The notes under the pieces were generated by a model. The model did not search any database, had not been told where the DNA came from, and was given only the letters and a program-made list of their open reading frames with translations. This document shows positions 1-64,000 of a DNA stretch of 64,000 nt, one piece after another. The first letter of the stretch is position 1. The number at the start of each line of letters is the position of its first letter. A program made the translations under genes and the position numbers. The stretch comes from an uncultured Alphaproteobacteria bacterium (GTDB lineage: Bacteria > Pseudomonadota > Alphaproteobacteria > RF32 > CAG-239), in NCBI GenBank assembly GCA_910587405.1, contig CAJUKS010000001.1:197325-261324 (forward strand), read 5' to 3'.

Positions 1-136
1 TGGTTGAGTAATCGACGTTATCAAAAGTTCCGTCGTTGGGGCTGATATCCCAAGGGTTGGCCGGCAACTGGGCCGAGACGCCTTTGGCGGTTACCAAAGC
101 CGCAGCCATTGCCAAAATACTGAATAATTTTTTCAT
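1..136 (-). CDS. Secreted hypothetical protein, 5' part only (runs off the window edge)
   Basis: Reverse-complement of 1..136 reads MKKLFSILAMAAALVTAKGVSAQ..., a typical Sec signal peptide. The ORF continues past position 1. Confidence 0.3.
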   Translation of the reverse strand, partial: MKKLFSILAMAAALVTAKGVSAQLPANPWDISPNDGTFDNVDYST

Positions 137-367
137 TCTCGCCTCCACAATGTTCCACTATGGTTATAGTAGCATATGTTAATCAAAAATAATAGTTACA
201 TTTCGGTTACATCTTAAAAAAGCCCTTACCGTCCGCCGCCGGGAAAGATTATGCTTGTATTTTGCGGTTGATATGTGATATATTCCCTAAAATTAACGTT
301 TTATACAGTATTTAAATATATTGTATAACAAAAATGACTAAATTCAAGATTTAAAAGAGATTGCCAG

Positions 368-1129
368 ATGACAGAAGTATTGTTTAACGGCCATGCCGGC
401 AGAATAGAGGGACGTTATCATCAAAGCAGCCGTCCCGGCGCGCCGATTGCCCTGATTTTGCATCCCCATCCCCAATACGGTGGAACAATGAGCAATAAGG
501 TTGTATATGCTTTGTTCAGTTGTTTCAAAGATCTGGGGTTTTCGGTTCTTCGTTTCAATTTTCGCGGCGTCGGCCGTTCGCAGGGGCAGTTTGAAGACGG
601 TCCGGGCGAACTTTCGGACGCGACGGTGGCTCTTGACTGGCTGCAGTCGGTCAATCCGGAAGCGCGTCAATGCTGGATTGCGGGTTATTCTTTCGGTGCG
701 TGGGTCGGGCTGCAGTTGTTGATGCGTCGTCCCGATATCAACAATTTTATTGCCGTTTCTCCGCCGGCCAACGAAAAGGATTTTTCTTTTCTGGCGCCAT
801 GCCCGACTTCGGGGCTGATTGTTCAGGGCGGACAGGACGAAATTGTTACGCCGGCAACGGTATCGGCTTTGGCCAAGCGGCTTAACGGACAGCGCAGCGT
901 CGAGGTTGATTTTGCAATGATTGAGGACGGTGACCATATGTATAACGGGCATCTGACCGATTTGTATAAAATTGCCGGCAATTACGTTATCAGCGCCGTG
1001 CAACGCAAAAAACCGCAGAAAAAACGTCGCGGCCGCCGGCGTAAAAACGAGCTGACCGGCGAAGAAAGCGACCTTCCGATGATCTCGGCCGACAACGAAA
1101 CCGAGGTTGATGACGAAACCGAGGAGTAA
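368..1129 (+). CDS. Alpha/beta-fold hydrolase (esterase-like) with a basic/acidic C-terminal tail
   Basis: ORF-track 253 aa. It has a GYSFG nucleophile elbow (GxSxG) and an HPHPQYGG motif, with D and H candidates downstream. A terminator hairpin follows at 1157..1183. Confidence 0.65.
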   Translation: MTEVLFNGHAGRIEGRYHQSSRPGAPIALILHPHPQYGGTMSNKVVYALFSCFKDLGFSVLRFNFRGVGRSQGQFEDGPGELSDATVALDWLQSVNPEARQCWIAGYSFGAWVGLQLLMRRPDINNFIAVSPPANEKDFSFLAPCPTSGLIVQGGQDEIVTPATVSALAKRLNGQRSVEVDFAMIEDGDHMYNGHLTDLYKIAGNYVISAVQRKKPQKKRRGRRRKNELTGEESDLPMISADNETEVDDETEE

Positions 1130-1156
1130 AACCGACTGAGTGCCGCATTTTTGTAA

Positions 1157-1183
1157 AAGCCCCGCAATTGCGGGGCTTTTTGG
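1157..1183. terminator. Bidirectional rho-independent terminator between convergent genes
   Basis: aaaagccccgcaattgcggggcttttt: a GC stem flanked by an A-run and a T-run. Confidence 0.5.
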
Positions 1184-1215
1184 GTGTTGTGCCGGGGAAA
1201 GTCTTGAAGAAAAAA

Positions 1216-2880
1216 CTACTTTCGCTGTTGTTCCAGTTGTTTGTAGGTTTCGATAAACTGACTGTAATCGCCGCGGCTTGGGGGAGTCTGTTGGGACTGA
1301 ACCGTTTCCTGATTTGTATTCTTGTCTGACAGAACCGTGCGGGCATAGTCAATATGTTTGCTGATGACCCGCTGTTTAGTGTAGTTGTCGGTAATGTCAA
1401 CCAAATTTGCGGTGTTATCGTTTGTTTTGGCGCGGAACCGGTCACCGGCGCGGACATAGTCGTCGGTCAGCGGGGTTGTTTTGCAGTCGGCTGCGTAAGC
1501 CGGGGCGATCGTTTCGCTTGTGTACATGCCGGTCAGCTTTTGATAATCACCGCTTTGGCGGTACTGTTCCAATTCGGCCTCGATCAGGCGGCGCAGCGTA
1601 TTGTCAGGTGATTTTTCGCCAAATTTTTCCGTCATCAGTTTTTCGAAATTGCGGCGGCTGAAATTGTCTTGCGCCTGCATCCGGCTTTCGGCCAGTTTAA
1701 GACTCCAACCATCTTGTTCATCCCAATATCCGTATCCGCCGCTTTTGTGACCTTGCCGATCCGTCAGCGGTTTGCCGTTTGAAGCATAGAGGACGTTAGC
1801 TTCGTATTTTTTGCCGTCAGGCGCGGTAACGATGCTTTCGTCGGGCAGGCGTTGCCGTTCTCCGTCTTCCATGACAGTATAGCAAAAGCTCTGATCCGAT
1901 TCGCGAATACATTTTGATATCGCATAAGACTGCCCGTTGAGGTTGGCGGTAAAGGTTTCGCCGAAGACAACGGGTGCGGTGGCGGTAATTTGCGATACGG
2001 CTTTTAAATCAAGATTTTGAGCATAAGCATGCTTATAGGTTTCCGAATTCCAATAGCTGTGAGAATCAAAAATGGCCTCCGAATTGCGTTGCAGATATCC
2101 GCCCTGATGAATTTGGCGAAATTCGTCAATCACCTGTTGCGGCGTTTTTCCCGTGATTTGACCTTCTTTGCAAAAAGAATTGAGTTCGTCCGCCATGCTG
2201 AACAGCAGATAATCCTGAGGAGACAGCAAAGAGGAAGGGAGGAGGGCTTTTTCCTTAATGAGGGCGGTTTGTCCGTGTTCCAGCTCATGCGTGACAACAT
2301 GAGAGGAAGTGTTTTCGAAATTGATGTTGTCAATTGAGCGTAAAAAATCGGCGGCCGCTTCCAAACCGGTTTCAAAAGCGGTCCGGCGTACGTTTTGCAT
2401 GTTTTTCTTGCTTAAAACGGTTTCGGCAGAGGAAAGAACGTTTTGAACTTCTTCCAGCGATTTGGGCAGCGGGCCGGGATATTTGACCGCTTTTAACATC
2501 TGCTGAAATTCTTGTAAGGCGGCAGTGAAATCGTTACGCGGGAGTTGATTATCGTGATGTCGCGCGCGAAGATAGGCAATCTGATCACTGACGGAATAGG
2601 TTTGGCAAACCACTCTGCGATGCGAATGGTCGTAGTGGGCTTTTATTTCCTGATTGTAACCGCCGCCGTTCCAACTGCCGGGAAGAGGGGTATCGCGATC
2701 AATCGGGATGACGTTTTTAAAGATCCGAATATGTGAAAGCCCTTTACGGACGTCTGCCGGAATTTCTACCGGATCGGTCCGGACGTCCGAGTAGCTGTTA
2801 TCGGCAGCCTGTGCCGCGGAACCTGAAAGAGAACCGATTACGACCGAACCCAGAAACATTCTGGAAAACCAATTTGCCAT
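1216..2880 (-). CDS. Secreted protein with an HExxH zinc-metallopeptidase-like motif
   Basis: 554 aa. The N-terminus has a signal peptide (MANWFSRMFLGSVVIGSLSGSAAQA). An internal VVTHELEHG motif is the only family clue. No family can be assigned by eye. Confidence 0.5.
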   Translation of the reverse strand: MANWFSRMFLGSVVIGSLSGSAAQAADNSYSDVRTDPVEIPADVRKGLSHIRIFKNVIPIDRDTPLPGSWNGGGYNQEIKAHYDHSHRRVVCQTYSVSDQIAYLRARHHDNQLPRNDFTAALQEFQQMLKAVKYPGPLPKSLEEVQNVLSSAETVLSKKNMQNVRRTAFETGLEAAADFLRSIDNINFENTSSHVVTHELEHGQTALIKEKALLPSSLLSPQDYLLFSMADELNSFCKEGQITGKTPQQVIDEFRQIHQGGYLQRNSEAIFDSHSYWNSETYKHAYAQNLDLKAVSQITATAPVVFGETFTANLNGQSYAISKCIRESDQSFCYTVMEDGERQRLPDESIVTAPDGKKYEANVLYASNGKPLTDRQGHKSGGYGYWDEQDGWSLKLAESRMQAQDNFSRRNFEKLMTEKFGEKSPDNTLRRLIEAELEQYRQSGDYQKLTGMYTSETIAPAYAADCKTTPLTDDYVRAGDRFRAKTNDNTANLVDITDNYTKQRVISKHIDYARTVLSDKNTNQETVQSQQTPPSRGDYSQFIETYKQLEQQRK

Positions 2881-2962
2881 GACTCAAGTCCCGTTTGTTG
2901 AAAATTATAATAAAGAACATGTTAATGCAAAAAGGAAGAGTAAGCAATCTTTATTATGAACG

Positions 2963-3184
2963 CTAAGCCGAAATTTGCTTTTTGAGATGATTGAGGACGT
3001 AGATGCGTACGGCCGATGAAAGGTTGTTTTTTTCGCTTCGTCCGGTATCTATTTCCGTGATCAGCTGATTGAGGGAAATATTGCGGCGGCTGCAGATATT
3101 AATCAACTCGTCAAAAAACTCTTTTTCGAGCGAAATGCTGGTGTAGTGGCGTCCGGCGATGATAACCGACTTTTTAAGCATTGC
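2963..3184 (-). CDS. Ribbon-helix-helix (CopG/Arc-like) domain protein
   Basis: The C-terminal 70 aa (MLKKSVIIAGRHYTSISLEKEFFDELINICSRRNISLNQLITEID...) look RHH-like. The track ORF extends to 3313, but that extension overlaps sspB, so the internal Met at 3184 is preferred. Confidence 0.4.
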   Translation of the reverse strand, partial: AMLKKSVIIAGRHYTSISLEKEFFDELINICSRRNISLNQLITEIDTGRSEKNNLSSAVRIYVLNHLKKQISA

Positions 3185-3629
3185 CGTTTTTCCGAAAAGC
3201 GTCGATAGAGACCACGTCGGCGTTTTTACGGGCGGGCGCCGCTTCGGCTTCGGGGGTGTTGCTGTCGAGTTCGCTGCCGAAACTGATGCCGAAACGGACA
3301 CTCGGATCGCCAAAATAGGTTACCGCGGCAAAAGGAATTTCCAAAACATAAGGAACGCGGCTGAATTTGAGCGTAACGCTGAAACCGGCGGCACCGACTT
3401 TGAGGTCGGAAAACTGGTTTTGCAGCACAATAGTCATTTCTTTGGGGTATTGACTGCGGATCAGTTCGTCCATCTGCACCCCCGGATAGTCGGTACGAAA
3501 AGCGATATAAAAGTGATGGTCGCCGGGCAGGCCTTGTTTTTCAACAATTTTTAAAGCATCAATGACGACATGTTTCAGGGCGTTTTCCACCAAGCGGTCA
3601 TAATTGATTTCATTTAAATATTTTTCCAT
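3174..3629 (-). CDS. sspB: ClpXP adaptor SspB-like protein (stringent starvation protein B family)
   Basis: 151 aa with the size and composition of alphaproteobacterial SspB. It lies immediately downstream (same strand) of the tmRNA gene, which is the conserved ssrA-sspB arrangement in alphaproteobacteria. Confidence 0.55.
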   Translation of the reverse strand: MEKYLNEINYDRLVENALKHVVIDALKIVEKQGLPGDHHFYIAFRTDYPGVQMDELIRSQYPKEMTIVLQNQFSDLKVGAAGFSVTLKFSRVPYVLEIPFAAVTYFGDPSVRFGISFGSELDSNTPEAEAAPARKNADVVSIDAFRKNGNA

Positions 3630-3656
3630 TTGCGGCCGTTTCCTCTTTTTAAACTT

Positions 3657-3967
3657 AAAAAATGAGCCGTTCTGTTGCTGGGTGGCTCACTCCCCACTCA
3701 CAACTAACCATAGTTATGAGGATTTGCGTTTGTTGCAGCTACCAATTAAGCAGCCAAAGCAACAGGTGCTAATTCATTATCGTTAGCATTCATTTTATTT
3801 TGAACCGATAACGGTGGTATCTCACCGAACACAGCAAAATGCCTTTATTATACCCTGTCAATCCTGTCTCGCCCCCGTTGAAAATTTTGGTGGAGGCGCC
3901 GGGTACTGCCCCCGGGTCCAGAATATCTATTCCACACAGCCTCTAGTGTCATAGTTGATTGCTCAAC
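3657..3967 (-). ncRNA. ssrA: Two-piece (circularly permuted) tmRNA, ssrA: acceptor piece followed by coding piece
   Basis: On the minus strand there is a tRNA-like T-arm and acceptor ending ...CCGGGGGCAGTACCCGGCGCCTCCACCA (CCA at plus 3888..3893). An 11-nt intervening segment follows, then GGGGGCG, which can pair with CGCCUCC. The tag reading frame is GCT AAC GAT AAT GAA TTA GCA CCT GTT GCT TTG GCT GCT TAA, giving ANDNELAPVALAA plus stop (plus 3746..3787). A terminator hairpin plus T-run ends near plus 3657. Confidence 0.75.
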
Positions 3968-3973
3968 ACTTAT

Positions 3974-4002
3974 ATTTTAGGCGATTAAAAGATATTTTGC
4001 AA
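3974..4002 (-). promoter_or_regulatory. Sigma-70-like promoter for ssrA (TTGCAA-N17-TAAAAT)
   Basis: Minus-strand -35 TTGCAA (plus 3997..4002), an exact 17-nt spacer, and -10 TAAAAT (plus 3974..3979). It sits just upstream of the predicted 5' end of the acceptor piece. Confidence 0.45.
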
Positions 4003-4104
4003 GTGGTTTGCATAAATAATTGTGTGATAACTTGCGCGACGGACTTGTCAAGCGACGCCGAGGTGTTAAAATTGCGGTCGTAAAAGCACAATGAAAGGGA
4101 AAAA

Positions 4105-4680
4105 ATGACCAAAGTCGCAATCTGGTGCCGTCATCAAGACGATAATGTTATCGGTATCGGGCCGAAAATCCCGTGGCATGTAAAGTCGGATTTTCAGCGG
4201 TTTCGCCGCATCACCGAAGGCCAAAGCCTGGTTGCGGGGCAGACGACCTACGAAAGTTTTCCCAACCGTACGCTTCCCAACCGCAAAATTTACGTGTTGA
4301 CGCTGGATGCGGCTTATCAGGTCTCTGATCCCGAAAAGCACGCTGTGGTTAACGACGTTAATTTGTTCAAGGAATGGGACGAGGATTTGTATATTGCCGG
4401 CGGTGCCACCGTTTATAAGCTGTTTATGACCGGCGGGGCCAAACTGATGCCGGAAATTGTGGTCGATTGTGTTTATCACGGCCCTCTTGATCCTGATGTT
4501 AAAGGTGAAAAGGTTTGCATAACTCCCTGTGTTGAAAGTTTAAATAAAAATTATCGGCAAATCTCCCGCGATTATGAGTTGGATCATATTACGACTCGAA
4601 TCCTGGTTCGTAAAGGAGAGTTTGTCGAACAGAACGTGCTTAAAAGAATTGTCAAAGCTATTGAAGAAGGACTGGATTGA
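4105..4680 (+). CDS. folA: Dihydrofolate reductase with a ~25-aa C-terminal extension
   Basis: IGxxxxIPW and [10 protein letters not shown] motifs are present. It overlaps thyA by 4 bp (ATGA), a typical folA-thyA coupling. Confidence 0.85.
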
Positions 4681-5465
4681 TGCAGCAATATTTAGATTTG
4701 CTTAATGATATTCTGGAAAACGGTGTTGATAAAATGGATCGTACCGGCACCGGCACCAGATCGGTGTTTGGGCGCCAGATGAGGTTTGACCTGCAAAAGG
4801 GTTTTCCGTTGATGACAACCAAAAAAATGCATCTCAAAAGCATTATTCACGAATTGTTGTGGTTTATCAAAGGTGAAACCAACATCCGTTATTTGCAGGA
4901 AAACGGTGTGCGGATTTGGAACGAATGGGCGGACGAAAACGGCGATTTGGGACCGGTTTACGGTTCGCAGTGGCGCAACTGGAACGGCGAGGGTATCGAT
5001 CAGCTGGCGGAAGTGATTGAAAAGCTTAAGCATAATCCCAATGATCGCCGTATGATCGTTTCGGCCTGGAACGTCGGCAAAATCGCCGAAATGCGTCTGC
5101 CGCCGTGTCATATGATGTTTCAGTTTTATGTTGCCGACAACAAACTGTCCTGTATGTTGTATCAGCGCAGTTGCGATATGTTTCTCGGTGTGCCGTTCAA
5201 CATTGCTTCCTATGCGTTGCTTACGATGATGATTGCTCAGGTTTGCGGTCTGCAGCCGGGAGAATTTGTACATACTCTCGGTGACACGCATATTTATCAC
5301 AATCATTTTGATCAGGTGAAAGAACAGTTGCAACGCAAACCTCTGGATTTGCCGCAGATGAAAATTAATCCGGCAATCAAAGACATCAATCAGTTTAAAT
5401 ATGAAGATTTTGAGCTGGTGGATTATCATTGCTACGAAGCGATAAAAGCTAAAGTTGCAGTTTAA
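4677..5465 (+). CDS. thyA: Thymidylate synthase (ThyA type)
   Basis: 262 aa with the conserved RTGTGT, the catalytic Cys in PPCH, and the [16 protein letters not shown] signature. Confidence 0.95.
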
Positions 5466-5478
5466 TAAGGATAATTAA

Positions 5479-5883
5479 ATGGATGATATAAAGAAATTTT
5501 TTGATGAATATTCCAAATTCGTCGATGAGGTTGCTTCGCCGTTGGGGAAGAAAGATGACGCTTTCTTGGAACGCGGACAAGAGCTTTCAAAATGGCTGAA
5601 CGGCAATTTTGCGCGAATGGATATGGCTGCCGCCGGTTTGTGCGGCGAAGCGGGAGAAATCGGCGATCTGTGGAAAAAACTCAAATTCCACGGCAAAGAA
5701 CTCAATGAAGAAAACCGGCAGAAACTGATTGACGAGTTGAGTGATGTTTGTTGGTATGTTGCGCAAGCCGCAATTGCCTTGAACGTCGGTTGGGATGACG
5801 TTATCCGCCACAATGTGGAAAAACTTCGAGCCCGGCATCCGCACGGTTTTTCTCCCGAATACATGAAACTAAAAAAAGACTAG
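5479..5883 (+). CDS. MazG-like all-alpha nucleoside triphosphate pyrophosphohydrolase
   Basis: 134 aa. The EAGEIGDLWKK and ELSDVCWYV motifs are characteristic of MazG and dimeric dUTPase/dCTPase family EExxE/D metal sites. Confidence 0.65.
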   Translation: MDDIKKFFDEYSKFVDEVASPLGKKDDAFLERGQELSKWLNGNFARMDMAAAGLCGEAGEIGDLWKKLKFHGKELNEENRQKLIDELSDVCWYVAQAAIALNVGWDDVIRHNVEKLRARHPHGFSPEYMKLKKD

Positions 5884-5893
5884 GAATTTTAAT

Positions 5894-6889
5894 ATGACTG
5901 AAAATAATGATCAACAACAGCCTGAGGCAAAAAAAGAAAAAAACAGACTTTGGATGAGCGCCGCTTTGTGGGCGGATCGGGAATATATTCGTGAAAGTGC
6001 TGAGAACTATCAACAAACCAAATGGTATGCGTCTTCGCGTTTTTGGCCGGCGGCACTTGTTCTGATTTTGACCTGGGTAAGCGCGGTAGTCGTGGGCAAT
6101 TATGAAAATGCGGCAATCTATTCTTTTGTTTTGTGCCCGTTATTGTATCTTAACGTAAAAGGGTATCGCTGGTCTTTGCTGCTGTTTGCGTTGCTTTATA
6201 CGATTGATAAAGCCGGCGCATTGTATATGAATCTCAATAACCCAAAGTCAAATCCGATCATCTTAATTATTTGGTGGGTAATTATTGTCGGTGCAACCCT
6301 GAGCGCTTTCCGAATCGAGAACTACCGTCATAAACACCAAATGGCCGGTCGCGCGAATTATGTCCGTGATCTGGCAGTGGTACTTGCTTTTTTGGGTTTG
6401 AGTTTTGCCGGCGGTTATTTTTATCTGTTTAACAACCGGTTGACGGTAGAACAGAGAGGAAAAATAGCTTTTTCGTATGGTGTTGTCGAACGTTATTCAA
6501 ATTTGATCGGCCGTTATTGCCATGCTCAGGGCGTGGACTTAAAGAAGCTTCCCGAACAGTTTCATACCGCCTATCAGACAGAGATTGCTGCGGTGGAAAA
6601 ATGGGTAAACAAAGATCAGTCCTTTAAAACACAGCTGGGAAATATTTTGGAAAATTACAAAAAGAGCATCGACCAAGAGTTTGATGATGAACGCAAGCTT
6701 TTGATTATGCTTGAGTTGGCGCATCAAGAAGGAAAAGATGTCAATGATTTGGCATGGAAACCGGAATATGACCGGCTGCTGTCACCGCAGGAGTATTGCG
6801 CATTTGTGGATGACAATTTTGATCTGTTTGAACAGTCGGGCAGTTTTGAGGAATTTGTTCAATCCGTAAGAGATCTTGAACAGCAGTAA
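5894..6889 (+). CDS. Hypothetical membrane protein
   Basis: 331 aa with four hydrophobic segments in the N-terminal half and a hydrophilic C-terminal half. A terminator hairpin lies at about 6911..6950. Confidence 0.45.
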   Translation: MTENNDQQQPEAKKEKNRLWMSAALWADREYIRESAENYQQTKWYASSRFWPAALVLILTWVSAVVVGNYENAAIYSFVLCPLLYLNVKGYRWSLLLFALLYTIDKAGALYMNLNNPKSNPIILIIWWVIIVGATLSAFRIENYRHKHQMAGRANYVRDLAVVLAFLGLSFAGGYFYLFNNRLTVEQRGKIAFSYGVVERYSNLIGRYCHAQGVDLKKLPEQFHTAYQTEIAAVEKWVNKDQSFKTQLGNILENYKKSIDQEFDDERKLLIMLELAHQEGKDVNDLAWKPEYDRLLSPQEYCAFVDDNFDLFEQSGSFEEFVQSVRDLEQQ

Positions 6890-6968
6890 AACAAATTCGG
6901 TATTAGAATGAAAAGCGGGCTGTCTTTGTAAAGACGGTCCGCTTTTTGTCAGGGGATAAGACAGATTA

Positions 6969-7523
6969 TTATTCTTTGGTGATGTATTGCGGCGGAATAA
7001 TGCCGCCTTTGATAATGATCAGATAATAGCGGACATAAGCAAACCGGCGTCCCAGTTTATCGTTGCAGGCGTTCCAGTCGACCGGAGAAGTGCTGATCTC
7101 ATTGGTGCCGTTTAGTTTGAAGAGTATCTCGTCGAAAGTGTTTTGTTCGTTGATGCCGGGAACTTCGGACACCGGCGGGCTGACATACACGGCTTCTAAC
7201 AGATTGTCGCGTTCCAAGGCTTCGAGATCGATTGCGAACACGTCTGCATTTTCAATAAACTTTTTTAAGCACAAACTGTTTTCTGTCCATCGTATCGGTT
7301 CCGTAAAAGCTCTGATGCCCCGGCTGCGGCCGCTGAAGCAGCTTTCCATCCAGCGGACGATTCCCTGATGCGTATCGGCACCGGAACGTTTGTAATAATA
7401 ACTGAGGTCTGCCTGCGGATTGTTGGCGAAAGAAAGGATACCGCCCTCAAGCGCCGAATTTCCTTTGCTTATGTAATGATACAGTTTCATGGGGCGGTGG
7501 TTTAGTTGAGAAAAGTCAGGCAT
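6969..7523 (-). CDS. Hypothetical protein
   Basis: 184-aa ORF with no recognisable motif. It overlaps the next minus-strand gene by about 20 bp. Confidence 0.35.
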   Translation of the reverse strand: MPDFSQLNHRPMKLYHYISKGNSALEGGILSFANNPQADLSYYYKRSGADTHQGIVRWMESCFSGRSRGIRAFTEPIRWTENSLCLKKFIENADVFAIDLEALERDNLLEAVYVSPPVSEVPGINEQNTFDEILFKLNGTNEISTSPVDWNACNDKLGRRFAYVRYYLIIIKGGIIPPQYITKE

Positions 7524-8230
7524 AAGCCGATCACCAGCGGAATGGCCAAATTGTCGTCAATCCGGGTTTTTTCTTCGTAAACTTCGGCTAAAGTGGCCAG
7601 AACGCAGGCAATTACGCTGACATAGCCAAACGGTTCCAGATTATGAAACAGCATATTGATCAACAGGGCGCTGACAAAGAAAGCCGTTGTTCCTTCAAGA
7701 GATTTGTTGTGATATATCTGGCGGGTGCCGTATGCTTTGCCGAACAAGGCGGAACAGGCGTCGGAAACCAGCATGACCGTCATGGCGATGACGGCAACCG
7801 GCTTGGTGAAAAAAACGGTGCTCAGAACGGCGGCCGACATGACGTACATCGAACCGGTAAACTGAAAGTGGCTGCGGGCGCTTTCTTTACGGCGCAGGGT
7901 TTTGGAAAACAGGCCTCCGAAGATGATCCTTGCCCACTTCCATTTTTTGAAATTTCCGTATTCAAGCAATCCGTTGCCGATAAAGATGAGGGTAAACAAG
8001 CCGACCGCAATTTCTTCGCGAATGAAATAGATGGTCAGCGGAATCCATAAAGAACTCAGGTGGATCAGCTTTCGGTACAATTCGCGACGAAACGATTTGT
8101 TAACATCAACTTTTAACTGGCGGGTAAAAGTATGCAAATAATCGCGCAGGTGATAATCCTGAGCTTGCCAATACCGATTGTACAGGTTGATTTTTTTAAA
8201 TTTTACCGGTATTTTGAGTGGCTTAAACAT
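7502..8230 (-). CDS. CTP-dependent polyprenol/phytol kinase or CdsA-like cytidylyltransferase family membrane protein
   Basis: 242 aa and polytopic. The SDACSALFGKAYG motif resembles the CdsA/dolichol-kinase superfamily signature. Confidence 0.45.
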   Translation of the reverse strand: MFKPLKIPVKFKKINLYNRYWQAQDYHLRDYLHTFTRQLKVDVNKSFRRELYRKLIHLSSLWIPLTIYFIREEIAVGLFTLIFIGNGLLEYGNFKKWKWARIIFGGLFSKTLRRKESARSHFQFTGSMYVMSAAVLSTVFFTKPVAVIAMTVMLVSDACSALFGKAYGTRQIYHNKSLEGTTAFFVSALLINMLFHNLEPFGYVSVIACVLATLAEVYEEKTRIDDNLAIPLVIGLCLTFLN

Positions 8231-8255
8231 ACTTTTATCCCGTTGCAGAAAGTTG

Positions 8256-10892
8256 TCAGATGATTCGACGCAGCGCGTCCATTGCTTCGTTCAGGCGGCC
8301 GGTTTCGGCGCCGCCGGTCTGAGCCATGTCGGGACGGCCGCCGCCACCGTTGGCGCCGATAAACGGTGCCACTTCCTTGATCAGGCTGACGGCCGAATAT
8401 TGAGCGGTTAGGTCGTCGGTGACGCCGATAACGGCCGAAACTTTGCCGTCATTGCAGCTGAAAAGGGCAATAATGCCGCTTTTGATCTGTTCCTTGATCT
8501 CGTCGACGAACGCTTTCAATTCTTTGGCCTGAACATTGTCGATTTGTTTGGCGACAAATTTGATTCCGTTGATGGTTTCAATTTTGTCCTGATTGTCGGC
8601 GGTTTTGTGGCTGACAAATTGTTTTTTGATATTAAGAATTTGGGTTTCCAGTCTTTTTTTGTCTTCCAGCAGCAAATTGATGCGAGCCTCAAGGTCATGA
8701 GGGTTGGTTTTCAATATTTGGCTGATATGATGCAGTTTGTCCTCAATATCCTGTGCATATTGTTCGGCAGCGTGTCCGGTGACAAACTCAACCCGTCGGA
8801 TGCCGGCGGCAACGGCACTTTCGCTGACAATGTTAAAATAGCCGATGTCTCCGGTCGAGTTGACGTGGGTGCCGCCGCAGAGTTCACGCGAGAAGGTCTC
8901 TCGGTCGTTTTCCATGCTGACGACCCGGACCGTTTCGCCGTATTTTTCGCCGAACAGAGCCATCGCGCCGCATTTGATGGCTTCGTCCGGAGTCATGATG
9001 CGGGTTACGGTCTTATAGTTTTTGCGAACGGCAGCATTGACGATGTCTTCGGCACGGCGCACTTCCTCGGCGGTGATTTGTTTGGGATGCGAGATGTCAA
9101 AACGTGCCCGGCCGGCGCAGACGTAAGATCCTTTCTGGGTGACATGATCTCCCAAAATGTCGCGCAAAGCCCGATGGAGCAGGTGGGTTACCGAATGGTT
9201 GGCGCGGATCCGTGCCCGGTTGTCGCAATCAACTTCAAAACTTGCAATATCGCCGGTTTTTACGGTTCCTTCAATCATTTTGCAGCTGTGAACAATCATG
9301 CCGTCGATTTTCTTTTTGGCGTCAGTCACTTCAATGGTGAAACCGTTGCCTTTGATCAGTCCGATATCGCCGACCTGACCGCCGGATTCACCGTAAAAGG
9401 TGGATTGGTTGGCAATCAGATAAAATTCGCCGTTGTCAACTTGTTCAACCTGTTGTCCGTTTTGGACCAGTGCCGTTACCTGTCCGTCAGCTTTAAGGGC
9501 GCTGTAACCGAGAAATTCGGTTTTGCCGAACCGGTCGAACAGTTCAAACCAGATTTTTTCAATTCCTTCGTCACCGGAGCCGGCCCAGTTTTTGCGCGCT
9601 TCGTTGCGTTGTTGTTCCATTGCCTGATCAAAACCGTCGGTATCGACGGCAATGTTTTTGGCCTTGAGAGCGTCCTGAGTGAGGTCAAGCGGAAAACCGT
9701 ATGTATCGTAAAGCTTGAACGCGGTTTTGCCGGGCAGGGTATCGCCTTCTTTCAGACCGGCGGTTTCGTCGTCCAGCAAACGCAAGCCTTTTTCGAGGGT
9801 GCGGATGAATTTGCTTTCTTCGGTTTTCAGGGTTTCGGAGATCAAAGCCTCGGCACGATAAAGCTCGGGGTAGGTTTCGCCCATTTCCTTTTGTAATGAG
9901 GGCAACAGCTTGTACATCATCGGTTCCCGCACGCCCAGCAGGTGGACGTGGCGCATGGCGCGACGCATGATGCGGCGCAAAACATAACCGCGGCCTTCGT
10001 TGGAAGGCAGCACGCCGTCGGCAATCAAAAAGGCGGCCGAACGCAGATGGTCGGCGATGACGTTGTGAGAAGCCTTGAGCGGTCCTTCGGGATCGGAGTT
10101 GGCCAAATCGGCCACCGATTTGATCAGATTTTGAAACAGGTCGATGTCAAAGTTGGAGTGAACGCCCTGTAAAATGGCGGCAATACGTTCCAACCCCATG
10201 CCGGTGTCAATGGAGGGCTTTTTGAGATTGATCCGGCTGCCGTCGGGCAAGTCTTCGAACTGGTCAAACACCAGGTTCCAAATTTCGATGAAACGGTCGC
10301 CGTCTTCTTCCGGAGTGCCCGGCAGACCGCCCCAGACTTCGGGACCGTGGTCGTAAAAAATTTCGGAACACGGACCGCAGGGACCGGTGTCGCCCATTTG
10401 CCAGAAGTTGTCTTTGGTGGCAATGCGGATAATGCGGTCGTCGGACAGTCCGGAGATCTTTTTCCACAATTGATAAGCTTCTTCGTCATTATGGTAAATG
10501 GTTACCGCCAATTTTTCGGCCGGGATGTCAAAATGTTTGGTGAGCAGTTCCCATGCATAACAAATGGCACCTTCTTTAAAATAATCTCCGAACGAAAAGT
10601 TTCCGAGCATTTCAAAGAAAGTGTGGTGGCGGACGTCGTAGCCGACGCTGTCAAGGTCGTTGTGCTTGCCGCCGGCGCGTACGCTTTTTTGCGAGGATGC
10701 GGCACGGGTATAACTGCGGGTTTCGTTGCCGGCAAGGATATTTTTGAACTGTACCATACCCGAGTTGGTGAACATCAGGGTCGGATCGTTGTCGGGCACA
10801 AGCGGGGATGACGGGACAATTTTATGTCCGTTGTCGGCAAAATAGTTGAGAAAAGTGCTTCTAATCTGATTTACAGTCGTCGTCATAACCAA
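8256..10892 (-). CDS. alaS: Alanine--tRNA ligase
   Basis: 878 aa with the class II AlaRS catalytic core, HxxxH editing motifs and a C-terminal DHHA1-like GGGGRPDMAQ. Confidence 0.97.
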   Translation of the reverse strand: MVMTTTVNQIRSTFLNYFADNGHKIVPSSPLVPDNDPTLMFTNSGMVQFKNILAGNETRSYTRAASSQKSVRAGGKHNDLDSVGYDVRHHTFFEMLGNFSFGDYFKEGAICYAWELLTKHFDIPAEKLAVTIYHNDEEAYQLWKKISGLSDDRIIRIATKDNFWQMGDTGPCGPCSEIFYDHGPEVWGGLPGTPEEDGDRFIEIWNLVFDQFEDLPDGSRINLKKPSIDTGMGLERIAAILQGVHSNFDIDLFQNLIKSVADLANSDPEGPLKASHNVIADHLRSAAFLIADGVLPSNEGRGYVLRRIMRRAMRHVHLLGVREPMMYKLLPSLQKEMGETYPELYRAEALISETLKTEESKFIRTLEKGLRLLDDETAGLKEGDTLPGKTAFKLYDTYGFPLDLTQDALKAKNIAVDTDGFDQAMEQQRNEARKNWAGSGDEGIEKIWFELFDRFGKTEFLGYSALKADGQVTALVQNGQQVEQVDNGEFYLIANQSTFYGESGGQVGDIGLIKGNGFTIEVTDAKKKIDGMIVHSCKMIEGTVKTGDIASFEVDCDNRARIRANHSVTHLLHRALRDILGDHVTQKGSYVCAGRARFDISHPKQITAEEVRRAEDIVNAAVRKNYKTVTRIMTPDEAIKCGAMALFGEKYGETVRVVSMENDRETFSRELCGGTHVNSTGDIGYFNIVSESAVAAGIRRVEFVTGHAAEQYAQDIEDKLHHISQILKTNPHDLEARINLLLEDKKRLETQILNIKKQFVSHKTADNQDKIETINGIKFVAKQIDNVQAKELKAFVDEIKEQIKSGIIALFSCNDGKVSAVIGVTDDLTAQYSAVSLIKEVAPFIGANGGGGRPDMAQTGGAETGRLNEAMDALRRII

Positions 10893-10986
10893 TTTCTTTC
10901 CAATTACATTAAAAAGTGTCTTAAAAACTAACCCTAACTTTTAATGCAATCTTGTTTAACTGTCCATAGAAATTTAGCAGATTTTC

Positions 10987-11475
10987 CTAAAAAGTTACGG
11001 CAAATCCGTGGAGGTAGACAAACCCGGCGTTTAACCAGGTAGCAAACAGCAGCCATGCTTGATACGGAATCAGCAGCCACGCGGAAACCGGCGAAATTTG
11101 AAAGAACCAGTAAATGGTACGGAAAACAACGATGTCCAACACGATCAGAACAAGCAGCGCCAGAGCGATGTAACCGGTATAAAAGAAAGCAAAATTCCAC
11201 AAAATGTGCAAAAAAAGCTGATTGATAAAAAAATTGTTGGTACGGCTGATGCTTTCTCTCGAAGTTGTGGCCTTAAAAGCAAAGTAAAAGGCAAAGACCA
11301 TTGTCAGATAAATCAGTCCCCAGGCGATCGGAAACACCTGATCGGGCGGCGTTAATACGGGTTTTTCGAGCGTTTGGTACCAGCTGTTTACGCCCTCATA
11401 GTTAAAATAGGCACCGACAATAAGGGTGAGCAGAGTCATAAAAAAACAGTAGAGAAATTTGCGTAAATCAGCCAT
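10987..11475 (-). CDS. tspO: TspO/MBR tryptophan-rich sensory protein
   Basis: Five TM helices, Trp-rich, with a WNxxF-type C-terminus. A strong RBS (GGGAGG, 7-nt spacer) precedes the Met of MADLRK, so the start is set at 11475 rather than the track start. Confidence 0.75.
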   Translation of the reverse strand: MADLRKFLYCFFMTLLTLIVGAYFNYEGVNSWYQTLEKPVLTPPDQVFPIAWGLIYLTMVFAFYFAFKATTSRESISRTNNFFINQLFLHILWNFAFFYTGYIALALLVLIVLDIVVFRTIYWFFQISPVSAWLLIPYQAWLLFATWLNAGFVYLHGFAVTF

Positions 11476-11601
11476 TTTGATCCTCCCGTAACAGTTGATT
11501 GTCATATAAGCAATAAATGTAGATATTCAAGAAAAGCTGTTGCAAAAAAGTTGCGCGGGGTGTAAATAATAGGGCAAAAATATATTAAAGGAGCGGTTAA
11601 A

Positions 11602-12399
11602 TTGACAAGAAAAACCAAAGACGGAATTGTTGTTTACAATCCTGAGGATTTTGAAAAAATGCGTCGGGCCGGCAAGTTGGCGGCAGAAGTTTTGGATTAT
11701 ATCACGGATTATGTCACCGTCGGCGTAACCACCGGAGAACTTGACGATTTGTGCCGGAATTATATTGAGAACCACGGTGCCGTGCCGGCTTGTCTTAATT
11801 ATCACGGATATCCGAAATCCAGCTGCATTTCGATCAACCATGTTATTTGCCACGGCATTCCCGATGACCGCAAACTTGCCGACGGCGACATTTTGAACAT
11901 TGACGTGACAGTTATTCTGGACGGTTGGTTCGGCGATACCAGCCGGATGTATTATGCCGGAAAGCCCAAACTGAAAGCAACCCGTCTGTGCGACGTAACT
12001 TATGAATGCATGATGCGCGGGATTGAGGCGGTGCGTCCGGGTGCGCATTTCGGCGATATCGGCGCGGTGATTGAAGAATATGCCCACAAGTACGGCTATT
12101 CGGTGGTGGATATGTTCTGCGGACACGGTTTGGGACGGGTTTTTCATGACAGTCCCAACGTTATGCATTGCGGCCGCAAGGGAACCGGGCCGGTAATGGA
12201 AGAAGGAATGTTCTTCACAATTGAACCGATGATCAATATCGGCAAAAAAGACGGTTTTATTATGTCTAACGGCTGGACGGCGGTCACCCGGGACAAGTCG
12301 CTTTCTGCCCAGTTTGAACATTCTCTCGGCGTGACAAAAGACGGTTATGAAGTGTTTACTTATTCGCCGAAAGGTTTGGATAAACCTCCGTATAAATAA
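11602..12399 (+). CDS. map: Type I methionine aminopeptidase
   Basis: 265 aa with the conserved His, Asp and Glu metal ligands. TTG start with RBS AAGGAG. Confidence 0.93.
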   Translation: MTRKTKDGIVVYNPEDFEKMRRAGKLAAEVLDYITDYVTVGVTTGELDDLCRNYIENHGAVPACLNYHGYPKSSCISINHVICHGIPDDRKLADGDILNIDVTVILDGWFGDTSRMYYAGKPKLKATRLCDVTYECMMRGIEAVRPGAHFGDIGAVIEEYAHKYGYSVVDMFCGHGLGRVFHDSPNVMHCGRKGTGPVMEEGMFFTIEPMINIGKKDGFIMSNGWTAVTRDKSLSAQFEHSLGVTKDGYEVFTYSPKGLDKPPYK

Positions 12400-12407
12400 G
12401 GACTTTA

Positions 12408-13106
12408 ATGAAAGAAGAGACTCCCGACTACATTGGTCATCGGCAGCGCCTTAAAGAACGTTTTAAGCTTGGCGGCGGTCAGGATATGGCCGATTATGAA
12501 ATGCTGGAACTGCTGTTGACGTTGGCTATTCCGCGAAAGGACACCAAGCCGCTGGCTAAAGCTCTGGTCAAAGAATTCGGCGGTTTTGCCGAAGTTCTGT
12601 TTGCGCCCGACGACCGGTTGATGACTTTTAAAGATTTGAAAGAAAGTTCGGTGCTGGTGTTTAAGATTGTCCGGGAGTCTGCCTTGAGAATGTCTTGGCA
12701 AAAGTTAAGCGCCACCGAAGCGCCGGTTTTGACCAGTTTCGATTCGATTATGGAATATTGTCGAGCGGCATCGGGTTATAAGGAAAGAGAAGAGTTTCGC
12801 GTGATTTTTCTTAATGCCAAAAACCGGATTATCGGCGAAGAGGTGCAACAACGCGGGAGTGTCAACGCGGTTGCGATTCATCCCGGAGAGGTGATGCGTG
12901 CCGCGGTTTTAAAAGGGGCAACAGCCTTGATTTTGGTTCACAATCATCCCTCGGGCGATGTGACGCCGTCACGAGCGGATATTGAAGTGACGCGCAAGAT
13001 TGAGGGTGCATTGTCGGCAGTTGATATTCGTTTGATTGATCATTTTATTGTCAGTAAAAATTTGGTATATAGTTTTAACGATCACGGATTGTTGATGAAA
13101 CGTTAA
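12408..13106 (+). CDS. radC: RadC-like JAB/MPN domain protein
   Basis: HNHPSGDVTPSRADIEVTRKI JAMM motif with an N-terminal HhH-like region. Confidence 0.9.
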   Translation: MKEETPDYIGHRQRLKERFKLGGGQDMADYEMLELLLTLAIPRKDTKPLAKALVKEFGGFAEVLFAPDDRLMTFKDLKESSVLVFKIVRESALRMSWQKLSATEAPVLTSFDSIMEYCRAASGYKEREEFRVIFLNAKNRIIGEEVQQRGSVNAVAIHPGEVMRAAVLKGATALILVHNHPSGDVTPSRADIEVTRKIEGALSAVDIRLIDHFIVSKNLVYSFNDHGLLMKR

Positions 13107-13156
13107 AAAAATGTTGCAAAATATTTCTTTACGGGCTAATTATAAGAAAACCCCGA

Positions 13157-13192
13157 CGGGACATAGCTCAGCCTGCCAGTCGCGCTTGCTTT
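13157..13192 (+). pseudogene. tRNA-Pro 5' pseudo-copy (acceptor and D-arm, then anticodon-arm 5' strand), truncated at the anticodon loop
   Basis: cgggacatagctcagcctg is identical to 13354..13372 of the intact tRNA. After 6 divergent nt, gcgcttgctttggg matches 13377..13390. The copy then runs into the 75-bp repeat unit. Confidence 0.55.
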
Positions 13193-13260
13193 GGGCTGGA
13201 GGAAGAAAAAACTTCCGGCGGAAGTTTTTTCGACGACAGGTGAAGTTTTGTTAAATTTAC
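13182..13260 (+). repeat. Direct repeat unit copy 1 (partner at 13501..13580)
   Basis: gcgcttgctttgggctggaggaagaaaaaacttccggNggaagttttttcgacgacaggNgaagtNttgtta. The two copies share about 75 nt with 3 mismatches. The unit contains an internal hairpin (aaaaaacttccgg/ccggaagtttttt). Confidence 0.6.
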
Positions 13261-13353
13261 GGCAGACGAAAGTCGGCTGTAAATTTTAGAAAACGAACAG
13301 GGCGAGCAAAGCCAGGGGGGGAGAGGAATTATTATAAAGTATAAAATTAATAA

Positions 13354-13430
13354 CGGGACATAGCTCAGCCTGGTAGAGCGCTTGCTTTGGGAGCAAGATG
13401 CCGATGGTTCGAATCCGTCTGTCCCGACCA
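13354..13430 (+). tRNA. tRNA-Pro (anticodon TGG)
   Basis: Cloverleaf: acceptor CGGGACA/TGTCCCG, anticodon stem CTTGC/GCAAG with loop TTTGGGA, T-loop TTCGAAT, encoded CCA. Confidence 0.9.
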
Positions 13431-13432
13431 GT

Positions 13433-13461
13433 AAAAAGCCGCCTGCAAAGGCGGTTTTTAT
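13433..13461 (+). terminator. Rho-independent terminator after tRNA-Pro
   Basis: aaaaagccgcctgcaaaggcggttttta. Confidence 0.5.
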
Positions 13462-13500
13462 TTTGTGTAAGGCATCTTGCTTCCATTTAGCAAAGCGTTT

Positions 13501-13580
13501 GCGCTTGCTTTGGGCTGGAGGAAGAAAAAACTTCCGGTGGAAGTTTTTTCGACGACAGGCGAAGTCTTGTTATTTTGCAA
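13501..13580 (+). repeat. Direct repeat unit copy 2
   Basis: See 13182..13260. Confidence 0.6.
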
Positions 13581-13664
13581 ACGAGCGGGAGCGAAGTTGG
13601 CAAAAGTTACAAGACAAGTGACCGCAGCGCATTAGCGATTGCCCAGAGGGCAGAGCTTATAAGC

Positions 13665-13740
13665 AAGAGAAGATGCCGATGGTTCGAATCCGTCTGTCCC
13701 GACCAGTAAAAAGCCGCCTGCAAAGGCGGTTTTTATTTTT
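13665..13740 (+). pseudogene. tRNA-Pro 3' pseudo-half (anticodon-stem 3' strand through CCA) plus a duplicated terminator
   Basis: gcaag[agaag]atgccgatggttcgaatccgtctgtcccgacca followed by gtaaaaagccgcctgcaaaggcggtttttatttt, identical to 13386..13461 except for a 5-nt insertion. There is no matching 5' acceptor strand upstream. Confidence 0.6.
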
Positions 13741-13762
13741 GTGGTTTTTAGGTGTATCAAAA

Positions 13763-13782
13763 AAACGTTCATTTTTTTGATA
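13763..13782. repeat. Left arm of a perfect 20-bp inverted repeat (aaacgttcatttttttgata)
   Basis: The reverse complement occurs at 13887..13906. The arms bracket 104 bp, and the right arm ends 27 bp before the autotransporter start codon. The left arm also sits inside a local palindrome (13755..13782). Confidence 0.6.
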
Positions 13783-13886
13783 TAGATAAATGTAGTCACT
13801 TGTTTTTTTGAAAAAAACAAACAAAAGTTCCAATTTCCGAGCCTTTGCGGTTGATTTAAAAATAAAATTATTATAGATTGACCACG

Positions 13887-13906
13887 TATCAAAAAAATGA
13901 ACGTTT
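13887..13906. repeat. Right arm of the inverted repeat (tatcaaaaaaatgaacgttt)
   Basis: Exact reverse complement of 13763..13782. Confidence 0.6.
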
Positions 13907-13933
13907 AAATGCATTTAGATAAGGATTGCGTGA

Positions 13934-16900
13934 ATGAATAAGCATATTTCTTGGGCAATTGCATTAACGGCGACCACTTTTTTGAGTGCGCCGGCGATTG
14001 CCGCCTCTCTAACCCCGACTTTGGATAATTTGAAATCGGAGGCCGGAACTGTTTTACCAACCATTACGGAAACCTATAACCTGACCGAGCTGAGCGGTGA
14101 TTTGCCGGAAGGCGCGGTGAAAGTGGAAATCGGCGACAAAGATTACTACTTTACGCCGATCGGCGATGATGCCGGCTTGTTGACCACTTTGGCCGGAACT
14201 TCGGCGGGAATGCTGAAGGAAAGCGCCGATGGTTTTTTTGAACTTGACGGCGTCAAGTATGGTTTTAATGTTGCGTCGATACCGGACAGTTCGTTTTCAT
14301 ACAGCGAAGGATCGGAAGATGACTATAATTTTACCGTGCAGGAAGCAGATGCAGAAGGCAAGCTGACAACCAAATATTATAAAATATCCCTGCTTCAGGA
14401 TAAATTCTCAACCGCCGGAAACATTTCTTGGGAAAAAGTGTCGGCTAAAGAAGCGGATACGGTCCAAGTTGATCTTCCCAACGGCGAAACTCAGTATTTT
14501 AAATATACTTATACCGATGATCCCAACCGGACCAAATACACTTCCACACAAACAAAGCTCACCGGTGACGTTGATGCCGATTTCGTACGTATTAAAAGAG
14601 GATTTAGCAAGGGCGGCGGTATAGAGAATAAAAATACGATTGACAGCGTTTCCGGCAATTTTATATACGATTATGCTCCCAATGGTGCCGGTGCCATTTA
14701 TAATGCGGGAACAATCGGAGATGTTAATGGTAATTTTGTTGCTAACTATACTGGTTTGGCCAGAGCCGATCAACTGGGACATGGCGGAGCAATTTATAAT
14801 GATAAAAACGCAACCATGGGTAACATTACCGGCAATTTCATCGGCAATATTGCCGGTCAGGCGCCGGGCAGCGGACGCGGCGGTGCCGTTCACAATGACA
14901 GAACGGCGACAATCGGTAACGTTTCCGGTCGTTTTATCGGCAATTCTGCCATGGGAAGCGGCGGTGCTATCAATAATGAAGGAACTCTCGGTAATATAAC
15001 TGCCGATTTCCTTTCCAACTCCTCTTCTGCGGGCGGGGCTATTTATAATCCGGGTGTCATCGGCGATATTGTCGGAGACTTTATTGCCAACTCTACCAGC
15101 GGGACTATGGGCGGTGCCATTTACATTTATAACGGAGGCGCCGGTCGTGTAGGCACGGTCGGCAATATTACCGGCAATTTTATTGCCAACTCCGCCCAAA
15201 GGGAAGGCGGCGCTATTGCCAACGAGGGAATTATCGGCAAAATTGAAGGCGATTTTATCGGCAACAGCGGTGCTATTTATAACGGCGGCATGGGAACTAT
15301 TACGGAAATTGTCGGCAATTTCGTCAATAACTCGAGTAAAGAAGAAGGCGGGGCGATTAGAAATCATAATAAGGTTTTTAATATTACCGGTAACTTCATT
15401 GCCAACTCGGCTGAAAAAGACGGGGGGGCAATTTTTAGCGATATAAGTAAAACCGTCGGCGATATTGACGGGGACTTTATCGGTAACTCGGCCAAAGGAA
15501 ACGGCGGCGCAATCTATAATCAACGGAATGTGACCGTCGGAAAAATCAACGGCAGTTTTATTGACAACTCTGCTACAGTCGGCGGTGCGGTGTATACGCC
15601 GGTCAATATGACTTTTGCATCGGGTTCGGACGTCCATTTTATGTCGGGGAACTATGCCGAAGATGCAACCCGCGGGAAAGTTTACAATGCGGTGTATGGT
15701 TCGGGAACACCGGTGATCACCTTTGATACCACCGGCGGCGGCGCGTGGGCAATCAACGACAATATGGAAGGCGGTAATTATGTTTTCAAAGGTGACGATA
15801 CCGTTAACGCCGATACCGGTACCACGACGCAATATGTGGCGATCAACAACGATCTTGTCAATGCTGCCGATGTTCAGGTTGAAAATACCACTTTGCGTTT
15901 CGGCGCTTATGAGCACGACGACCAAACGGCCAAAAACTGGGACGGCAAGGGCGCGTTTGTTGCCTCGCTGAACGCTGACGGCACTGCCAACCGCGATGCT
16001 GATGCGGTGACCGTTTTGTCGTTGAACAACGCGGTGTTCGATCTTGCCAACGGCTATCTGGATGTAGTGAAACTGAAAGGTTATTCGGCAACCGACAGCT
16101 TTATGCATATCGACGTTGATCCCGACAATATGAAAGCCGACGAACTGCATGTTGCCGGTGATGTTGAAGGGGTGACCAAGCTGATCGTTCATGCTTCGTC
16201 CGATGCCGACATCCGCGGCAAAGGCGAGATTTTGTTTGCAGAATCGGAAAACGACACCACCGGTAACGAGGGTTCGTTTGTGGTCTCGCGCGTTTACAAG
16301 AGCCCGTATCTGTTTGACGTCAACTATACGCAACGGGCCGAGAACAGCAATCAGTGGGGCTTGACCATGAATAACGAAGAGAATCCGGACAAGTATGTTG
16401 AACCGGAAGAACCGGACGTTCCGGATGTCCCTGATGTTCCTGACGTTCCGACGCCATCGGTTGATTATCGTAAAGTGGCACCGGAGGTGATGGCTTATCA
16501 GGGACTGCCGGTAGCGGCGTTAGAGCAGACCAAAGGCATGATCGGCAACATCAGCCGCCAGGTTCAGGGACGTCGTTTCTACTGCCCGGGCTGCGGCTTC
16601 TATGACAGCTACTGGAACGGTCAGGCGTTCAATACCCTGTGGGCGAACGCGGTTTACCAAACTTCGGAAAACGAAGCGTTGGTCAATGTTGATGCCGACG
16701 TCTGGGGCATTGAAGCCGGCGGCGACCTGCAACATGATCTCAACAACAAGCTGGGTCTGTTCCTGTCTTACCGCAAGGGTAATTACGACATGAACGGCGA
16801 CGGCAAGCATCATTACTCGACCGTTGGATCTGAGATTGACATTGATTCGTATCTGGCCGGTTTGTATTACCGTTATGACCGTAACAACTGGTGGACTTTT

Positions 16901-17419
16901 GCCACCGTATACGGCGGCATTCAGAGAGTTGATCTGAAGACCAAAGACGGCATCAAGTCGGATACCGACGGTACCGAGTTCGGCGGCAGCGTTGAGTTGG
17001 GTTATGACTATGCGATCAACAAAACCCTGTACCTGACCCCGAGTGTCGGCGCCTTCTATACTCAGGTTGATTACGACGACGCCACCGACAGTGCCGGCAA
17101 GATTGCGAAGTACAACACCTTGCGTCAGTTGGAGTTGGAAGCTGGCGTTAAACTGACGAAGGCGTTTGTAATGGACGAAGGCTATGCCAACGTTTACGTC
17201 AAACCGAGTGTTGTACAAACCATTGCCGATGGCGACGAAGTTCGGATCACCGGTTTGGGCAAAGTCAGCACCTTGGATGACCAGACGCTGGGCCGGATTG
17301 AACTCGGCGGCCGCTACGGCTTCACCGAACAGTTGTCGGCCTACGGTTGGGCCAACCACACCTTCGGCGACGACTACAAAGCCTCGACCTTCGGTTTGGG
17401 TCTCAGCTACAGCTGGTAA
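13934..17419 (+). CDS. Autotransporter outer-membrane protein with Chlamydia Pmp-type passenger repeats (GGAI / FxxN)
   Basis: 1161 aa. The N-terminus has a signal peptide. The passenger carries about 15 reiterations of GNFI(A/G)NS...GGAIYN. A PEEPDVPDVPDVPDVP linker precedes a C-terminal beta-barrel translocator ending ...GLGLSYSW (terminal aromatic). A terminator lies at 17443..17475. Confidence 0.8.
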   Translation: MNKHISWAIALTATTFLSAPAIAASLTPTLDNLKSEAGTVLPTITETYNLTELSGDLPEGAVKVEIGDKDYYFTPIGDDAGLLTTLAGTSAGMLKESADGFFELDGVKYGFNVASIPDSSFSYSEGSEDDYNFTVQEADAEGKLTTKYYKISLLQDKFSTAGNISWEKVSAKEADTVQVDLPNGETQYFKYTYTDDPNRTKYTSTQTKLTGDVDADFVRIKRGFSKGGGIENKNTIDSVSGNFIYDYAPNGAGAIYNAGTIGDVNGNFVANYTGLARADQLGHGGAIYNDKNATMGNITGNFIGNIAGQAPGSGRGGAVHNDRTATIGNVSGRFIGNSAMGSGGAINNEGTLGNITADFLSNSSSAGGAIYNPGVIGDIVGDFIANSTSGTMGGAIYIYNGGAGRVGTVGNITGNFIANSAQREGGAIANEGIIGKIEGDFIGNSGAIYNGGMGTITEIVGNFVNNSSKEEGGAIRNHNKVFNITGNFIANSAEKDGGAIFSDISKTVGDIDGDFIGNSAKGNGGAIYNQRNVTVGKINGSFIDNSATVGGAVYTPVNMTFASGSDVHFMSGNYAEDATRGKVYNAVYGSGTPVITFDTTGGGAWAINDNMEGGNYVFKGDDTVNADTGTTTQYVAINNDLVNAADVQVENTTLRFGAYEHDDQTAKNWDGKGAFVASLNADGTANRDADAVTVLSLNNAVFDLANGYLDVVKLKGYSATDSFMHIDVDPDNMKADELHVAGDVEGVTKLIVHASSDADIRGKGEILFAESENDTTGNEGSFVVSRVYKSPYLFDVNYTQRAENSNQWGLTMNNEENPDKYVEPEEPDVPDVPDVPDVPTPSVDYRKVAPEVMAYQGLPVAALEQTKGMIGNISRQVQGRRFYCPGCGFYDSYWNGQAFNTLWANAVYQTSENEALVNVDADVWGIEAGGDLQHDLNNKLGLFLSYRKGNYDMNGDGKHHYSTVGSEIDIDSYLAGLYYRYDRNNWWTFATVYGGIQRVDLKTKDGIKSDTDGTEFGGSVELGYDYAINKTLYLTPSVGAFYTQVDYDDATDSAGKIAKYNTLRQLELEAGVKLTKAFVMDEGYANVYVKPSVVQTIADGDEVRITGLGKVSTLDDQTLGRIELGGRYGFTEQLSAYGWANHTFGDDYKASTFGLGLSYSW

Positions 17420-17442
17420 ACCGGACCAAACACAAGCACACA

Positions 17443-17475
17443 AAAAACACCCCCGAAAATCGGGGGTGTTTTTCT
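17443..17475 (+). terminator. Rho-independent terminator
   Basis: aaaaaacacccccgaaaatcgggggtgtttttc. Confidence 0.5.
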
Positions 17476-17795
17476 GTATTTAAAAAAATTAATACGAAAG
17501 ATCAATTAATAACAATAAATTTTAAAAAAATATTTTTGAGTACCGATGAATTCAGAAAATTGGGTCTTATATTAGCGAATGTTAACTTTAGCGGGGATAA
17601 TTTAATTGTTTCCATTAAAAGATGCAAAACTATCTTGCTGTAAGCAATAACAGGTTGTTGGCCGTTTTGTTTTTTGCATCCGTTGTATGAATTGCCGGCA
17701 AAGCAGGTAGAACATACGGGCAGCAGAAAGAATGCACAAACAAGTACAGTGCATATACAACCGGAAGAGTAAGGGACAAAATTTAAGAGGAAATC

Positions 17796-18761
17796 ATGAA
17801 GACAATACTTATTACGGGCGGAACCGGCTTTTTGGGCGCTAACTTGTGCCATCGGTTGATTGGTGAAGGACAGCGGGTTATCTGCGTAGACAATAATTAC
17901 ACTGGGCGCCTTTCGAATATTAAGGATATTCTGAATCATCCTAATTTTAGATTTATTAACCACGATATCTGTCAGCCGCTGGAAGTCGACGAACATTTGG
18001 ACCAGATTTATAACATGGCCTGTCCGGCAAGTCCGCCCGCCTATCAGGGCAAACACTCGATCACGACAACAAAAACCTGTGTGTTGGGGGCGATCAATAT
18101 GTTGGAATTGGCTAAAAAACATCACGCAACCATTTTACAGACCTCCACTTCCGAAGTTTATGGCGAACCGCTGGTTCACCCTCAGGTGGAAACATATCGC
18201 GGAAACGTCAATCCCAACGGTATCCGTGCCTGTTATGATGAAGGGAAACGATGCGCCGAGAGTCTGTTTTTTGATTATTGGCGTCATGAAGGGGTGGATA
18301 TTAAGGTTATCCGTATTTTCAACACCTACGGCCCCTATATGGATCCGAATGACGGCCGGGTTGTCAGCAACTTCATTTGTCAGGCCTTGCGCGGCGAGGA
18401 TATCACGATTTACGGCGACGGTCATCAGACCCGTTCGTTTTGTTATGTTGACGATTTGATCGAAGCAATGGTGAGGATGATGAACAGCCCCAAAGATTTT
18501 CAAGGGCCGGTTAATACCGGAAATCCCGGGGAGTTTACAATTCGGGAACTGGCGGAAATGGTGGTTGCAAAAATCGGCTGCGGTTCAAAAGTTGTTTATA
18601 TGGGATTGCCGAGTGATGATCCGACCCAGCGTCGGCCGGATATTACGCTGGCGCGCGCCAGATTGGGCTGGGAACCCCGGATCAAGCTCAGCGAAGGACT
18701 TGACAAGACTATTGAATATTTTCGCAAAGAAATAACCGCGGTAGCGGTTGCTGCCGAATAG
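17796..18761 (+). CDS. uxs: UDP-glucuronate decarboxylase (UDP-xylose synthase), SDR family
   Basis: 321 aa with GGTGFLG Rossmann, YxxxK, and UXS-like ...EVYGEP...YDEGKR motifs. Confidence 0.75.
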
Positions 18762-18838
18762 CGGATCTGAAAAAGCCGGAATGAGCTTTCGTTCCGGCTC
18801 AACTGCAAAACGACGTCTACTAAGGAGAAGAAAGACTA

Positions 18839-19807
18839 ATGATACTGGTGACAGGCGGTGCCGGATATATCGGCTCTCATACGGTAAGGCACTTGCTGCA
18901 AAAAGGATATGAATGTGTGGTCGCCGACAATCTGGTGTACGGACACCGGGAAGCGGTGGCACCGGAGGCTCGGTTTGAAAAGGCCGATTTACTGGAGACG
19001 GAAAGTCTCAAAAAGATATTCAAAAAATATGAAATAGATGCGGTTATTCATTTTGCCGCTTTTGCTTATGTCGGCGAAAGCATGGAAAACCCGCAAAAAT
19101 ATTATCGCAATAATGTGGTCGGAACGCTGAATTTGCTCGAAGCCATGAGGGCGGCGTCTGTTGATAAAATCGTTTTTTCGAGCACTTGTGCGACTTATGG
19201 CGAACCCCAACGGCTGCCGATTGACGAAACGCATCCGCAAAAGCCGATCAATCCCTACGGGCGTTCCAAATTGATGATTGAACAAATTTTCGAAGATTAT
19301 CGCCGGGCTTACGGACTGAATTATATTTGTCTGCGTTATTTTAACGCGGCCGGTGCCGCGGCCGACGGGCAGATCGGGGAAAGCCATATGCCCGAAACCC
19401 ATCTGATTCCGCTGGTACTCAAAGCCGTCAAAGGGGAAAGAGAATGCGTGAAGGTATTTGGAACCGATTATGATACGGCGGACGGCACCTGTGTTCGCGA
19501 TTATGTTCATGTGGAAGATCTGGCCCAGGCGCATCGACTGGCGCTGGAAAAAGTCGGTGTTGTCAGCGGCTGTTTCAATTTGGGAACAGGAACCGGTACC
19601 AGCGTGCACGAAATTATTGCGGCAGCCGAGCAGGCAAGCGGCCGTAAATGTCCGGTCGAATATGCGGCGCGCCGTGCCGGAGATCCTGCCCGACTGTATG
19701 CAGACAGCCGCAAAGCCCGCGAAGTTTTGGGCTGGGTGCCGGTATATGATTCAATCGGCAAAATCATTAAATCGGCATGGCAATGGGAAACAAACAGGAA
19801 GTATTAA
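18839..19807 (+). CDS. galE: UDP-glucose 4-epimerase
   Basis: 322 aa with GGAGYIGSH, the YGRSKLMIE catalytic YxxxK, and GalE-typical DGTCVRDYVHVEDLA. Confidence 0.9.
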   Translation: MILVTGGAGYIGSHTVRHLLQKGYECVVADNLVYGHREAVAPEARFEKADLLETESLKKIFKKYEIDAVIHFAAFAYVGESMENPQKYYRNNVVGTLNLLEAMRAASVDKIVFSSTCATYGEPQRLPIDETHPQKPINPYGRSKLMIEQIFEDYRRAYGLNYICLRYFNAAGAAADGQIGESHMPETHLIPLVLKAVKGERECVKVFGTDYDTADGTCVRDYVHVEDLAQAHRLALEKVGVVSGCFNLGTGTGTSVHEIIAAAEQASGRKCPVEYAARRAGDPARLYADSRKAREVLGWVPVYDSIGKIIKSAWQWETNRKY

Positions 19808-19808
19808 A

Positions 19809-20948
19809 ATGCGCAAAGTACAAAATTTGATTGTCGGCTGCGGTTTGTCCGGCATGGTGTTGGCAGAAAGAATAGCTTCGCAGCTTGGAGAAGAAGTGCT
19901 GGTGATTGACAAAAGGGACCATATCGGCGGCAATATTTACGATTATAAAGATTCGTCCGGCGTGACCGTCCATAAATACGGTCCGCACGTGTTTCATACC
20001 AGATATAAAGAAGTGTGGGATTATCTGAGCCGTTTTACCGACTGGCACTATTTTATGTACCGGGTTAAGGCTGTTATAGACGGCGAAGAAGTCAATATTC
20101 CGTTTAACCTTGACAGTCTTTATAAAGTGTTTCCGCACAAATTGGCAACGGACCTGGAAGCCAAATTGATTAAAAAATTCGGGTTCAATCACAAAGTGCC
20201 GATTTTGCAATTGCGCGAAAGCCGGGATCCCGATTTGGAATTTTTGGCAGAGTATGTCTATCAAAAGGTTTTTTTAGGTTATACGATAAAGCAGTGGGGG
20301 GTTACGCCGGAAGAACTTGATCCTTCGGTCAGCGGAAGAGTTCCGGTATACGTCAGCCGTGACAATCGTTATTTTCAGGACAAATATCAGGCCATACCCG
20401 CGCGCGGTTATACCGAAATGGCGCAGAATATGCTGAATCATCCGCTGATCCGGGTTGAACTGAACACCGATTTTGCCGATATTCGCGAAAAAACGTTATA
20501 TGAGCGGTTGTTTTACTCGGGACCGATTGACGAGTTCTTTTCTTTTGAACTGGGAAAGCTTCCTTATCGCAGTCTGGATATCCGTTTCAGGCGGTTTGAC
20601 CGGGAATATTATCAGAGCGGGCCGCAAATTAATTATCCCGAAAACTACGATTTTACCCGCAGTGTCGAATATAAGTATTATTTGGGAGAGGAAACCGCGC
20701 AGACAGTGATCTCGGAAGAATATTCCCAGCCCTATATATCCGGAAAAAACGAACGGTACTACCCGGTTCCGGATCAGAAAAATCAAGAACTGTACGACAA
20801 ATACCGGCGGAAGGCGGCAGCCTGTCCGAATGTGTATTTTGTCGGACGTTTGGGAGACTATAAGTATTATAACATGGACGAAACCGTAAAAAGAGCGTTA
20901 GAATTGTATGAAAGGATTGAAACGAATGAAGTGCGAAAAGTCAGTTAA
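19809..20948 (+). CDS. glf: UDP-galactopyranose mutase
   Basis: The internal Met (MRKVQNLIVGCGLSGMVLAERIA) gives a GxGxxG FAD-binding N-terminus. The overall match is to Glf at about 379 aa. The track ORF from 19458 is an in-frame upstream extension that overlaps galE. Confidence 0.88.
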   Translation: MRKVQNLIVGCGLSGMVLAERIASQLGEEVLVIDKRDHIGGNIYDYKDSSGVTVHKYGPHVFHTRYKEVWDYLSRFTDWHYFMYRVKAVIDGEEVNIPFNLDSLYKVFPHKLATDLEAKLIKKFGFNHKVPILQLRESRDPDLEFLAEYVYQKVFLGYTIKQWGVTPEELDPSVSGRVPVYVSRDNRYFQDKYQAIPARGYTEMAQNMLNHPLIRVELNTDFADIREKTLYERLFYSGPIDEFFSFELGKLPYRSLDIRFRRFDREYYQSGPQINYPENYDFTRSVEYKYYLGEETAQTVISEEYSQPYISGKNERYYPVPDQKNQELYDKYRRKAAACPNVYFVGRLGDYKYYNMDETVKRALELYERIETNEVRKVS

Positions 20949-22923
20949 AATTTTGGTCGGCTGCCACAAACCGGCAGTGTTGTTGAAATCGGAAGTTTTG
21001 GTGCCGATACATCTGGGGCGGGCGCTCGGAACCGGTTTTTCGAAAGACGGGATGATCAACCGGGCCAATTATCAATGGATGATTGATCATATGATCGGCG
21101 ACGACACCGGTGACAACATCTCGATCGAGAACCGTTATTTGAATGAGCTGACAGCGATTTACTGGGCATGGAAGAACCAGGATCAGCTCGGCAATCCGGA
21201 TTATATCGGCTTTATGCATTATCGCCGTCATTTGTCGTTTAATCTCAACAAAAAGTTCAACAGTACCAAATACGGGGTTGTAGAAGAACAAAAAATCGAC
21301 GACGAGTACATAAGCAAATATCATCTGGACGATTTTAACATCACCAACGTTGTTTGCCGTTATGACGTAGTGGTTGCCGAACGGACCGATTTGAAAAAGC
21401 TCGGAACCCTGACGCCGTACAATCACTATGAAAATTCGGAAAAGAAGCTGCATATCAAAGATTATGAAAGGGTGCTTGACATCCTTAACCGGAAATATCC
21501 CGAATATGCGGAAGACGCGGTCAGTTACAATAACGGTGACCATGCCTTTTTTACCAACGTTTTTGTCATGAAAAAAGACATTTACAATCGGTATTGCGAA
21601 TGGTTGTTCGATATTTTGGGCGAAGCTCGGGAGCAGGTTGACATTTCCGGTTATAACGTTCAGGAAGCCCGGGCGCTGGCCTATATTGCGGAGTGGCTTT
21701 GCGGAATTTACATCACCCGCTTAATACGCGAAGGTTATAAGGTTTGCGAATTGCAGGAAACCCTGGTATACGATACCGATATTTTGCCCGAAATCAAACC
21801 GGCTTTTGCACAAAATAACATTCCGGTCTGTTTGTCTACCGACGAAAACTATGTTTTGTATACCGGGGTGGCGGTGCAGTCGATTATTGACAATGCGAGT
21901 GAGCGGTATAACTATGACATCATTATTCTTGCCAAAGGCGTTCCTCCGGCGGAACGGAGCAAACTTTTGCAGCTGATTGCCGGGCGGGACAATTTCAGCA
22001 TTCGTTTCGTCGATATCCAAAAATATATCAGCAAGGTTATGAGCGGTTTGTTCTTTACTGCCGCGCATTTTTCCGAAGCCGTTTATTATCGGATTTTCAT
22101 TTCCAAAATTTTAACCGGTTATGACAAGGTTCTGTATATTGATTCGGATTTGGTCGTGACCGAAGATATTGCCAACCTCTATCATGAGGATATCAAAGGT
22201 GAGGCGTTGGGGGCGGTGATTGATACCGAAATTATCCGTATGTATCACAATGACGTTAATATCACCGCCTATGTCGACAAAACTTTAGGCTTAAAAACCC
22301 CGGCGTGTTATTTTAATTCCGGAGTGTTGATCATGTCGCTGGAAAAAATCCGCACTTATGATCTGGAAGAACGTTTTATTGCGGTAATGAGCCGGATTAA
22401 GTCGCCTTACATGGTGGATCAGGATATTCTGAATGTAATTTTTGAGGGTGACGTTCATTTTCTGGACGGTGCATGGAACTATGAATACCATCTGCCGATC
22501 TGGTCTCCGGATTATGCGGATCAGCTGCCGTTTGAGACGCTGGCGGTTTATCAGAAGAGCAGGGAAAATGCCAAGATTGTTCATTTTGCAGGTTCCAAAA
22601 AGCCGTGGCGTTATCCTCAGTATGACATGGCCGGCTGGTTTTGGAAATATGCCCGCCGGACGCCTTTTTACGAAGAAATCCTGTTTCGCAATCTTTCAAT
22701 GCCGCAAGTGAAAGAAGTAAAAGAAATCAAAGAAAAAGTCGGTTATGTGGACGATTATTTGTTGACAAAACTGAAATATGCCAAATATAAATTGTTGTCA
22801 AAAATTATGTTCGGGCGCAAAAGAAAAATGTGTCGTCAGAAAAGAAAAGAGCTGAAAAGAGAACTGAAGCGGATAAAGGGCTGCTATCGGATGCAGGAAC
22901 AAAACGCGCAAAAAGCGGCCTAG
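20926..22923 (+). CDS. Two-domain glycosyltransferase: N-terminal DUF4422-like domain plus C-terminal GT8 (RfaJ/WaaI-like)
   Basis: The C-terminal half has the GT8 DxD (YIDSDLVV) and ...YFNSGVLIM...DQDILN motifs. The N-terminal ~280 aa is a separate domain. A basic tail KYKLLSKIMFGRKRK... closes the protein. Start chosen at MKCEK, which has an RBS (aagga). Confidence 0.7.
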   Translation: MKCEKSVKILVGCHKPAVLLKSEVLVPIHLGRALGTGFSKDGMINRANYQWMIDHMIGDDTGDNISIENRYLNELTAIYWAWKNQDQLGNPDYIGFMHYRRHLSFNLNKKFNSTKYGVVEEQKIDDEYISKYHLDDFNITNVVCRYDVVVAERTDLKKLGTLTPYNHYENSEKKLHIKDYERVLDILNRKYPEYAEDAVSYNNGDHAFFTNVFVMKKDIYNRYCEWLFDILGEAREQVDISGYNVQEARALAYIAEWLCGIYITRLIREGYKVCELQETLVYDTDILPEIKPAFAQNNIPVCLSTDENYVLYTGVAVQSIIDNASERYNYDIIILAKGVPPAERSKLLQLIAGRDNFSIRFVDIQKYISKVMSGLFFTAAHFSEAVYYRIFISKILTGYDKVLYIDSDLVVTEDIANLYHEDIKGEALGAVIDTEIIRMYHNDVNITAYVDKTLGLKTPACYFNSGVLIMSLEKIRTYDLEERFIAVMSRIKSPYMVDQDILNVIFEGDVHFLDGAWNYEYHLPIWSPDYADQLPFETLAVYQKSRENAKIVHFAGSKKPWRYPQYDMAGWFWKYARRTPFYEEILFRNLSMPQVKEVKEIKEKVGYVDDYLLTKLKYAKYKLLSKIMFGRKRKMCRQKRKELKRELKRIKGCYRMQEQNAQKAA

Positions 22924-22989
22924 CCGGTGCGGAACTGAAAAAGTGTTTTTTCTGGCATAAACTTTGTTGACTTTGAAAAAGGGAAAAAA

Positions 22990-24051
22990 ATGGCTGAAAT
23001 TTCGGTTATCATTCCGGTTTACAATGCCGGGCAATATATTGAAAAATGTTTGGACGCCTTGTGCAGGCAGACTTTTTCCGACATCGAAATATTGTGCATC
23101 GATGACGGTTCGAGCGACGATACCTGGCAGCATATTGCAAAACATGCTGCCGAAGACAAGCGGATCAGGGCATGGCGACAGCAGAACGCCGGTCCGGCAG
23201 CGACGCGAAACCGCGGGTTGCAAAATGCCTCCGCCCCTTATATTATGTTTTGTGATGCCGACGACTGGTATGAGCCGGACTTTTGTCGACGAATGCTCGA
23301 AATTATGAAGACGGAAGATACCGATACGGCGGTAGCCTGCTGCCATGTGGTGGTGGAAGATTGCGATTGCGCCGAGCGGGAAATTTCCGAAAGTCATTAC
23401 AATTCGTCGTTAAGCGGTCGTTTTGCAATGACGGACAGGCTTTGTCAACGAACCTCGGTCGTGTTGTGGAACAAGATATTCAAGAAAGAGCTGATCGATC
23501 GTTACGGCATTTGTTTTCCGGAGGGGTGCGAGCATGACGACGATGTGTTTTGGACGTTGTACGGCATGGTGTCAAAGAGCGTTTATTTTGAAAAACAAAA
23601 GCTCTACAATTATCGTATCCGTCCCAATTCGATCATGAGCAATTACTTTAACCGTAAGCCGAAGGACAAATACGACCGCTTGAAGGTAAGCCGTTTTGTT
23701 GTCGAATTTTGGCGTCGGGGGCAATTGCCGGCGGAAAAACGGGCGGCCGTATCCGATTTTTGCCGCACCCAGATCAGCATTATGTTTTTTGACCTGTTTT
23801 CGCCGGAAGAACTGGAACAGATCGTCGCCGAAGCCAACCGGATGGAGTTGGATTATTGTTTTGCCATCCGCAAAGGCAAAATTTTCATGGCGCAAAGGGA
23901 AGGTTTGGAAGAGGCCGGACGGATAAAACTGTTGAAATATATTTTGCTGTCTAAATTGACGTTTGGCTCTAAACGGAAAATATATAAACAGGAAAAGAAA
24001 ACCGTGCGCAACCAGCTGCGGATGAAAAAACTGCTCGGCAGGGCCGTGTAG
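22990..24051 (+). CDS. Family 2 glycosyltransferase
   Basis: ISVIIPVYNAGQYIEKCLDALCRQTFSDIEILCIDDGSSDDT, a DxD and the GT-A fold. The C-terminal tail KYILLSKLTFGSKRK... parallels the upstream GT8. Confidence 0.85.
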   Translation: MAEISVIIPVYNAGQYIEKCLDALCRQTFSDIEILCIDDGSSDDTWQHIAKHAAEDKRIRAWRQQNAGPAATRNRGLQNASAPYIMFCDADDWYEPDFCRRMLEIMKTEDTDTAVACCHVVVEDCDCAEREISESHYNSSLSGRFAMTDRLCQRTSVVLWNKIFKKELIDRYGICFPEGCEHDDDVFWTLYGMVSKSVYFEKQKLYNYRIRPNSIMSNYFNRKPKDKYDRLKVSRFVVEFWRRGQLPAEKRAAVSDFCRTQISIMFFDLFSPEELEQIVAEANRMELDYCFAIRKGKIFMAQREGLEEAGRIKLLKYILLSKLTFGSKRKIYKQEKKTVRNQLRMKKLLGRAV

Positions 24052-24056
24052 GCTTT

Positions 24057-25457
24057 TTATCTTTCCCGCATGCTTTCGTCAAGGTATTTCATCAACGGCG
24101 AGAGCAGATATTCGATAACGCGGCGTTTGCCGGTTTTGATCTCGGCGGTGATGCTCATCCCCGGTTTGAGCCGTATGGTTTTGCCGTCGGCGCGGATGGT
24201 GTTGTCGCTGAGAGTCAGGCGTGCGGCAAAGATCAGCCCCAGTTTTTCGTCTTGGACGGCGTCTTCGGAAATTTGGCGGACTTTTGCCTTGACGGTGCCG
24301 TATTTGGTAAAGGGAAAACTGTCGATTTTGATTTCTACCGGCTGGTTTGGGCGCACAAAACCGATATCTTGGTTTAAAATCATGACTTCGGCCTCAAGCT
24401 TATAGTTTTCGGGGACCAAGTTCATGATCGGTTTGGCGGCTTCGACGACGCCTCCGTGCGTATGATAGGCCAACTGTTGAACATAGCCTGATACCGGAGC
24501 TTTGACGACGGTGCGTTTCAGTGCCTGTTGATATTTGATCAATTCCTGCCGGTACGATTCCAGTTTTTCGCTGCTTTCGGTCAGTTCCTGAGCCAGGTTG
24601 CGGTCAAATTCGGCCAGATATTGCGCGGATTGTTTCTTAAAATATTTGATGTTTTCTTCGGTTTCGGCCATTTTCTTCATCTGAACGTTTCTCTGTTCCT
24701 GCAGGTTGGTCAGTTCTTCTTCCTGTTCCAAAAAAGTGAGCCGGGCGAGCAGTTGCTTGTCGACCAATATTCTTTTTTTGTCAATGCGTTCGCGCACACT
24801 TGGCAAAAGCCTGTCAATCCGGTTCAGTTCGGCGGCAATCGTGTCTTTTTCTTTTTCGGCTTTGTCAATCTGACCTTGCAGAACTTCTTTTTGTGCATTT
24901 TTTTCGGCGATCTGACTTTTGAGCAGATTCTGGTGGATACGCACCAGGTCTGAGTGGGTATGGTCGCGATAGTCAAAATTTGCGAGCGGATCGCCGCTTA
25001 ACATTGCTTGGAGGCGGGCAACCGAAATTTCCAATCCCGTGATTTCGTTTTGAATTCGGTTGATGTTGGCCTGCACTTCGGTTTGATCAAATTTGATCAG
25101 CTTCTGACCCGCTTCAACGTATTGTCCTTCCTGAACGTAGATTTGTTCGATTTCGCTGTCCTGAAGGGTTTGGACGGTTTTGATGTTTGAGGCCGGAAGA
25201 AGTTTTCCCGGTGCGGTGGCAATGATGTCGATTTTGCCGCAAAACGACCATACGGCAAAAACGGCAAACATCAGCATAATGCCCCAGCCAAGCAATCTTG
25301 CGGCCGGAGAGGGCGACGTTTCTGTAATTTCGAGGACCGCGGGCAGAAATTCTCTTTCGAGGCAGTTCATGTTTTTGATTCTGTCGGTTGAGGCGTTTTT
25401 CTCCTGTAATAAGGCGAGACGGACAATTTCCGCATATTTTTTTATTTGGTTCAGCAT
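24057..25457 (-). CDS. hlyD: HlyD-family type I secretion periplasmic adaptor (membrane fusion protein)
   Basis: The start is set at MLNQIKKY, 4 nt after the hlyB stop. It has an N-terminal TM, a long coiled-coil and a C-terminal beta domain. Confidence 0.9.
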   Translation of the reverse strand: MLNQIKKYAEIVRLALLQEKNASTDRIKNMNCLEREFLPAVLEITETSPSPAARLLGWGIMLMFAVFAVWSFCGKIDIIATAPGKLLPASNIKTVQTLQDSEIEQIYVQEGQYVEAGQKLIKFDQTEVQANINRIQNEITGLEISVARLQAMLSGDPLANFDYRDHTHSDLVRIHQNLLKSQIAEKNAQKEVLQGQIDKAEKEKDTIAAELNRIDRLLPSVRERIDKKRILVDKQLLARLTFLEQEEELTNLQEQRNVQMKKMAETEENIKYFKKQSAQYLAEFDRNLAQELTESSEKLESYRQELIKYQQALKRTVVKAPVSGYVQQLAYHTHGGVVEAAKPIMNLVPENYKLEAEVMILNQDIGFVRPNQPVEIKIDSFPFTKYGTVKAKVRQISEDAVQDEKLGLIFAARLTLSDNTIRADGKTIRLKPGMSITAEIKTGKRRVIEYLLSPLMKYLDESMRER

Positions 25458-25461
25458 CGGC

Positions 25462-27615
25462 TTACTCCGCAGCGTTTGTTGTTTCGGCCGTATCGCTCTG
25501 ACAGTTCCACAAATGGGCATAGCGGCCGCCGCGTTTTAACAGTTCCGGATGGGTTCCGGTTTCGGTAATTTTCCCTTTTTCGACGGTTATGATGCAATCG
25601 CAGTCGCGGACGGCAGACAGCCGGTGGGCGATGACAAATACGGTTCGGTCGCGGCAGATCGACGCCATGTTTCGGCGGATAATTTTTTCGGATTCATAGT
25701 CAAGGGCCGAAGTTGCCTCGTCGAAAATCAAAATGCGCGGATTGTTGACCAAAGCGCGGGCAATGGCAATCCGTTGGCGCTGACCGCCCGAAAGCGATGC
25801 GCCCCGTTCTTCAATCAGCGTGTCATATCCTTGCGGCAGTTCGGTGATAAAGTCGTGAGCCCCGGCCAGCTTGGCTGCCGCCATAACTTTTTCGGCAGAA
25901 ACCGCGGGGTTGGTAAGGGCGATGTTTTCGCGTACCGTTTTGTTAAACAAGAAATTTTCCTGCAAAACGACGCCGATTTGGCGCCGCAGCCAGGCAACGT
26001 CGACGGTGGAAATGTCGATGCCGTCAATTAAAACCTTGCCGCTTTCGGGAATATAGAGACGTTGAATAAGCTTGGTAATCGTAGATTTTCCCGATCCGCT
26101 GGGGCCGACAAAACCGATCTTTTGCCCGGCGCCGGCCTTAAAATTGATTTTTTTGAGAATCTCCGGCCCGTTAGGAAGATAACGAAAAACAATGTCGCGA
26201 AATTCGACTTCCCCGCGGATGGCGGGGAGACTGCCTTTGGATACGTTTTGGTTGTCTTCGGCCGGATTGTTAAGAATATCCGAAAGTTTTTCAATGGATA
26301 TCTTTGCCTGCTGAAAGTTTTGCCATAGTTGCGAAAGCCTGAGGATCGGCTGGGTAACGCGCCCGGAGAGCATATTGAACGCAATCAGCTGGCCGACCGA
26401 CAATTCACCTTTCATGACCAACGAAGCGCCGATCCACAATGTCAGGGCCATCGTGATTTTTTGTATCAATTGTACCAGTTGCCCGGCAATGTTGTTAATG
26501 TGCGAAGCGCGAAAAGAAGAGCCGACGTAAGCCGCCAACTGTTGTTCCCAACGGCGTTGCATTTGCGGTTCAACGGCCAACGACTTGACGGTTTCGACCC
26601 CGGAGACCGCTTCGACAAGAAAACACTGGTTTTCGGCGCCGCGGCGGAAACGTTCGTCGATCCGGGAGCGCAACAAGGGGGTGAACAACAGCGACAAAAC
26701 GATATAAAAAGGGATAGACAGCAGAACGATTAACGTTAATGTTGCCGAATAGAAAAACATGACGGTGAAAAAGACCAGGGTAAAGAAAAAATCGATCATC
26801 AGCGTGAGAGCGGAACCGGTAAGGAAACTGCGGATATTTTCCAGCTCGTGCACGCGGGCAACCGTATCGCCGACCCGTCGGGCACCGAAGTAGGCCAACG
26901 GCAGATGAATGAGATGTTTGAAAAGTCCGGCGCCCAATTCGACGTCAATCCGGGTTGTGGTATGGGAAAAGGTGTAAGTGCGCAAGGCGCCGAGAAGCGT
27001 TTCGAAAACGGAAATGCAAATCAAGGCCACCATTAAAACGTCGAGGCTGGACAGTCCGCGATTGACCAAAACTTTATCAATAACGACTTGAAACAGCAGC
27101 GGCGAGATCAGGGCAAAAAGCTGCAAAAAAAACGAAGCCAGAAGCACTTCGCCGAACAGACGCCGGTATTTGACCACGGCGGGAATAAACCACGAAATGT
27201 CAAATTTGCGGTTTTTGCCGCTGAGAAAGTCGCGGCAGGTCATCAGCAACAGCCTGCCGTTCCATTTTTGCAAAAATTGTTCTTTGCTTAAGATTTGCGG
27301 ATGATTTCCCGATTGCGGGTCCTGAATCAATACTTTGTCGGAAGTTGTACGCCCGATGACGAAATAGGTTCGGTCGTCGGCTTGGGCAATTGCCGGAAGA
27401 GTTATCTTATCGAGCCGTTCCCAGTCGGTTTGAATAAATCGGGCCTTGAAAGAAAATTCTTTGGCCAGTTGCAGCAGTTCGTATTCTTCAAAATGTGAAG
27501 TCCGGCGGTCGTATTTATGCTTAATTTGGTCGATGGAGATCGGTTTTTCAAAATAGTTGGCGAGAATTGCAAAACAGGCTAAACCGGTGTCAAGTGCAGG
27601 AAGATGCGTCGTCAT
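25462..27615 (-). CDS. hlyB: HlyB-like type I secretion ABC exporter with a non-catalytic C39-like N-terminal domain
   Basis: 717 aa with a six-TM domain, Walker A GPSGSGKST, an LSGGQRQR signature and Walker B ILIFDEATSALD. The N-terminal domain reads DTGLACF, with Thr where a C39 peptidase has its catalytic Cys. This makes it a C39-like domain, typical of RTX-substrate transporters. Confidence 0.9.
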   Translation of the reverse strand: MTTHLPALDTGLACFAILANYFEKPISIDQIKHKYDRRTSHFEEYELLQLAKEFSFKARFIQTDWERLDKITLPAIAQADDRTYFVIGRTTSDKVLIQDPQSGNHPQILSKEQFLQKWNGRLLLMTCRDFLSGKNRKFDISWFIPAVVKYRRLFGEVLLASFFLQLFALISPLLFQVVIDKVLVNRGLSSLDVLMVALICISVFETLLGALRTYTFSHTTTRIDVELGAGLFKHLIHLPLAYFGARRVGDTVARVHELENIRSFLTGSALTLMIDFFFTLVFFTVMFFYSATLTLIVLLSIPFYIVLSLLFTPLLRSRIDERFRRGAENQCFLVEAVSGVETVKSLAVEPQMQRRWEQQLAAYVGSSFRASHINNIAGQLVQLIQKITMALTLWIGASLVMKGELSVGQLIAFNMLSGRVTQPILRLSQLWQNFQQAKISIEKLSDILNNPAEDNQNVSKGSLPAIRGEVEFRDIVFRYLPNGPEILKKINFKAGAGQKIGFVGPSGSGKSTITKLIQRLYIPESGKVLIDGIDISTVDVAWLRRQIGVVLQENFLFNKTVRENIALTNPAVSAEKVMAAAKLAGAHDFITELPQGYDTLIEERGASLSGGQRQRIAIARALVNNPRILIFDEATSALDYESEKIIRRNMASICRDRTVFVIAHRLSAVRDCDCIITVEKGKITETGTHPELLKRGGRYAHLWNCQSDTAETTNAAE

Positions 27616-28286
27616 AGACTAAACCTTGGGTAGATTAATTATAAAAATTAGCTTAAAAGTATTTGTAAAAATGTCAATTATTTTAATCATAGATTGTGCT
27701 TCGGTTGATAACTCTGCCGACTCTGTTTTTCATCTTTTATATAATAAAATATATCTTGCCCTGTACTCCGAATCTTTTGTTCATTGATAACAAGCTAAAT
27801 TTTACTAAAAACAATTTTTATGCGAATGAAAATCTTTTTTACATCCTATAGTAAGTTAAATAATTGAATGTTATACACAAAGTTGTATTTTTTATTTAAA
27901 AAATAGAGACAAATAAAAATATGCAATTATTATTTGATCGTAGATAATGATCTGTAATTGCTTGAGTATAGGAATAATAAGTATGAAGAAAATCTCGGCT
28001 GACCCTTCTTTAAAAGATGTTTCCGTATCAACCGAAACCGAAGCTAAATCACCGACCGGTGATTCCAAAAACAAGAACACGTTGCATTTTAGTGATGCAA
28101 ATACTAACGAAAATAAAAAATCGATGGATATTCCGATTTCTTATAACGAATATAATCTGCACGAAGCAATTACAACCGATAAAAGCGGAGAACTGAAAGA
28201 CTTGGTTCGCAAGTTTTTACAATTGTCGGATTTATTGAATTGTTTGTTGTTATCGATTTTGTGGAATTTGGCCTGATTGAGCCTTT

Positions 28287-28330
28287 GTTACTCATCGGGG
28301 TTTATTTTGGTCATGACGGAAACGGTTTTT
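28287..28330 (+). repeat. Diverged ~45-bp fragment of the RTX gene (matches 32797..32842)
   Basis: ggggtttattttggtcatgacggaaacggtttttgggga versus agtttattttgaccatgacggaaacggttttcgggaaaa. Confidence 0.45.
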
Positions 28331-28645
28331 GGGGAAATATTTGTGTCTCGTGAAGGCCGAGTCGCGTGAAAAATACATTTTTTTTGAAGACAGTTGCGGA
28401 AAGCAGCTGTTTTTTTTACAAATTAGTAATATTTTTTTAAAAAAAATTCTACTAAAGGTGGTGAAACTTTTTAGTGTAGCGCTTTTTTATATTTCTGAAA
28501 ATATTAGGAAAAAATAAACAGTTAATACACAATAATAAGTTGTGATGTTTTTAACTGATAATAATAGTTGTATTTTTCTATTGATAATATCTATTAAAAA
28601 TTGCACCATACTTAAAGTGGTAAGGAAATAATAAAAAGAAATAGC

Positions 28646-38163: not shown

Positions 38164-38240
38164 GCGCTCTTAGCTCAGCAGGATAGAGCAACAGCCTTCT
38201 AAGCTGTGGGTCAGAGGTTCGAATCCTCTAGAGCGCGCCA
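38164..38240 (+). tRNA. tRNA-Arg (anticodon TCT)
   Basis: Acceptor GCGCTCT/AGAGCGC, anticodon stem ACAGC/GCTGT with loop CTTCTAA, T-loop TTCGAAT, CCA encoded. A terminator hairpin lies at about 38250..38278. Confidence 0.9.
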
Positions 38241-38512
38241 GTTTATCAAGCACCTCTTAACGAGGTGTTTTTTTTGTATCAAAAAACTGTGATCAGGCAA
38301 GTGATTGATGACAACGTCACGGATTAGAGAAAGCTGATTGACAGCGGATAACATTTAATTTATAAAGAAAAAGTCCGGTGCTGGAACACCGGACTTTGTC
38401 CTAATATATGTAAAGCGGAGAGGAAGCAAGTCATTGCTCTCCTTTTGGGACAACCGTTTGTCAGACTGCTTTTGATATGGTGATCGGCGATTATCAGAAT
38501 ATCCGCTTGATA

Positions 38513-38776
38513 TTAATTGTTTTTATCACTGATCATATCTTCCAGTTTTTGTTTGGCGCGGTCCAACTGTTCGGTGTCGGTCAGATTGCTGCCGGCGCGG
38601 TTCATGTAAAAAAGCAGCCGGTGCAACGCCAATGACGGATCGTTGTCGGCGCCGTCAAGCAGGGTTTGGACAATTTGCGGCGCTTTTTGCGTAAATGTGC
38701 TTGCGGGGGTGTGATAAGAAGTATGAACTTCTTCACTCCAGTAATCATTTTTTTCCATCGTTTTTCTCCGTTCCAA
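38513..38776 (-). CDS. Small hypothetical protein
   Basis: 87-aa hydrophilic ORF with no recognised motif. Confidence 0.35.
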   Translation of the reverse strand: MERRKTMEKNDYWSEEVHTSYHTPASTFTQKAPQIVQTLLDGADNDPSLALHRLLFYMNRAGSNLTDTEQLDRAKQKLEDMISDKNN

Positions 38777-38906
38777 TCATTGCCGTTTTACCAAGATAAG
38801 CGGCAAAAACCGCAATTAAAGCCGGACAATGGTTATAAAAGGGTTGCCAATCGTACGAAGACGGGCTATGCTGAGGTCACTAAACGATCAATCGGAGAAA
38901 GCCGTT

Positions 38907-39173
38907 ATGAATATATTAGCCGAAATTGCCGGTTACATTGCCGGAATTTGTATTGCAACCTGTTTTTTGCCCCAGACCCTGCAAACGATAAAGACGAAAA
39001 ACGTCCAAGATTTGTCGTTGTTCAGTTATATTATTTATTGTACCGGCATGATTTGTTGGGCGTTGTACGGCATTTATCTGCATTCGGTTCAGATGATTTT
39101 GTTCAATCTGATTTCGCTGTATTTTGCCGGAACGATACTGTTTATGATTGTCAAGTATAAGAAGAAATCTTAG
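38907..39173 (+). CDS. SemiSWEET / PQ-loop family small sugar transporter
   Basis: An internal Met gives about 88 aa with three TM helices. A PQ motif is present (FLPQTLQTIKTK). Confidence 0.55.
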   Translation: MNILAEIAGYIAGICIATCFLPQTLQTIKTKNVQDLSLFSYIIYCTGMICWALYGIYLHSVQMILFNLISLYFAGTILFMIVKYKKKS

Positions 39174-39194
39174 AAATTTTGCGGTCGCCTTAGA

Positions 39195-40361
39195 TTATGC
39201 CGTTTTTTCGGTATTTTTTATCGAGCCGATAACGGAAATCAGATAGACAACTCCGGCCAGCATGACAATAACGGCGCCGGTTTGAGAACCGCTCAGGTCC
39301 GAAGCCAGCCCCATCACGGGCGGAAACACCGCACCGCCGAAAATCCCCATGATCATCAGACCTGAAATTTCATTTTTCTTTTCGGGCAGATGCAGGATCG
39401 CCTGAGAAAACATAATCGGAAACAAGTTGGCGTTGTTAAAGCCGATCAGGGCAATTGAAACGTACAGGGCCGTCCGTTGTTCAAAAACGATCAAACCAAG
39501 CAAGCCGACGCCAAGCAAAATGACGCTGACGGCGTAAAAACGGCGGGTGGAAAAACGGCTGAGAATAAATGCACCGGCCAGGCTTCCGGCGGTACGAAAC
39601 AGAAAATAGGCGCTGGTTGCATAAGCGGCGTTTGCCAAAGGCAGGTTCAGCTTATCCATAATGACCCGCGGCAGCGAAAGGTTAACGCCGACGTCAATGC
39701 CGACATGGCAGACAATTCCGATAAAGCAAAACAAAACCGTGGCATCGCCGAGCAGGGCAAAACATTCTCTGAAAGTAAATGCGCGGCCGGTTATTTCTTC
39801 TTCTCTGATTTTTTCTGCTGCCAGAGAGACCGTCGCAATAATGCCTTCAATCAGAAAAACGGCAAACAAGAGCCGCCAATTGCCGTTATGAACGGCAAAC
39901 CAACCGGCAATCATCGGGGCCGAAAGGGCTGCAACGGCTTTGACAAACTGGCCGAAGGTAAGGGCAGCGGAGAGTTGTTGGGGGCTGACAATGTTTGACA
40001 ACAACGGGTTGAGTGATACCTGCATCATCGCATTGCCGATGCCGAGCAGAGAAAAAGTGAGCAGCATCAGAGGCAGATTATAGTCGGTTAACGGCAAAAT
40101 CATTGCTGCCAGCGTCAGAACAAGGCTGATCAGCACGGTTTTGCGGCGCCCGATTTTGTTCATCAGCATTCCGGTTGGAACCGAGCAGATTAAAAACCAA
40201 AAGAAAACCATGGAAGAGAACAGGTTGGCAACGGAATCGGAGAGAGAAAAATCGGCCTTGACATAGTTGGTGGCGATGCCGACCAGATCAATAAAGCCCA
40301 TGGCAAAGAAAGTCAGCATGATCGGAATGAGCTTGAGCAGTATACGGTTTTTAGGACTCAT
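39195..40361 (-). CDS. MFS transporter
   Basis: Twelve TM segments with an MFS-like GRRK loop motif. The start is set at MSPKNR, which has an RBS GGGAG 9 nt upstream. Confidence 0.8.
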   Translation of the reverse strand: MSPKNRILLKLIPIMLTFFAMGFIDLVGIATNYVKADFSLSDSVANLFSSMVFFWFLICSVPTGMLMNKIGRRKTVLISLVLTLAAMILPLTDYNLPLMLLTFSLLGIGNAMMQVSLNPLLSNIVSPQQLSAALTFGQFVKAVAALSAPMIAGWFAVHNGNWRLLFAVFLIEGIIATVSLAAEKIREEEITGRAFTFRECFALLGDATVLFCFIGIVCHVGIDVGVNLSLPRVIMDKLNLPLANAAYATSAYFLFRTAGSLAGAFILSRFSTRRFYAVSVILLGVGLLGLIVFEQRTALYVSIALIGFNNANLFPIMFSQAILHLPEKKNEISGLMIMGIFGGAVFPPVMGLASDLSGSQTGAVIVMLAGVVYLISVIGSIKNTEKTA

Positions 40362-40448
40362 TTGTGTGTTCTCCCGTCTCTGATAGATGTTGAAGCTGTA
40401 CGGATAACGATGCAACTTTCTTATGATATATTCCGTATTTGCAAATAA

Positions 40449-41456
40449 TCAATTGTTGCGGATGCCGATACGATATTCTTTGAATTTGGGTTGATCGGCA
40501 ATCAGGGCGGCATAGGGAGAATCTAATTCGGAAACGCGCTGCGGTTTTGGCGATGCCGTTATAACCAGAGGATCGACGGTGCGGTTTTTGCAAAAGATAC
40601 GGTCCAGGCACGGTTCGGCATTGTCGCAAAAATATTCGGGCGGATTTTGCAGCATTTGATAATAACCGGCCAGTTCCTTGTCCTGAAGACCGGAGGCTTC
40701 GATTGTTTGGATGATTTCCGCATCACCGCGGTTGTAAAAGTCTTCCAGTTTGAGAAGAGAGATATCGATGGCGCGGCGAAACATCAGGGCAGAAACGCAA
40801 AACTGGACCGCGGAGGCAAAACCCGACCACATGTTATGGTTGAGATGATAAAAAAGACGGCTGAATTTTATTGCTGCGTTCAGATTGTCAAATACGAAAG
40901 AACCGTTATGTATAACCAGCCGGCCGAGGATAACGTCTTTATCTTCCAACGTCAGATCACCGCTTAAAACACCGGCCCGCAAGCAATAGTCGATGCGGTC
41001 GGCACAGATGTCGGGCAGTTGGTTTTCCTTAAGCGGAAAACGGCTTTCGTCCAATATACGGTCAAGGTTGAAGCCGTGACGGGTAATGATTGCGGCCAGT
41101 GAAGAACGACGTACAAAGTTGTCGTGCAAGCGGTCTTGACAATTCTGTGTTTTTTCGCCTTCGGCTTCGCGGAGAATATAATCAATCGTGTGCGAAAAAG
41201 CCGAGTGAGAAACATCGTGAATCAAACCGGCTATTTGTTCTTCCAAAGGGGCATTGAAACGACGTAACAGAAGCATGACGCCGACCGAATGCCGGTAACG
41301 GGTATAATCGCGGTGTCCGGATGCATAAGGAGATCCGGGATAATAGCCGCCCATGCCGATTTGCTGCAGACGCTGCAATTCCGGCGCCTTGAGCAGTTCA
41401 ATCAATACCGGTTGGTCAATTTCGGCTTGGCCGTAAAGAATGTCGTTGATAATCAT
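40449..41456 (-). CDS. HD-domain metal-dependent phosphohydrolase
   Basis: H...HD motif (IHDVSHSAFSH) at 335 aa. Confidence 0.7.
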   Translation of the reverse strand: MIINDILYGQAEIDQPVLIELLKAPELQRLQQIGMGGYYPGSPYASGHRDYTRYRHSVGVMLLLRRFNAPLEEQIAGLIHDVSHSAFSHTIDYILREAEGEKTQNCQDRLHDNFVRRSSLAAIITRHGFNLDRILDESRFPLKENQLPDICADRIDYCLRAGVLSGDLTLEDKDVILGRLVIHNGSFVFDNLNAAIKFSRLFYHLNHNMWSGFASAVQFCVSALMFRRAIDISLLKLEDFYNRGDAEIIQTIEASGLQDKELAGYYQMLQNPPEYFCDNAEPCLDRIFCKNRTVDPLVITASPKPQRVSELDSPYAALIADQPKFKEYRIGIRNN

Positions 41457-41559
41457 GTTTCACCTCTGCGAAGATCATCGCATTGAAATTGAAAAATGCA
41501 AACGAAAAAAGCTGTTTTCCCCCGTGAGGGAGAAAAACAGCTTTAGACGGTGGTTCTTT

Positions 41560-42234
41560 TTATGCAAAAAAGCACAACAGAACGCCGATGATTACGCTCA
41601 AGTTAGACAGCCCCGCATGGCCGATTACTAACGCGGCGGTAATGAAGTGTACATCTTCGGTCAGTTTTCCCGATGATTTTCTGTCGGCTGCAAACCGGAA
41701 AACAACTGTCGGCATCAGCATAAACAGGAACATTTCCAATCCGACGACAACCGGAAAAAACAGGTTATCGAACAGATACCACATGACGCCGAAAACCGCC
41801 GGAGCCGTCAACAGCATGATGATCAGGCAGATTTTGAACGGCATCGGGCGCGAACGAAAGAAGTTGCACAACGAAATGATGCCAAACGCAATTGCCGGAG
41901 GAACCGTAAACGCCAGAACGGGCGGGCCGATCACCAGGCAGCTGAAAACGCCGAAAGAGACTGCAAAAACCATCAGGGTCGGAAAATGCCAGCGCCCAAG
42001 ATTTTTACGTCCGATCAGCAGGATCAGGAAGCTGAACAGGGTTGCAAAACTGCTGAGATCTTTGACGGAGTTGATGAACTGGTTGTAGAAATCACCCCAG
42101 GGTGCGAAAACCGCCATGATAAGAGACGCAGTTGCAAAGACCTTAAACAAAACTGAAGAGATATGCGGCATCAGTTTGTTCGGATCGATTACATCGGTGT
42201 GCGGAACCCGGGCACCGAAAAATAGTTTTTTTGC
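41560..42234 (-). CDS. Hypothetical polytopic membrane protein
   Basis: Start set at MAKKLFF. About 6 TM segments. Confidence 0.45.
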   Translation of the reverse strand, partial: AKKLFFGARVPHTDVIDPNKLMPHISSVLFKVFATASLIMAVFAPWGDFYNQFINSVKDLSSFATLFSFLILLIGRKNLGRWHFPTLMVFAVSFGVFSCLVIGPPVLAFTVPPAIAFGIISLCNFFRSRPMPFKICLIIMLLTAPAVFGVMWYLFDNLFFPVVVGLEMFLFMLMPTVVFRFAADRKSSGKLTEDVHFITAALVIGHAGLSNLSVIIGVLLCFFA

Positions 42235-42328
42235 CATATTCTTAAGATTAATAATTATCAATTAAACTTATTATAAGAAATTTAGACAAAAAGTCAAGTC
42301 AATTTACATTTTTGCAAAAACGGTGCTG

Positions 42329-43513
42329 TCAGAGGGTCAGCTTATAGGCGTCTTGGGCAATGACCAATTCTTCGTCGGTGGGAATGACCAATACCCGTAC
42401 CTGTGAGTTTGGTTTGGTTATTTCGGCAAATCCGTGAACGGCGGCGTTGGCCTCGGGATCGAAATCAACCCCCAGCCAGGCCAGTTTTTCGCAGATGCGG
42501 CGGCGAATAAAATCGGAATTTTCACCGATGCCGGCGGTAAAAACGATCGCGTCGACGCCGTTCATTGCCGCGGTATAAGCGCCGATGTATTTGACAATTT
42601 GATAAACATAGCTGTTCATTGCCCTAACGGCAGCCGGGTCGTTCTGATGAAAAAGCGCTTCAATGTCACGGCGGTCGTTGTGCCCCTCGGAGAGGGCATA
42701 GAGACCGCATTGCTTGTTCAGCATCATATTAACTTCATCGGCGCTTTTGTTTTGGGTTTTCATGATATACAGCGGAATGAACGGATCAATGTCGCCGCAG
42801 CGCGTACCCATAAAAATGCCCGGAACGCCGCCGAACCCCATTGAGGTGTCGATGCTTTTGCCGTTTTTGACCGCGGTGACGGAAGCGCCGTTGCCGAGAT
42901 GGCAGGTAATGAAACGGCCGCTTTTGCCCAGATATTCAACCGCTTTTTGCGAAACGTAATAATGGGAAGTGCCGTGGAAGCCATAACGGCGGATGCGGTA
43001 TTTTTGATATTGTTCGGCGGGCAGGGCGTACATACAGGCTTCTTTGGGCATGCTTTGATGAAAGGCCGAATCAAAAGTTGCCGTTTGCGGCATTTGCGGC
43101 AGCAGCTTTTTTATGGCCTCAATCCCCAGAATGAAGGCATGACCGTGCAACGGCAGCAAATCGGCGGTTTCGTATATCTTTTCCATAACGTTATTATTGA
43201 TGAGGACGGATTTGTCAAAATATTCGCCGCCGTGACCGAGACGATGCCCGACCGCTGACAGTTCGGAAATATCGGATAAAACGGCGGGAATCAGCAGCCG
43301 AAAAATTTGTTCGAGTGTCGTTTTGTGATCCGGCAGCGGCATGTTTTGGGTAATGACTTGTCCGTCCGGTGTTTTCAACGTCAGGTTAGAGTCCTTTTCG
43401 CCGATCCGTTCGGCAAGGCCTTTTGCCATGACGCGGTGGGTGTTGTCATCCATATTGAACAATTGATATTTGAGGCTGGAAGAGCCGGAATTGAGCACCA
43501 GAATTTTTTTCAT
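42329..43513 (-). CDS. ackA: Acetate kinase
   Basis: MKKILVLNSGSSSLKYQ N-terminus and ASKHA-fold motifs. Confidence 0.95.
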   Translation of the reverse strand: MKKILVLNSGSSSLKYQLFNMDDNTHRVMAKGLAERIGEKDSNLTLKTPDGQVITQNMPLPDHKTTLEQIFRLLIPAVLSDISELSAVGHRLGHGGEYFDKSVLINNNVMEKIYETADLLPLHGHAFILGIEAIKKLLPQMPQTATFDSAFHQSMPKEACMYALPAEQYQKYRIRRYGFHGTSHYYVSQKAVEYLGKSGRFITCHLGNGASVTAVKNGKSIDTSMGFGGVPGIFMGTRCGDIDPFIPLYIMKTQNKSADEVNMMLNKQCGLYALSEGHNDRRDIEALFHQNDPAAVRAMNSYVYQIVKYIGAYTAAMNGVDAIVFTAGIGENSDFIRRRICEKLAWLGVDFDPEANAAVHGFAEITKPNSQVRVLVIPTDEELVIAQDAYKLTL

Positions 43514-43646
43514 GTTACTTTCCCGAAAGTTATGTCTGCCGCATAGTAGATAATTTTGCGCCGGTTGGCAATAATTTATTTTTTTGGCTTGAATAGAAGC
43601 ATAAAAATAGTATTTTATCAGATATATTTGGATAAGGAGCAGAAAA

Positions 43647-44591
43647 ATGGCGGAGTATAAGACAAAAGTTTTGATTATCGGATCGGGACCGGCCGGCTAT
43701 ACCGCCGGCATTTATGCCGCGCGGGCGGGGATGCGTCCGGTGCTGGTCAGCGGTACCCAGAAAGGCGGCCAGCTGACAATTACCACTGATGTTGAAAATT
43801 TTCCCGGTTTTCCCGAGCCGATCAACGGAAGCGAGTTGATGCAGCGGATGCATGATCAGGCGGTTAACGTCGGTGTGACCATCGTCGAAGATCAAATTTC
43901 CGAAGTTTATTTTGCCGAAAATCCGTTCGTTTTAATTTCTGAGGGCGCAAACTCTTATTGTGCCGACAGCGTGATTATTGCCACCGGGGCTTCGGCGCGC
44001 TGGCTCGGACTGCCTAACGAAGAAAAGTTTCGCGGCTACGGCGTTTCGGGGTGTGCGACCTGTGACGGTTTTTTCTATCGCAATAAGGATGTCGTGGTGG
44101 TCGGCGGCGGCAATACGGCCGCCGAAGAAGCGCTGTATCTGTCGGGGATTGCCAAAAACGTCACTTTGATACATCGTCGCGACCAGTTGCGCGCCGATAA
44201 GGTGATGCAGGACAGAATAAAGAATAATCCGAAAATTCAGGTGGAATGGGACAGCGTGATAGAAGACATTTTGGGCACCGATACCCCCAAAGGCGTGACC
44301 GGCGTCCGGATTAAGAATTTGAAAACCGATAAATACAAGGATCTTGAAGTGGACGGCGTCTTTATTGCGATCGGACACAAACCCAATACCGAAATATTTA
44401 AAAATGCCGTAGATCTCGACAAGGACGGTTATGTCGTGACATCTCCGGGAAGCTGCCGCACCAGCGTTAACGGGGTTTTTGCCGCCGGAGACGTTAAAGA
44501 CGCCGTTTACCGTCAGGCAGTTACGGCTGCCGGATCGGGGTGTCAGGCGTTTTTGGAAGCTCAGCGTTATTTGCAGGAGTGCAAATCCTAA
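43647..44591 (+). CDS. trxB: Thioredoxin-disulfide reductase
   Basis: GSGPAGYTAG FAD motif, CATC redox centre, and GGGNTAAEEALYL NADPH motif. Confidence 0.95.
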   Translation: MAEYKTKVLIIGSGPAGYTAGIYAARAGMRPVLVSGTQKGGQLTITTDVENFPGFPEPINGSELMQRMHDQAVNVGVTIVEDQISEVYFAENPFVLISEGANSYCADSVIIATGASARWLGLPNEEKFRGYGVSGCATCDGFFYRNKDVVVVGGGNTAAEEALYLSGIAKNVTLIHRRDQLRADKVMQDRIKNNPKIQVEWDSVIEDILGTDTPKGVTGVRIKNLKTDKYKDLEVDGVFIAIGHKPNTEIFKNAVDLDKDGYVVTSPGSCRTSVNGVFAAGDVKDAVYRQAVTAAGSGCQAFLEAQRYLQECKS

Positions 44592-44633
44592 CTCGGCAAG
44601 GAAGACGGCAGCAACATTGCCGCCGGGATAGGA

Positions 44634-44801
44634 TTATTCTTCGGTCAAAACGACATCGCTGCCGGCGGTTTCTTTGAAAGTTTCGGCGTCAAAGTCGTGA
44701 TGGGTATTGTTGGGAAAAGAACAACCGCATTTGTCATCTTCGCGGCATTCGCATTTGTCTTCGAAATTTTCGATAATCATCTTTTTTTCTTTTTTTCTCA
44801 T
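44634..44801 (-). CDS. Small Cys-rich protein (55 aa), not in the ORF track
   Basis: Reverse complement reads MRKKEKKMIIENFEDKCECREDDKCGCSFPNNTHHDFDAETFKETAGSDVVLTEE*. Four Cys fall in a C-x-C...C-x-C arrangement. It lies between greA and trxB. Confidence 0.3.
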   Translation of the reverse strand: MRKKEKKMIIENFEDKCECREDDKCGCSFPNNTHHDFDAETFKETAGSDVVLTEE

Positions 44802-44881
44802 AATAACCTCGTTAAAAAATTAAAGCCGGATCTGTTATATCCGGCTTTAAAGTTATTGCGTCTTTATGAAATTTAAAGGGG

Positions 44882-45352
44882 CTAATAAATGACTTCGAGA
44901 ATTTCAAAGGATTTTTTTCCGCCCGGTGCCGTATATTCGGCAACATCGCCCACTTCTTTGCCGATCAGCGCTTTGGCCAGCGGCGAAGAGAGGGAGATTT
45001 TGTTTTTTTCGATATCGGCTTCATAATCGCCGACGATCTGGTATTTGCTTTCGCGGTCGGTATCTTCGTCAACGACCAGAACCACGGCGCCGAAACGGAC
45101 AATGCCGCCTTTGTTGAGACTGGGATCAATGACCTGGGCACGGCTGATAACCGCTTCCAGTTCCTGAATTCGTCCTTCGATAAAGCTTTGTTTCTCCTTG
45201 GCGGCAGAATATTCGGCATTTTCGGACAAATCGCCGTGAGAGCGCGCTTCGGATATGGCGGCAATAATGTTGGGGCGTTCGACGCCTTTTAAATTTTTCA
45301 GTTCCTGCTCAAGTGCAGTAAACCCTTCTTTGGTTAAAGGGAACTTATCCAT
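44882..45352 (-). CDS. greA: Transcription elongation factor GreA
   Basis: 156 aa with an N-terminal coiled-coil and a C-terminal FKBP-like domain. Confidence 0.95.
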   Translation of the reverse strand: MDKFPLTKEGFTALEQELKNLKGVERPNIIAAISEARSHGDLSENAEYSAAKEKQSFIEGRIQELEAVISRAQVIDPSLNKGGIVRFGAVVLVVDEDTDRESKYQIVGDYEADIEKNKISLSSPLAKALIGKEVGDVAEYTAPGGKKSFEILEVIY

Positions 45353-45569
45353 CTCTGTTACCTCTGTGATTAAAATTAAAAAAATTTTGACTGCGAAAAG
45401 GATTACCTTTCACAGTCATTAATACGTTATTTTGATGTTAAACAGATATAACACATAAAATGAATTTGGCAAGAGAAATTTCTGCCAAACCGTGATTTTT
45501 TGCTATACATCCCCGAAAGGTGTGGTATATATTGACAATGTCAATTCAGAACTATCGGGAGATGTGGCA

Positions 45570-46025
45570 ATGAGAAAAATTTATATGTTGGCGGCCGTAT
45601 CCGTTTTGGTCGGTGCCGCCTCCGGTGCCCAAGCCATAGACAGCACAGGCTGCGGGCTGGGGTCAATGGCCTGGCGCGGCGTGTCGGGACCGGAGGCGCA
45701 AGTGTTGGCCGTCACCACCAATACGTCTACCGGAAGCCAGACTTTCGGTATTACTTTCGGCACCTCGGGATGTGATCCGCAAGGACGGGTAACCGGCGGA
45801 ACCCAGAGAATGGTGTTTGATTTTATTCAAAACAATATGGAACAATATGCGCTGGACGCGGCACGCGGCGAAGGGGAAACGCTGGAAACGGTAGCCGGAA
45901 TGCTGAATGTGGACAAGAAGACGTTTGCAGCAAAATCACAGCAGTATTTTGCTTCGATTTTTCCCGACGACAACGTTGATGCCGTTTATGTGACGGCGAA
46001 AATTTTTGAAATTTTTGCTGTTTAA
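45570..46025 (+). CDS. Secreted hypothetical protein (DUF3015-like)
   Basis: Start set at MRKIYMLAAVSVLVGAASGAQA (signal peptide). Two Cys, Gly/Thr-rich. Confidence 0.45.
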   Translation: MRKIYMLAAVSVLVGAASGAQAIDSTGCGLGSMAWRGVSGPEAQVLAVTTNTSTGSQTFGITFGTSGCDPQGRVTGGTQRMVFDFIQNNMEQYALDAARGEGETLETVAGMLNVDKKTFAAKSQQYFASIFPDDNVDAVYVTAKIFEIFAV

Positions 46026-46110
46026 CTTGTTATCGGGCGGCTGCGGAAAAATCTCGCACCGCCTTTTATTCTGTCGTTTTTTCAAAAGCTTGCAAGCGAT
46101 ATTTTAATTA

Positions 46111-47931
46111 ATGAAATTCGGACTGTTTTTTCTCTTCTTTCTGTTTTGTCACGGTGCTGCGGCGAAAGAAAGGCTTTTTGCCTACGATCGGCAGTGGTTG
46201 GCGTTGCTGCATTACCAGTCCGGAATATTTTCGGAATATGTCGGCAGTATCGACTCATCCGGTTTTTACTTGGCCGAAAACGGCCGTTATGATCCGGAAG
46301 CGGAACTGCGAGCGACGGTCGAATTATTTTCCAAAAGGGTTGACAGTGAAACGATATGTCGTTTTCCGGCAAGATATAAATTATTATTAAACAACAGACT
46401 AATTAAAAAGATTGATGTTAAATGTGAAGAATACGACGAATTTCTTTCCGATCTTCGTCCGGCCGGAATCACTTTGTTGTTTACGGACGCTTATATGAAC
46501 AATCCGTCTTCGATGTTCGGACATACGCTGCTTCGGATTGATACCGGCCGCAGCGGGACCCAGCTGCTGGCGCACGGGGCGAATTACGGCGCTTTTACGG
46601 AAGGAAAAGAAAATACGCTGTTATATGCCGTTTACGGCCTGAGCGGCGGTTATGAAGCCGGGTGGACGGTCAGACCTTATCACAGCGTCATCAATACTTA
46701 TAACAATATTGAAAATCGGGACATTTGGGAGTTTCAGCTTGATTTTTCGGCTGAAGAACGCGATATGCTGGCAGCGCATTTATGGGAACTGGGACATACC
46801 CGCAGCCGTTATTACTTTTTTACCAAAAACTGTTCTTACATGATTATGGAGATGTTGGATGCGGTGCGGCCGTCGCTGGCGCTGGCACGACAATTTCCGC
46901 TGCAGACGATTCCGCTTGATACGGTCAAAGCGGTTTACCGTACGCCCGGTTTGGTTAAAGATGTCAATTACCGTCCGTCGCGCCGGACCGAAATTGTTAA
47001 TCGGCTGGAGCAAATGAATTTGCGGCAGAAAAGGGCCTTTTTGAGGGCTGTTCGCGAAGAAGACCATGATTTGCCGGAAATTGAAGCCGCCGAAAAGGCT
47101 GACGTGTTGGAAACGGCTTATCAATATGTGCAATATCAGTTTGTAAGCAAAGAACTTGAACTTTCCGAATATCGCCGCCGGAGTTTTGCCGTTCTTGCCG
47201 CCCGCAACCGCCTTGGGATTCAAAAATCGGAAACGCCGGCAAAACCGGAAACTGTGTCGCCTCTCCGTTCGCACGAAGCGATGCGGGCAACTTTTGGAAT
47301 CGGAAGCCGCAACGGTAAGATTTTTCAGGAGATTTCGTATCGGCCGGCCTACCATTCGCTGACAGATGCGAGCGACGGTCTGGCGACGGGGGCCGAAATT
47401 AACTTTTTTAACCTGAAACTCCGTCACTATGATCACGCGGATAAAACCGTTTTGGATCGACTGGATATTCTTGGTATCAGGTCATTAGCGCCGGCGGATG
47501 AACTGTTTTCTCCCCGGTCGTTTACGATTGCTCTTAATATCTCGCGGGAAAATGATCCGCTGACCGGCGGTGAAGGATATGTTTTGAACGGCGGTGTCAG
47601 TGCCGGAAAAACAATTGCTGCCGCTGACAGCCTTTATTTTTATGCTATGGGCGGCGTTGCCGGCGGATACGGCGGCTTTTTGCCCCGCAATCAATATGCG
47701 GCTTTTGAACTTACGACAGGTCTGTTTGCCGGGTGGGGATCTTTGAAACTGCTGGCGGAAGCAACAAAAAGCTTTTCTTCTTCCCGGTTTGCCGACCGGA
47801 TGCGTTACCGGGCCGAAGTCGGGGTTTCTTTGACGCAAAACTGGGGAGTGGCAGCAGAGTATCTCTATGACGAAAACGAGAAAGGAGAAGATGATGAGGA
47901 ATTTGTCACTTCGGTTCGGTACTATTTCTAA
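46111..47931 (+). CDS. Secreted DUF4105-like (Lnb N-terminal domain family) protein with a C-terminal beta-rich region
   Basis: Signal peptide, an SMFGHTLLRID motif, and a C-terminus ending RYYF (terminal aromatic). Confidence 0.5.
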   Translation: MKFGLFFLFFLFCHGAAAKERLFAYDRQWLALLHYQSGIFSEYVGSIDSSGFYLAENGRYDPEAELRATVELFSKRVDSETICRFPARYKLLLNNRLIKKIDVKCEEYDEFLSDLRPAGITLLFTDAYMNNPSSMFGHTLLRIDTGRSGTQLLAHGANYGAFTEGKENTLLYAVYGLSGGYEAGWTVRPYHSVINTYNNIENRDIWEFQLDFSAEERDMLAAHLWELGHTRSRYYFFTKNCSYMIMEMLDAVRPSLALARQFPLQTIPLDTVKAVYRTPGLVKDVNYRPSRRTEIVNRLEQMNLRQKRAFLRAVREEDHDLPEIEAAEKADVLETAYQYVQYQFVSKELELSEYRRRSFAVLAARNRLGIQKSETPAKPETVSPLRSHEAMRATFGIGSRNGKIFQEISYRPAYHSLTDASDGLATGAEINFFNLKLRHYDHADKTVLDRLDILGIRSLAPADELFSPRSFTIALNISRENDPLTGGEGYVLNGGVSAGKTIAAADSLYFYAMGGVAGGYGGFLPRNQYAAFELTTGLFAGWGSLKLLAEATKSFSSSRFADRMRYRAEVGVSLTQNWGVAAEYLYDENEKGEDDEEFVTSVRYYF

Positions 47932-48052
47932 AAAAGCTTGCGGTGTGACAAGAATGCGGTTATAATGTCTTTGTTGAAAAAGATTATTCTGTGTATGTAT
48001 TGTTTTTGAACAGCGGAATTTTTTCTTTTGTTTAAAATAAAATTTTAACATT

Positions 48053-48292
48053 ATGAAAATTAAAAAAATGATCAGGCGGATATTTGAAAATGACTTTCGG
48101 ATATTTGCCGTCGTCTGTGAGGTTTGCGCCGTTATTTTTACGGTCTGGGCCTGTTGCTGCGAGAAATGCTTTTTCTGGCATGAAATCGCTTTTCTGTTTG
48201 CTCTTCCGTTTTTGGTATGGGCGGGTGAAAAGTTGTTTGTTTTTCTGTTGGCAGTGGGGATGACAATTGCCGATTTGTTCGAAAAGAACTGA
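48053..48292 (+). CDS. Small hypothetical membrane protein
   Basis: 79 aa with two hydrophobic helices and a CCC cluster. Confidence 0.25.
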   Translation: MKIKKMIRRIFENDFRIFAVVCEVCAVIFTVWACCCEKCFFWHEIAFLFALPFLVWAGEKLFVFLLAVGMTIADLFEKN

Positions 48293-48477
48293 TTCCGCGT
48301 TTATCTGCGGTAAAACGACGTCTGTAAAGGCGTCGTTTTTTTGTGCCGTTCGGCTGACAAGACGTTTTTCCTTTTGGTTTTTTATGAGGTTTGTCTTGCA
48401 TTTTGCGGTTAAGCGTTATATTTTTTATCACAAACTGTGAGAGTTTTTGATACAGATGATTATACAGGGAGAATAAA

Positions 48478-48930
48478 ATGTTAAGAGACGAAATTCAGAC
48501 TGCCGTCAAAGAAGCAATGAAAAACCACGAAGCCGAACGTTTGAGCACGGTACGGATGATCTTGGCCGGCATAAAGGAAAAAGACGTGGACGCGCGCGGC
48601 AAGGGCAAGGAATGCGCAAGTGAGGCGGATATTCTGTCGATGATGCAGACAATGATCAAACAGCGTCAGGAATCGGCTAAAATTTATCGCGAAGGCAATC
48701 GTGCCGAACTGGCGGAAAAGGAAGAAGCCGAAATTGCGGTGATTCAGGGCTTTTTGCCCAAGCAAATGGATGATGCCGAAGTTGAAGCCGCCGTCAGAGC
48801 GGCGATTGAAGAAACCGGCGCCGCATCAATGAAAGACATGGGCAAAGTGATGGGTGCTTTGAAGCAGAAATATGCCGGTCAAATGGATTTCGGCGCTGTT
48901 TCCGGCAAAATTAAAGCGATGTTGAGTTAG
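48478..48930 (+). CDS. GatB/YqeY domain protein
   Basis: 150-aa ORF read from the track, with no diagnostic motif. It sits directly upstream of dnaG-rpoD. Confidence 0.85.
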   Translation: MLRDEIQTAVKEAMKNHEAERLSTVRMILAGIKEKDVDARGKGKECASEADILSMMQTMIKQRQESAKIYREGNRAELAEKEEAEIAVIQGFLPKQMDDAEVEAAVRAAIEETGAASMKDMGKVMGALKQKYAGQMDFGAVSGKIKAMLS

Positions 48931-48937
48931 GCGGCGG

Positions 48938-50770
48938 ATGGAAACCGACTTTCAGAAATTTTTGGATGAACTGCGTTCCCGGGTTTCGGTGGCCGATGTC
49001 GTCGGCGCCAAGGTTAAACTTGTCCGCAAGGGGAAGGAATATATGGGACTGTGTCCTTTTCACAATGAAAAGACGCCGTCTTTTACCGTTAACGAAGCCA
49101 AAGGATTCTACCATTGTTTCGGTTGCGGCGCTCACGGAGACATCATCAAATTCGAAATGGAGGCCAACGGGCTGCCTTTTATTGATGCCGTAACCAAACT
49201 GGCCAACAAAGCCGGCTTGAGAGTGCCGCAAATCAGCCGTGAAAATCCGGAAGAAGTTCAAAAACGCAGTTCATGGTATGAAATTACTGAAATGGCGGCT
49301 GCTTATTTTGAAAAAAATCTGCGTCTGACCGGCGGAAAAGCGGCGATGGCCTATTTGGAACGGCGCGGGTTTGACGAAAACATCATCAAAAAATTCCGTC
49401 TCGGGTACGCGCCGGACAACAACGGATTGAGAGCCTGGCTGGCTTCGAGAAATGTCAGCGAAAGCGATATGATCGAGTTGGGTTTGGCGGTATTGTCGGA
49501 AAAAAACGGCAAAATCTACGACTTTTTCCGCGACCGTGTCATTATTCCGATTATGGACAAACGGGGAAGGGTGATCGCTTTCGGCGGACGGGTGATGGGA
49601 GACGGTCAGCCCAAATATCTGAATTCGCCGGATACGCCGATCTTTAACAAACGACGGGTGCTCTACAATTTGAATTATGCGCGCGATAAGGCGTTTGAAA
49701 AACGGCGGATTGTCGTCTGCGAAGGGTATATGGACGTGATTGCCCAGGCAAAGTACGGTTTTGAGTATGCGGTGGCGCCGCTCGGAACCGCGCTGACCGA
49801 GGAACAAATTACCGAAGCTTGGAAAATCTGTCCCGAACCGACCTTGTGTTTTGACGGCGACAATGCCGGTATTCATGCGGCCACCCGTTCGATTGACCGG
49901 GCATTGCCGATTTTGAAAGCCGGATATTCGCTCAAATACGTCTTTTTGCCCGACAAGATGGATCCGGACGAGTTTTTGCGTGCCAAAGGGGCGGAAGAAT
50001 ATGAAAACGCTCTGCAAAACACGGTGCCGCTGGCAGATTTGTTATGGCGCAAAAACGTCGAATCGGTTCCGGCCGAAACCCCGGAACAGAAAGCGCTGTT
50101 TGAGAAAACGCTTTTGGAAGAAGTGTCCAAAATTACCGACGAAAAAGTGCGCGGCTATTATTTGCAAGACATGAAAAGCCGTATTTATGCGCGGTTTCGA
50201 CCGGTTGCCGTTCCGCGTCCGGAAAGCGGAAACGAAAAACGAAGCTTTGCCGATGCGGCAAAACGTAAAAACGGCCCCGTCCGCAGCAATGCCGCCAAAC
50301 CGCAACCGGTTAAAATCACGTTGGACGAGATGGTGGCCAAGTTTATTGCCGCCGCCATGTTTTGTTATCCGTGCCTGATCGGCGAATATGAAGAAAAGGC
50401 CGGAATGTTTGAAATCGGTGACGAAAGCCTGCGGCTGTTGTTGGAAAAAATGGCGGAAGTTTATCATCAGCATGAACCGACGGAGAGTTCCGCTTTGTAT
50501 CAGGCCTTGAAAGAAGAAGGCTTCTCCCGTTATATTGACGCTTTGTGGCAGGTTCAGATGATTCGACAGCAAAATCCGGATTTGCGCAAACTGCGCCGCG
50601 ACATTGACAATACGATTTTGGAAATGCAGCTGAAACAGCTTGACAACGAAATATGCGATTGCCGACGCCGGATCGAAACTGCCGAGTCGTTTCCCGAAGA
50701 AGTTTATCAACGCTATCAAATGCTGAAAAAAGAGCGTGCTCTTTTGCTGGCGGAAAAAAATATCGAATAA
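48938..50770 (+). CDS. dnaG: DNA primase
   Basis: CPFHNEKTPSF zinc finger and a TOPRIM domain. Confidence 0.95.
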   Translation: METDFQKFLDELRSRVSVADVVGAKVKLVRKGKEYMGLCPFHNEKTPSFTVNEAKGFYHCFGCGAHGDIIKFEMEANGLPFIDAVTKLANKAGLRVPQISRENPEEVQKRSSWYEITEMAAAYFEKNLRLTGGKAAMAYLERRGFDENIIKKFRLGYAPDNNGLRAWLASRNVSESDMIELGLAVLSEKNGKIYDFFRDRVIIPIMDKRGRVIAFGGRVMGDGQPKYLNSPDTPIFNKRRVLYNLNYARDKAFEKRRIVVCEGYMDVIAQAKYGFEYAVAPLGTALTEEQITEAWKICPEPTLCFDGDNAGIHAATRSIDRALPILKAGYSLKYVFLPDKMDPDEFLRAKGAEEYENALQNTVPLADLLWRKNVESVPAETPEQKALFEKTLLEEVSKITDEKVRGYYLQDMKSRIYARFRPVAVPRPESGNEKRSFADAAKRKNGPVRSNAAKPQPVKITLDEMVAKFIAAAMFCYPCLIGEYEEKAGMFEIGDESLRLLLEKMAEVYHQHEPTESSALYQALKEEGFSRYIDALWQVQMIRQQNPDLRKLRRDIDNTILEMQLKQLDNEICDCRRRIETAESFPEEVYQRYQMLKKERALLLAEKNIE

Positions 50771-50949
50771 CGGTTGTGTTCACAAAACGGCTCAATTACT
50801 TACTTTAGTTGTATTGTCGTTTGCAAAGGCGAAATTATTTATAAGAGTGGTGTTGACAAATTGACAAGAAAACTCTAAAAAAGAGCGGCTAGCAACTTGT
50901 TCTCCGAATGCAACGTTCGGCAGAAAAAAATCGATTTTTGGGAAAAAAT

Positions 50950-53037
50950 ATGTCAGATACAGAAAATCAAGACTTTTATGAGGCCGGCGCTGTCGACGCC
51001 CCGCTGATTGACAGTTTGGGAAGCGCTATCAAACGGGTGGTCGAAAAAGGAAAAGCCCGCGGCTATATTACGGTGGAAGAACTCAACAAAGCTCTGCCGT
51101 CCGATAAGGAATCTTCCGAGCAAATTGAAGATATAATGTCGGAAATTTCGGATATGGGAATCAGTATCATCTCTGAATCCGAAGCCGATAATTTTGAACC
51201 CGAGGAAGAAGCGGAAGACGATACGGACTTTGAGGAATCAGGCAATTTTGACGAAAAAGACATGGGGCGTTACGATGACCCGGTCCGGATGTATTTAAAA
51301 GAAATGGGCTCGGTGGAACTGCTGTCGCGCGAAGGCGAAATTGCGATTGCCAAGCGGATCGAAGCCGGCAAAACCGTCATGATCGACGGTTTGTGCGAAA
51401 GCCCGATGACAATTAAGGCGATTGCGGGATGGAAAGATGATCTGCTTTCCGGCAAAATGCAACTGCGCGACGTGGTCGACTTGGAAATGATGTACGGCGA
51501 CGACCCGGAAGCGTTGGTTTATGAAGACGAAGAAAGCGCACCGGTGGACGATTTGGAAAAAGTGGCCGCCGAGTTGGAAAAGAAAGAAAATCTGGATGAC
51601 ATTGACGAGGATCTGACCGACGATATCGATCTGGAAGACGCCGTGGACGACGAAGAAAACGCCGATGAAGACGAAGATACGGCAGGAATTGACGGTGAAG
51701 CCGGCGACGAAGCGGTTGACGGCGCGGCACATATGGACGATTCCGAAGACGGAGTCGGCGGCCATTCGTCGGCTTCTGTCTCGGCGATGGAAGAAGCTTT
51801 GTGGGAACCGGTTCTGGAAATTTTGACCCGCATCTCCAGTTATTATGATGATTTGAAAAAAATCCAAAGTCAGCGGGTGGAAGCGATTCTGGCGGGAAAA
51901 AGCATTAAGCCTGCCGTCGAAAAGAAATATGTTCAGGTTAAACGGGAACTGGTCGAATTGATGAGTTCGATCCATCTTAACGCCGTCCGAATTGAACAAC
52001 TGGTCGAACAGCTGAATGATCTGAACAAACGTTTGATGGGGCTGGAAGGCAAATTGTTGCGTTATGCGCTCGCCTGCAAAATCAAGCGAGAAGATTTTCT
52101 TGACGTTTATCAAAAATCGGAATTGGATCCGAACTGGGTCGAAAACGTTTCGCGCAAAAAAGACAAGCACTGGCAGGATTTTGTAAACAGATACGGCGCC
52201 GAAGTCGTGGAACTGCGCGACAGCGTGGCCCGCATGGCTCAGGAATGCGGTTTGCCGATTACCGAATATCGCCGGATGGTTGATACGATTAAGAAAGGCG
52301 AACGCGAAGCCGAACGTGCCAAAAAAGAGATGATTGAAGCCAACCTGCGTCTGGTTATTTCAATTGCGAAAAAATACACCAACCGCGGTTTGCAGTTTTT
52401 GGATCTGATTCAGGAAGGCAACATCGGCCTGATGAAGGCGGTTGACAAGTTTGAGTATCGCCGCGGTTATAAGTTCTCGACTTATGCCACCTGGTGGATC
52501 CGTCAGGCGATTACGCGTTCGATTGCCGATCAGGCGAGAACGATCCGTATCCCGGTTCATATGATCGAAACCATCAATAAACTGGTCAGAACCTCACGGC
52601 AGATGCTGTCGGAAATGGGACGCGAGCCGGTACCGGAAGAACTGGCGGCCCGGTTGTCGATGCCGCTTGAAAAAGTGCGCAAAGTGATGAAAATTGCCAA
52701 AGAACCGGTCAGTTTGGAATCTCCGGTCGGTGATGAGGAAGACTCTTCCCTCGGCGATTTTATTCCCGACGAGAGCGCTTTGCAGCCGCTTGATTCGGCC
52801 ATCCATACCAACCTGAAAGAAACCTGCACCCGCATCCTGTCGTCGTTGACGCCGCGCGAAGAACGGGTTTTGCGGATGCGTTTCGGCATCGGTATGAATA
52901 CAGACCATACGTTGGAAGAAGTGGGACAGCAATTTAACGTTACCCGCGAGCGTATCCGCCAAATTGAGGCCAAAGCGCTGCGCAAGCTGAAACATCCGAG
53001 CCGGTCACGCAAGTTACGTTCGTTTTTGGATCAATAA
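50950..53037 (+). CDS. rpoD: RNA polymerase sigma factor RpoD
   Basis: Start at MSDTENQ. Acidic region 1.1 plus a non-conserved insert, with regions 2-4. A terminator follows at 53040..53072. Confidence 0.95.
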
Positions 53038-53039
53038 AA

Positions 53040-53072
53040 GAAAAAAACTCCCTCAAACAGGGAGTTTTTTTT
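53040..53072 (+). terminator. Rho-independent terminator after rpoD
   Basis: aaaaaactccctcaaacagggagtttttttt. Confidence 0.55.
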
Positions 53073-53265
53073 ATCTGAATTAGTTTAAGACGTATACCGG
53101 TTGACGGCAAGGCCGGCGCGGGCGGTTCAAGGCAAAGAAGTTACGGTCGTCGTCTTTTTAAACAGAATGCTGAAAATATAAAAAACAGTCCGATTTTTAA
53201 AAGGAAAAGTCTGGTTGACAAAATATTGTTTTTTTGTATAATAAAGATGTTAAAAAATTATAAAC

Positions 53266-53652
53266 TTGATTACTATGAGTATGCAACAGATTATCAATGC
53301 AGCTAAAGAAAACTACAATGTTGCCGTTAATATGGCTTCCATGTTTTTAACCGGTGAAATCGAACCCAAAAATCCGGGCGAAGTCCTGATGATGTTTGAC
53401 GCAAGTCAACGTTGGTTGGAAAAGGCAGCGCAGTCAAAAACGACATCCGAGTTTCCGGACCTCGTATTTCTGAGCGATCAAAAGGAACAGCTGATCCGGC
53501 TGGTTCTGACGCACGAACAACGTTTTCTCAGCTATGTCGAAACTTTTATCGGCAGCGATACCCCTCTGAAAGGAGTGTTCTCCAAGCTGGCTAACGCGCT
53601 CGAAGCTCAGGAAGGGGCTTCGGCAGAATGGAAAAAGTATCGGGAAGCATAA
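53266..53652 (+). CDS. Hypothetical protein
   Basis: 128 aa with no motif. Confidence 0.35.
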   Translation: MITMSMQQIINAAKENYNVAVNMASMFLTGEIEPKNPGEVLMMFDASQRWLEKAAQSKTTSEFPDLVFLSDQKEQLIRLVLTHEQRFLSYVETFIGSDTPLKGVFSKLANALEAQEGASAEWKKYREA

Positions 53653-53758
53653 GATGCTTGCCCGTTATTAAATAAACACTTGAGCGACAAAAAGCTTGAG
53701 TGTTTATTTTTTTTGCACTAATACAACAGGCAGCATGTCATAGTGAAAGGGAACGGTT

Positions 53759-54202
53759 ATGAAAGGTCATTATTCCGACGACGAAAAACGCCAAATGCAG
53801 ATAACGGCACAAGCAAAAAACAAATCGAGATTGCAGGAACTGATTGATTTCTCCAAGCTGTCCGGATTTGAACGGCTGGGTATTGCCAGCTGTGCGGGAA
53901 TGCTGGCCTATGCCAAAAAACTGGTTGTTTTGCTGCAGGAAGCCGGATTTGAAGTTTATTTGGTTCATTGCAAAGAAAGCGGTCTCAATGCTTCGGAAAT
54001 TGATGCCGGCATGTGCGGACCCAGTTGTGATCCGCTTTCTCAGGCCGATTATTTGAACAGTCGGAACACGGATCTTAACATTATTATGGGCTTGTGTTTA
54101 GGACACGGGCTGCTGTTCGAAAAACATTCGCTGGCACCGGTAACGACGTTGGTTGTCAAAGATTTTGCCACCGGACACAAAACCGTGGAAGAACTGGCAT
54201 AA
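53759..54202 (+). CDS. Hypothetical Cys-containing protein (DUF1847-like)
   Basis: 147 aa with CxxxC and CGPSCD motifs. Confidence 0.4.
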   Translation: MKGHYSDDEKRQMQITAQAKNKSRLQELIDFSKLSGFERLGIASCAGMLAYAKKLVVLLQEAGFEVYLVHCKESGLNASEIDAGMCGPSCDPLSQADYLNSRNTDLNIIMGLCLGHGLLFEKHSLAPVTTLVVKDFATGHKTVEELA

Positions 54203-54218
54203 CGAAATCCGCAACGCT

Positions 54219-56300
54219 TTATCCCGCCAGATAAGTTTTGACGGCGTCGTCGCGTTCAAACAGATAAAGCAGGGTACGCAAAGCTTGTCCGCGGGGTGAG
54301 GTCAGTTCGGGATCGGCGGCAAGAATCATTCGGGCGTCTTTGTTGGCGGTAACCAACAGATTTTGGTGTTCGGGCATTTGCGCCACTTTGAAGTTTTCGC
54401 AACCCGACTGACGGGTTCCGAGGATTTCGCCGCCGCCGCGCAGTTTTAAGTCTTCTTCGGCGATCACAAAACCGTCTTCGGTATCGCGCATGATGTTGAG
54501 ACGCGCGCGCGAAGTTGCCCCCAGCGGATAGCCGTACAGCAAAATACAGGTGGCCGGCCGGCTGCCGCGTTTGACGCGGCCGCGCAGCTGGTGAAGCTGG
54601 GCAAGACCGAAACGTTCGGCATGTTCGATAATCATCACCGTAGCTTCCGGTACATTGACGCCGACTTCAATGACGGTGGTTGCCACCAGCAATTTGATTT
54701 CGCCGTTTTTGAAACGTTCCATAATTTCGTCTTTTTGCTTTTCTTTCATTTTGCCGTGAACTAATCCGACGTCGGCACCAAAAGCTTTTTGCAGGATTTC
54801 AAAACGGTTTTCGGCTGCGGCAAGATCAAGCTTTTCGGATTCTTCGACCAACGGGCACACCCAGTAAATTCTCTCCCCGGCAGCGATTTTACGCTGCAGG
54901 GCCGGGATAATTTCATCAATCCGCGTTAACGGCATTGCCCGGGTGTCCACCGGCTTGCGTCCTTCCGGAAGTTGGTCGATTTTCGAGTATTCCATATCGC
55001 CGAACGCGGTCAAAATCAGCGTCCGCGGGATCGGCGTCGCCGTCATTACCAACACGTCGGCCCGGTTGCCTTTGGCGGACAAGTTCAAACGCTGGTGAAC
55101 GCCGAAACGGTGTTGCTCGTCTATTATAACACAGGCAAGATCGTTAAAAACGACGTCTTCGACAAACAAAGCATGCGTGCCGATCAAAATGTTGATTTTT
55201 CCCTGTTGCAGCTGTTCCAACAGCAAAGTGCGCGATTTTCCTTTGATGCGACCGGTAAGCAGGGCTGCTTTCAGTCCCGCTTCTTCACATAAAGGCGCAA
55301 TGGTGTCAAAATGCTGTTTGGCCAAAATTTCCGTCGGCGCCATGATGGCGGCCTGATAACCGCATTCGACCGCATTGAGCATGGTTAAAAGCGCGACGAT
55401 CGTTTTGCCGCTGCCGACGTCTCCCTGAAGCAGTCGCAGCATTCGGCTTGCGGCCGCCTGATCGGCCGATATTTCGGCAAGAACCTTTTGTTGCGCATCG
55501 GTCAGTTTGAACGGCAAGCGGTCTAAAACTTTGCGCCGCAACAACCCGTTGCCGGCAATTTGGCGTCCCGGCTGTTTTTTGACTTTGGCGCGTACCAGAG
55601 CCAGTGACAACTGGTTGGCGAGCAGTTCGTCATAAGCCAGCCGCATCCGTGCCGGAGAAGACGGCAGCAAAGCCGCGGTGCCGTCAGGATGATGAATCTG
55701 TTCCAACGCGGGTTTGAAAGCCGGAAAGCCGAGTGATTTCATATGGTTGGGTTCCAACCACTCCGGCAACGCCGGAATCAGGGGCAGAGCGTTATATATC
55801 AGCCGGCTGATAAATTTGTTGGTAATGCCGGCAGTGAGACCGTAAACCGGTTCAATTTCGGGGATCTGCCGGCTGTTTTCCGGCGCGGTAATATAATCGG
55901 GGTGGCTCATTTGCCAGCGACCGTTAAAAAGCTCGACTTTGCCGCTGATGACCCTTTCGGCGCCGAGCGGCAGGTTCTTTTGGATAGAATCGGGATAAGC
56001 CTTGAAAAAGACCAGAGTGATTTGTCCGCTGTCGTCTTCGCATAAAACCTGATAAGGTTGTTTGCGGCTCCTGGGAGCCAAGTGTTCCACAACCCGGATC
56101 CTTACGGTATTTATTTCGCCGTTTTTCAAATCGGCCACCGAGGGAGAACGCCGTCGGTCGTTGCAGGCGTACGGCAAATGCCAGAGCAGGTCGGCGATCC
56201 TGTCGATCCCGAGGTTGTGCAAAAGTCCGAGGTATTTGTCTCCGACGCCCCGAATTGATGAAGGCGAAGCAAACAACGGATATAAAAATGACGGCCGCAT
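54219..56300 (-). CDS. recG: ATP-dependent DNA helicase RecG
   Basis: Wedge domain plus SF2 helicase motifs (GDVGSGKT, DEQHRFG). Confidence 0.95.
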   Translation of the reverse strand: MRPSFLYPLFASPSSIRGVGDKYLGLLHNLGIDRIADLLWHLPYACNDRRRSPSVADLKNGEINTVRIRVVEHLAPRSRKQPYQVLCEDDSGQITLVFFKAYPDSIQKNLPLGAERVISGKVELFNGRWQMSHPDYITAPENSRQIPEIEPVYGLTAGITNKFISRLIYNALPLIPALPEWLEPNHMKSLGFPAFKPALEQIHHPDGTAALLPSSPARMRLAYDELLANQLSLALVRAKVKKQPGRQIAGNGLLRRKVLDRLPFKLTDAQQKVLAEISADQAAASRMLRLLQGDVGSGKTIVALLTMLNAVECGYQAAIMAPTEILAKQHFDTIAPLCEEAGLKAALLTGRIKGKSRTLLLEQLQQGKINILIGTHALFVEDVVFNDLACVIIDEQHRFGVHQRLNLSAKGNRADVLVMTATPIPRTLILTAFGDMEYSKIDQLPEGRKPVDTRAMPLTRIDEIIPALQRKIAAGERIYWVCPLVEESEKLDLAAAENRFEILQKAFGADVGLVHGKMKEKQKDEIMERFKNGEIKLLVATTVIEVGVNVPEATVMIIEHAERFGLAQLHQLRGRVKRGSRPATCILLYGYPLGATSRARLNIMRDTEDGFVIAEEDLKLRGGGEILGTRQSGCENFKVAQMPEHQNLLVTANKDARMILAADPELTSPRGQALRTLLYLFERDDAVKTYLAG

Positions 56301-56380
56301 GATTTTTTGCCTAAAAAAAGGTTGCTATCGCTCCTAATTGTATATATTTTTGAAAAAGATGTAAACAAGAAGATAGAAAG

Positions 56381-59300
56381 ATGCCAAAAGATCCGATTTC
56401 CCTTTCTTCCGTCAGCGAAGGCTATGAGCCTTTTGCCGTGGCCGGACTGTATCGTCACAGTGCCGACGACGTTTTGTATATTGCCAGCGACGGTACTGCG
56501 CTTGAACAAAATGCCGATATCTTACAGGCCTTGCTGCCGGATGCGGAAATTTTGCGTTTTCCGGCCTGGGACACCGTGCCTTATGATCGCGTTTCTCCCA
56601 ACATTAACCTGATTGCCCGACGTACCGATACGCTGGGCCGGTTGGCGGTTGAACCCCAGAGCAAGCGTCCGCGGATAATTGTGACCAGCGTCGGCGCGGT
56701 TTTGCAAAAATTGCCGCCCAAAAAGATTTTTCTTAACTCGAGGAAAGAAGTCAGGGTCGGCAGTACGCTGAATTTTAACAATTTTATTCACTATATGTCA
56801 ATCAACGGCTACAGCCGGGTCGAACAGGTGATGGAACCCGGCGAATATGCGGTTCGCGGCGACATTGTCGACATATTTCCCACCGGATCGGCGGAGCCGC
56901 TGCGGATTGATCTGTTTGGCGACGAAGTGGAAAAAATTCGCACTTTTGATGCTTTGAGCCAACGGACCACCGGCGAAATCAAAAGCTATTTGTTCCAAGC
57001 TGCCGGGGAAGCGGTGTTGGACGAGAATACGATCAGAAGTTTTCGCAGCCGTTATCGCGAGGCCTTTGGCGCCGTTTTCAAAGACGACGAGATTTACGAA
57101 GCCGTCTCTAACGGACGCAAGTATATGGGAATGGAAAACTGGCTGCCGTTTTTTTATGAAGAGCCGTTGCCGAGTCTGTTTGAATACTTACCGCGTGCCA
57201 AAATCGTGATCGGTCGCAATGCCGACGCCGCCTTATCTTCAAAAAGCGAAAGCATTGCCGATCATTATGTGTCGCGGCTGGAAGCCCTGAAAGTCAAAAC
57301 CGCCGGAGAAGTCGACAATTATCGACCGGTCCCGCCGGAACAATTATATCTCGACGAAAAAGAATTCGGCAATATTATCAAAAATCGTCGTGCGGTGTCT
57401 CTTACCGGAATGAAACTGCCCGAAAACGACGACAATTGCGATACCGGCATTTTACCGGGACGCGATTTCTCCGCCGCCAAAAGCGTTAACGCTGCTCAGG
57501 TTTATTTGGATTTGCTTGCCTATTTGACCGAATACGGAAAAATGAAGCGGATTATCTGCTGTTATTCTCCGGGATCGCGCGAACGGCTGTTTGCTTTGAT
57601 CAACGACGCCAAAGCCGAGAGCCGTTTTGCCTCGCTGGAGTTTGCCTTTGCCGACAGTTGGAAAGAAGCGGTTGACAAGGCTGATATCCGCAAGGTGGCG
57701 ATGGTTGTGCTTAACCTGCCGCACGGGTTTCGCGGTGACGGCTTGTGCGTGGTTGCCGAACAGGATATTCTGGGGGCCAGACAAAACCGCCGCACCGTCA
57801 AAAAGGTAACTTCCAAGGATTTTATCGCGGACATTTCCGCACTCAACATCGGCGAACCGGTTGTTCATATCGAGCACGGCATCGGGCGTTTTATGGGGTT
57901 GGAAAACATTACGGCCGGCGGTGCGCCGCACGATTGCCTGAAGATTATTTATGCCAACGGCGACAAACTGTTTGTGCCGGTCGAAAACATCGAAACGGTT
58001 TCCCGCTACGGAATTGACGATGACAATATTCAACTGGACACTCTCGGAGGCTCGGCTTGGGAAGCTAAAAAGGCGAAGGTCAAAAAACGTATTCACGAAA
58101 TTGCCGAAAAGCTGATCGCAATCGCGGCGCAGCGGCAATTGAAAAAAGCGGAGGCCTATATCGCGCCGGAAGGATTATATGACGAATTTTGTTCCGGTTT
58201 TCCCTATAACGAAACCGAAGATCAGCTGAATGCGATCGGCGACGTTCTCGGAGATTTGTCGGCGGGGATTCCGATGGACCGGCTGGTTTGCGGCGACGTC
58301 GGTTTCGGCAAAACCGAAGTGGCGCTCCGAGCCGCCTTTGCCGTGGCAATGTCCGGTGCCCAGGCGGCGTTGATTGTGCCGACAACTTTGCTGGCCCGGC
58401 AGCATTATTACAATTTCATGCAGCGAATGGCCGGTTTTCCGCTCAAGGTGCGGATGTTGTCGCGTTTACAGACGGCGACCGAGGCCCGTAAAGTCAAAGA
58501 AGGTCTGAAAGACGGTTCTGTGGACATTGTCATCGGCACCCACGCATTGCTGGCCAACAATATCGAATTCAGCAATCTGGGGCTGCTGATTATTGACGAA
58601 GAACAGCATTTTGGGGTTGCGCATAAAGAAAAACTCAAAAATCTGAAAGCCGATGTTCATGTGCTGACCCTGACGGCGACGCCGATCCCGCGGACGTTGC
58701 AAATGTCTCTGACCGGCGTGAAACAGTTGAGCATTATCGCCACCCCGCCGGTTGACCGGTTGGCGGCGCGAACTTTTGTGATGCCGTTTGACGGCGTGAT
58801 GATCAAGGAGGCCATTTACCGTGAGAAATTCCGCGGCGGCCAGACTTTTGTCGTTTGTCCTCGGGTTTCTGACATTGCGCGGGTTCATGATGTGTTGCAG
58901 GAACTGGCGCCCGATGCCAAAATTTTGGTCGCTCACGGACAAATGACGGTTAAACAGCTGGAAGAAGTGATGAACGCTTTTGCCGATCGCAAGGGAGACA
59001 TTCTGCTTTCGACGACAATTATCGAGTCGGGAATTGATATGCCGTCGGTGAATACCATGATCGTTTATCGGGCGGATATGTTCGGTTTGGCTCAACTTTA
59101 TCAGTTGCGGGGACGGATCGGCCGTTCGAAAGTGCGCGGTTATTGTTATTTTACGGTGCCGCCGAAAAAGAATTTGAAGCCGATTGCCGAGCGGCGTTTG
59201 AGCATTTTGCAAGCGTTGGACAGTCTGGGTGCCGGGTTCTCGCTGGCCAGTCACGATATGGACATCCGCGGATCGGGAAATATTCTCGGCGAAGAACAGT

Positions 59301-59854
59301 CGGGACATATCAAAGAGGTCGGTATAGCCCTCTATCATCATATGCTGGAAGAAGAAATCGCCCGCATCAAGGCCGGTGCGAATGCCGAAGCGGAGACCAA
59401 AGGAAGCAGCGACTGGAGCCCGCAAATCGTTACCGGAGTGCCGATCATGATTCCCGAAACTTATGTGCGTGATCTGGGTGTGCGGCTGGGATTGTATAAA
59501 CGCATCGGCAGTTTGGAAACGCCGGAAGCGTTGCTGGATATGCGTGAAGAGTTGGTTGACCGTTTCGGTCCGGTGCCGCCGGAAGTGGAAAATCTGCTTA
59601 AGACGGTTGAAATCAAACAATTGTGCCGCTGTGCTAACATTGAAAAAATTGATGCCGGGGCCAAAGGATTTTTGATTACTTTTCATAACAATGTTTTTCG
59701 TGCGCCGGAAAAGCTGGTAGAACTGGTCGCCCGTTCTTTTGGTTCGCTGAAAGTTCGACCCGATCAGAAGCTGTTGGTGGAAAAAGATTTGGAAAGCTAC
59801 AGCCGCCGTTTGGAAACGATCAAGGATTATGTAACCAAGATCAACCGGCTTTAA
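56381..59854 (+). CDS. mfd: Transcription-repair coupling factor
   Basis: 1157 aa with UvrB-homology, RNAP-interacting, SF2 translocase (GDVGFGKTE, DEEQHFG) and TRG motifs. Confidence 0.95.
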   Translation: MPKDPISLSSVSEGYEPFAVAGLYRHSADDVLYIASDGTALEQNADILQALLPDAEILRFPAWDTVPYDRVSPNINLIARRTDTLGRLAVEPQSKRPRIIVTSVGAVLQKLPPKKIFLNSRKEVRVGSTLNFNNFIHYMSINGYSRVEQVMEPGEYAVRGDIVDIFPTGSAEPLRIDLFGDEVEKIRTFDALSQRTTGEIKSYLFQAAGEAVLDENTIRSFRSRYREAFGAVFKDDEIYEAVSNGRKYMGMENWLPFFYEEPLPSLFEYLPRAKIVIGRNADAALSSKSESIADHYVSRLEALKVKTAGEVDNYRPVPPEQLYLDEKEFGNIIKNRRAVSLTGMKLPENDDNCDTGILPGRDFSAAKSVNAAQVYLDLLAYLTEYGKMKRIICCYSPGSRERLFALINDAKAESRFASLEFAFADSWKEAVDKADIRKVAMVVLNLPHGFRGDGLCVVAEQDILGARQNRRTVKKVTSKDFIADISALNIGEPVVHIEHGIGRFMGLENITAGGAPHDCLKIIYANGDKLFVPVENIETVSRYGIDDDNIQLDTLGGSAWEAKKAKVKKRIHEIAEKLIAIAAQRQLKKAEAYIAPEGLYDEFCSGFPYNETEDQLNAIGDVLGDLSAGIPMDRLVCGDVGFGKTEVALRAAFAVAMSGAQAALIVPTTLLARQHYYNFMQRMAGFPLKVRMLSRLQTATEARKVKEGLKDGSVDIVIGTHALLANNIEFSNLGLLIIDEEQHFGVAHKEKLKNLKADVHVLTLTATPIPRTLQMSLTGVKQLSIIATPPVDRLAARTFVMPFDGVMIKEAIYREKFRGGQTFVVCPRVSDIARVHDVLQELAPDAKILVAHGQMTVKQLEEVMNAFADRKGDILLSTTIIESGIDMPSVNTMIVYRADMFGLAQLYQLRGRIGRSKVRGYCYFTVPPKKNLKPIAERRLSILQALDSLGAGFSLASHDMDIRGSGNILGEEQSGHIKEVGIALYHHMLEEEIARIKAGANAEAETKGSSDWSPQIVTGVPIMIPETYVRDLGVRLGLYKRIGSLETPEALLDMREELVDRFGPVPPEVENLLKTVEIKQLCRCANIEKIDAGAKGFLITFHNNVFRAPEKLVELVARSFGSLKVRPDQKLLVEKDLESYSRRLETIKDYVTKINRL

Positions 59855-59888
59855 TGTGAGACAAGCAAGTTGTTTCGTTAAAAAATAC

Positions 59889-59925
59889 TCCGAAAAACCC
59901 GTGTCTTTCGGAGTATTAAAAATAA
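59889..59925. terminator. Bidirectional terminator between mfd and the DUF192 gene
   Basis: actccgaaaaacccgtgtctttcggagt hairpin. Confidence 0.45.
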
Positions 59926-59940
59926 CGACCGTCGCAATAT

Positions 59941-64000: not shown

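What the first reader, a model, noticed from the sequence alone, without database searches (positions are those of the whole stretch)
13140..13745. tRNA-Pro embedded in nested partial self-copies and 75-bp direct repeats, a scarred integration hot spot
An intact tRNA-Pro (13354..13430) is accompanied by several partial copies. The first is a 5' pseudo-half broken exactly at the anticodon loop (13157..13192). The second is a 3' pseudo-half with duplicated terminator (13665..13740). The third is two copies of a 75-bp unit that itself begins with the anticodon-arm sequence gcgcttgctttggg (13182 and 13501). The break points coincide with the tRNA anticodon loop and 3' half, the classical targets of tyrosine-integrase elements. 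This suggests repeated insertion or excision, or a split tRNA copy.
Basis: seen in the sequence. Interest (0 to 1): 0.55.

Follow-up and report, generated by a model that had tools for sequence, protein, structure and literature searches.

The report
Unstable tRNA-Pro partial-copy repeat array
The single working proline tRNA gene of this gut alphaproteobacterium is flanked by truncated copies of itself, each fused to a conserved hairpin-rich spacer; related strains gain and lose these units, and a prophage can integrate into the spare 3' copies as well as the real gene.

Summary
There is one functional tRNA-Pro(UGG) at 13354-13430. A 5' pseudo-half (13157-13195) lies upstream. A 3' pseudo-half with a duplicated terminator (13670-13739, 100% identical over 70 nt) lies downstream. 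A 72-nt unit occurs twice.

Relatives carry a prophage with a large serine recombinase at this tRNA. It sits either in the real gene or in the last pseudo 3' half. Its junctions share only about CCGACCA at the tRNA 3' end, it carries none of the repeat material, and the window has no recombinase within 10 kb.

The mosaic is old: it is shared by species with 81-100% RadC identity. It is also unstable. Units of 275, 153 and 186 nt vary in copy number, and a 197-nt segment or a whole unit is missing in some relatives.

Both pseudo-units look like truncated copies of one interrupted tRNA, broken after G37 by a hairpin module of about 150 nt. That module shows compensatory changes and GNRA loops on the + strand, matches no Rfam family, and was found only beside tRNA-Pro.

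The closest known analogue is the E. coli tRNA-linked repeats. How the G37/A38 insertion arose, and whether the module acts as RNA, are unresolved.

The parts
13114..13143 (+). Promoter-like TTGCAA-N17-TAATTA(T) directly after radC; the likely promoter of the tRNA-Pro transcription unit
   Evidence: The sequence is nearly invariant in all relatives down to 60% RadC identity. In L005 and L011 the tRNA starts 12-13 nt after it. The consensus scan did not flag it, so this assignment is an inference from conservation.
13157..13195 (+). 5' pseudo-half (a* b): tRNA positions 1-37 with a rearranged D arm, ending at G37
   Evidence: Repeats D4 and D3. 0 of 39 differences versus strain L002. ARAGORN draws only 2 D-stem pairs and no GG in the D loop.
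13196..13243 (+). U1: first copy of the U segment, with the A/T-tract hairpin at 13205-13231
   Evidence: D1, I7. Compensatory changes across species.
13245..13294 (+). H1 hairpin of the upstream unit (GAAA loop); sequence diverged from the downstream H1 but still a hairpin
   Evidence: (I4), fold, alignments A1/A2.
13304..13311 (+). GAGCAAAG: remnant of tRNA positions 37-44, showing that the upstream unit is a 3'-truncated interrupted tRNA copy
   Evidence: The same motif joins the module to ATGCCG... in L011, and it ends the module in L012, L002 and L096.
13327..13353 (+). AT-rich leader holding a partial copy of the -10 region (AATTATTATAAAG) just before the real tRNA
   Evidence: Compared with 13137-13146. 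In L012, L090 and L096 the sequence upstream of the tRNA is duplicated before both 5' copies.
13354..13430 (+). Functional tRNA-Pro(UGG)
13431..13464 (+). Intrinsic terminator t1
   Evidence: stem 13434-13459 followed by a T run.
13471..13497 (+). Y: inverted, imperfect copy of tRNA positions 25-49
   Evidence: (I6: 15 nt, 93% complementary to 13388-13402), plus reading of the sequence. Relatives have the shorter CCAAAGCAAGC, which forms a perfect 20-nt palindrome with b.
13501..13514 (+). b: copy of tRNA positions 24-37 (the 5' anticodon arm, ending at G37)
   Evidence: D3.
13515..13562 (+). U2: second copy of the U segment, hairpin at 13524-13550
   Evidence: D1, I8.
13564..13615 (+). H1 hairpin of the downstream unit (GGGA loop); its outer arms are invariant across species
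13640..13652 (+). Hairpin B (TGCCC-AGA-GGGCA)
   Evidence: CC/GG changes to UU/AA in 3 sequences.
13662..13705 (+). 3' pseudo-half (c): degenerate AGCAAG, a 5-nt insertion, then an exact copy of tRNA positions 41-76
   Evidence: D2. The equivalent copy serves as a phage attachment site in L034 and L023.
13706..13739 (+). Terminator t2, an exact copy of t1

Best explanation
This is a lineage-conserved but recombinationally unstable array of tRNA-linked repeats around the one functional tRNA-Pro(UGG) gene of a gut alphaproteobacterium.

**Layout.** Write a = tRNA 1-25, b = 26-37, c = 38-76, t = terminator. The window then reads: P - a* b U H1 (c-start) - a b c t - Y b U H1 B c t.

**Common origin of the two pseudo-units.** Both are truncated copies of one ancestral tRNA-Pro copy that was interrupted between G37 and A38 by a hairpin-rich, non-coding module of about 150 nt. 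The upstream unit lost its 3' end. The downstream unit lost its 5' end.

**How the array changes.** It now evolves by unequal homologous recombination or slippage between its own 14-72-nt repeats. This adds or deletes whole units: 275 nt in this species, 153 and 186 nt in others.

**Role of the 3' copies.** The duplicated T arm, acceptor strand and terminator are working secondary attachment sites for a temperate phage with a large serine recombinase. That phage did not create them.

**Role of the hairpin module.** It is kept by selection. Most probably it is RNA co-transcribed with the tRNA, as a 5' leader released by RNase P and as a read-through trailer that ends in a tRNA-like 3' end. E. 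coli TLR RNAs work this way.

**Shown:** the layout, the polymorphism, the phage junctions, and the covariation.
**Inferred:** transcription and processing, the RNA role, and the order of historical events.
For: **Strain and species polymorphism at exactly the repeat periods.**
- L001 has two identical 275-nt units.
- L005 (99% RadC) lacks exactly the 197 nt between the two 5' copies.
- In 51_20-like genomes, [U X2] occurs once (L074, L076, L007), twice (L079, L071, L023) or three times (L073) with a 153-nt period.
- L090 has two upstream units with a 186-nt period.
- L009, L088 and L097 lack the downstream unit.
- Contigs and scaffolds break or carry N gaps in the array.

**Homologous rather than attP origin of c t.** The identity is 70/70 through the terminator. 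The terminators are species-specific but alike within each genome.

**Common origin of the two units.** The b|U junction is identical in every unit of every species (A2). GAGCAAAG, the remnant of positions 37-44, ends the upstream module.

**Phage.** Pfam finds Resolvase, Recombinase and Zn_ribbon_recom; PHROG calls it an integrase. attL is ...GTCCCGACCA|ATATAAAAAAAT, either in the real tRNA or in the last c. attR is ...GATGTCG|CCGACCA followed by host t and the array (L071).

**Selection on the module.**
- 11 of 27 pairs have changes on both sides, versus 3.6+-1.2 in shuffles (0 of 500 reach the observed value) and 1-4 when the partners are slid.
- Hairpin B covaries.
- Loops are GGGA, GGCA or GAAA on the + strand.
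- Folding z-scores are about -5.
- Divergence between the window and L002 is 0/39, 1/48, 7/107 and 0/36 in a*b, U2, X2 and c. Third codon positions of the flanking genes differ at 53/233 and 45/266.

**Analogy with TLRs.** See PMC8144298.
Against: - No expression data are available, so transcription, read-through of t1 and processing are all inferred.
- The U hairpin was not scored as a terminator by the scan, and in L096 it consists of A-U pairs only.
- Compensatory changes in quasi-palindromes can arise by template switching without RNA-level selection.
- Only about 6 independent lineages are available.
- Other intergenic DNA nearby is also less diverged (14 of 187) than third codon positions, which weakens the conservation argument.
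- The event that put the module at G37/A38 is unexplained.
- The inverted copies (Y here, and an inverted 3' fragment in L094) are not predicted by simple unequal crossing-over.
- L077 shows a fused a* b U X2 c t with no intact tRNA. If that contig is real, the story needs revision.
Confidence: 0.6

Rival explanations
1. Integration scars. The partial copies would be attL/attR remnants left by repeated insertion and imprecise loss of integrase-bearing islands, and the hairpin module would be the surviving ends of such an island.
For: - The geometry (intact tRNA, 205 nt, displaced 3' fragment) matches the island signature described in PMC4383910.
- The break points lie in the anticodon loop, a known tyrosine-integrase crossover zone.
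- Empty sites exist in relatives (L009, L088, L097).
- The locus is used by a prophage.
- A truncated integrase-like N-terminus (DUF6538, 27 bits) lies after tRNA-Pro in L014 and L015, and a 19-nt 3' fragment lies 110 nt downstream of the tRNA in L013 and L015.
Against: - No relative was found with genes between the repeats.
- The only recombinase seen is a serine enzyme acting at CCGACCA, and it brings none of this DNA.
- The repeat includes the host terminator at 100% identity.
- The module is conserved with covariation across species, which is unlike decaying island ends.
- An integrase that restores the tRNA would leave b and c contiguous, not b|module|c.
- There is no recombinase within 10 kb in the window.
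Confidence: 0.2
2. A small non-coding mobile insertion. The module of about 150 nt would be a hairpin-ended element (IS200/IS605-derived PATE-like, or intron-like) that inserted specifically between G37 and A38 of tRNA-Pro copies. The middle copy would be kept intact by selection.
For: - The same precise junction occurs in both units and in all species, with no target duplication beyond an ambiguous G.
- There are subterminal hairpins at both ends.
- The left-end hairpin is terminator-like, as in IS200 (from memory).
- L096 has an intact-looking 5' half fused to the module.
- L077 shows the simple 'interrupted gene' form.
Against: - The covariance model finds copies only beside tRNA-Pro in 270 kb, including the 64-kb window.
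- No Y1 transposase was found by tblastn in any held sequence.
- The left- and right-end hairpins are unlike each other.
- The tandem [U X2] junctions differ from the b|U junction, so those copies arose by recombination rather than transposition.
- There are no matches in the phage or plasmid collections beyond host-locus contigs.
Confidence: 0.1
3. A functional split or intron-containing tRNA. The 5' pseudo-half and the 3' pseudo-half would be joined, by cis or trans splicing, into a second tRNA-Pro.
For: - ARAGORN accepts the hypothetical joined product as tRNA-Pro(UGG).
- The break is at 37/38, the canonical intron position in archaea and eukaryotes.
- L077 has the two halves in cis around one module.
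Against: - The D stem is reduced to 2 pairs and there is no G18G19.
- The 3' strand of the anticodon stem is mutated to GCCAG in L005 and L007, and there is a 5-nt insertion in the window.
- The downstream unit lacks positions 1-25 in all species.
- There is no group I intron or ribozyme hit even at E<=10.
- The upstream exon ends in G, not the U that group I introns require (from knowledge).
- The real tRNA lies between the halves.
Confidence: 0.02

Closest known systems
tRNA-linked repeats (TLRs) of E. coli, e.g. the tyrT 178-bp repeats / rtT RNA and the RrA/B/F RNAs of rrn operons (PMC8144298)
   Same: Repeats lie directly downstream of a stable-RNA gene. Each ends in a copy of that gene's 3' end: 18-19 bp in E. 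coli, 19 nt in L013/L015, and 36 nt plus the terminator here. They sit between two terminators and occur in tandem in variable number. Their function is largely unknown. Some are sRNAs made by terminator read-through and processed through the tRNA-like 3' end.
   Different: There is no sequence or Rfam relationship. Here the repeat also carries the 5' anticodon arm fused at G37 to the spacer. There is a mirror-image 5' pseudo-half upstream of the tRNA, and an inverted anticodon-arm copy. The 3' copy is demonstrably used as a phage attachment site.
Displaced tRNA 3' fragments flanking genomic islands or prophages (Islander model, PMC4383910)
   Same: An intact tRNA is followed by a direct repeat of its 3' part. 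The site is occupied by mobile elements in relatives, and empty sites exist.
   Different: The DNA between the repeats is 205 nt and non-coding. It is conserved with covariation and is host-resident. The repeat extends through the host terminator. The phage actually seen uses a serine recombinase whose junctions share only about 7 nt.
Large serine recombinase attB sites and pseudo-attB sites (PMC3783163, PMC5937489)
   Same: A short attachment site is enough, so an exact duplicate of the T arm, acceptor strand and terminator works as a second attB. Lysogens are seen at both sites.
   Different: Here the second site is an exact paralogue inside a repeat array rather than a degenerate pseudo-site elsewhere in the genome.
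tRNA introns (bacterial group I; archaeal/eukaryal BHB introns at 37/38)
   Same: The interruption lies in the anticodon loop, exactly between positions 37 and 38.
   Different: There is no group I signature, and the upstream exon ends in G. No complete exon pair has an intact D arm and anticodon stem. No splicing machinery is known for this in bacteria.

Membership tests
tRNA-linked repeats (TLR) | Located immediately downstream of a tRNA/rRNA gene, in the same orientation | tested here: met
   The unit at 13466-13739 follows tRNA-Pro and t1 on the + strand. The same holds in L005, L007, L011 and L099.
tRNA-linked repeats (TLR) | The 3' end of the repeat is identical to the 3' end of the upstream tRNA (18-19 bp in E. 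coli) | tested here: met
   13670-13705 equals tRNA positions 41-76 and continues through the terminator (70/70). A 19-nt version exists in L013 and L015.
tRNA-linked repeats (TLR) | Sequence or structure homology to the described E. coli TLR RNAs (Rfam rtT) | tested here: not met
   No Rfam family other than tRNA reaches threshold. Nothing relevant appears at E<=10.
tRNA-linked repeats (TLR) | Transcribed with the tRNA (terminator read-through) and processed | not testable with these tools
   No expression data are available.
Genomic-island / prophage att scars at a tRNA | Direct repeat of the tRNA 3' part bounding foreign DNA | tested here: inconclusive
   The repeat is present, but the bounded DNA is 205 nt, non-coding and conserved.
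Genomic-island / prophage att scars at a tRNA | Integrase or recombinase gene next to one repeat | tested here: not met
   None is found within about 10 kb in the window. It is present only in lysogenic relatives, outside the array.
Genomic-island / prophage att scars at a tRNA | The element supplies the repeat copy (attP-borne), so its flank differs from the host flank | tested here: not met
   Both copies carry the same host terminator. The real phage brings its own terminator and shares only about CCGACCA.
Group I intron in tRNA | Group I core (Rfam Intron_gpI) and a U before the 5' splice site | tested here: not met
   There is no hit at E<=10. The junction follows G37.
IS200/IS605-derived miniature element (PATE) | Multiple dispersed copies after a fixed target motif; a cognate Y1 transposase; similar left- and right-end hairpins | tested here: inconclusive
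   There are no other copies in 270 kb, no TnpA in the held sequences, and the end hairpins are dissimilar. Whole genomes could not be searched.
Split / permuted tRNA gene | Both halves can form a canonical cloverleaf | tested here: not met
   ARAGORN accepts the joined product, but with a 2-pair D stem and no GG in the D loop. The downstream units lack positions 1-25.

The most novel reading that the evidence does not exclude
The hairpin module of about 150 nt would be a previously undescribed non-coding element that inserts, or once inserted, specifically between positions 37 and 38 of tRNA-Pro(UGG). That is the canonical tRNA-intron position, here in a bacterium. The module leaves no target duplication and persists as a structured RNA attached to tRNA fragments. 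The flanking pseudo-halves would then be invaded tRNA copies, and the middle gene the one copy that selection keeps clean.
Probability: 0.1. Interest if true: 0.7.

Novelty: new variant of a known kind. Interest (0 to 1): 0.4.

Why it matters
tRNA-linked repeats have been known in E. coli since 1978, and most still have no assigned origin or function.

This locus is a second, unrelated example in uncultured gut Alphaproteobacteria, and its natural variation is unusually informative. Copy number changes between strains. The spacer is conserved and covaries. A prophage is caught using both the real tRNA and a spare 3' copy as its attachment site.

Three consequences follow.
- Spare attachment sites could let phages integrate without touching the essential tRNA or its terminator.
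- Leader and trailer RNAs of tRNA operons may carry function of their own.
- On the practical side, the array breaks metagenome assemblies. It can also mislead tRNA-fragment-based island finders into calling a 205-nt 'island'.

Tried and rejected
- **Rfam.** Searched at gathering threshold and at E<=10. Only tRNA matched, with no intron, ribozyme, rtT or other family.
- **Coding potential.** Six-frame translation of four units shows no conserved ORF or start codon.
- **Phage origin of the module.** The 16-mer GCAAAAGTTACAAGAC, the tRNA 3' end and both phage-end sequences were scanned in IMG/VR. The only real matches are host-junction contigs L023, L034 and L070, and no free attP was found. The INPHARED and PLSDB blastn searches returned only host-locus virome contigs and ordinary tRNA-Pro genes.
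- **Homology with the 110-nt insert of L013/L015.** Not significant: score 21 against a shuffle maximum of 24.
- **Dispersed-repeat idea.** The covariance model R1 finds copies only at tRNA-Pro. tRNA-Arg at 38164 has no such repeats.
- **IS200/IS605 idea.** This is a weak test.
- **Minihelix idea.** I looked by eye for a 5' strand in the module that could pair with the 3' acceptor strand. The candidate, CGACGACA, is not conserved (L011, L012), so I dropped it.
- **BHB-intron idea.** No intron segment is complementary to UGGG next to the 3' junction.
- **Assembly-artefact idea for the window.** Rejected, because independent assemblies agree.
- **Inversion of the 13763-13906 element.** No contig held it in the opposite orientation.
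Full report
**1.

ARAGORN and Rfam find a single tRNA-Pro(UGG) at 13354-13430. No second tRNA-like hit appears in 12900-14000, even at E<=10.

The repeat finder confirms each partial copy:
- 13156-13175 equals the first 19 nt of the tRNA plus one upstream base.
- GCGCTTGCTTTGGG (tRNA positions 24-37) occurs three times.
- A 72-nt unit occurs at 13182 and 13501 with 96% identity.
- 13670-13739 is an exact 70-nt copy of tRNA positions 41-76 plus the terminator.

Pieces of the unit occur exactly twice in the window, against 0 matches in shuffles. The same layout is found in independent assemblies (L003, L001, L002), so it is not an assembly artefact.

**2. Anatomy.**

Write a = tRNA positions 1-25, b = 26-37, c = 38-76, t = terminator. 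The window then reads:

promoter-like TTGCAA-N17-TAATTAT | a* b | U1 | H1 | GAGCAAAG | AT-rich leader | a b c | t1 | Y | b | U2 | H1 | hairpin B | degenerate c start | c | t2

- U is a 27-nt A/T-tract palindrome.
- H1 is a hairpin of about 52 nt with a GNRA loop.
- GAGCAAAG (13304-13311) matches tRNA positions 37-44 with one extra A. In L011 the same motif joins the module directly to ATGCCG....

So the upstream unit is a 3'-truncated copy, and the downstream unit a 5'-truncated copy, of one interrupted tRNA: a b | module | c. The break lies between G37 and A38.

**3. Who carries it.**

The flanking genes are alaS, tspO, map and radC upstream, and an autotransporter and sugar epimerases downstream. 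Relatives are uncultured gut Alphaproteobacteria, labelled 'Azospirillum sp. 51_20', UMGS149 and similar.

The mosaic is shared by species with 81-100% RadC identity, but it is never the same twice:

| Locus (RadC identity) | Layout |
|---|---|
| L001 (same species) | two identical 275-nt units |
| L005 (99%) | lacks exactly the 197 nt between the two 5' copies |
| 51_20-like genomes (88-89%) | X1' a b c t Y' b [U X2]n c t, with n = 1, 2 or 3 and a 153-nt period |
| L009, L088, L097 | no downstream unit |
| L086 | has also lost the terminator |
| L012, L091 (81-82%) | one upstream unit |
| L090 (81%) | two upstream units, 186-nt period |
| L096 (85%) | upstream 5' half with a normal-looking D arm, fused at G37 to the module |

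Many contigs end in the array, and scaffolds carry N gaps inside it.

More distant relatives (60-69% RadC identity) have other partial copies:
- L013 and L015 have a 19-nt 3' fragment 110 nt downstream of the tRNA.
- L094 has an upstream fragment of positions 1-19 and 23-34, and an inverted 3' fragment downstream.

The 110-nt insert of L013 is not detectably homologous to the module.

**4. Mobile elements.**

The window has no recombinase within about 10 kb.

In relatives a prophage abuts the tRNA. It encodes DUF2924 and a 568-aa large serine recombinase (Resolvase, Recombinase and Zn_ribbon_recom domains; PHROG integrase). It also encodes a ParB-methylase and the terminase gpA.

- The attL junction is GTCCCGACCA|ATATAAAAAAATAAAAACGG. 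It lies in the real tRNA in L070, L012, L084, L085, L087 and L090, and in the last pseudo 3' half in L034 and L023.
- L071 gives an attR-type junction: phage-like DNA...CCCTAGATGTCG|CCGACCA, then host t1 and the whole array. Its neighbouring gene is 55% identical to the DUF6362 protein of the L034 phage.

The shared core is therefore only about CCGACCA. The phage brings none of Y, b, U or H1. Both c copies are usable attachment sites.

L014 and L015 carry a truncated ORF after the tRNA or its 3' fragment. It matches DUF6538 at its threshold. As far as I recall, that domain sits at the N-terminus of tyrosine integrases.

**5. Why the partial copies are not scars of that phage.**

- The 3' repeat is identical through the host terminator. 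The terminator differs between species but is nearly the same in both copies within each genome. That is the pattern of homologous duplication and concerted evolution, not of an attP-borne copy.
- The copy-number variants differ by exactly one repeat period.
- An integrase that restores the tRNA would leave b and c adjacent, which is not what is seen.

**6. The module is under constraint.**

An alignment of b, U and H1 from 11 distinct units gives these results:
- 96.9% of cells are paired.
- 11 of 27 pairs have changes on both sides, against 3.6+-1.2 in shuffles (0 of 500 reach the observed value).
- The slid-partner controls give only 1-4 such pairs.

Further points:
- Hairpin B switches CC/GG to UU/AA.
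- H1 loops are GGGA, GGCA or GAAA, i.e. GNRA on the + strand only.
- The outer arms of H1 and the b|U junction are invariant across species whose synonymous sites are heavily diverged.
- Both units fold with z of about -5.
- Between the window and strain L002, third codon positions differ at 53/233 (radC) and 45/266 (map). By comparison, a*b differs at 0/39, U2 at 1/48, X2 at 7/107 and c at 0/36.
- There is no conserved ORF and no Rfam family.
- A covariance model finds copies only next to tRNA-Pro in 270 kb.

**7. How it most likely works.**

*Shown.* The array expands and contracts at its own repeats, and the spare 3' copies serve as attachment sites.

*Inferred.* The conserved promoter after radC drives a transcript in which the real tRNA is preceded by a structured leader of about 200 nt (a* b U H1). 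RNase P would release that leader. Read-through of t1 would add a trailer (Y b U H1 B c) whose tRNA-like 3' end directs normal 3' processing. This is the model proposed for E. coli TLR RNAs, which lie between dual terminators (PMC8144298). The function of the released RNAs is unknown.

*A caution.* The U hairpin looks like a bidirectional terminator by eye. The scan did not score it as one, and in L096 it consists of A-U pairs only.

**8. Comparison with known systems.**

- **E. coli tRNA-linked repeats.** These are the best match in kind: same position, same 3'-end identity, same tandem variability. There is no sequence relationship, and the anticodon-arm fusion, the upstream mirror unit and the inverted copy are extra.
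- **Displaced tRNA fragments of genomic islands** (PMC4383910). The geometry is similar, but three defining features fail (see the membership table).
- **tRNA introns.** Only the 37/38 position is shared.
- **An IS200/IS605-type miniature element.** This cannot be excluded without whole genomes, but nothing supports it beyond the clean junction.

**9. Unexplained.**

- How the module came to lie at G37/A38.
- The inverted anticodon-arm copy Y. In relatives it forms a perfect 20-nt palindrome, CCAAAGCAAGCTTGCTTTGG, which suggests fold-back or template-switch repair at the self-complementary anticodon stem.
- Contig L077, which reads radC - a* b U X2 c t with no intact tRNA. This is either a real recombinant across the 72-nt repeat or a mis-join through a stretch of at least 37 identical bases.
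- ARAGORN accepts the hypothetical joined halves as tRNA-Pro, but with a 2-pair D stem.
- Template switching in quasi-palindromes could mimic compensatory evolution.

**10. Verdict.**

This is a real and well-observed feature. The 'integration hot spot' label is right, but the 'tyrosine-integrase scar' mechanism is not supported. It is best filed as a new variant of tRNA-linked repeats with a conserved structured spacer and phage-usable spare attachment sites. Interest is moderate.

Noticed in passing
window 13763-13906: Perfect 20-nt inverted repeats (AAACGTTCATTTTTTTGATA / TATCAAAAAAATGAACGTTT) flank 104 nt. That segment holds a TTGATT-N17-TAGATT promoter-like site facing the autotransporter gene at 13934-17419. 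The 124-nt segment is absent from L005 and L072, where one repeat copy remains. Contig L077 ends inside the repeat. This is a candidate invertible promoter (phase variation) or a MITE. Only one orientation was seen in four assemblies.
   Followed up: partly
window 12408-13106 versus L002 6001-6699: The RadC protein is 100% identical between two strains whose genes differ at 58 of 699 nucleotides, 53 of them in third codon positions. This indicates very strong purifying selection on a protein of unclear function.
   Followed up: no
L077 (OFFO01004281.1), minus strand, locus positions about 80-330: This contig reads radC - promoter - pseudo 5' half - U - X2 - 3' half - terminator, with no intact tRNA-Pro. 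It is either a natural recombinant across the 72-nt repeat or an assembly mis-join.
   Followed up: partly
L094 3196-3500 (species with 69% RadC identity): Upstream of tRNA-Pro lies a partial copy (positions 1-19, a 20-nt insert, then positions 23-34) without the hairpin module. Directly after the terminator lies an inverted copy of the tRNA 3' end, CGGGACTATAGGATTCGAACC.
   Followed up: no
L013/L015 downstream of tRNA-Pro; L014 6750-6874: These loci have a TLR-like layout: tRNA, terminator, a 110-nt insert, a 19-nt copy of the tRNA 3' end, then a second terminator. In L014 and L015 a truncated ORF (MALKYNHLERRKHTYYFRYRVP...) follows, matching DUF6538 at threshold. It is probably an integrase remnant.
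   Followed up: partly
window 13623-13628 and 13729-13734: The invariant GACCGC in the module can pair with the 3' strand (GCGGTT) of terminator t2 in the alifold consensus. It could be an antiterminator, but there is no covariation to test it.
   Followed up: no
window 3655-4006 (-) and 27000-32000: A two-piece (permuted) alphaproteobacterial tmRNA gene lies at 3655-4006 on the minus strand. A low-GC island (GC 0.27-0.38) lies at about 27-32 kb within a polysaccharide-type gene region.
   Followed up: no
L091 3560-3830: Two direct repeats of about 100 nt, unrelated to the U/H1 module, follow the tRNA-Pro terminator in the species with 81% RadC identity. They sit where other species have the downstream unit.
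   Followed up: no

What the first reader, a model, noticed from the sequence alone, without database searches (positions are those of the whole stretch)
13755..13933. Perfect 20-bp inverted repeats bracketing a 104-bp segment directly upstream of the Pmp-like autotransporter gene: candidate invertible promoter switch or operator pair
aaacgttcatttttttgata (13763..13782) and its exact reverse complement (13887..13906) flank 104 bp that ends 27 bp before the start codon of a surface adhesin-like autotransporter. This geometry resembles fimS- or Bacteroides-type phase-variable promoter inversions. The left arm also lies inside a local palindrome (13755..13782), which would alternatively suit a dimeric regulator binding two operators.
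Basis: seen in the sequence. Interest (0 to 1): 0.6.

Follow-up and report, generated by a model that had tools for sequence, protein, structure and literature searches.

The report
Flippable promoter switch for surface adhesin
The inverted repeats mark a roughly 130-bp promoter cassette that a recombinase can flip to turn a surface adhesin gene on or off; a sister copy in the same uncultured gut bacterium was caught in both orientations.

Summary
Arms 13763-13782 and 13887-13906 are 100% complementary, 104 bp apart, and end 27 bp before the ATG of a Pmp-repeat autotransporter. The real units are two 28-bp sites. The distal site (13755-13782) is TATCAAAAAAA-CGTTCA-TTTTTTTGATA. The proximal site (13887-13914) shares its inner half and centre. 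The centres read TT and AA, so the sites are inverted, 132 bp apart. Between them lies a conserved module: -35 TTGATT, 17 nt, -10 TAGATT, 7 nt, inner half-site. Here it points into the gene (ON). The same architecture precedes paralogous autotransporter genes in related uncultured alphaproteobacterial MAGs, where it mostly points away from the gene. The key evidence is a paralogue carried by the same MAGs as the window gene. It is OFF in 9 assemblies and ON in 1. That one is identical over 3,177 nt except for the flipped segment, and it matches an in-silico inversion exactly. The window's own copy was ON in all 11 sequences examined. One metagenome contig ends exactly at the inner edge of its left arm. 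No recombinase lies in the 64 kb or in any fetched locus, so an unlinked master invertase is inferred. Verdict: a new member of a known kind (inverton). Recombinase class is unresolved.

The parts
13709..13739 (+). Intrinsic terminator (GC-rich hairpin plus T-run) directly upstream of the switch. It would insulate the adhesin gene from upstream read-through, so that OFF is really off.
   Evidence: Terminator-like site at 13709-13734 followed by a T-run. The insulating role is inferred.
13755..13782 (.). Distal recombination site: a 28-bp palindrome, TATCAAAAAAA | CGTTCA | TTTTTTTGATA (11+6+11), with central dinucleotide TT at 13768-13769. It contains the left 20-nt IR arm (13763-13782).
   Evidence: It is 100% conserved in the 89%-identical orthologue locus L010, while the spacer differs at 12 positions. 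The same palindrome type is present at 10 other loci.
13769..13900 (.). Predicted invertible segment, from site centre to site centre (132 bp). It comprises the two inner half-sites and the 104-bp spacer 13783-13886.
   Evidence: Centre-to-centre distance is 132 bp here and 118-132 bp in homologous switches. At the paralogous switch, an in-silico inversion between site centres reproduces the observed alternative assembly exactly.
13851..13879 (+). Promoter-like module inside the segment: -35 TTGATT (13851-13856), a 17-nt spacer, and -10 TAGATT (13874-13879). Seven nt later the inner half-site begins (13887). It points into the autotransporter gene, which is the ON state.
   Evidence: Coordinates. 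The geometry TTGAnn, 16-18 nt, TAnnnT, 7 nt, TA[T/G]CA6+ is found in all 11 two-site loci despite unrelated spacer sequence. It matches only 8 of 12 consensus positions, below the threshold of the generic scan. The transcription start is inferred.
13887..13914 (.). Proximal recombination site: TATCAAAAAAA | TGAACG | TTTAAATGCAT, with central dinucleotide AA at 13900-13901. It contains the right 20-nt IR arm (13887-13906). Its outer half is degenerate but conserved in every locus.
   Evidence: The centre is compatible with the distal centre in the inverted alignment (TT/AA).
13907..13933 (+). Rest of the conserved 5' leader, with the ribosome-binding site AAGGA at 13921-13925.
   Evidence: The leader AAATGCATTT[A/T]GATAAGGATT is conserved across all homologous loci. 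RBS position.
13934..17419 (+). Controlled gene: a 1161-aa classical (type Va) autotransporter with a Pmp-type repeat passenger and an N-terminal signal peptide.
   Evidence: PF03797 E 7e-31 and PF02415 E 9e-6. 1284 homologues at E<=1e-20. The signal-peptide reading comes from the sequence itself.

Best explanation
This is an invertible promoter (inverton) that phase-varies a Pmp-like autotransporter adhesin. It belongs to a multi-locus family of such switches in uncultured alphaproteobacterial MAGs. A site-specific recombinase, encoded elsewhere in the genome and not identified here, would bind two 28-bp sites. Each site has two A7/T7-GATA half-sites around a 6-bp centre. The recombinase would exchange strands at the site centres (TT at 13768-13769, AA at 13900-13901) and flip the 132 bp in between. 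In the orientation present in the window, the internal promoter (-35 at 13851, -10 at 13874) fires across the proximal site and produces an mRNA with a leader of roughly 47 nt, so the gene is ON. After inversion the promoter would face the terminator and tRNA-fragment region upstream. The gene would then have no promoter and would sit behind a terminator, so it is OFF. Shown here: the sites, their conservation, the promoter geometry, and real inversion at the paralogous switch of the same species. Inferred: promoter activity, the transcription start, the identity and class of the recombinase, and inversion of this particular copy.
For: (1) The repeat is real and not a chance match.
(2) Against the orthologue L010 (89% protein identity) there are 0 differences in the 56 bp of the two sites but 12 in the 104-bp spacer. 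Only 2 of those 12 lie in the promoter half.
(3) The same architecture (distal palindrome, 90-104-bp spacer, proximal site, conserved leader) precedes paralogous autotransporter genes in other MAGs and metagenomes: L007, L009, L011, L031, L039, L044, L052, L059 and L060.
(4) Every spacer carries the module -35, about 17 nt, -10, 7 nt, inner half-site. It points to the gene in the window, L010 and L059, and away from the gene in the other eight loci, where no gene start follows.
(5) The window spacer aligns to the paralogue's spacer (L011) only as a reverse complement (55/84) and to L059 in the forward direction (54/79). L011 against L059 aligns in reverse at 55/64. The variant inner half-site (GCTA instead of GATA) travels with the spacer.
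(6) The paralogue P0013 lies in the same MAGs as the window gene: GCA_948673285.1, GCA_949043995.1 and GCA_948687565.1. Nine of ten assemblies are OFF. GCA_949423765.1 is ON. It is identical over 3,177 nt except for 12 positions within the first 16 nt, and its 63-nt junction equals an in-silico inversion between the site centres.
(7) The central dinucleotides are compatible in every two-site autotransporter locus tabulated (TT/AA or AT/AT), and the inner dinucleotides of the centre co-vary (CA/TG, or CG/CG in L060).
(8) Metagenome contig L047 ends exactly at window 13782, the inner edge of the left arm. That is where an assembly graph would branch if both orientations were present.
(9) Recombinases acting on distant, dispersed switches are established: Mpi, Tsr0667 and Tsr19 in B. 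fragilis (PMC4747536) and RecV in C. difficile, which flips 154 bp flanked by 21-bp repeats (PMC5386303).
Against: The window's own copy was seen only in the ON orientation: the window plus 10 of 10 independent assemblies with 0 mismatches in the 300 upstream bases, and also in L010. These are consensus assemblies of what looks like a near-clonal strain, so minority orientations would not show. No serine or tyrosine recombinase was found in the 64 kb (Pfam; tblastn) or in about 620 kb of fetched loci. The promoter matches the sigma-70 consensus only 8 of 12 and was not reported by the generic scan. There are no transcript data. The segment (118-132 bp) is shorter than the well-studied switches.
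Confidence: 0.78

Rival explanations
1. This copy is a locked-ON relic. The family does invert, but this copy no longer flips and acts as a fixed promoter flanked by fossil sites.
For: 11 of 11 sequences of this locus are ON, and the orthologue L010 is also ON. Decay of family members does occur. L005/L026 have lost the whole 132-bp block. In L025 the two site centres are incompatible (AT versus AA).
Against: The arms here are perfect (20/20). That is better than at the paralogue that demonstrably flips, where the identical stretch is only 14 nt. Both 28-bp sites show 0 substitutions against L010 while the spacer shows 12, which argues for continuing selection on the sites. Contig L047 breaks exactly at the inner edge of the arm.
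Confidence: 0.12
2. The two sites are operators for a dimeric transcription factor, possibly looping the DNA, around a fixed promoter. No DNA rearrangement is involved.
For: The distal site is a near-perfect palindrome, as expected for a dimeric DNA-binding protein. The proximal site overlaps the predicted transcription start, a typical repressor position. No recombinase gene is nearby.
Against: This model does not explain why 8 of 11 loci have the conserved promoter module facing away from the gene towards no gene start. It also does not explain why the same locus occurs in both orientations in otherwise identical assemblies. The centre-to-centre spacing is 118-119 or 130-132 bp. These are not a constant number of helical turns, as a fixed loop would predict. 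A recombinase that also represses transcription when bound remains possible.
Confidence: 0.06
3. The 132-bp block is a small mobile insertion (MITE-like or a mobile promoter cassette). Its ends, together with a duplicated target, merely create the inverted repeat.
For: Relative to L005/L026 the window has exactly 132 extra bp, bounded by the 12-bp direct repeat GTATCAAAAAAA ([D7], 14, 25, 31). Orthologous flanks can carry different spacer classes: the L039 and L031 flanks match at 177/199 but their spacers are unrelated.
Against: The two-site architecture is shared by paralogues in several genomes, so the single-site state of L005 is more simply a deletion between the direct repeats. No further copies occur in the 64 kb. 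Every copy found sits in front of an autotransporter gene at a fixed distance from the start codon. Transposition does not explain in-place inversion.
Confidence: 0.03
4. The repeat acts at the RNA or single-strand DNA level, as a long-range hairpin such as an attenuator, a processing site or a cruciform.
For: The region folds with the 20-bp stem (MFE -24 kcal/mol, z = -3.8).
Against: Any inverted repeat folds this way. The predicted promoter lies between the arms, so the left arm would not be part of the mRNA. A terminator lies just upstream. No Rfam family reaches its threshold here. The spacer sequence is not conserved between classes, while its orientation varies.
Confidence: 0.01

Closest known systems
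Bacteroides fragilis promoter inversions driven by unlinked master invertases (Mpi; also Tsr0667, Tsr19)
   Same: Many dispersed short promoter segments flanked by related inverted repeats control surface structures, and the recombinase acts at distant loci (PMC4747536; PMC10403206; PMC5386303 discussion). Here at least two loci in one genome share the sites, one ON and one mostly OFF, with no recombinase nearby. From memory only, the Mpi repeat core ARACGTWCGT matches AAACGTTCAT in the window arm at 9 of 10 positions. I could not verify that sequence in the library.
   Different: The bacterial class differs (Alphaproteobacteria, by the permuted alpha-type tmRNA). The cargo differs (autotransporter adhesins rather than capsule loci). 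The promoter is sigma-70-type rather than the Bacteroides -7 motif. The segments are shorter (118-132 bp). The recombinase is unidentified.
Hin/Gin (Din-family) serine invertase sites (hix, gix, mix)
   Same: Each site has one strongly conserved half and one degenerate half around a 2-bp crossover. hixL is TTCTTGAAAACC AA GGTTTTTGATAA and mix is ...AA CGTTTTTATGCC (PMC3241671 Table 3). The site here reads TATCAAAAAAATG AA CGTTTTTTTGATA at the distal position and ...ATG AA CGTTTAAATGCAT at the proximal position. So it shares the AA centre, the adjacent CGTTT and a T-run followed by GATA.
   Different: Din sites are 26 bp. Here GATA lies 2 bp further from the centre in each half, giving about 30 bp. 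Din invertases are encoded next to or inside segments of 1 kb or more. Here the segment is 132 bp and no invertase lies within 64 kb. Some family members have an AT centre (L059, L060).
Clostridioides difficile RecV switches (flagellar switch, cwpV)
   Same: A short switch (154 bp flanked by 21-bp inverted repeats) lies upstream of surface-structure genes. One unlinked recombinase serves several switches. The switch was discovered by comparing genomes that differ only in the orientation of the segment (PMC5386303).
   Different: RecV is a tyrosine recombinase and its switches share no consensus. Here the sites are near-identical between loci. The flagellar switch acts within a 5' UTR after transcription initiation, whereas here a promoter appears to sit inside the segment.
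E. coli fimS / FimB-FimE switch
   Same: An invertible promoter controls an adhesin.
   Different: From my own knowledge, fimS is 314 bp with 9-bp repeats, and its tyrosine recombinases are encoded immediately next to it. Here there is no adjacent recombinase and the sites are longer and palindromic.

Membership tests
Invertible promoter (inverton) phase-variation switch | A short DNA segment bounded by inverted repeats immediately upstream of a gene | tested here: met
   20-nt perfect arms, 104 bp apart, ending 27 nt before the ATG. Not a chance match.
Invertible promoter (inverton) phase-variation switch | A promoter inside the segment that reads into the gene in one orientation only | tested here: inconclusive
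   -35 TTGATT, 17 nt, -10 TAGATT at 13851-13879 faces the gene. The same geometry is conserved in 11 of 11 loci. It is only 8 of 12 to consensus, was missed by the generic scan, and there are no transcript data.
Invertible promoter (inverton) phase-variation switch | Both orientations exist in natural populations (this copy) | tested here: not met
   The window plus 10 of 10 assemblies are in one orientation. These are consensus sequences only. One contig breaks at the inner edge of the arm, which is suggestive.
Invertible promoter (inverton) phase-variation switch | Both orientations exist in natural populations (family, same species) | tested here: met
   At the paralogue P0013 locus, 9 assemblies are OFF and 1 is ON among otherwise identical assemblies, and the ON junction matches the in-silico inversion exactly. 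Homologous spacers are ON in L059 and OFF in L011, L039, L044 and L060.
Invertible promoter (inverton) phase-variation switch | A site-specific recombinase that acts on the repeats | not testable with these tools
   None in the window or in the fetched loci.
Din-family (Hin/Gin) serine invertase site | A 26-bp site made of two 12-bp half-sites around a 2-bp core | tested here: not met
   Din sites are 26 bp (PMC3241671). Here the palindrome is 28 bp (about 30 bp with flanking bases), and GATA lies 2 bp further from the centre in each half.
Din-family (Hin/Gin) serine invertase site | The same central dinucleotide in both sites when they are aligned in inverted orientation | tested here: met
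   TT/AA here. TT/AA or AT/AT in all ten other two-site autotransporter loci tabulated.
Din-family (Hin/Gin) serine invertase site | Invertase gene adjacent to or within the invertible segment, plus a Fis-bound enhancer | tested here: not met
   There is no invertase in the 64 kb. A 132-bp segment cannot hold a gene. The enhancer was not examined.
Mpi-type global promoter-inversion regulon | Several dispersed switches in one genome that share a repeat consensus | tested here: met
   The window locus and the P0013 locus are in the same MAGs. L007 and L009 are on two contigs of MAG MGBC103387. L044 and L052 come from one metagenome.
Mpi-type global promoter-inversion regulon | An unlinked master serine recombinase homologous to Mpi | not testable with these tools
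Tyrosine-recombinase core site (Xer/Cre/RecV type) | Two inverted binding arms around a 6-8-bp overlap region that is identical in both partner sites | tested here: inconclusive
   The distal site has 11+6+11 geometry. The 6-bp centres are identical in inverted alignment in the window and in L011, the locus that flips. They differ at the outermost position in L031, L007, L009, L039 and L059. The outer arm of the proximal site is a poor copy of the other arms.

The most novel reading that the evidence does not exclude
Uncultured alphaproteobacteria known from MAGs carry a global surface-variation system analogous to Bacteroides Mpi. A single unlinked invertase of a new subfamily would recognise hix-like sites of about 30 bp and flip unusually short (118-132 bp) promoter cassettes in front of a whole family of Pmp-like autotransporter adhesins. 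Because each cassette is bracketed by two sites, the cassettes would also be exchanged between loci by recombinase-mediated cassette exchange. That would explain orthologous loci that carry different spacer classes.
Probability: 0.35. Interest if true: 0.65.

Novelty: new member of a known kind. Interest (0 to 1): 0.55.

Why it matters
These alphaproteobacteria are known only from metagenome-assembled genomes, and I found no published account of phase variation in them. A family of flippable promoters in front of their autotransporter adhesins would mean they vary their surface stochastically, as Bacteroides and C. difficile do. This has two practical uses. Orientation could be scored directly in existing metagenomes and related to host state or to immune or phage pressure. 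The defined 28-bp sites also give a handle for finding the recombinase. The very short segment with A7/T7 tracts in the sites is a compact natural switch that may interest synthetic biologists.

Tried and rejected
Pfam scans of 42 ORFs found only housekeeping, polysaccharide, T1SS/RTX and similar families.
- Recombinase near homologous switches: tblastn with Hin, gamma-delta resolvase, XerD and FimB against all fetched loci (494 kb, then 620 kb) gave no hit at E<=1. No PF00239 or PF00589 appeared in any neighbour list.
- More copies in the window: the 20-mer, the half-site, the centre motif and the A7-N6-T7 palindrome all gave only the known sites or chance-level hits.
- Phage origin of the sites: two viral-contig scans gave 0 hits.
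- RNA-element reading: Rfam found nothing above threshold at gathering or E-value settings.
- Paralogues P0005 and P0020 have unrelated upstream regions without sites, so the switch is not universal in the gene family.
- Two look-ups with a 300-nt flank were wasted because neighbouring genes caused assemblies to be collapsed into one place. Flanks short enough to exclude neighbours solved this.
- The Mpi repeat consensus could not be verified, because the source papers are not held. It is therefore cited as memory only.
- About 30 of the 37 metagenome hits to the 20-mer were unrelated chance matches.

Full report
**1. The observation**

The repeat finder gives arms 13763-13782 and 13887-13906, 20 nt, 100% complementary, with 104 nt between them. 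With up to three mismatches the 20-mer occurs only at these two places in the 64 kb. The chance expectation is 0.04, and none of 100 shuffles gave two matches. The left arm sits inside the 28-bp palindrome TATCAAAAAAA-CGTTCA-TTTTTTTGATA at 13755-13782. The right arm ends 27 nt before the ATG of ORF 13934-17419. That ORF is a 1161-aa autotransporter (PF03797, E 7e-31) with a Chlam_PMP repeat.

The organism is an alphaproteobacterium, because the window carries a permuted alpha-type tmRNA. Identical proteins occur in many MAGs such as GCA_948673285.1. The relatives that share the 20-mer are titled 'uncultured Azospirillum sp. UMGS149' and 'uncultured Alphaproteobacteria bacterium MGBC103387'. 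From my own knowledge, UMGS and MGBC are human-gut and mouse-gut MAG catalogues.

**2. Anatomy**

The repeated unit is larger than the 20-mer.
- The distal site (13755-13782) has two 11-bp arms, TATCAAAAAAA and TTTTTTTGATA, around the hexamer CGTTCA.
- The proximal site (13887-13914) has the same inner arm, the hexamer in reverse (TGAACG), and a degenerate outer arm TTTAAATGCAT.
- The site centres are TT (13768-13769) and AA (13900-13901). The two sites are therefore in inverted orientation, 132 bp apart centre to centre.
- Inside the segment lie -35 TTGATT (13851-13856), 17 nt, -10 TAGATT (13874-13879) and 7 nt, after which the inner half-site begins. This module faces the gene.
- A terminator-like hairpin with a T-run lies directly upstream at 13709-13739. 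The gene therefore probably depends on a promoter inside the segment.

**3. Comparative evidence**

The orthologue in a related MAG (L010, 89% protein identity) has the same structure. It shows 12 differences in the 104-bp spacer but none in the 56 bp of the two sites.

A further orthologue (L005, and the equivalent metagenome locus L026) lacks exactly the 132-bp block. It keeps only the proximal site next to the same upstream terminator. The block is bounded by the 12-bp direct repeat GTATCAAAAAAA (D7). I read this as a deletion that removed the switch.

The two-site architecture with the conserved leader AAATGCATTT[A/T]GATAAGGATT precedes paralogous autotransporter genes at L007, L009, L011, L031, L039, L044, L052, L059 and L060. 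A more diverged version occurs at L061. One copy fronts a different autotransporter, L025. Centre-to-centre distances are 130-132 bp or 118-119 bp.

Spacer sequences fall into classes that are barely alignable with each other. Yet all 11 two-site loci contain the module TTGAnn, 16-18 nt, TAnnnT, 7 nt, inner half-site, in exactly one orientation. It points to the gene in the window, L010 and L059. It points away from the gene in the other eight, towards terminators or the 3' ends of neighbouring genes rather than a gene start.

**4. Inversion is real in this family and in this species**

The window spacer aligns with the spacer of L011 only as a reverse complement (55/84). It aligns with L059 in the forward direction (54/79). 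L011 against L059 aligns in reverse at 55/64. A variant inner half-site (GCTA instead of GATA) always stays at the promoter-distal end of the spacer, whichever way the spacer faces. This is expected if the inner half-sites are part of the invertible segment.

The L011 gene (P0013) is present in the same MAGs as the window gene: GCA_948673285.1, GCA_949043995.1 and GCA_948687565.1. The window's genome therefore has at least two switches, one ON and one OFF.

I requested only 60 nt of flank so that assemblies were not collapsed into one place. That returned ten assemblies of the P0013 locus. Nine read ...cgacatttatccaTAGCAAAAAAATGAACC (OFF). One, L083 from GCA_949423765.1, reads ...tacactaaaaatgTATCAAAAAAATGAACC (ON). 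L083 is identical to the others over all 3,177 nt except for 12 positions within the first 16 nt. Its first 63 nt equal an in-silico inversion of L011 between the two site centres. The stretch identical between the two arms at that locus is only 14 nt. That is too short for a k-mer assembler to invert the segment by mistake and, from general knowledge, too short for efficient RecA-dependent recombination. A site-specific event is the best explanation.

**5. The window's own copy**

The window and ten independent assemblies carrying the identical protein all have the ON orientation, with no mismatch in the 300 upstream bases. L001 and L002 are two of the same assemblies, fetched earlier with longer flanks. 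These are consensus sequences from what appears to be a near-clonal strain. They show only the majority state.

One metagenome contig of the same species (L047) ends exactly at window position 13782, the last base of the left arm. An assembly graph would branch there if both orientations were present. This is suggestive, not proof. Inversion of this particular copy is therefore inferred from three things: its perfect sites, their strict conservation, and the behaviour of its paralogue.

**6. The recombinase**

None was found in the 64 kb. Pfam scans of 42 ORFs returned housekeeping genes (alaS, rpoD, dnaG, mfd, recG, recJ), polysaccharide genes and a T1SS/RTX locus. tblastn with Hin and XerD on the window found nothing. 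With gamma-delta resolvase and FimB added, tblastn found nothing in about 620 kb of fetched loci either. An unlinked enzyme is therefore inferred. Such enzymes are established for Mpi, Tsr0667 and Tsr19 in B. fragilis (PMC4747536) and for RecV in C. difficile (PMC5386303).

The recombinase class is open.
- For a serine invertase: the site resembles Din-family sites. hixL is TTCTTGAAAACC AA GGTTTTTGATAA and mix is ...AA CGTTTTTATGCC (PMC3241671). The sites here read ...ATG AA CGTTTTTTTGATA and ...ATG AA CGTTTAAATGCAT. Only the central dinucleotide is always compatible between partner sites.
- Against membership in the Din family: those sites are 26 bp. Here each half is 2 bp longer, and there is no adjacent invertase.
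- For a tyrosine enzyme: the distal site has 11+6+11 geometry, and the hexamers are fully identical in the two loci that matter most, the window and L011.

**7. Rivals**

- A fixed promoter with two operators cannot explain outward-facing promoters or the L083 result.
- A locked-ON relic is possible (about 0.12) but fits poorly with the perfectly conserved sites.
- A MITE-like insertion would explain the 132-bp indel but not in-place inversion or the exclusive position in front of autotransporter genes.
- An RNA hairpin is excluded by the internal promoter, the upstream terminator and the lack of Rfam support.

**8. Novelty**

Invertible promoters are a well-known kind and have been surveyed across phyla (PMC11602134). 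I found no report for this lineage or for alphaproteobacterial autotransporters under such control. I file the finding as a new member of a known kind. It has three points of interest: a multi-locus regulon without a linked recombinase, very short segments, and hix-like but longer sites.

Noticed in passing
window 13156-13739: Around the intact tRNA-Pro(TGG) gene (13354-13430) lie partial tRNA copies. A 5' half sits at 13156-13195. The 14-mer GCGCTTGCTTTGGG, ending at the anticodon, occurs three times (13182, 13378, 13501), and at the first and third copies it is followed by the same unrelated sequence of about 60 nt. The 3' half plus terminator is repeated 275 bp apart (13395-13464 and 13670-13739, 100% identical). 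Assembly L001 has one more 275-bp unit than the window, and L002's contig ends in this region. It looks like remnants or tandem amplification of an element that integrated at the anticodon loop. Rfam gives nothing but the tRNA, and TRF reports no array.
   Followed up: partly
L005 about 4170-4440 and L026 1-290 (orthologous to window 13700-13940): The orthologous adhesin gene in 'Azospirillum sp.' UMGS149 lacks exactly the 132-bp block between the 12-bp direct repeats GTATCAAAAAAA. It keeps only the proximal site directly after the terminator. It appears to be a promoter-less, permanently switched-off or differently expressed allele.
   Followed up: partly
L039 versus L031 (upstream flanks and spacers): The flanks outside the distal site are 89% identical (177/199) and the genes are about 81% identical over 300 nt. 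Yet the spacers belong to different classes (102 nt versus 90 nt, not alignable). The promoter cassettes therefore seem to be exchanged between loci, as would be possible by double recombination at the two flanking sites.
   Followed up: partly
L025 1-2321: The same switch (class-1 spacer) lies in front of a different Pmp-repeat autotransporter with another leader. Its two site centres are incompatible (CGATCA versus TGAACG, so AT versus AA), which suggests a locked copy.
   Followed up: partly
window 13897-13908: The right arm contains a three-codon mini-ORF, ATG AAC GTT TAA. The start and stop are kept in the variant sites (ATG AAC CTT TAA in L011; ATG ATC ATT TAA in L059). In the ON state it would lie in the mRNA leader, about 25 nt before the real start. 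It may be a coincidence of site conservation.
   Followed up: no
window 13803-13817: A T7-G-A7 palindrome (TTTTTTTGAAAAAAA) lies inside the spacer and is also present in L010. Together with the four A7/T7 tracts of the sites, it might bend the DNA and help synapsis of sites only 132 bp apart.
   Followed up: no
window 24057-38057: A type I secretion locus (HlyD-family 24057-25520; C39-peptidase ABC transporter 25462-27615) lies next to a 2447-aa RTX protein (30714-38057; 18 HemolysinCabind stretches). A low-GC stretch (about 32% GC, 28-32 kb) holds three ORFs with no Pfam match (28646-30701) and the start of the RTX gene.
   Followed up: partly
window 17796-24051: Directly downstream of the adhesin gene is a polysaccharide cluster: two NAD-dependent epimerase/dehydratases, UDP-galactopyranose mutase, and DUF4422/GT8 and GT2 glycosyltransferases. 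In orthologue L010 the genes following the adhesin are different, so this junction is variable between relatives.
   Followed up: no
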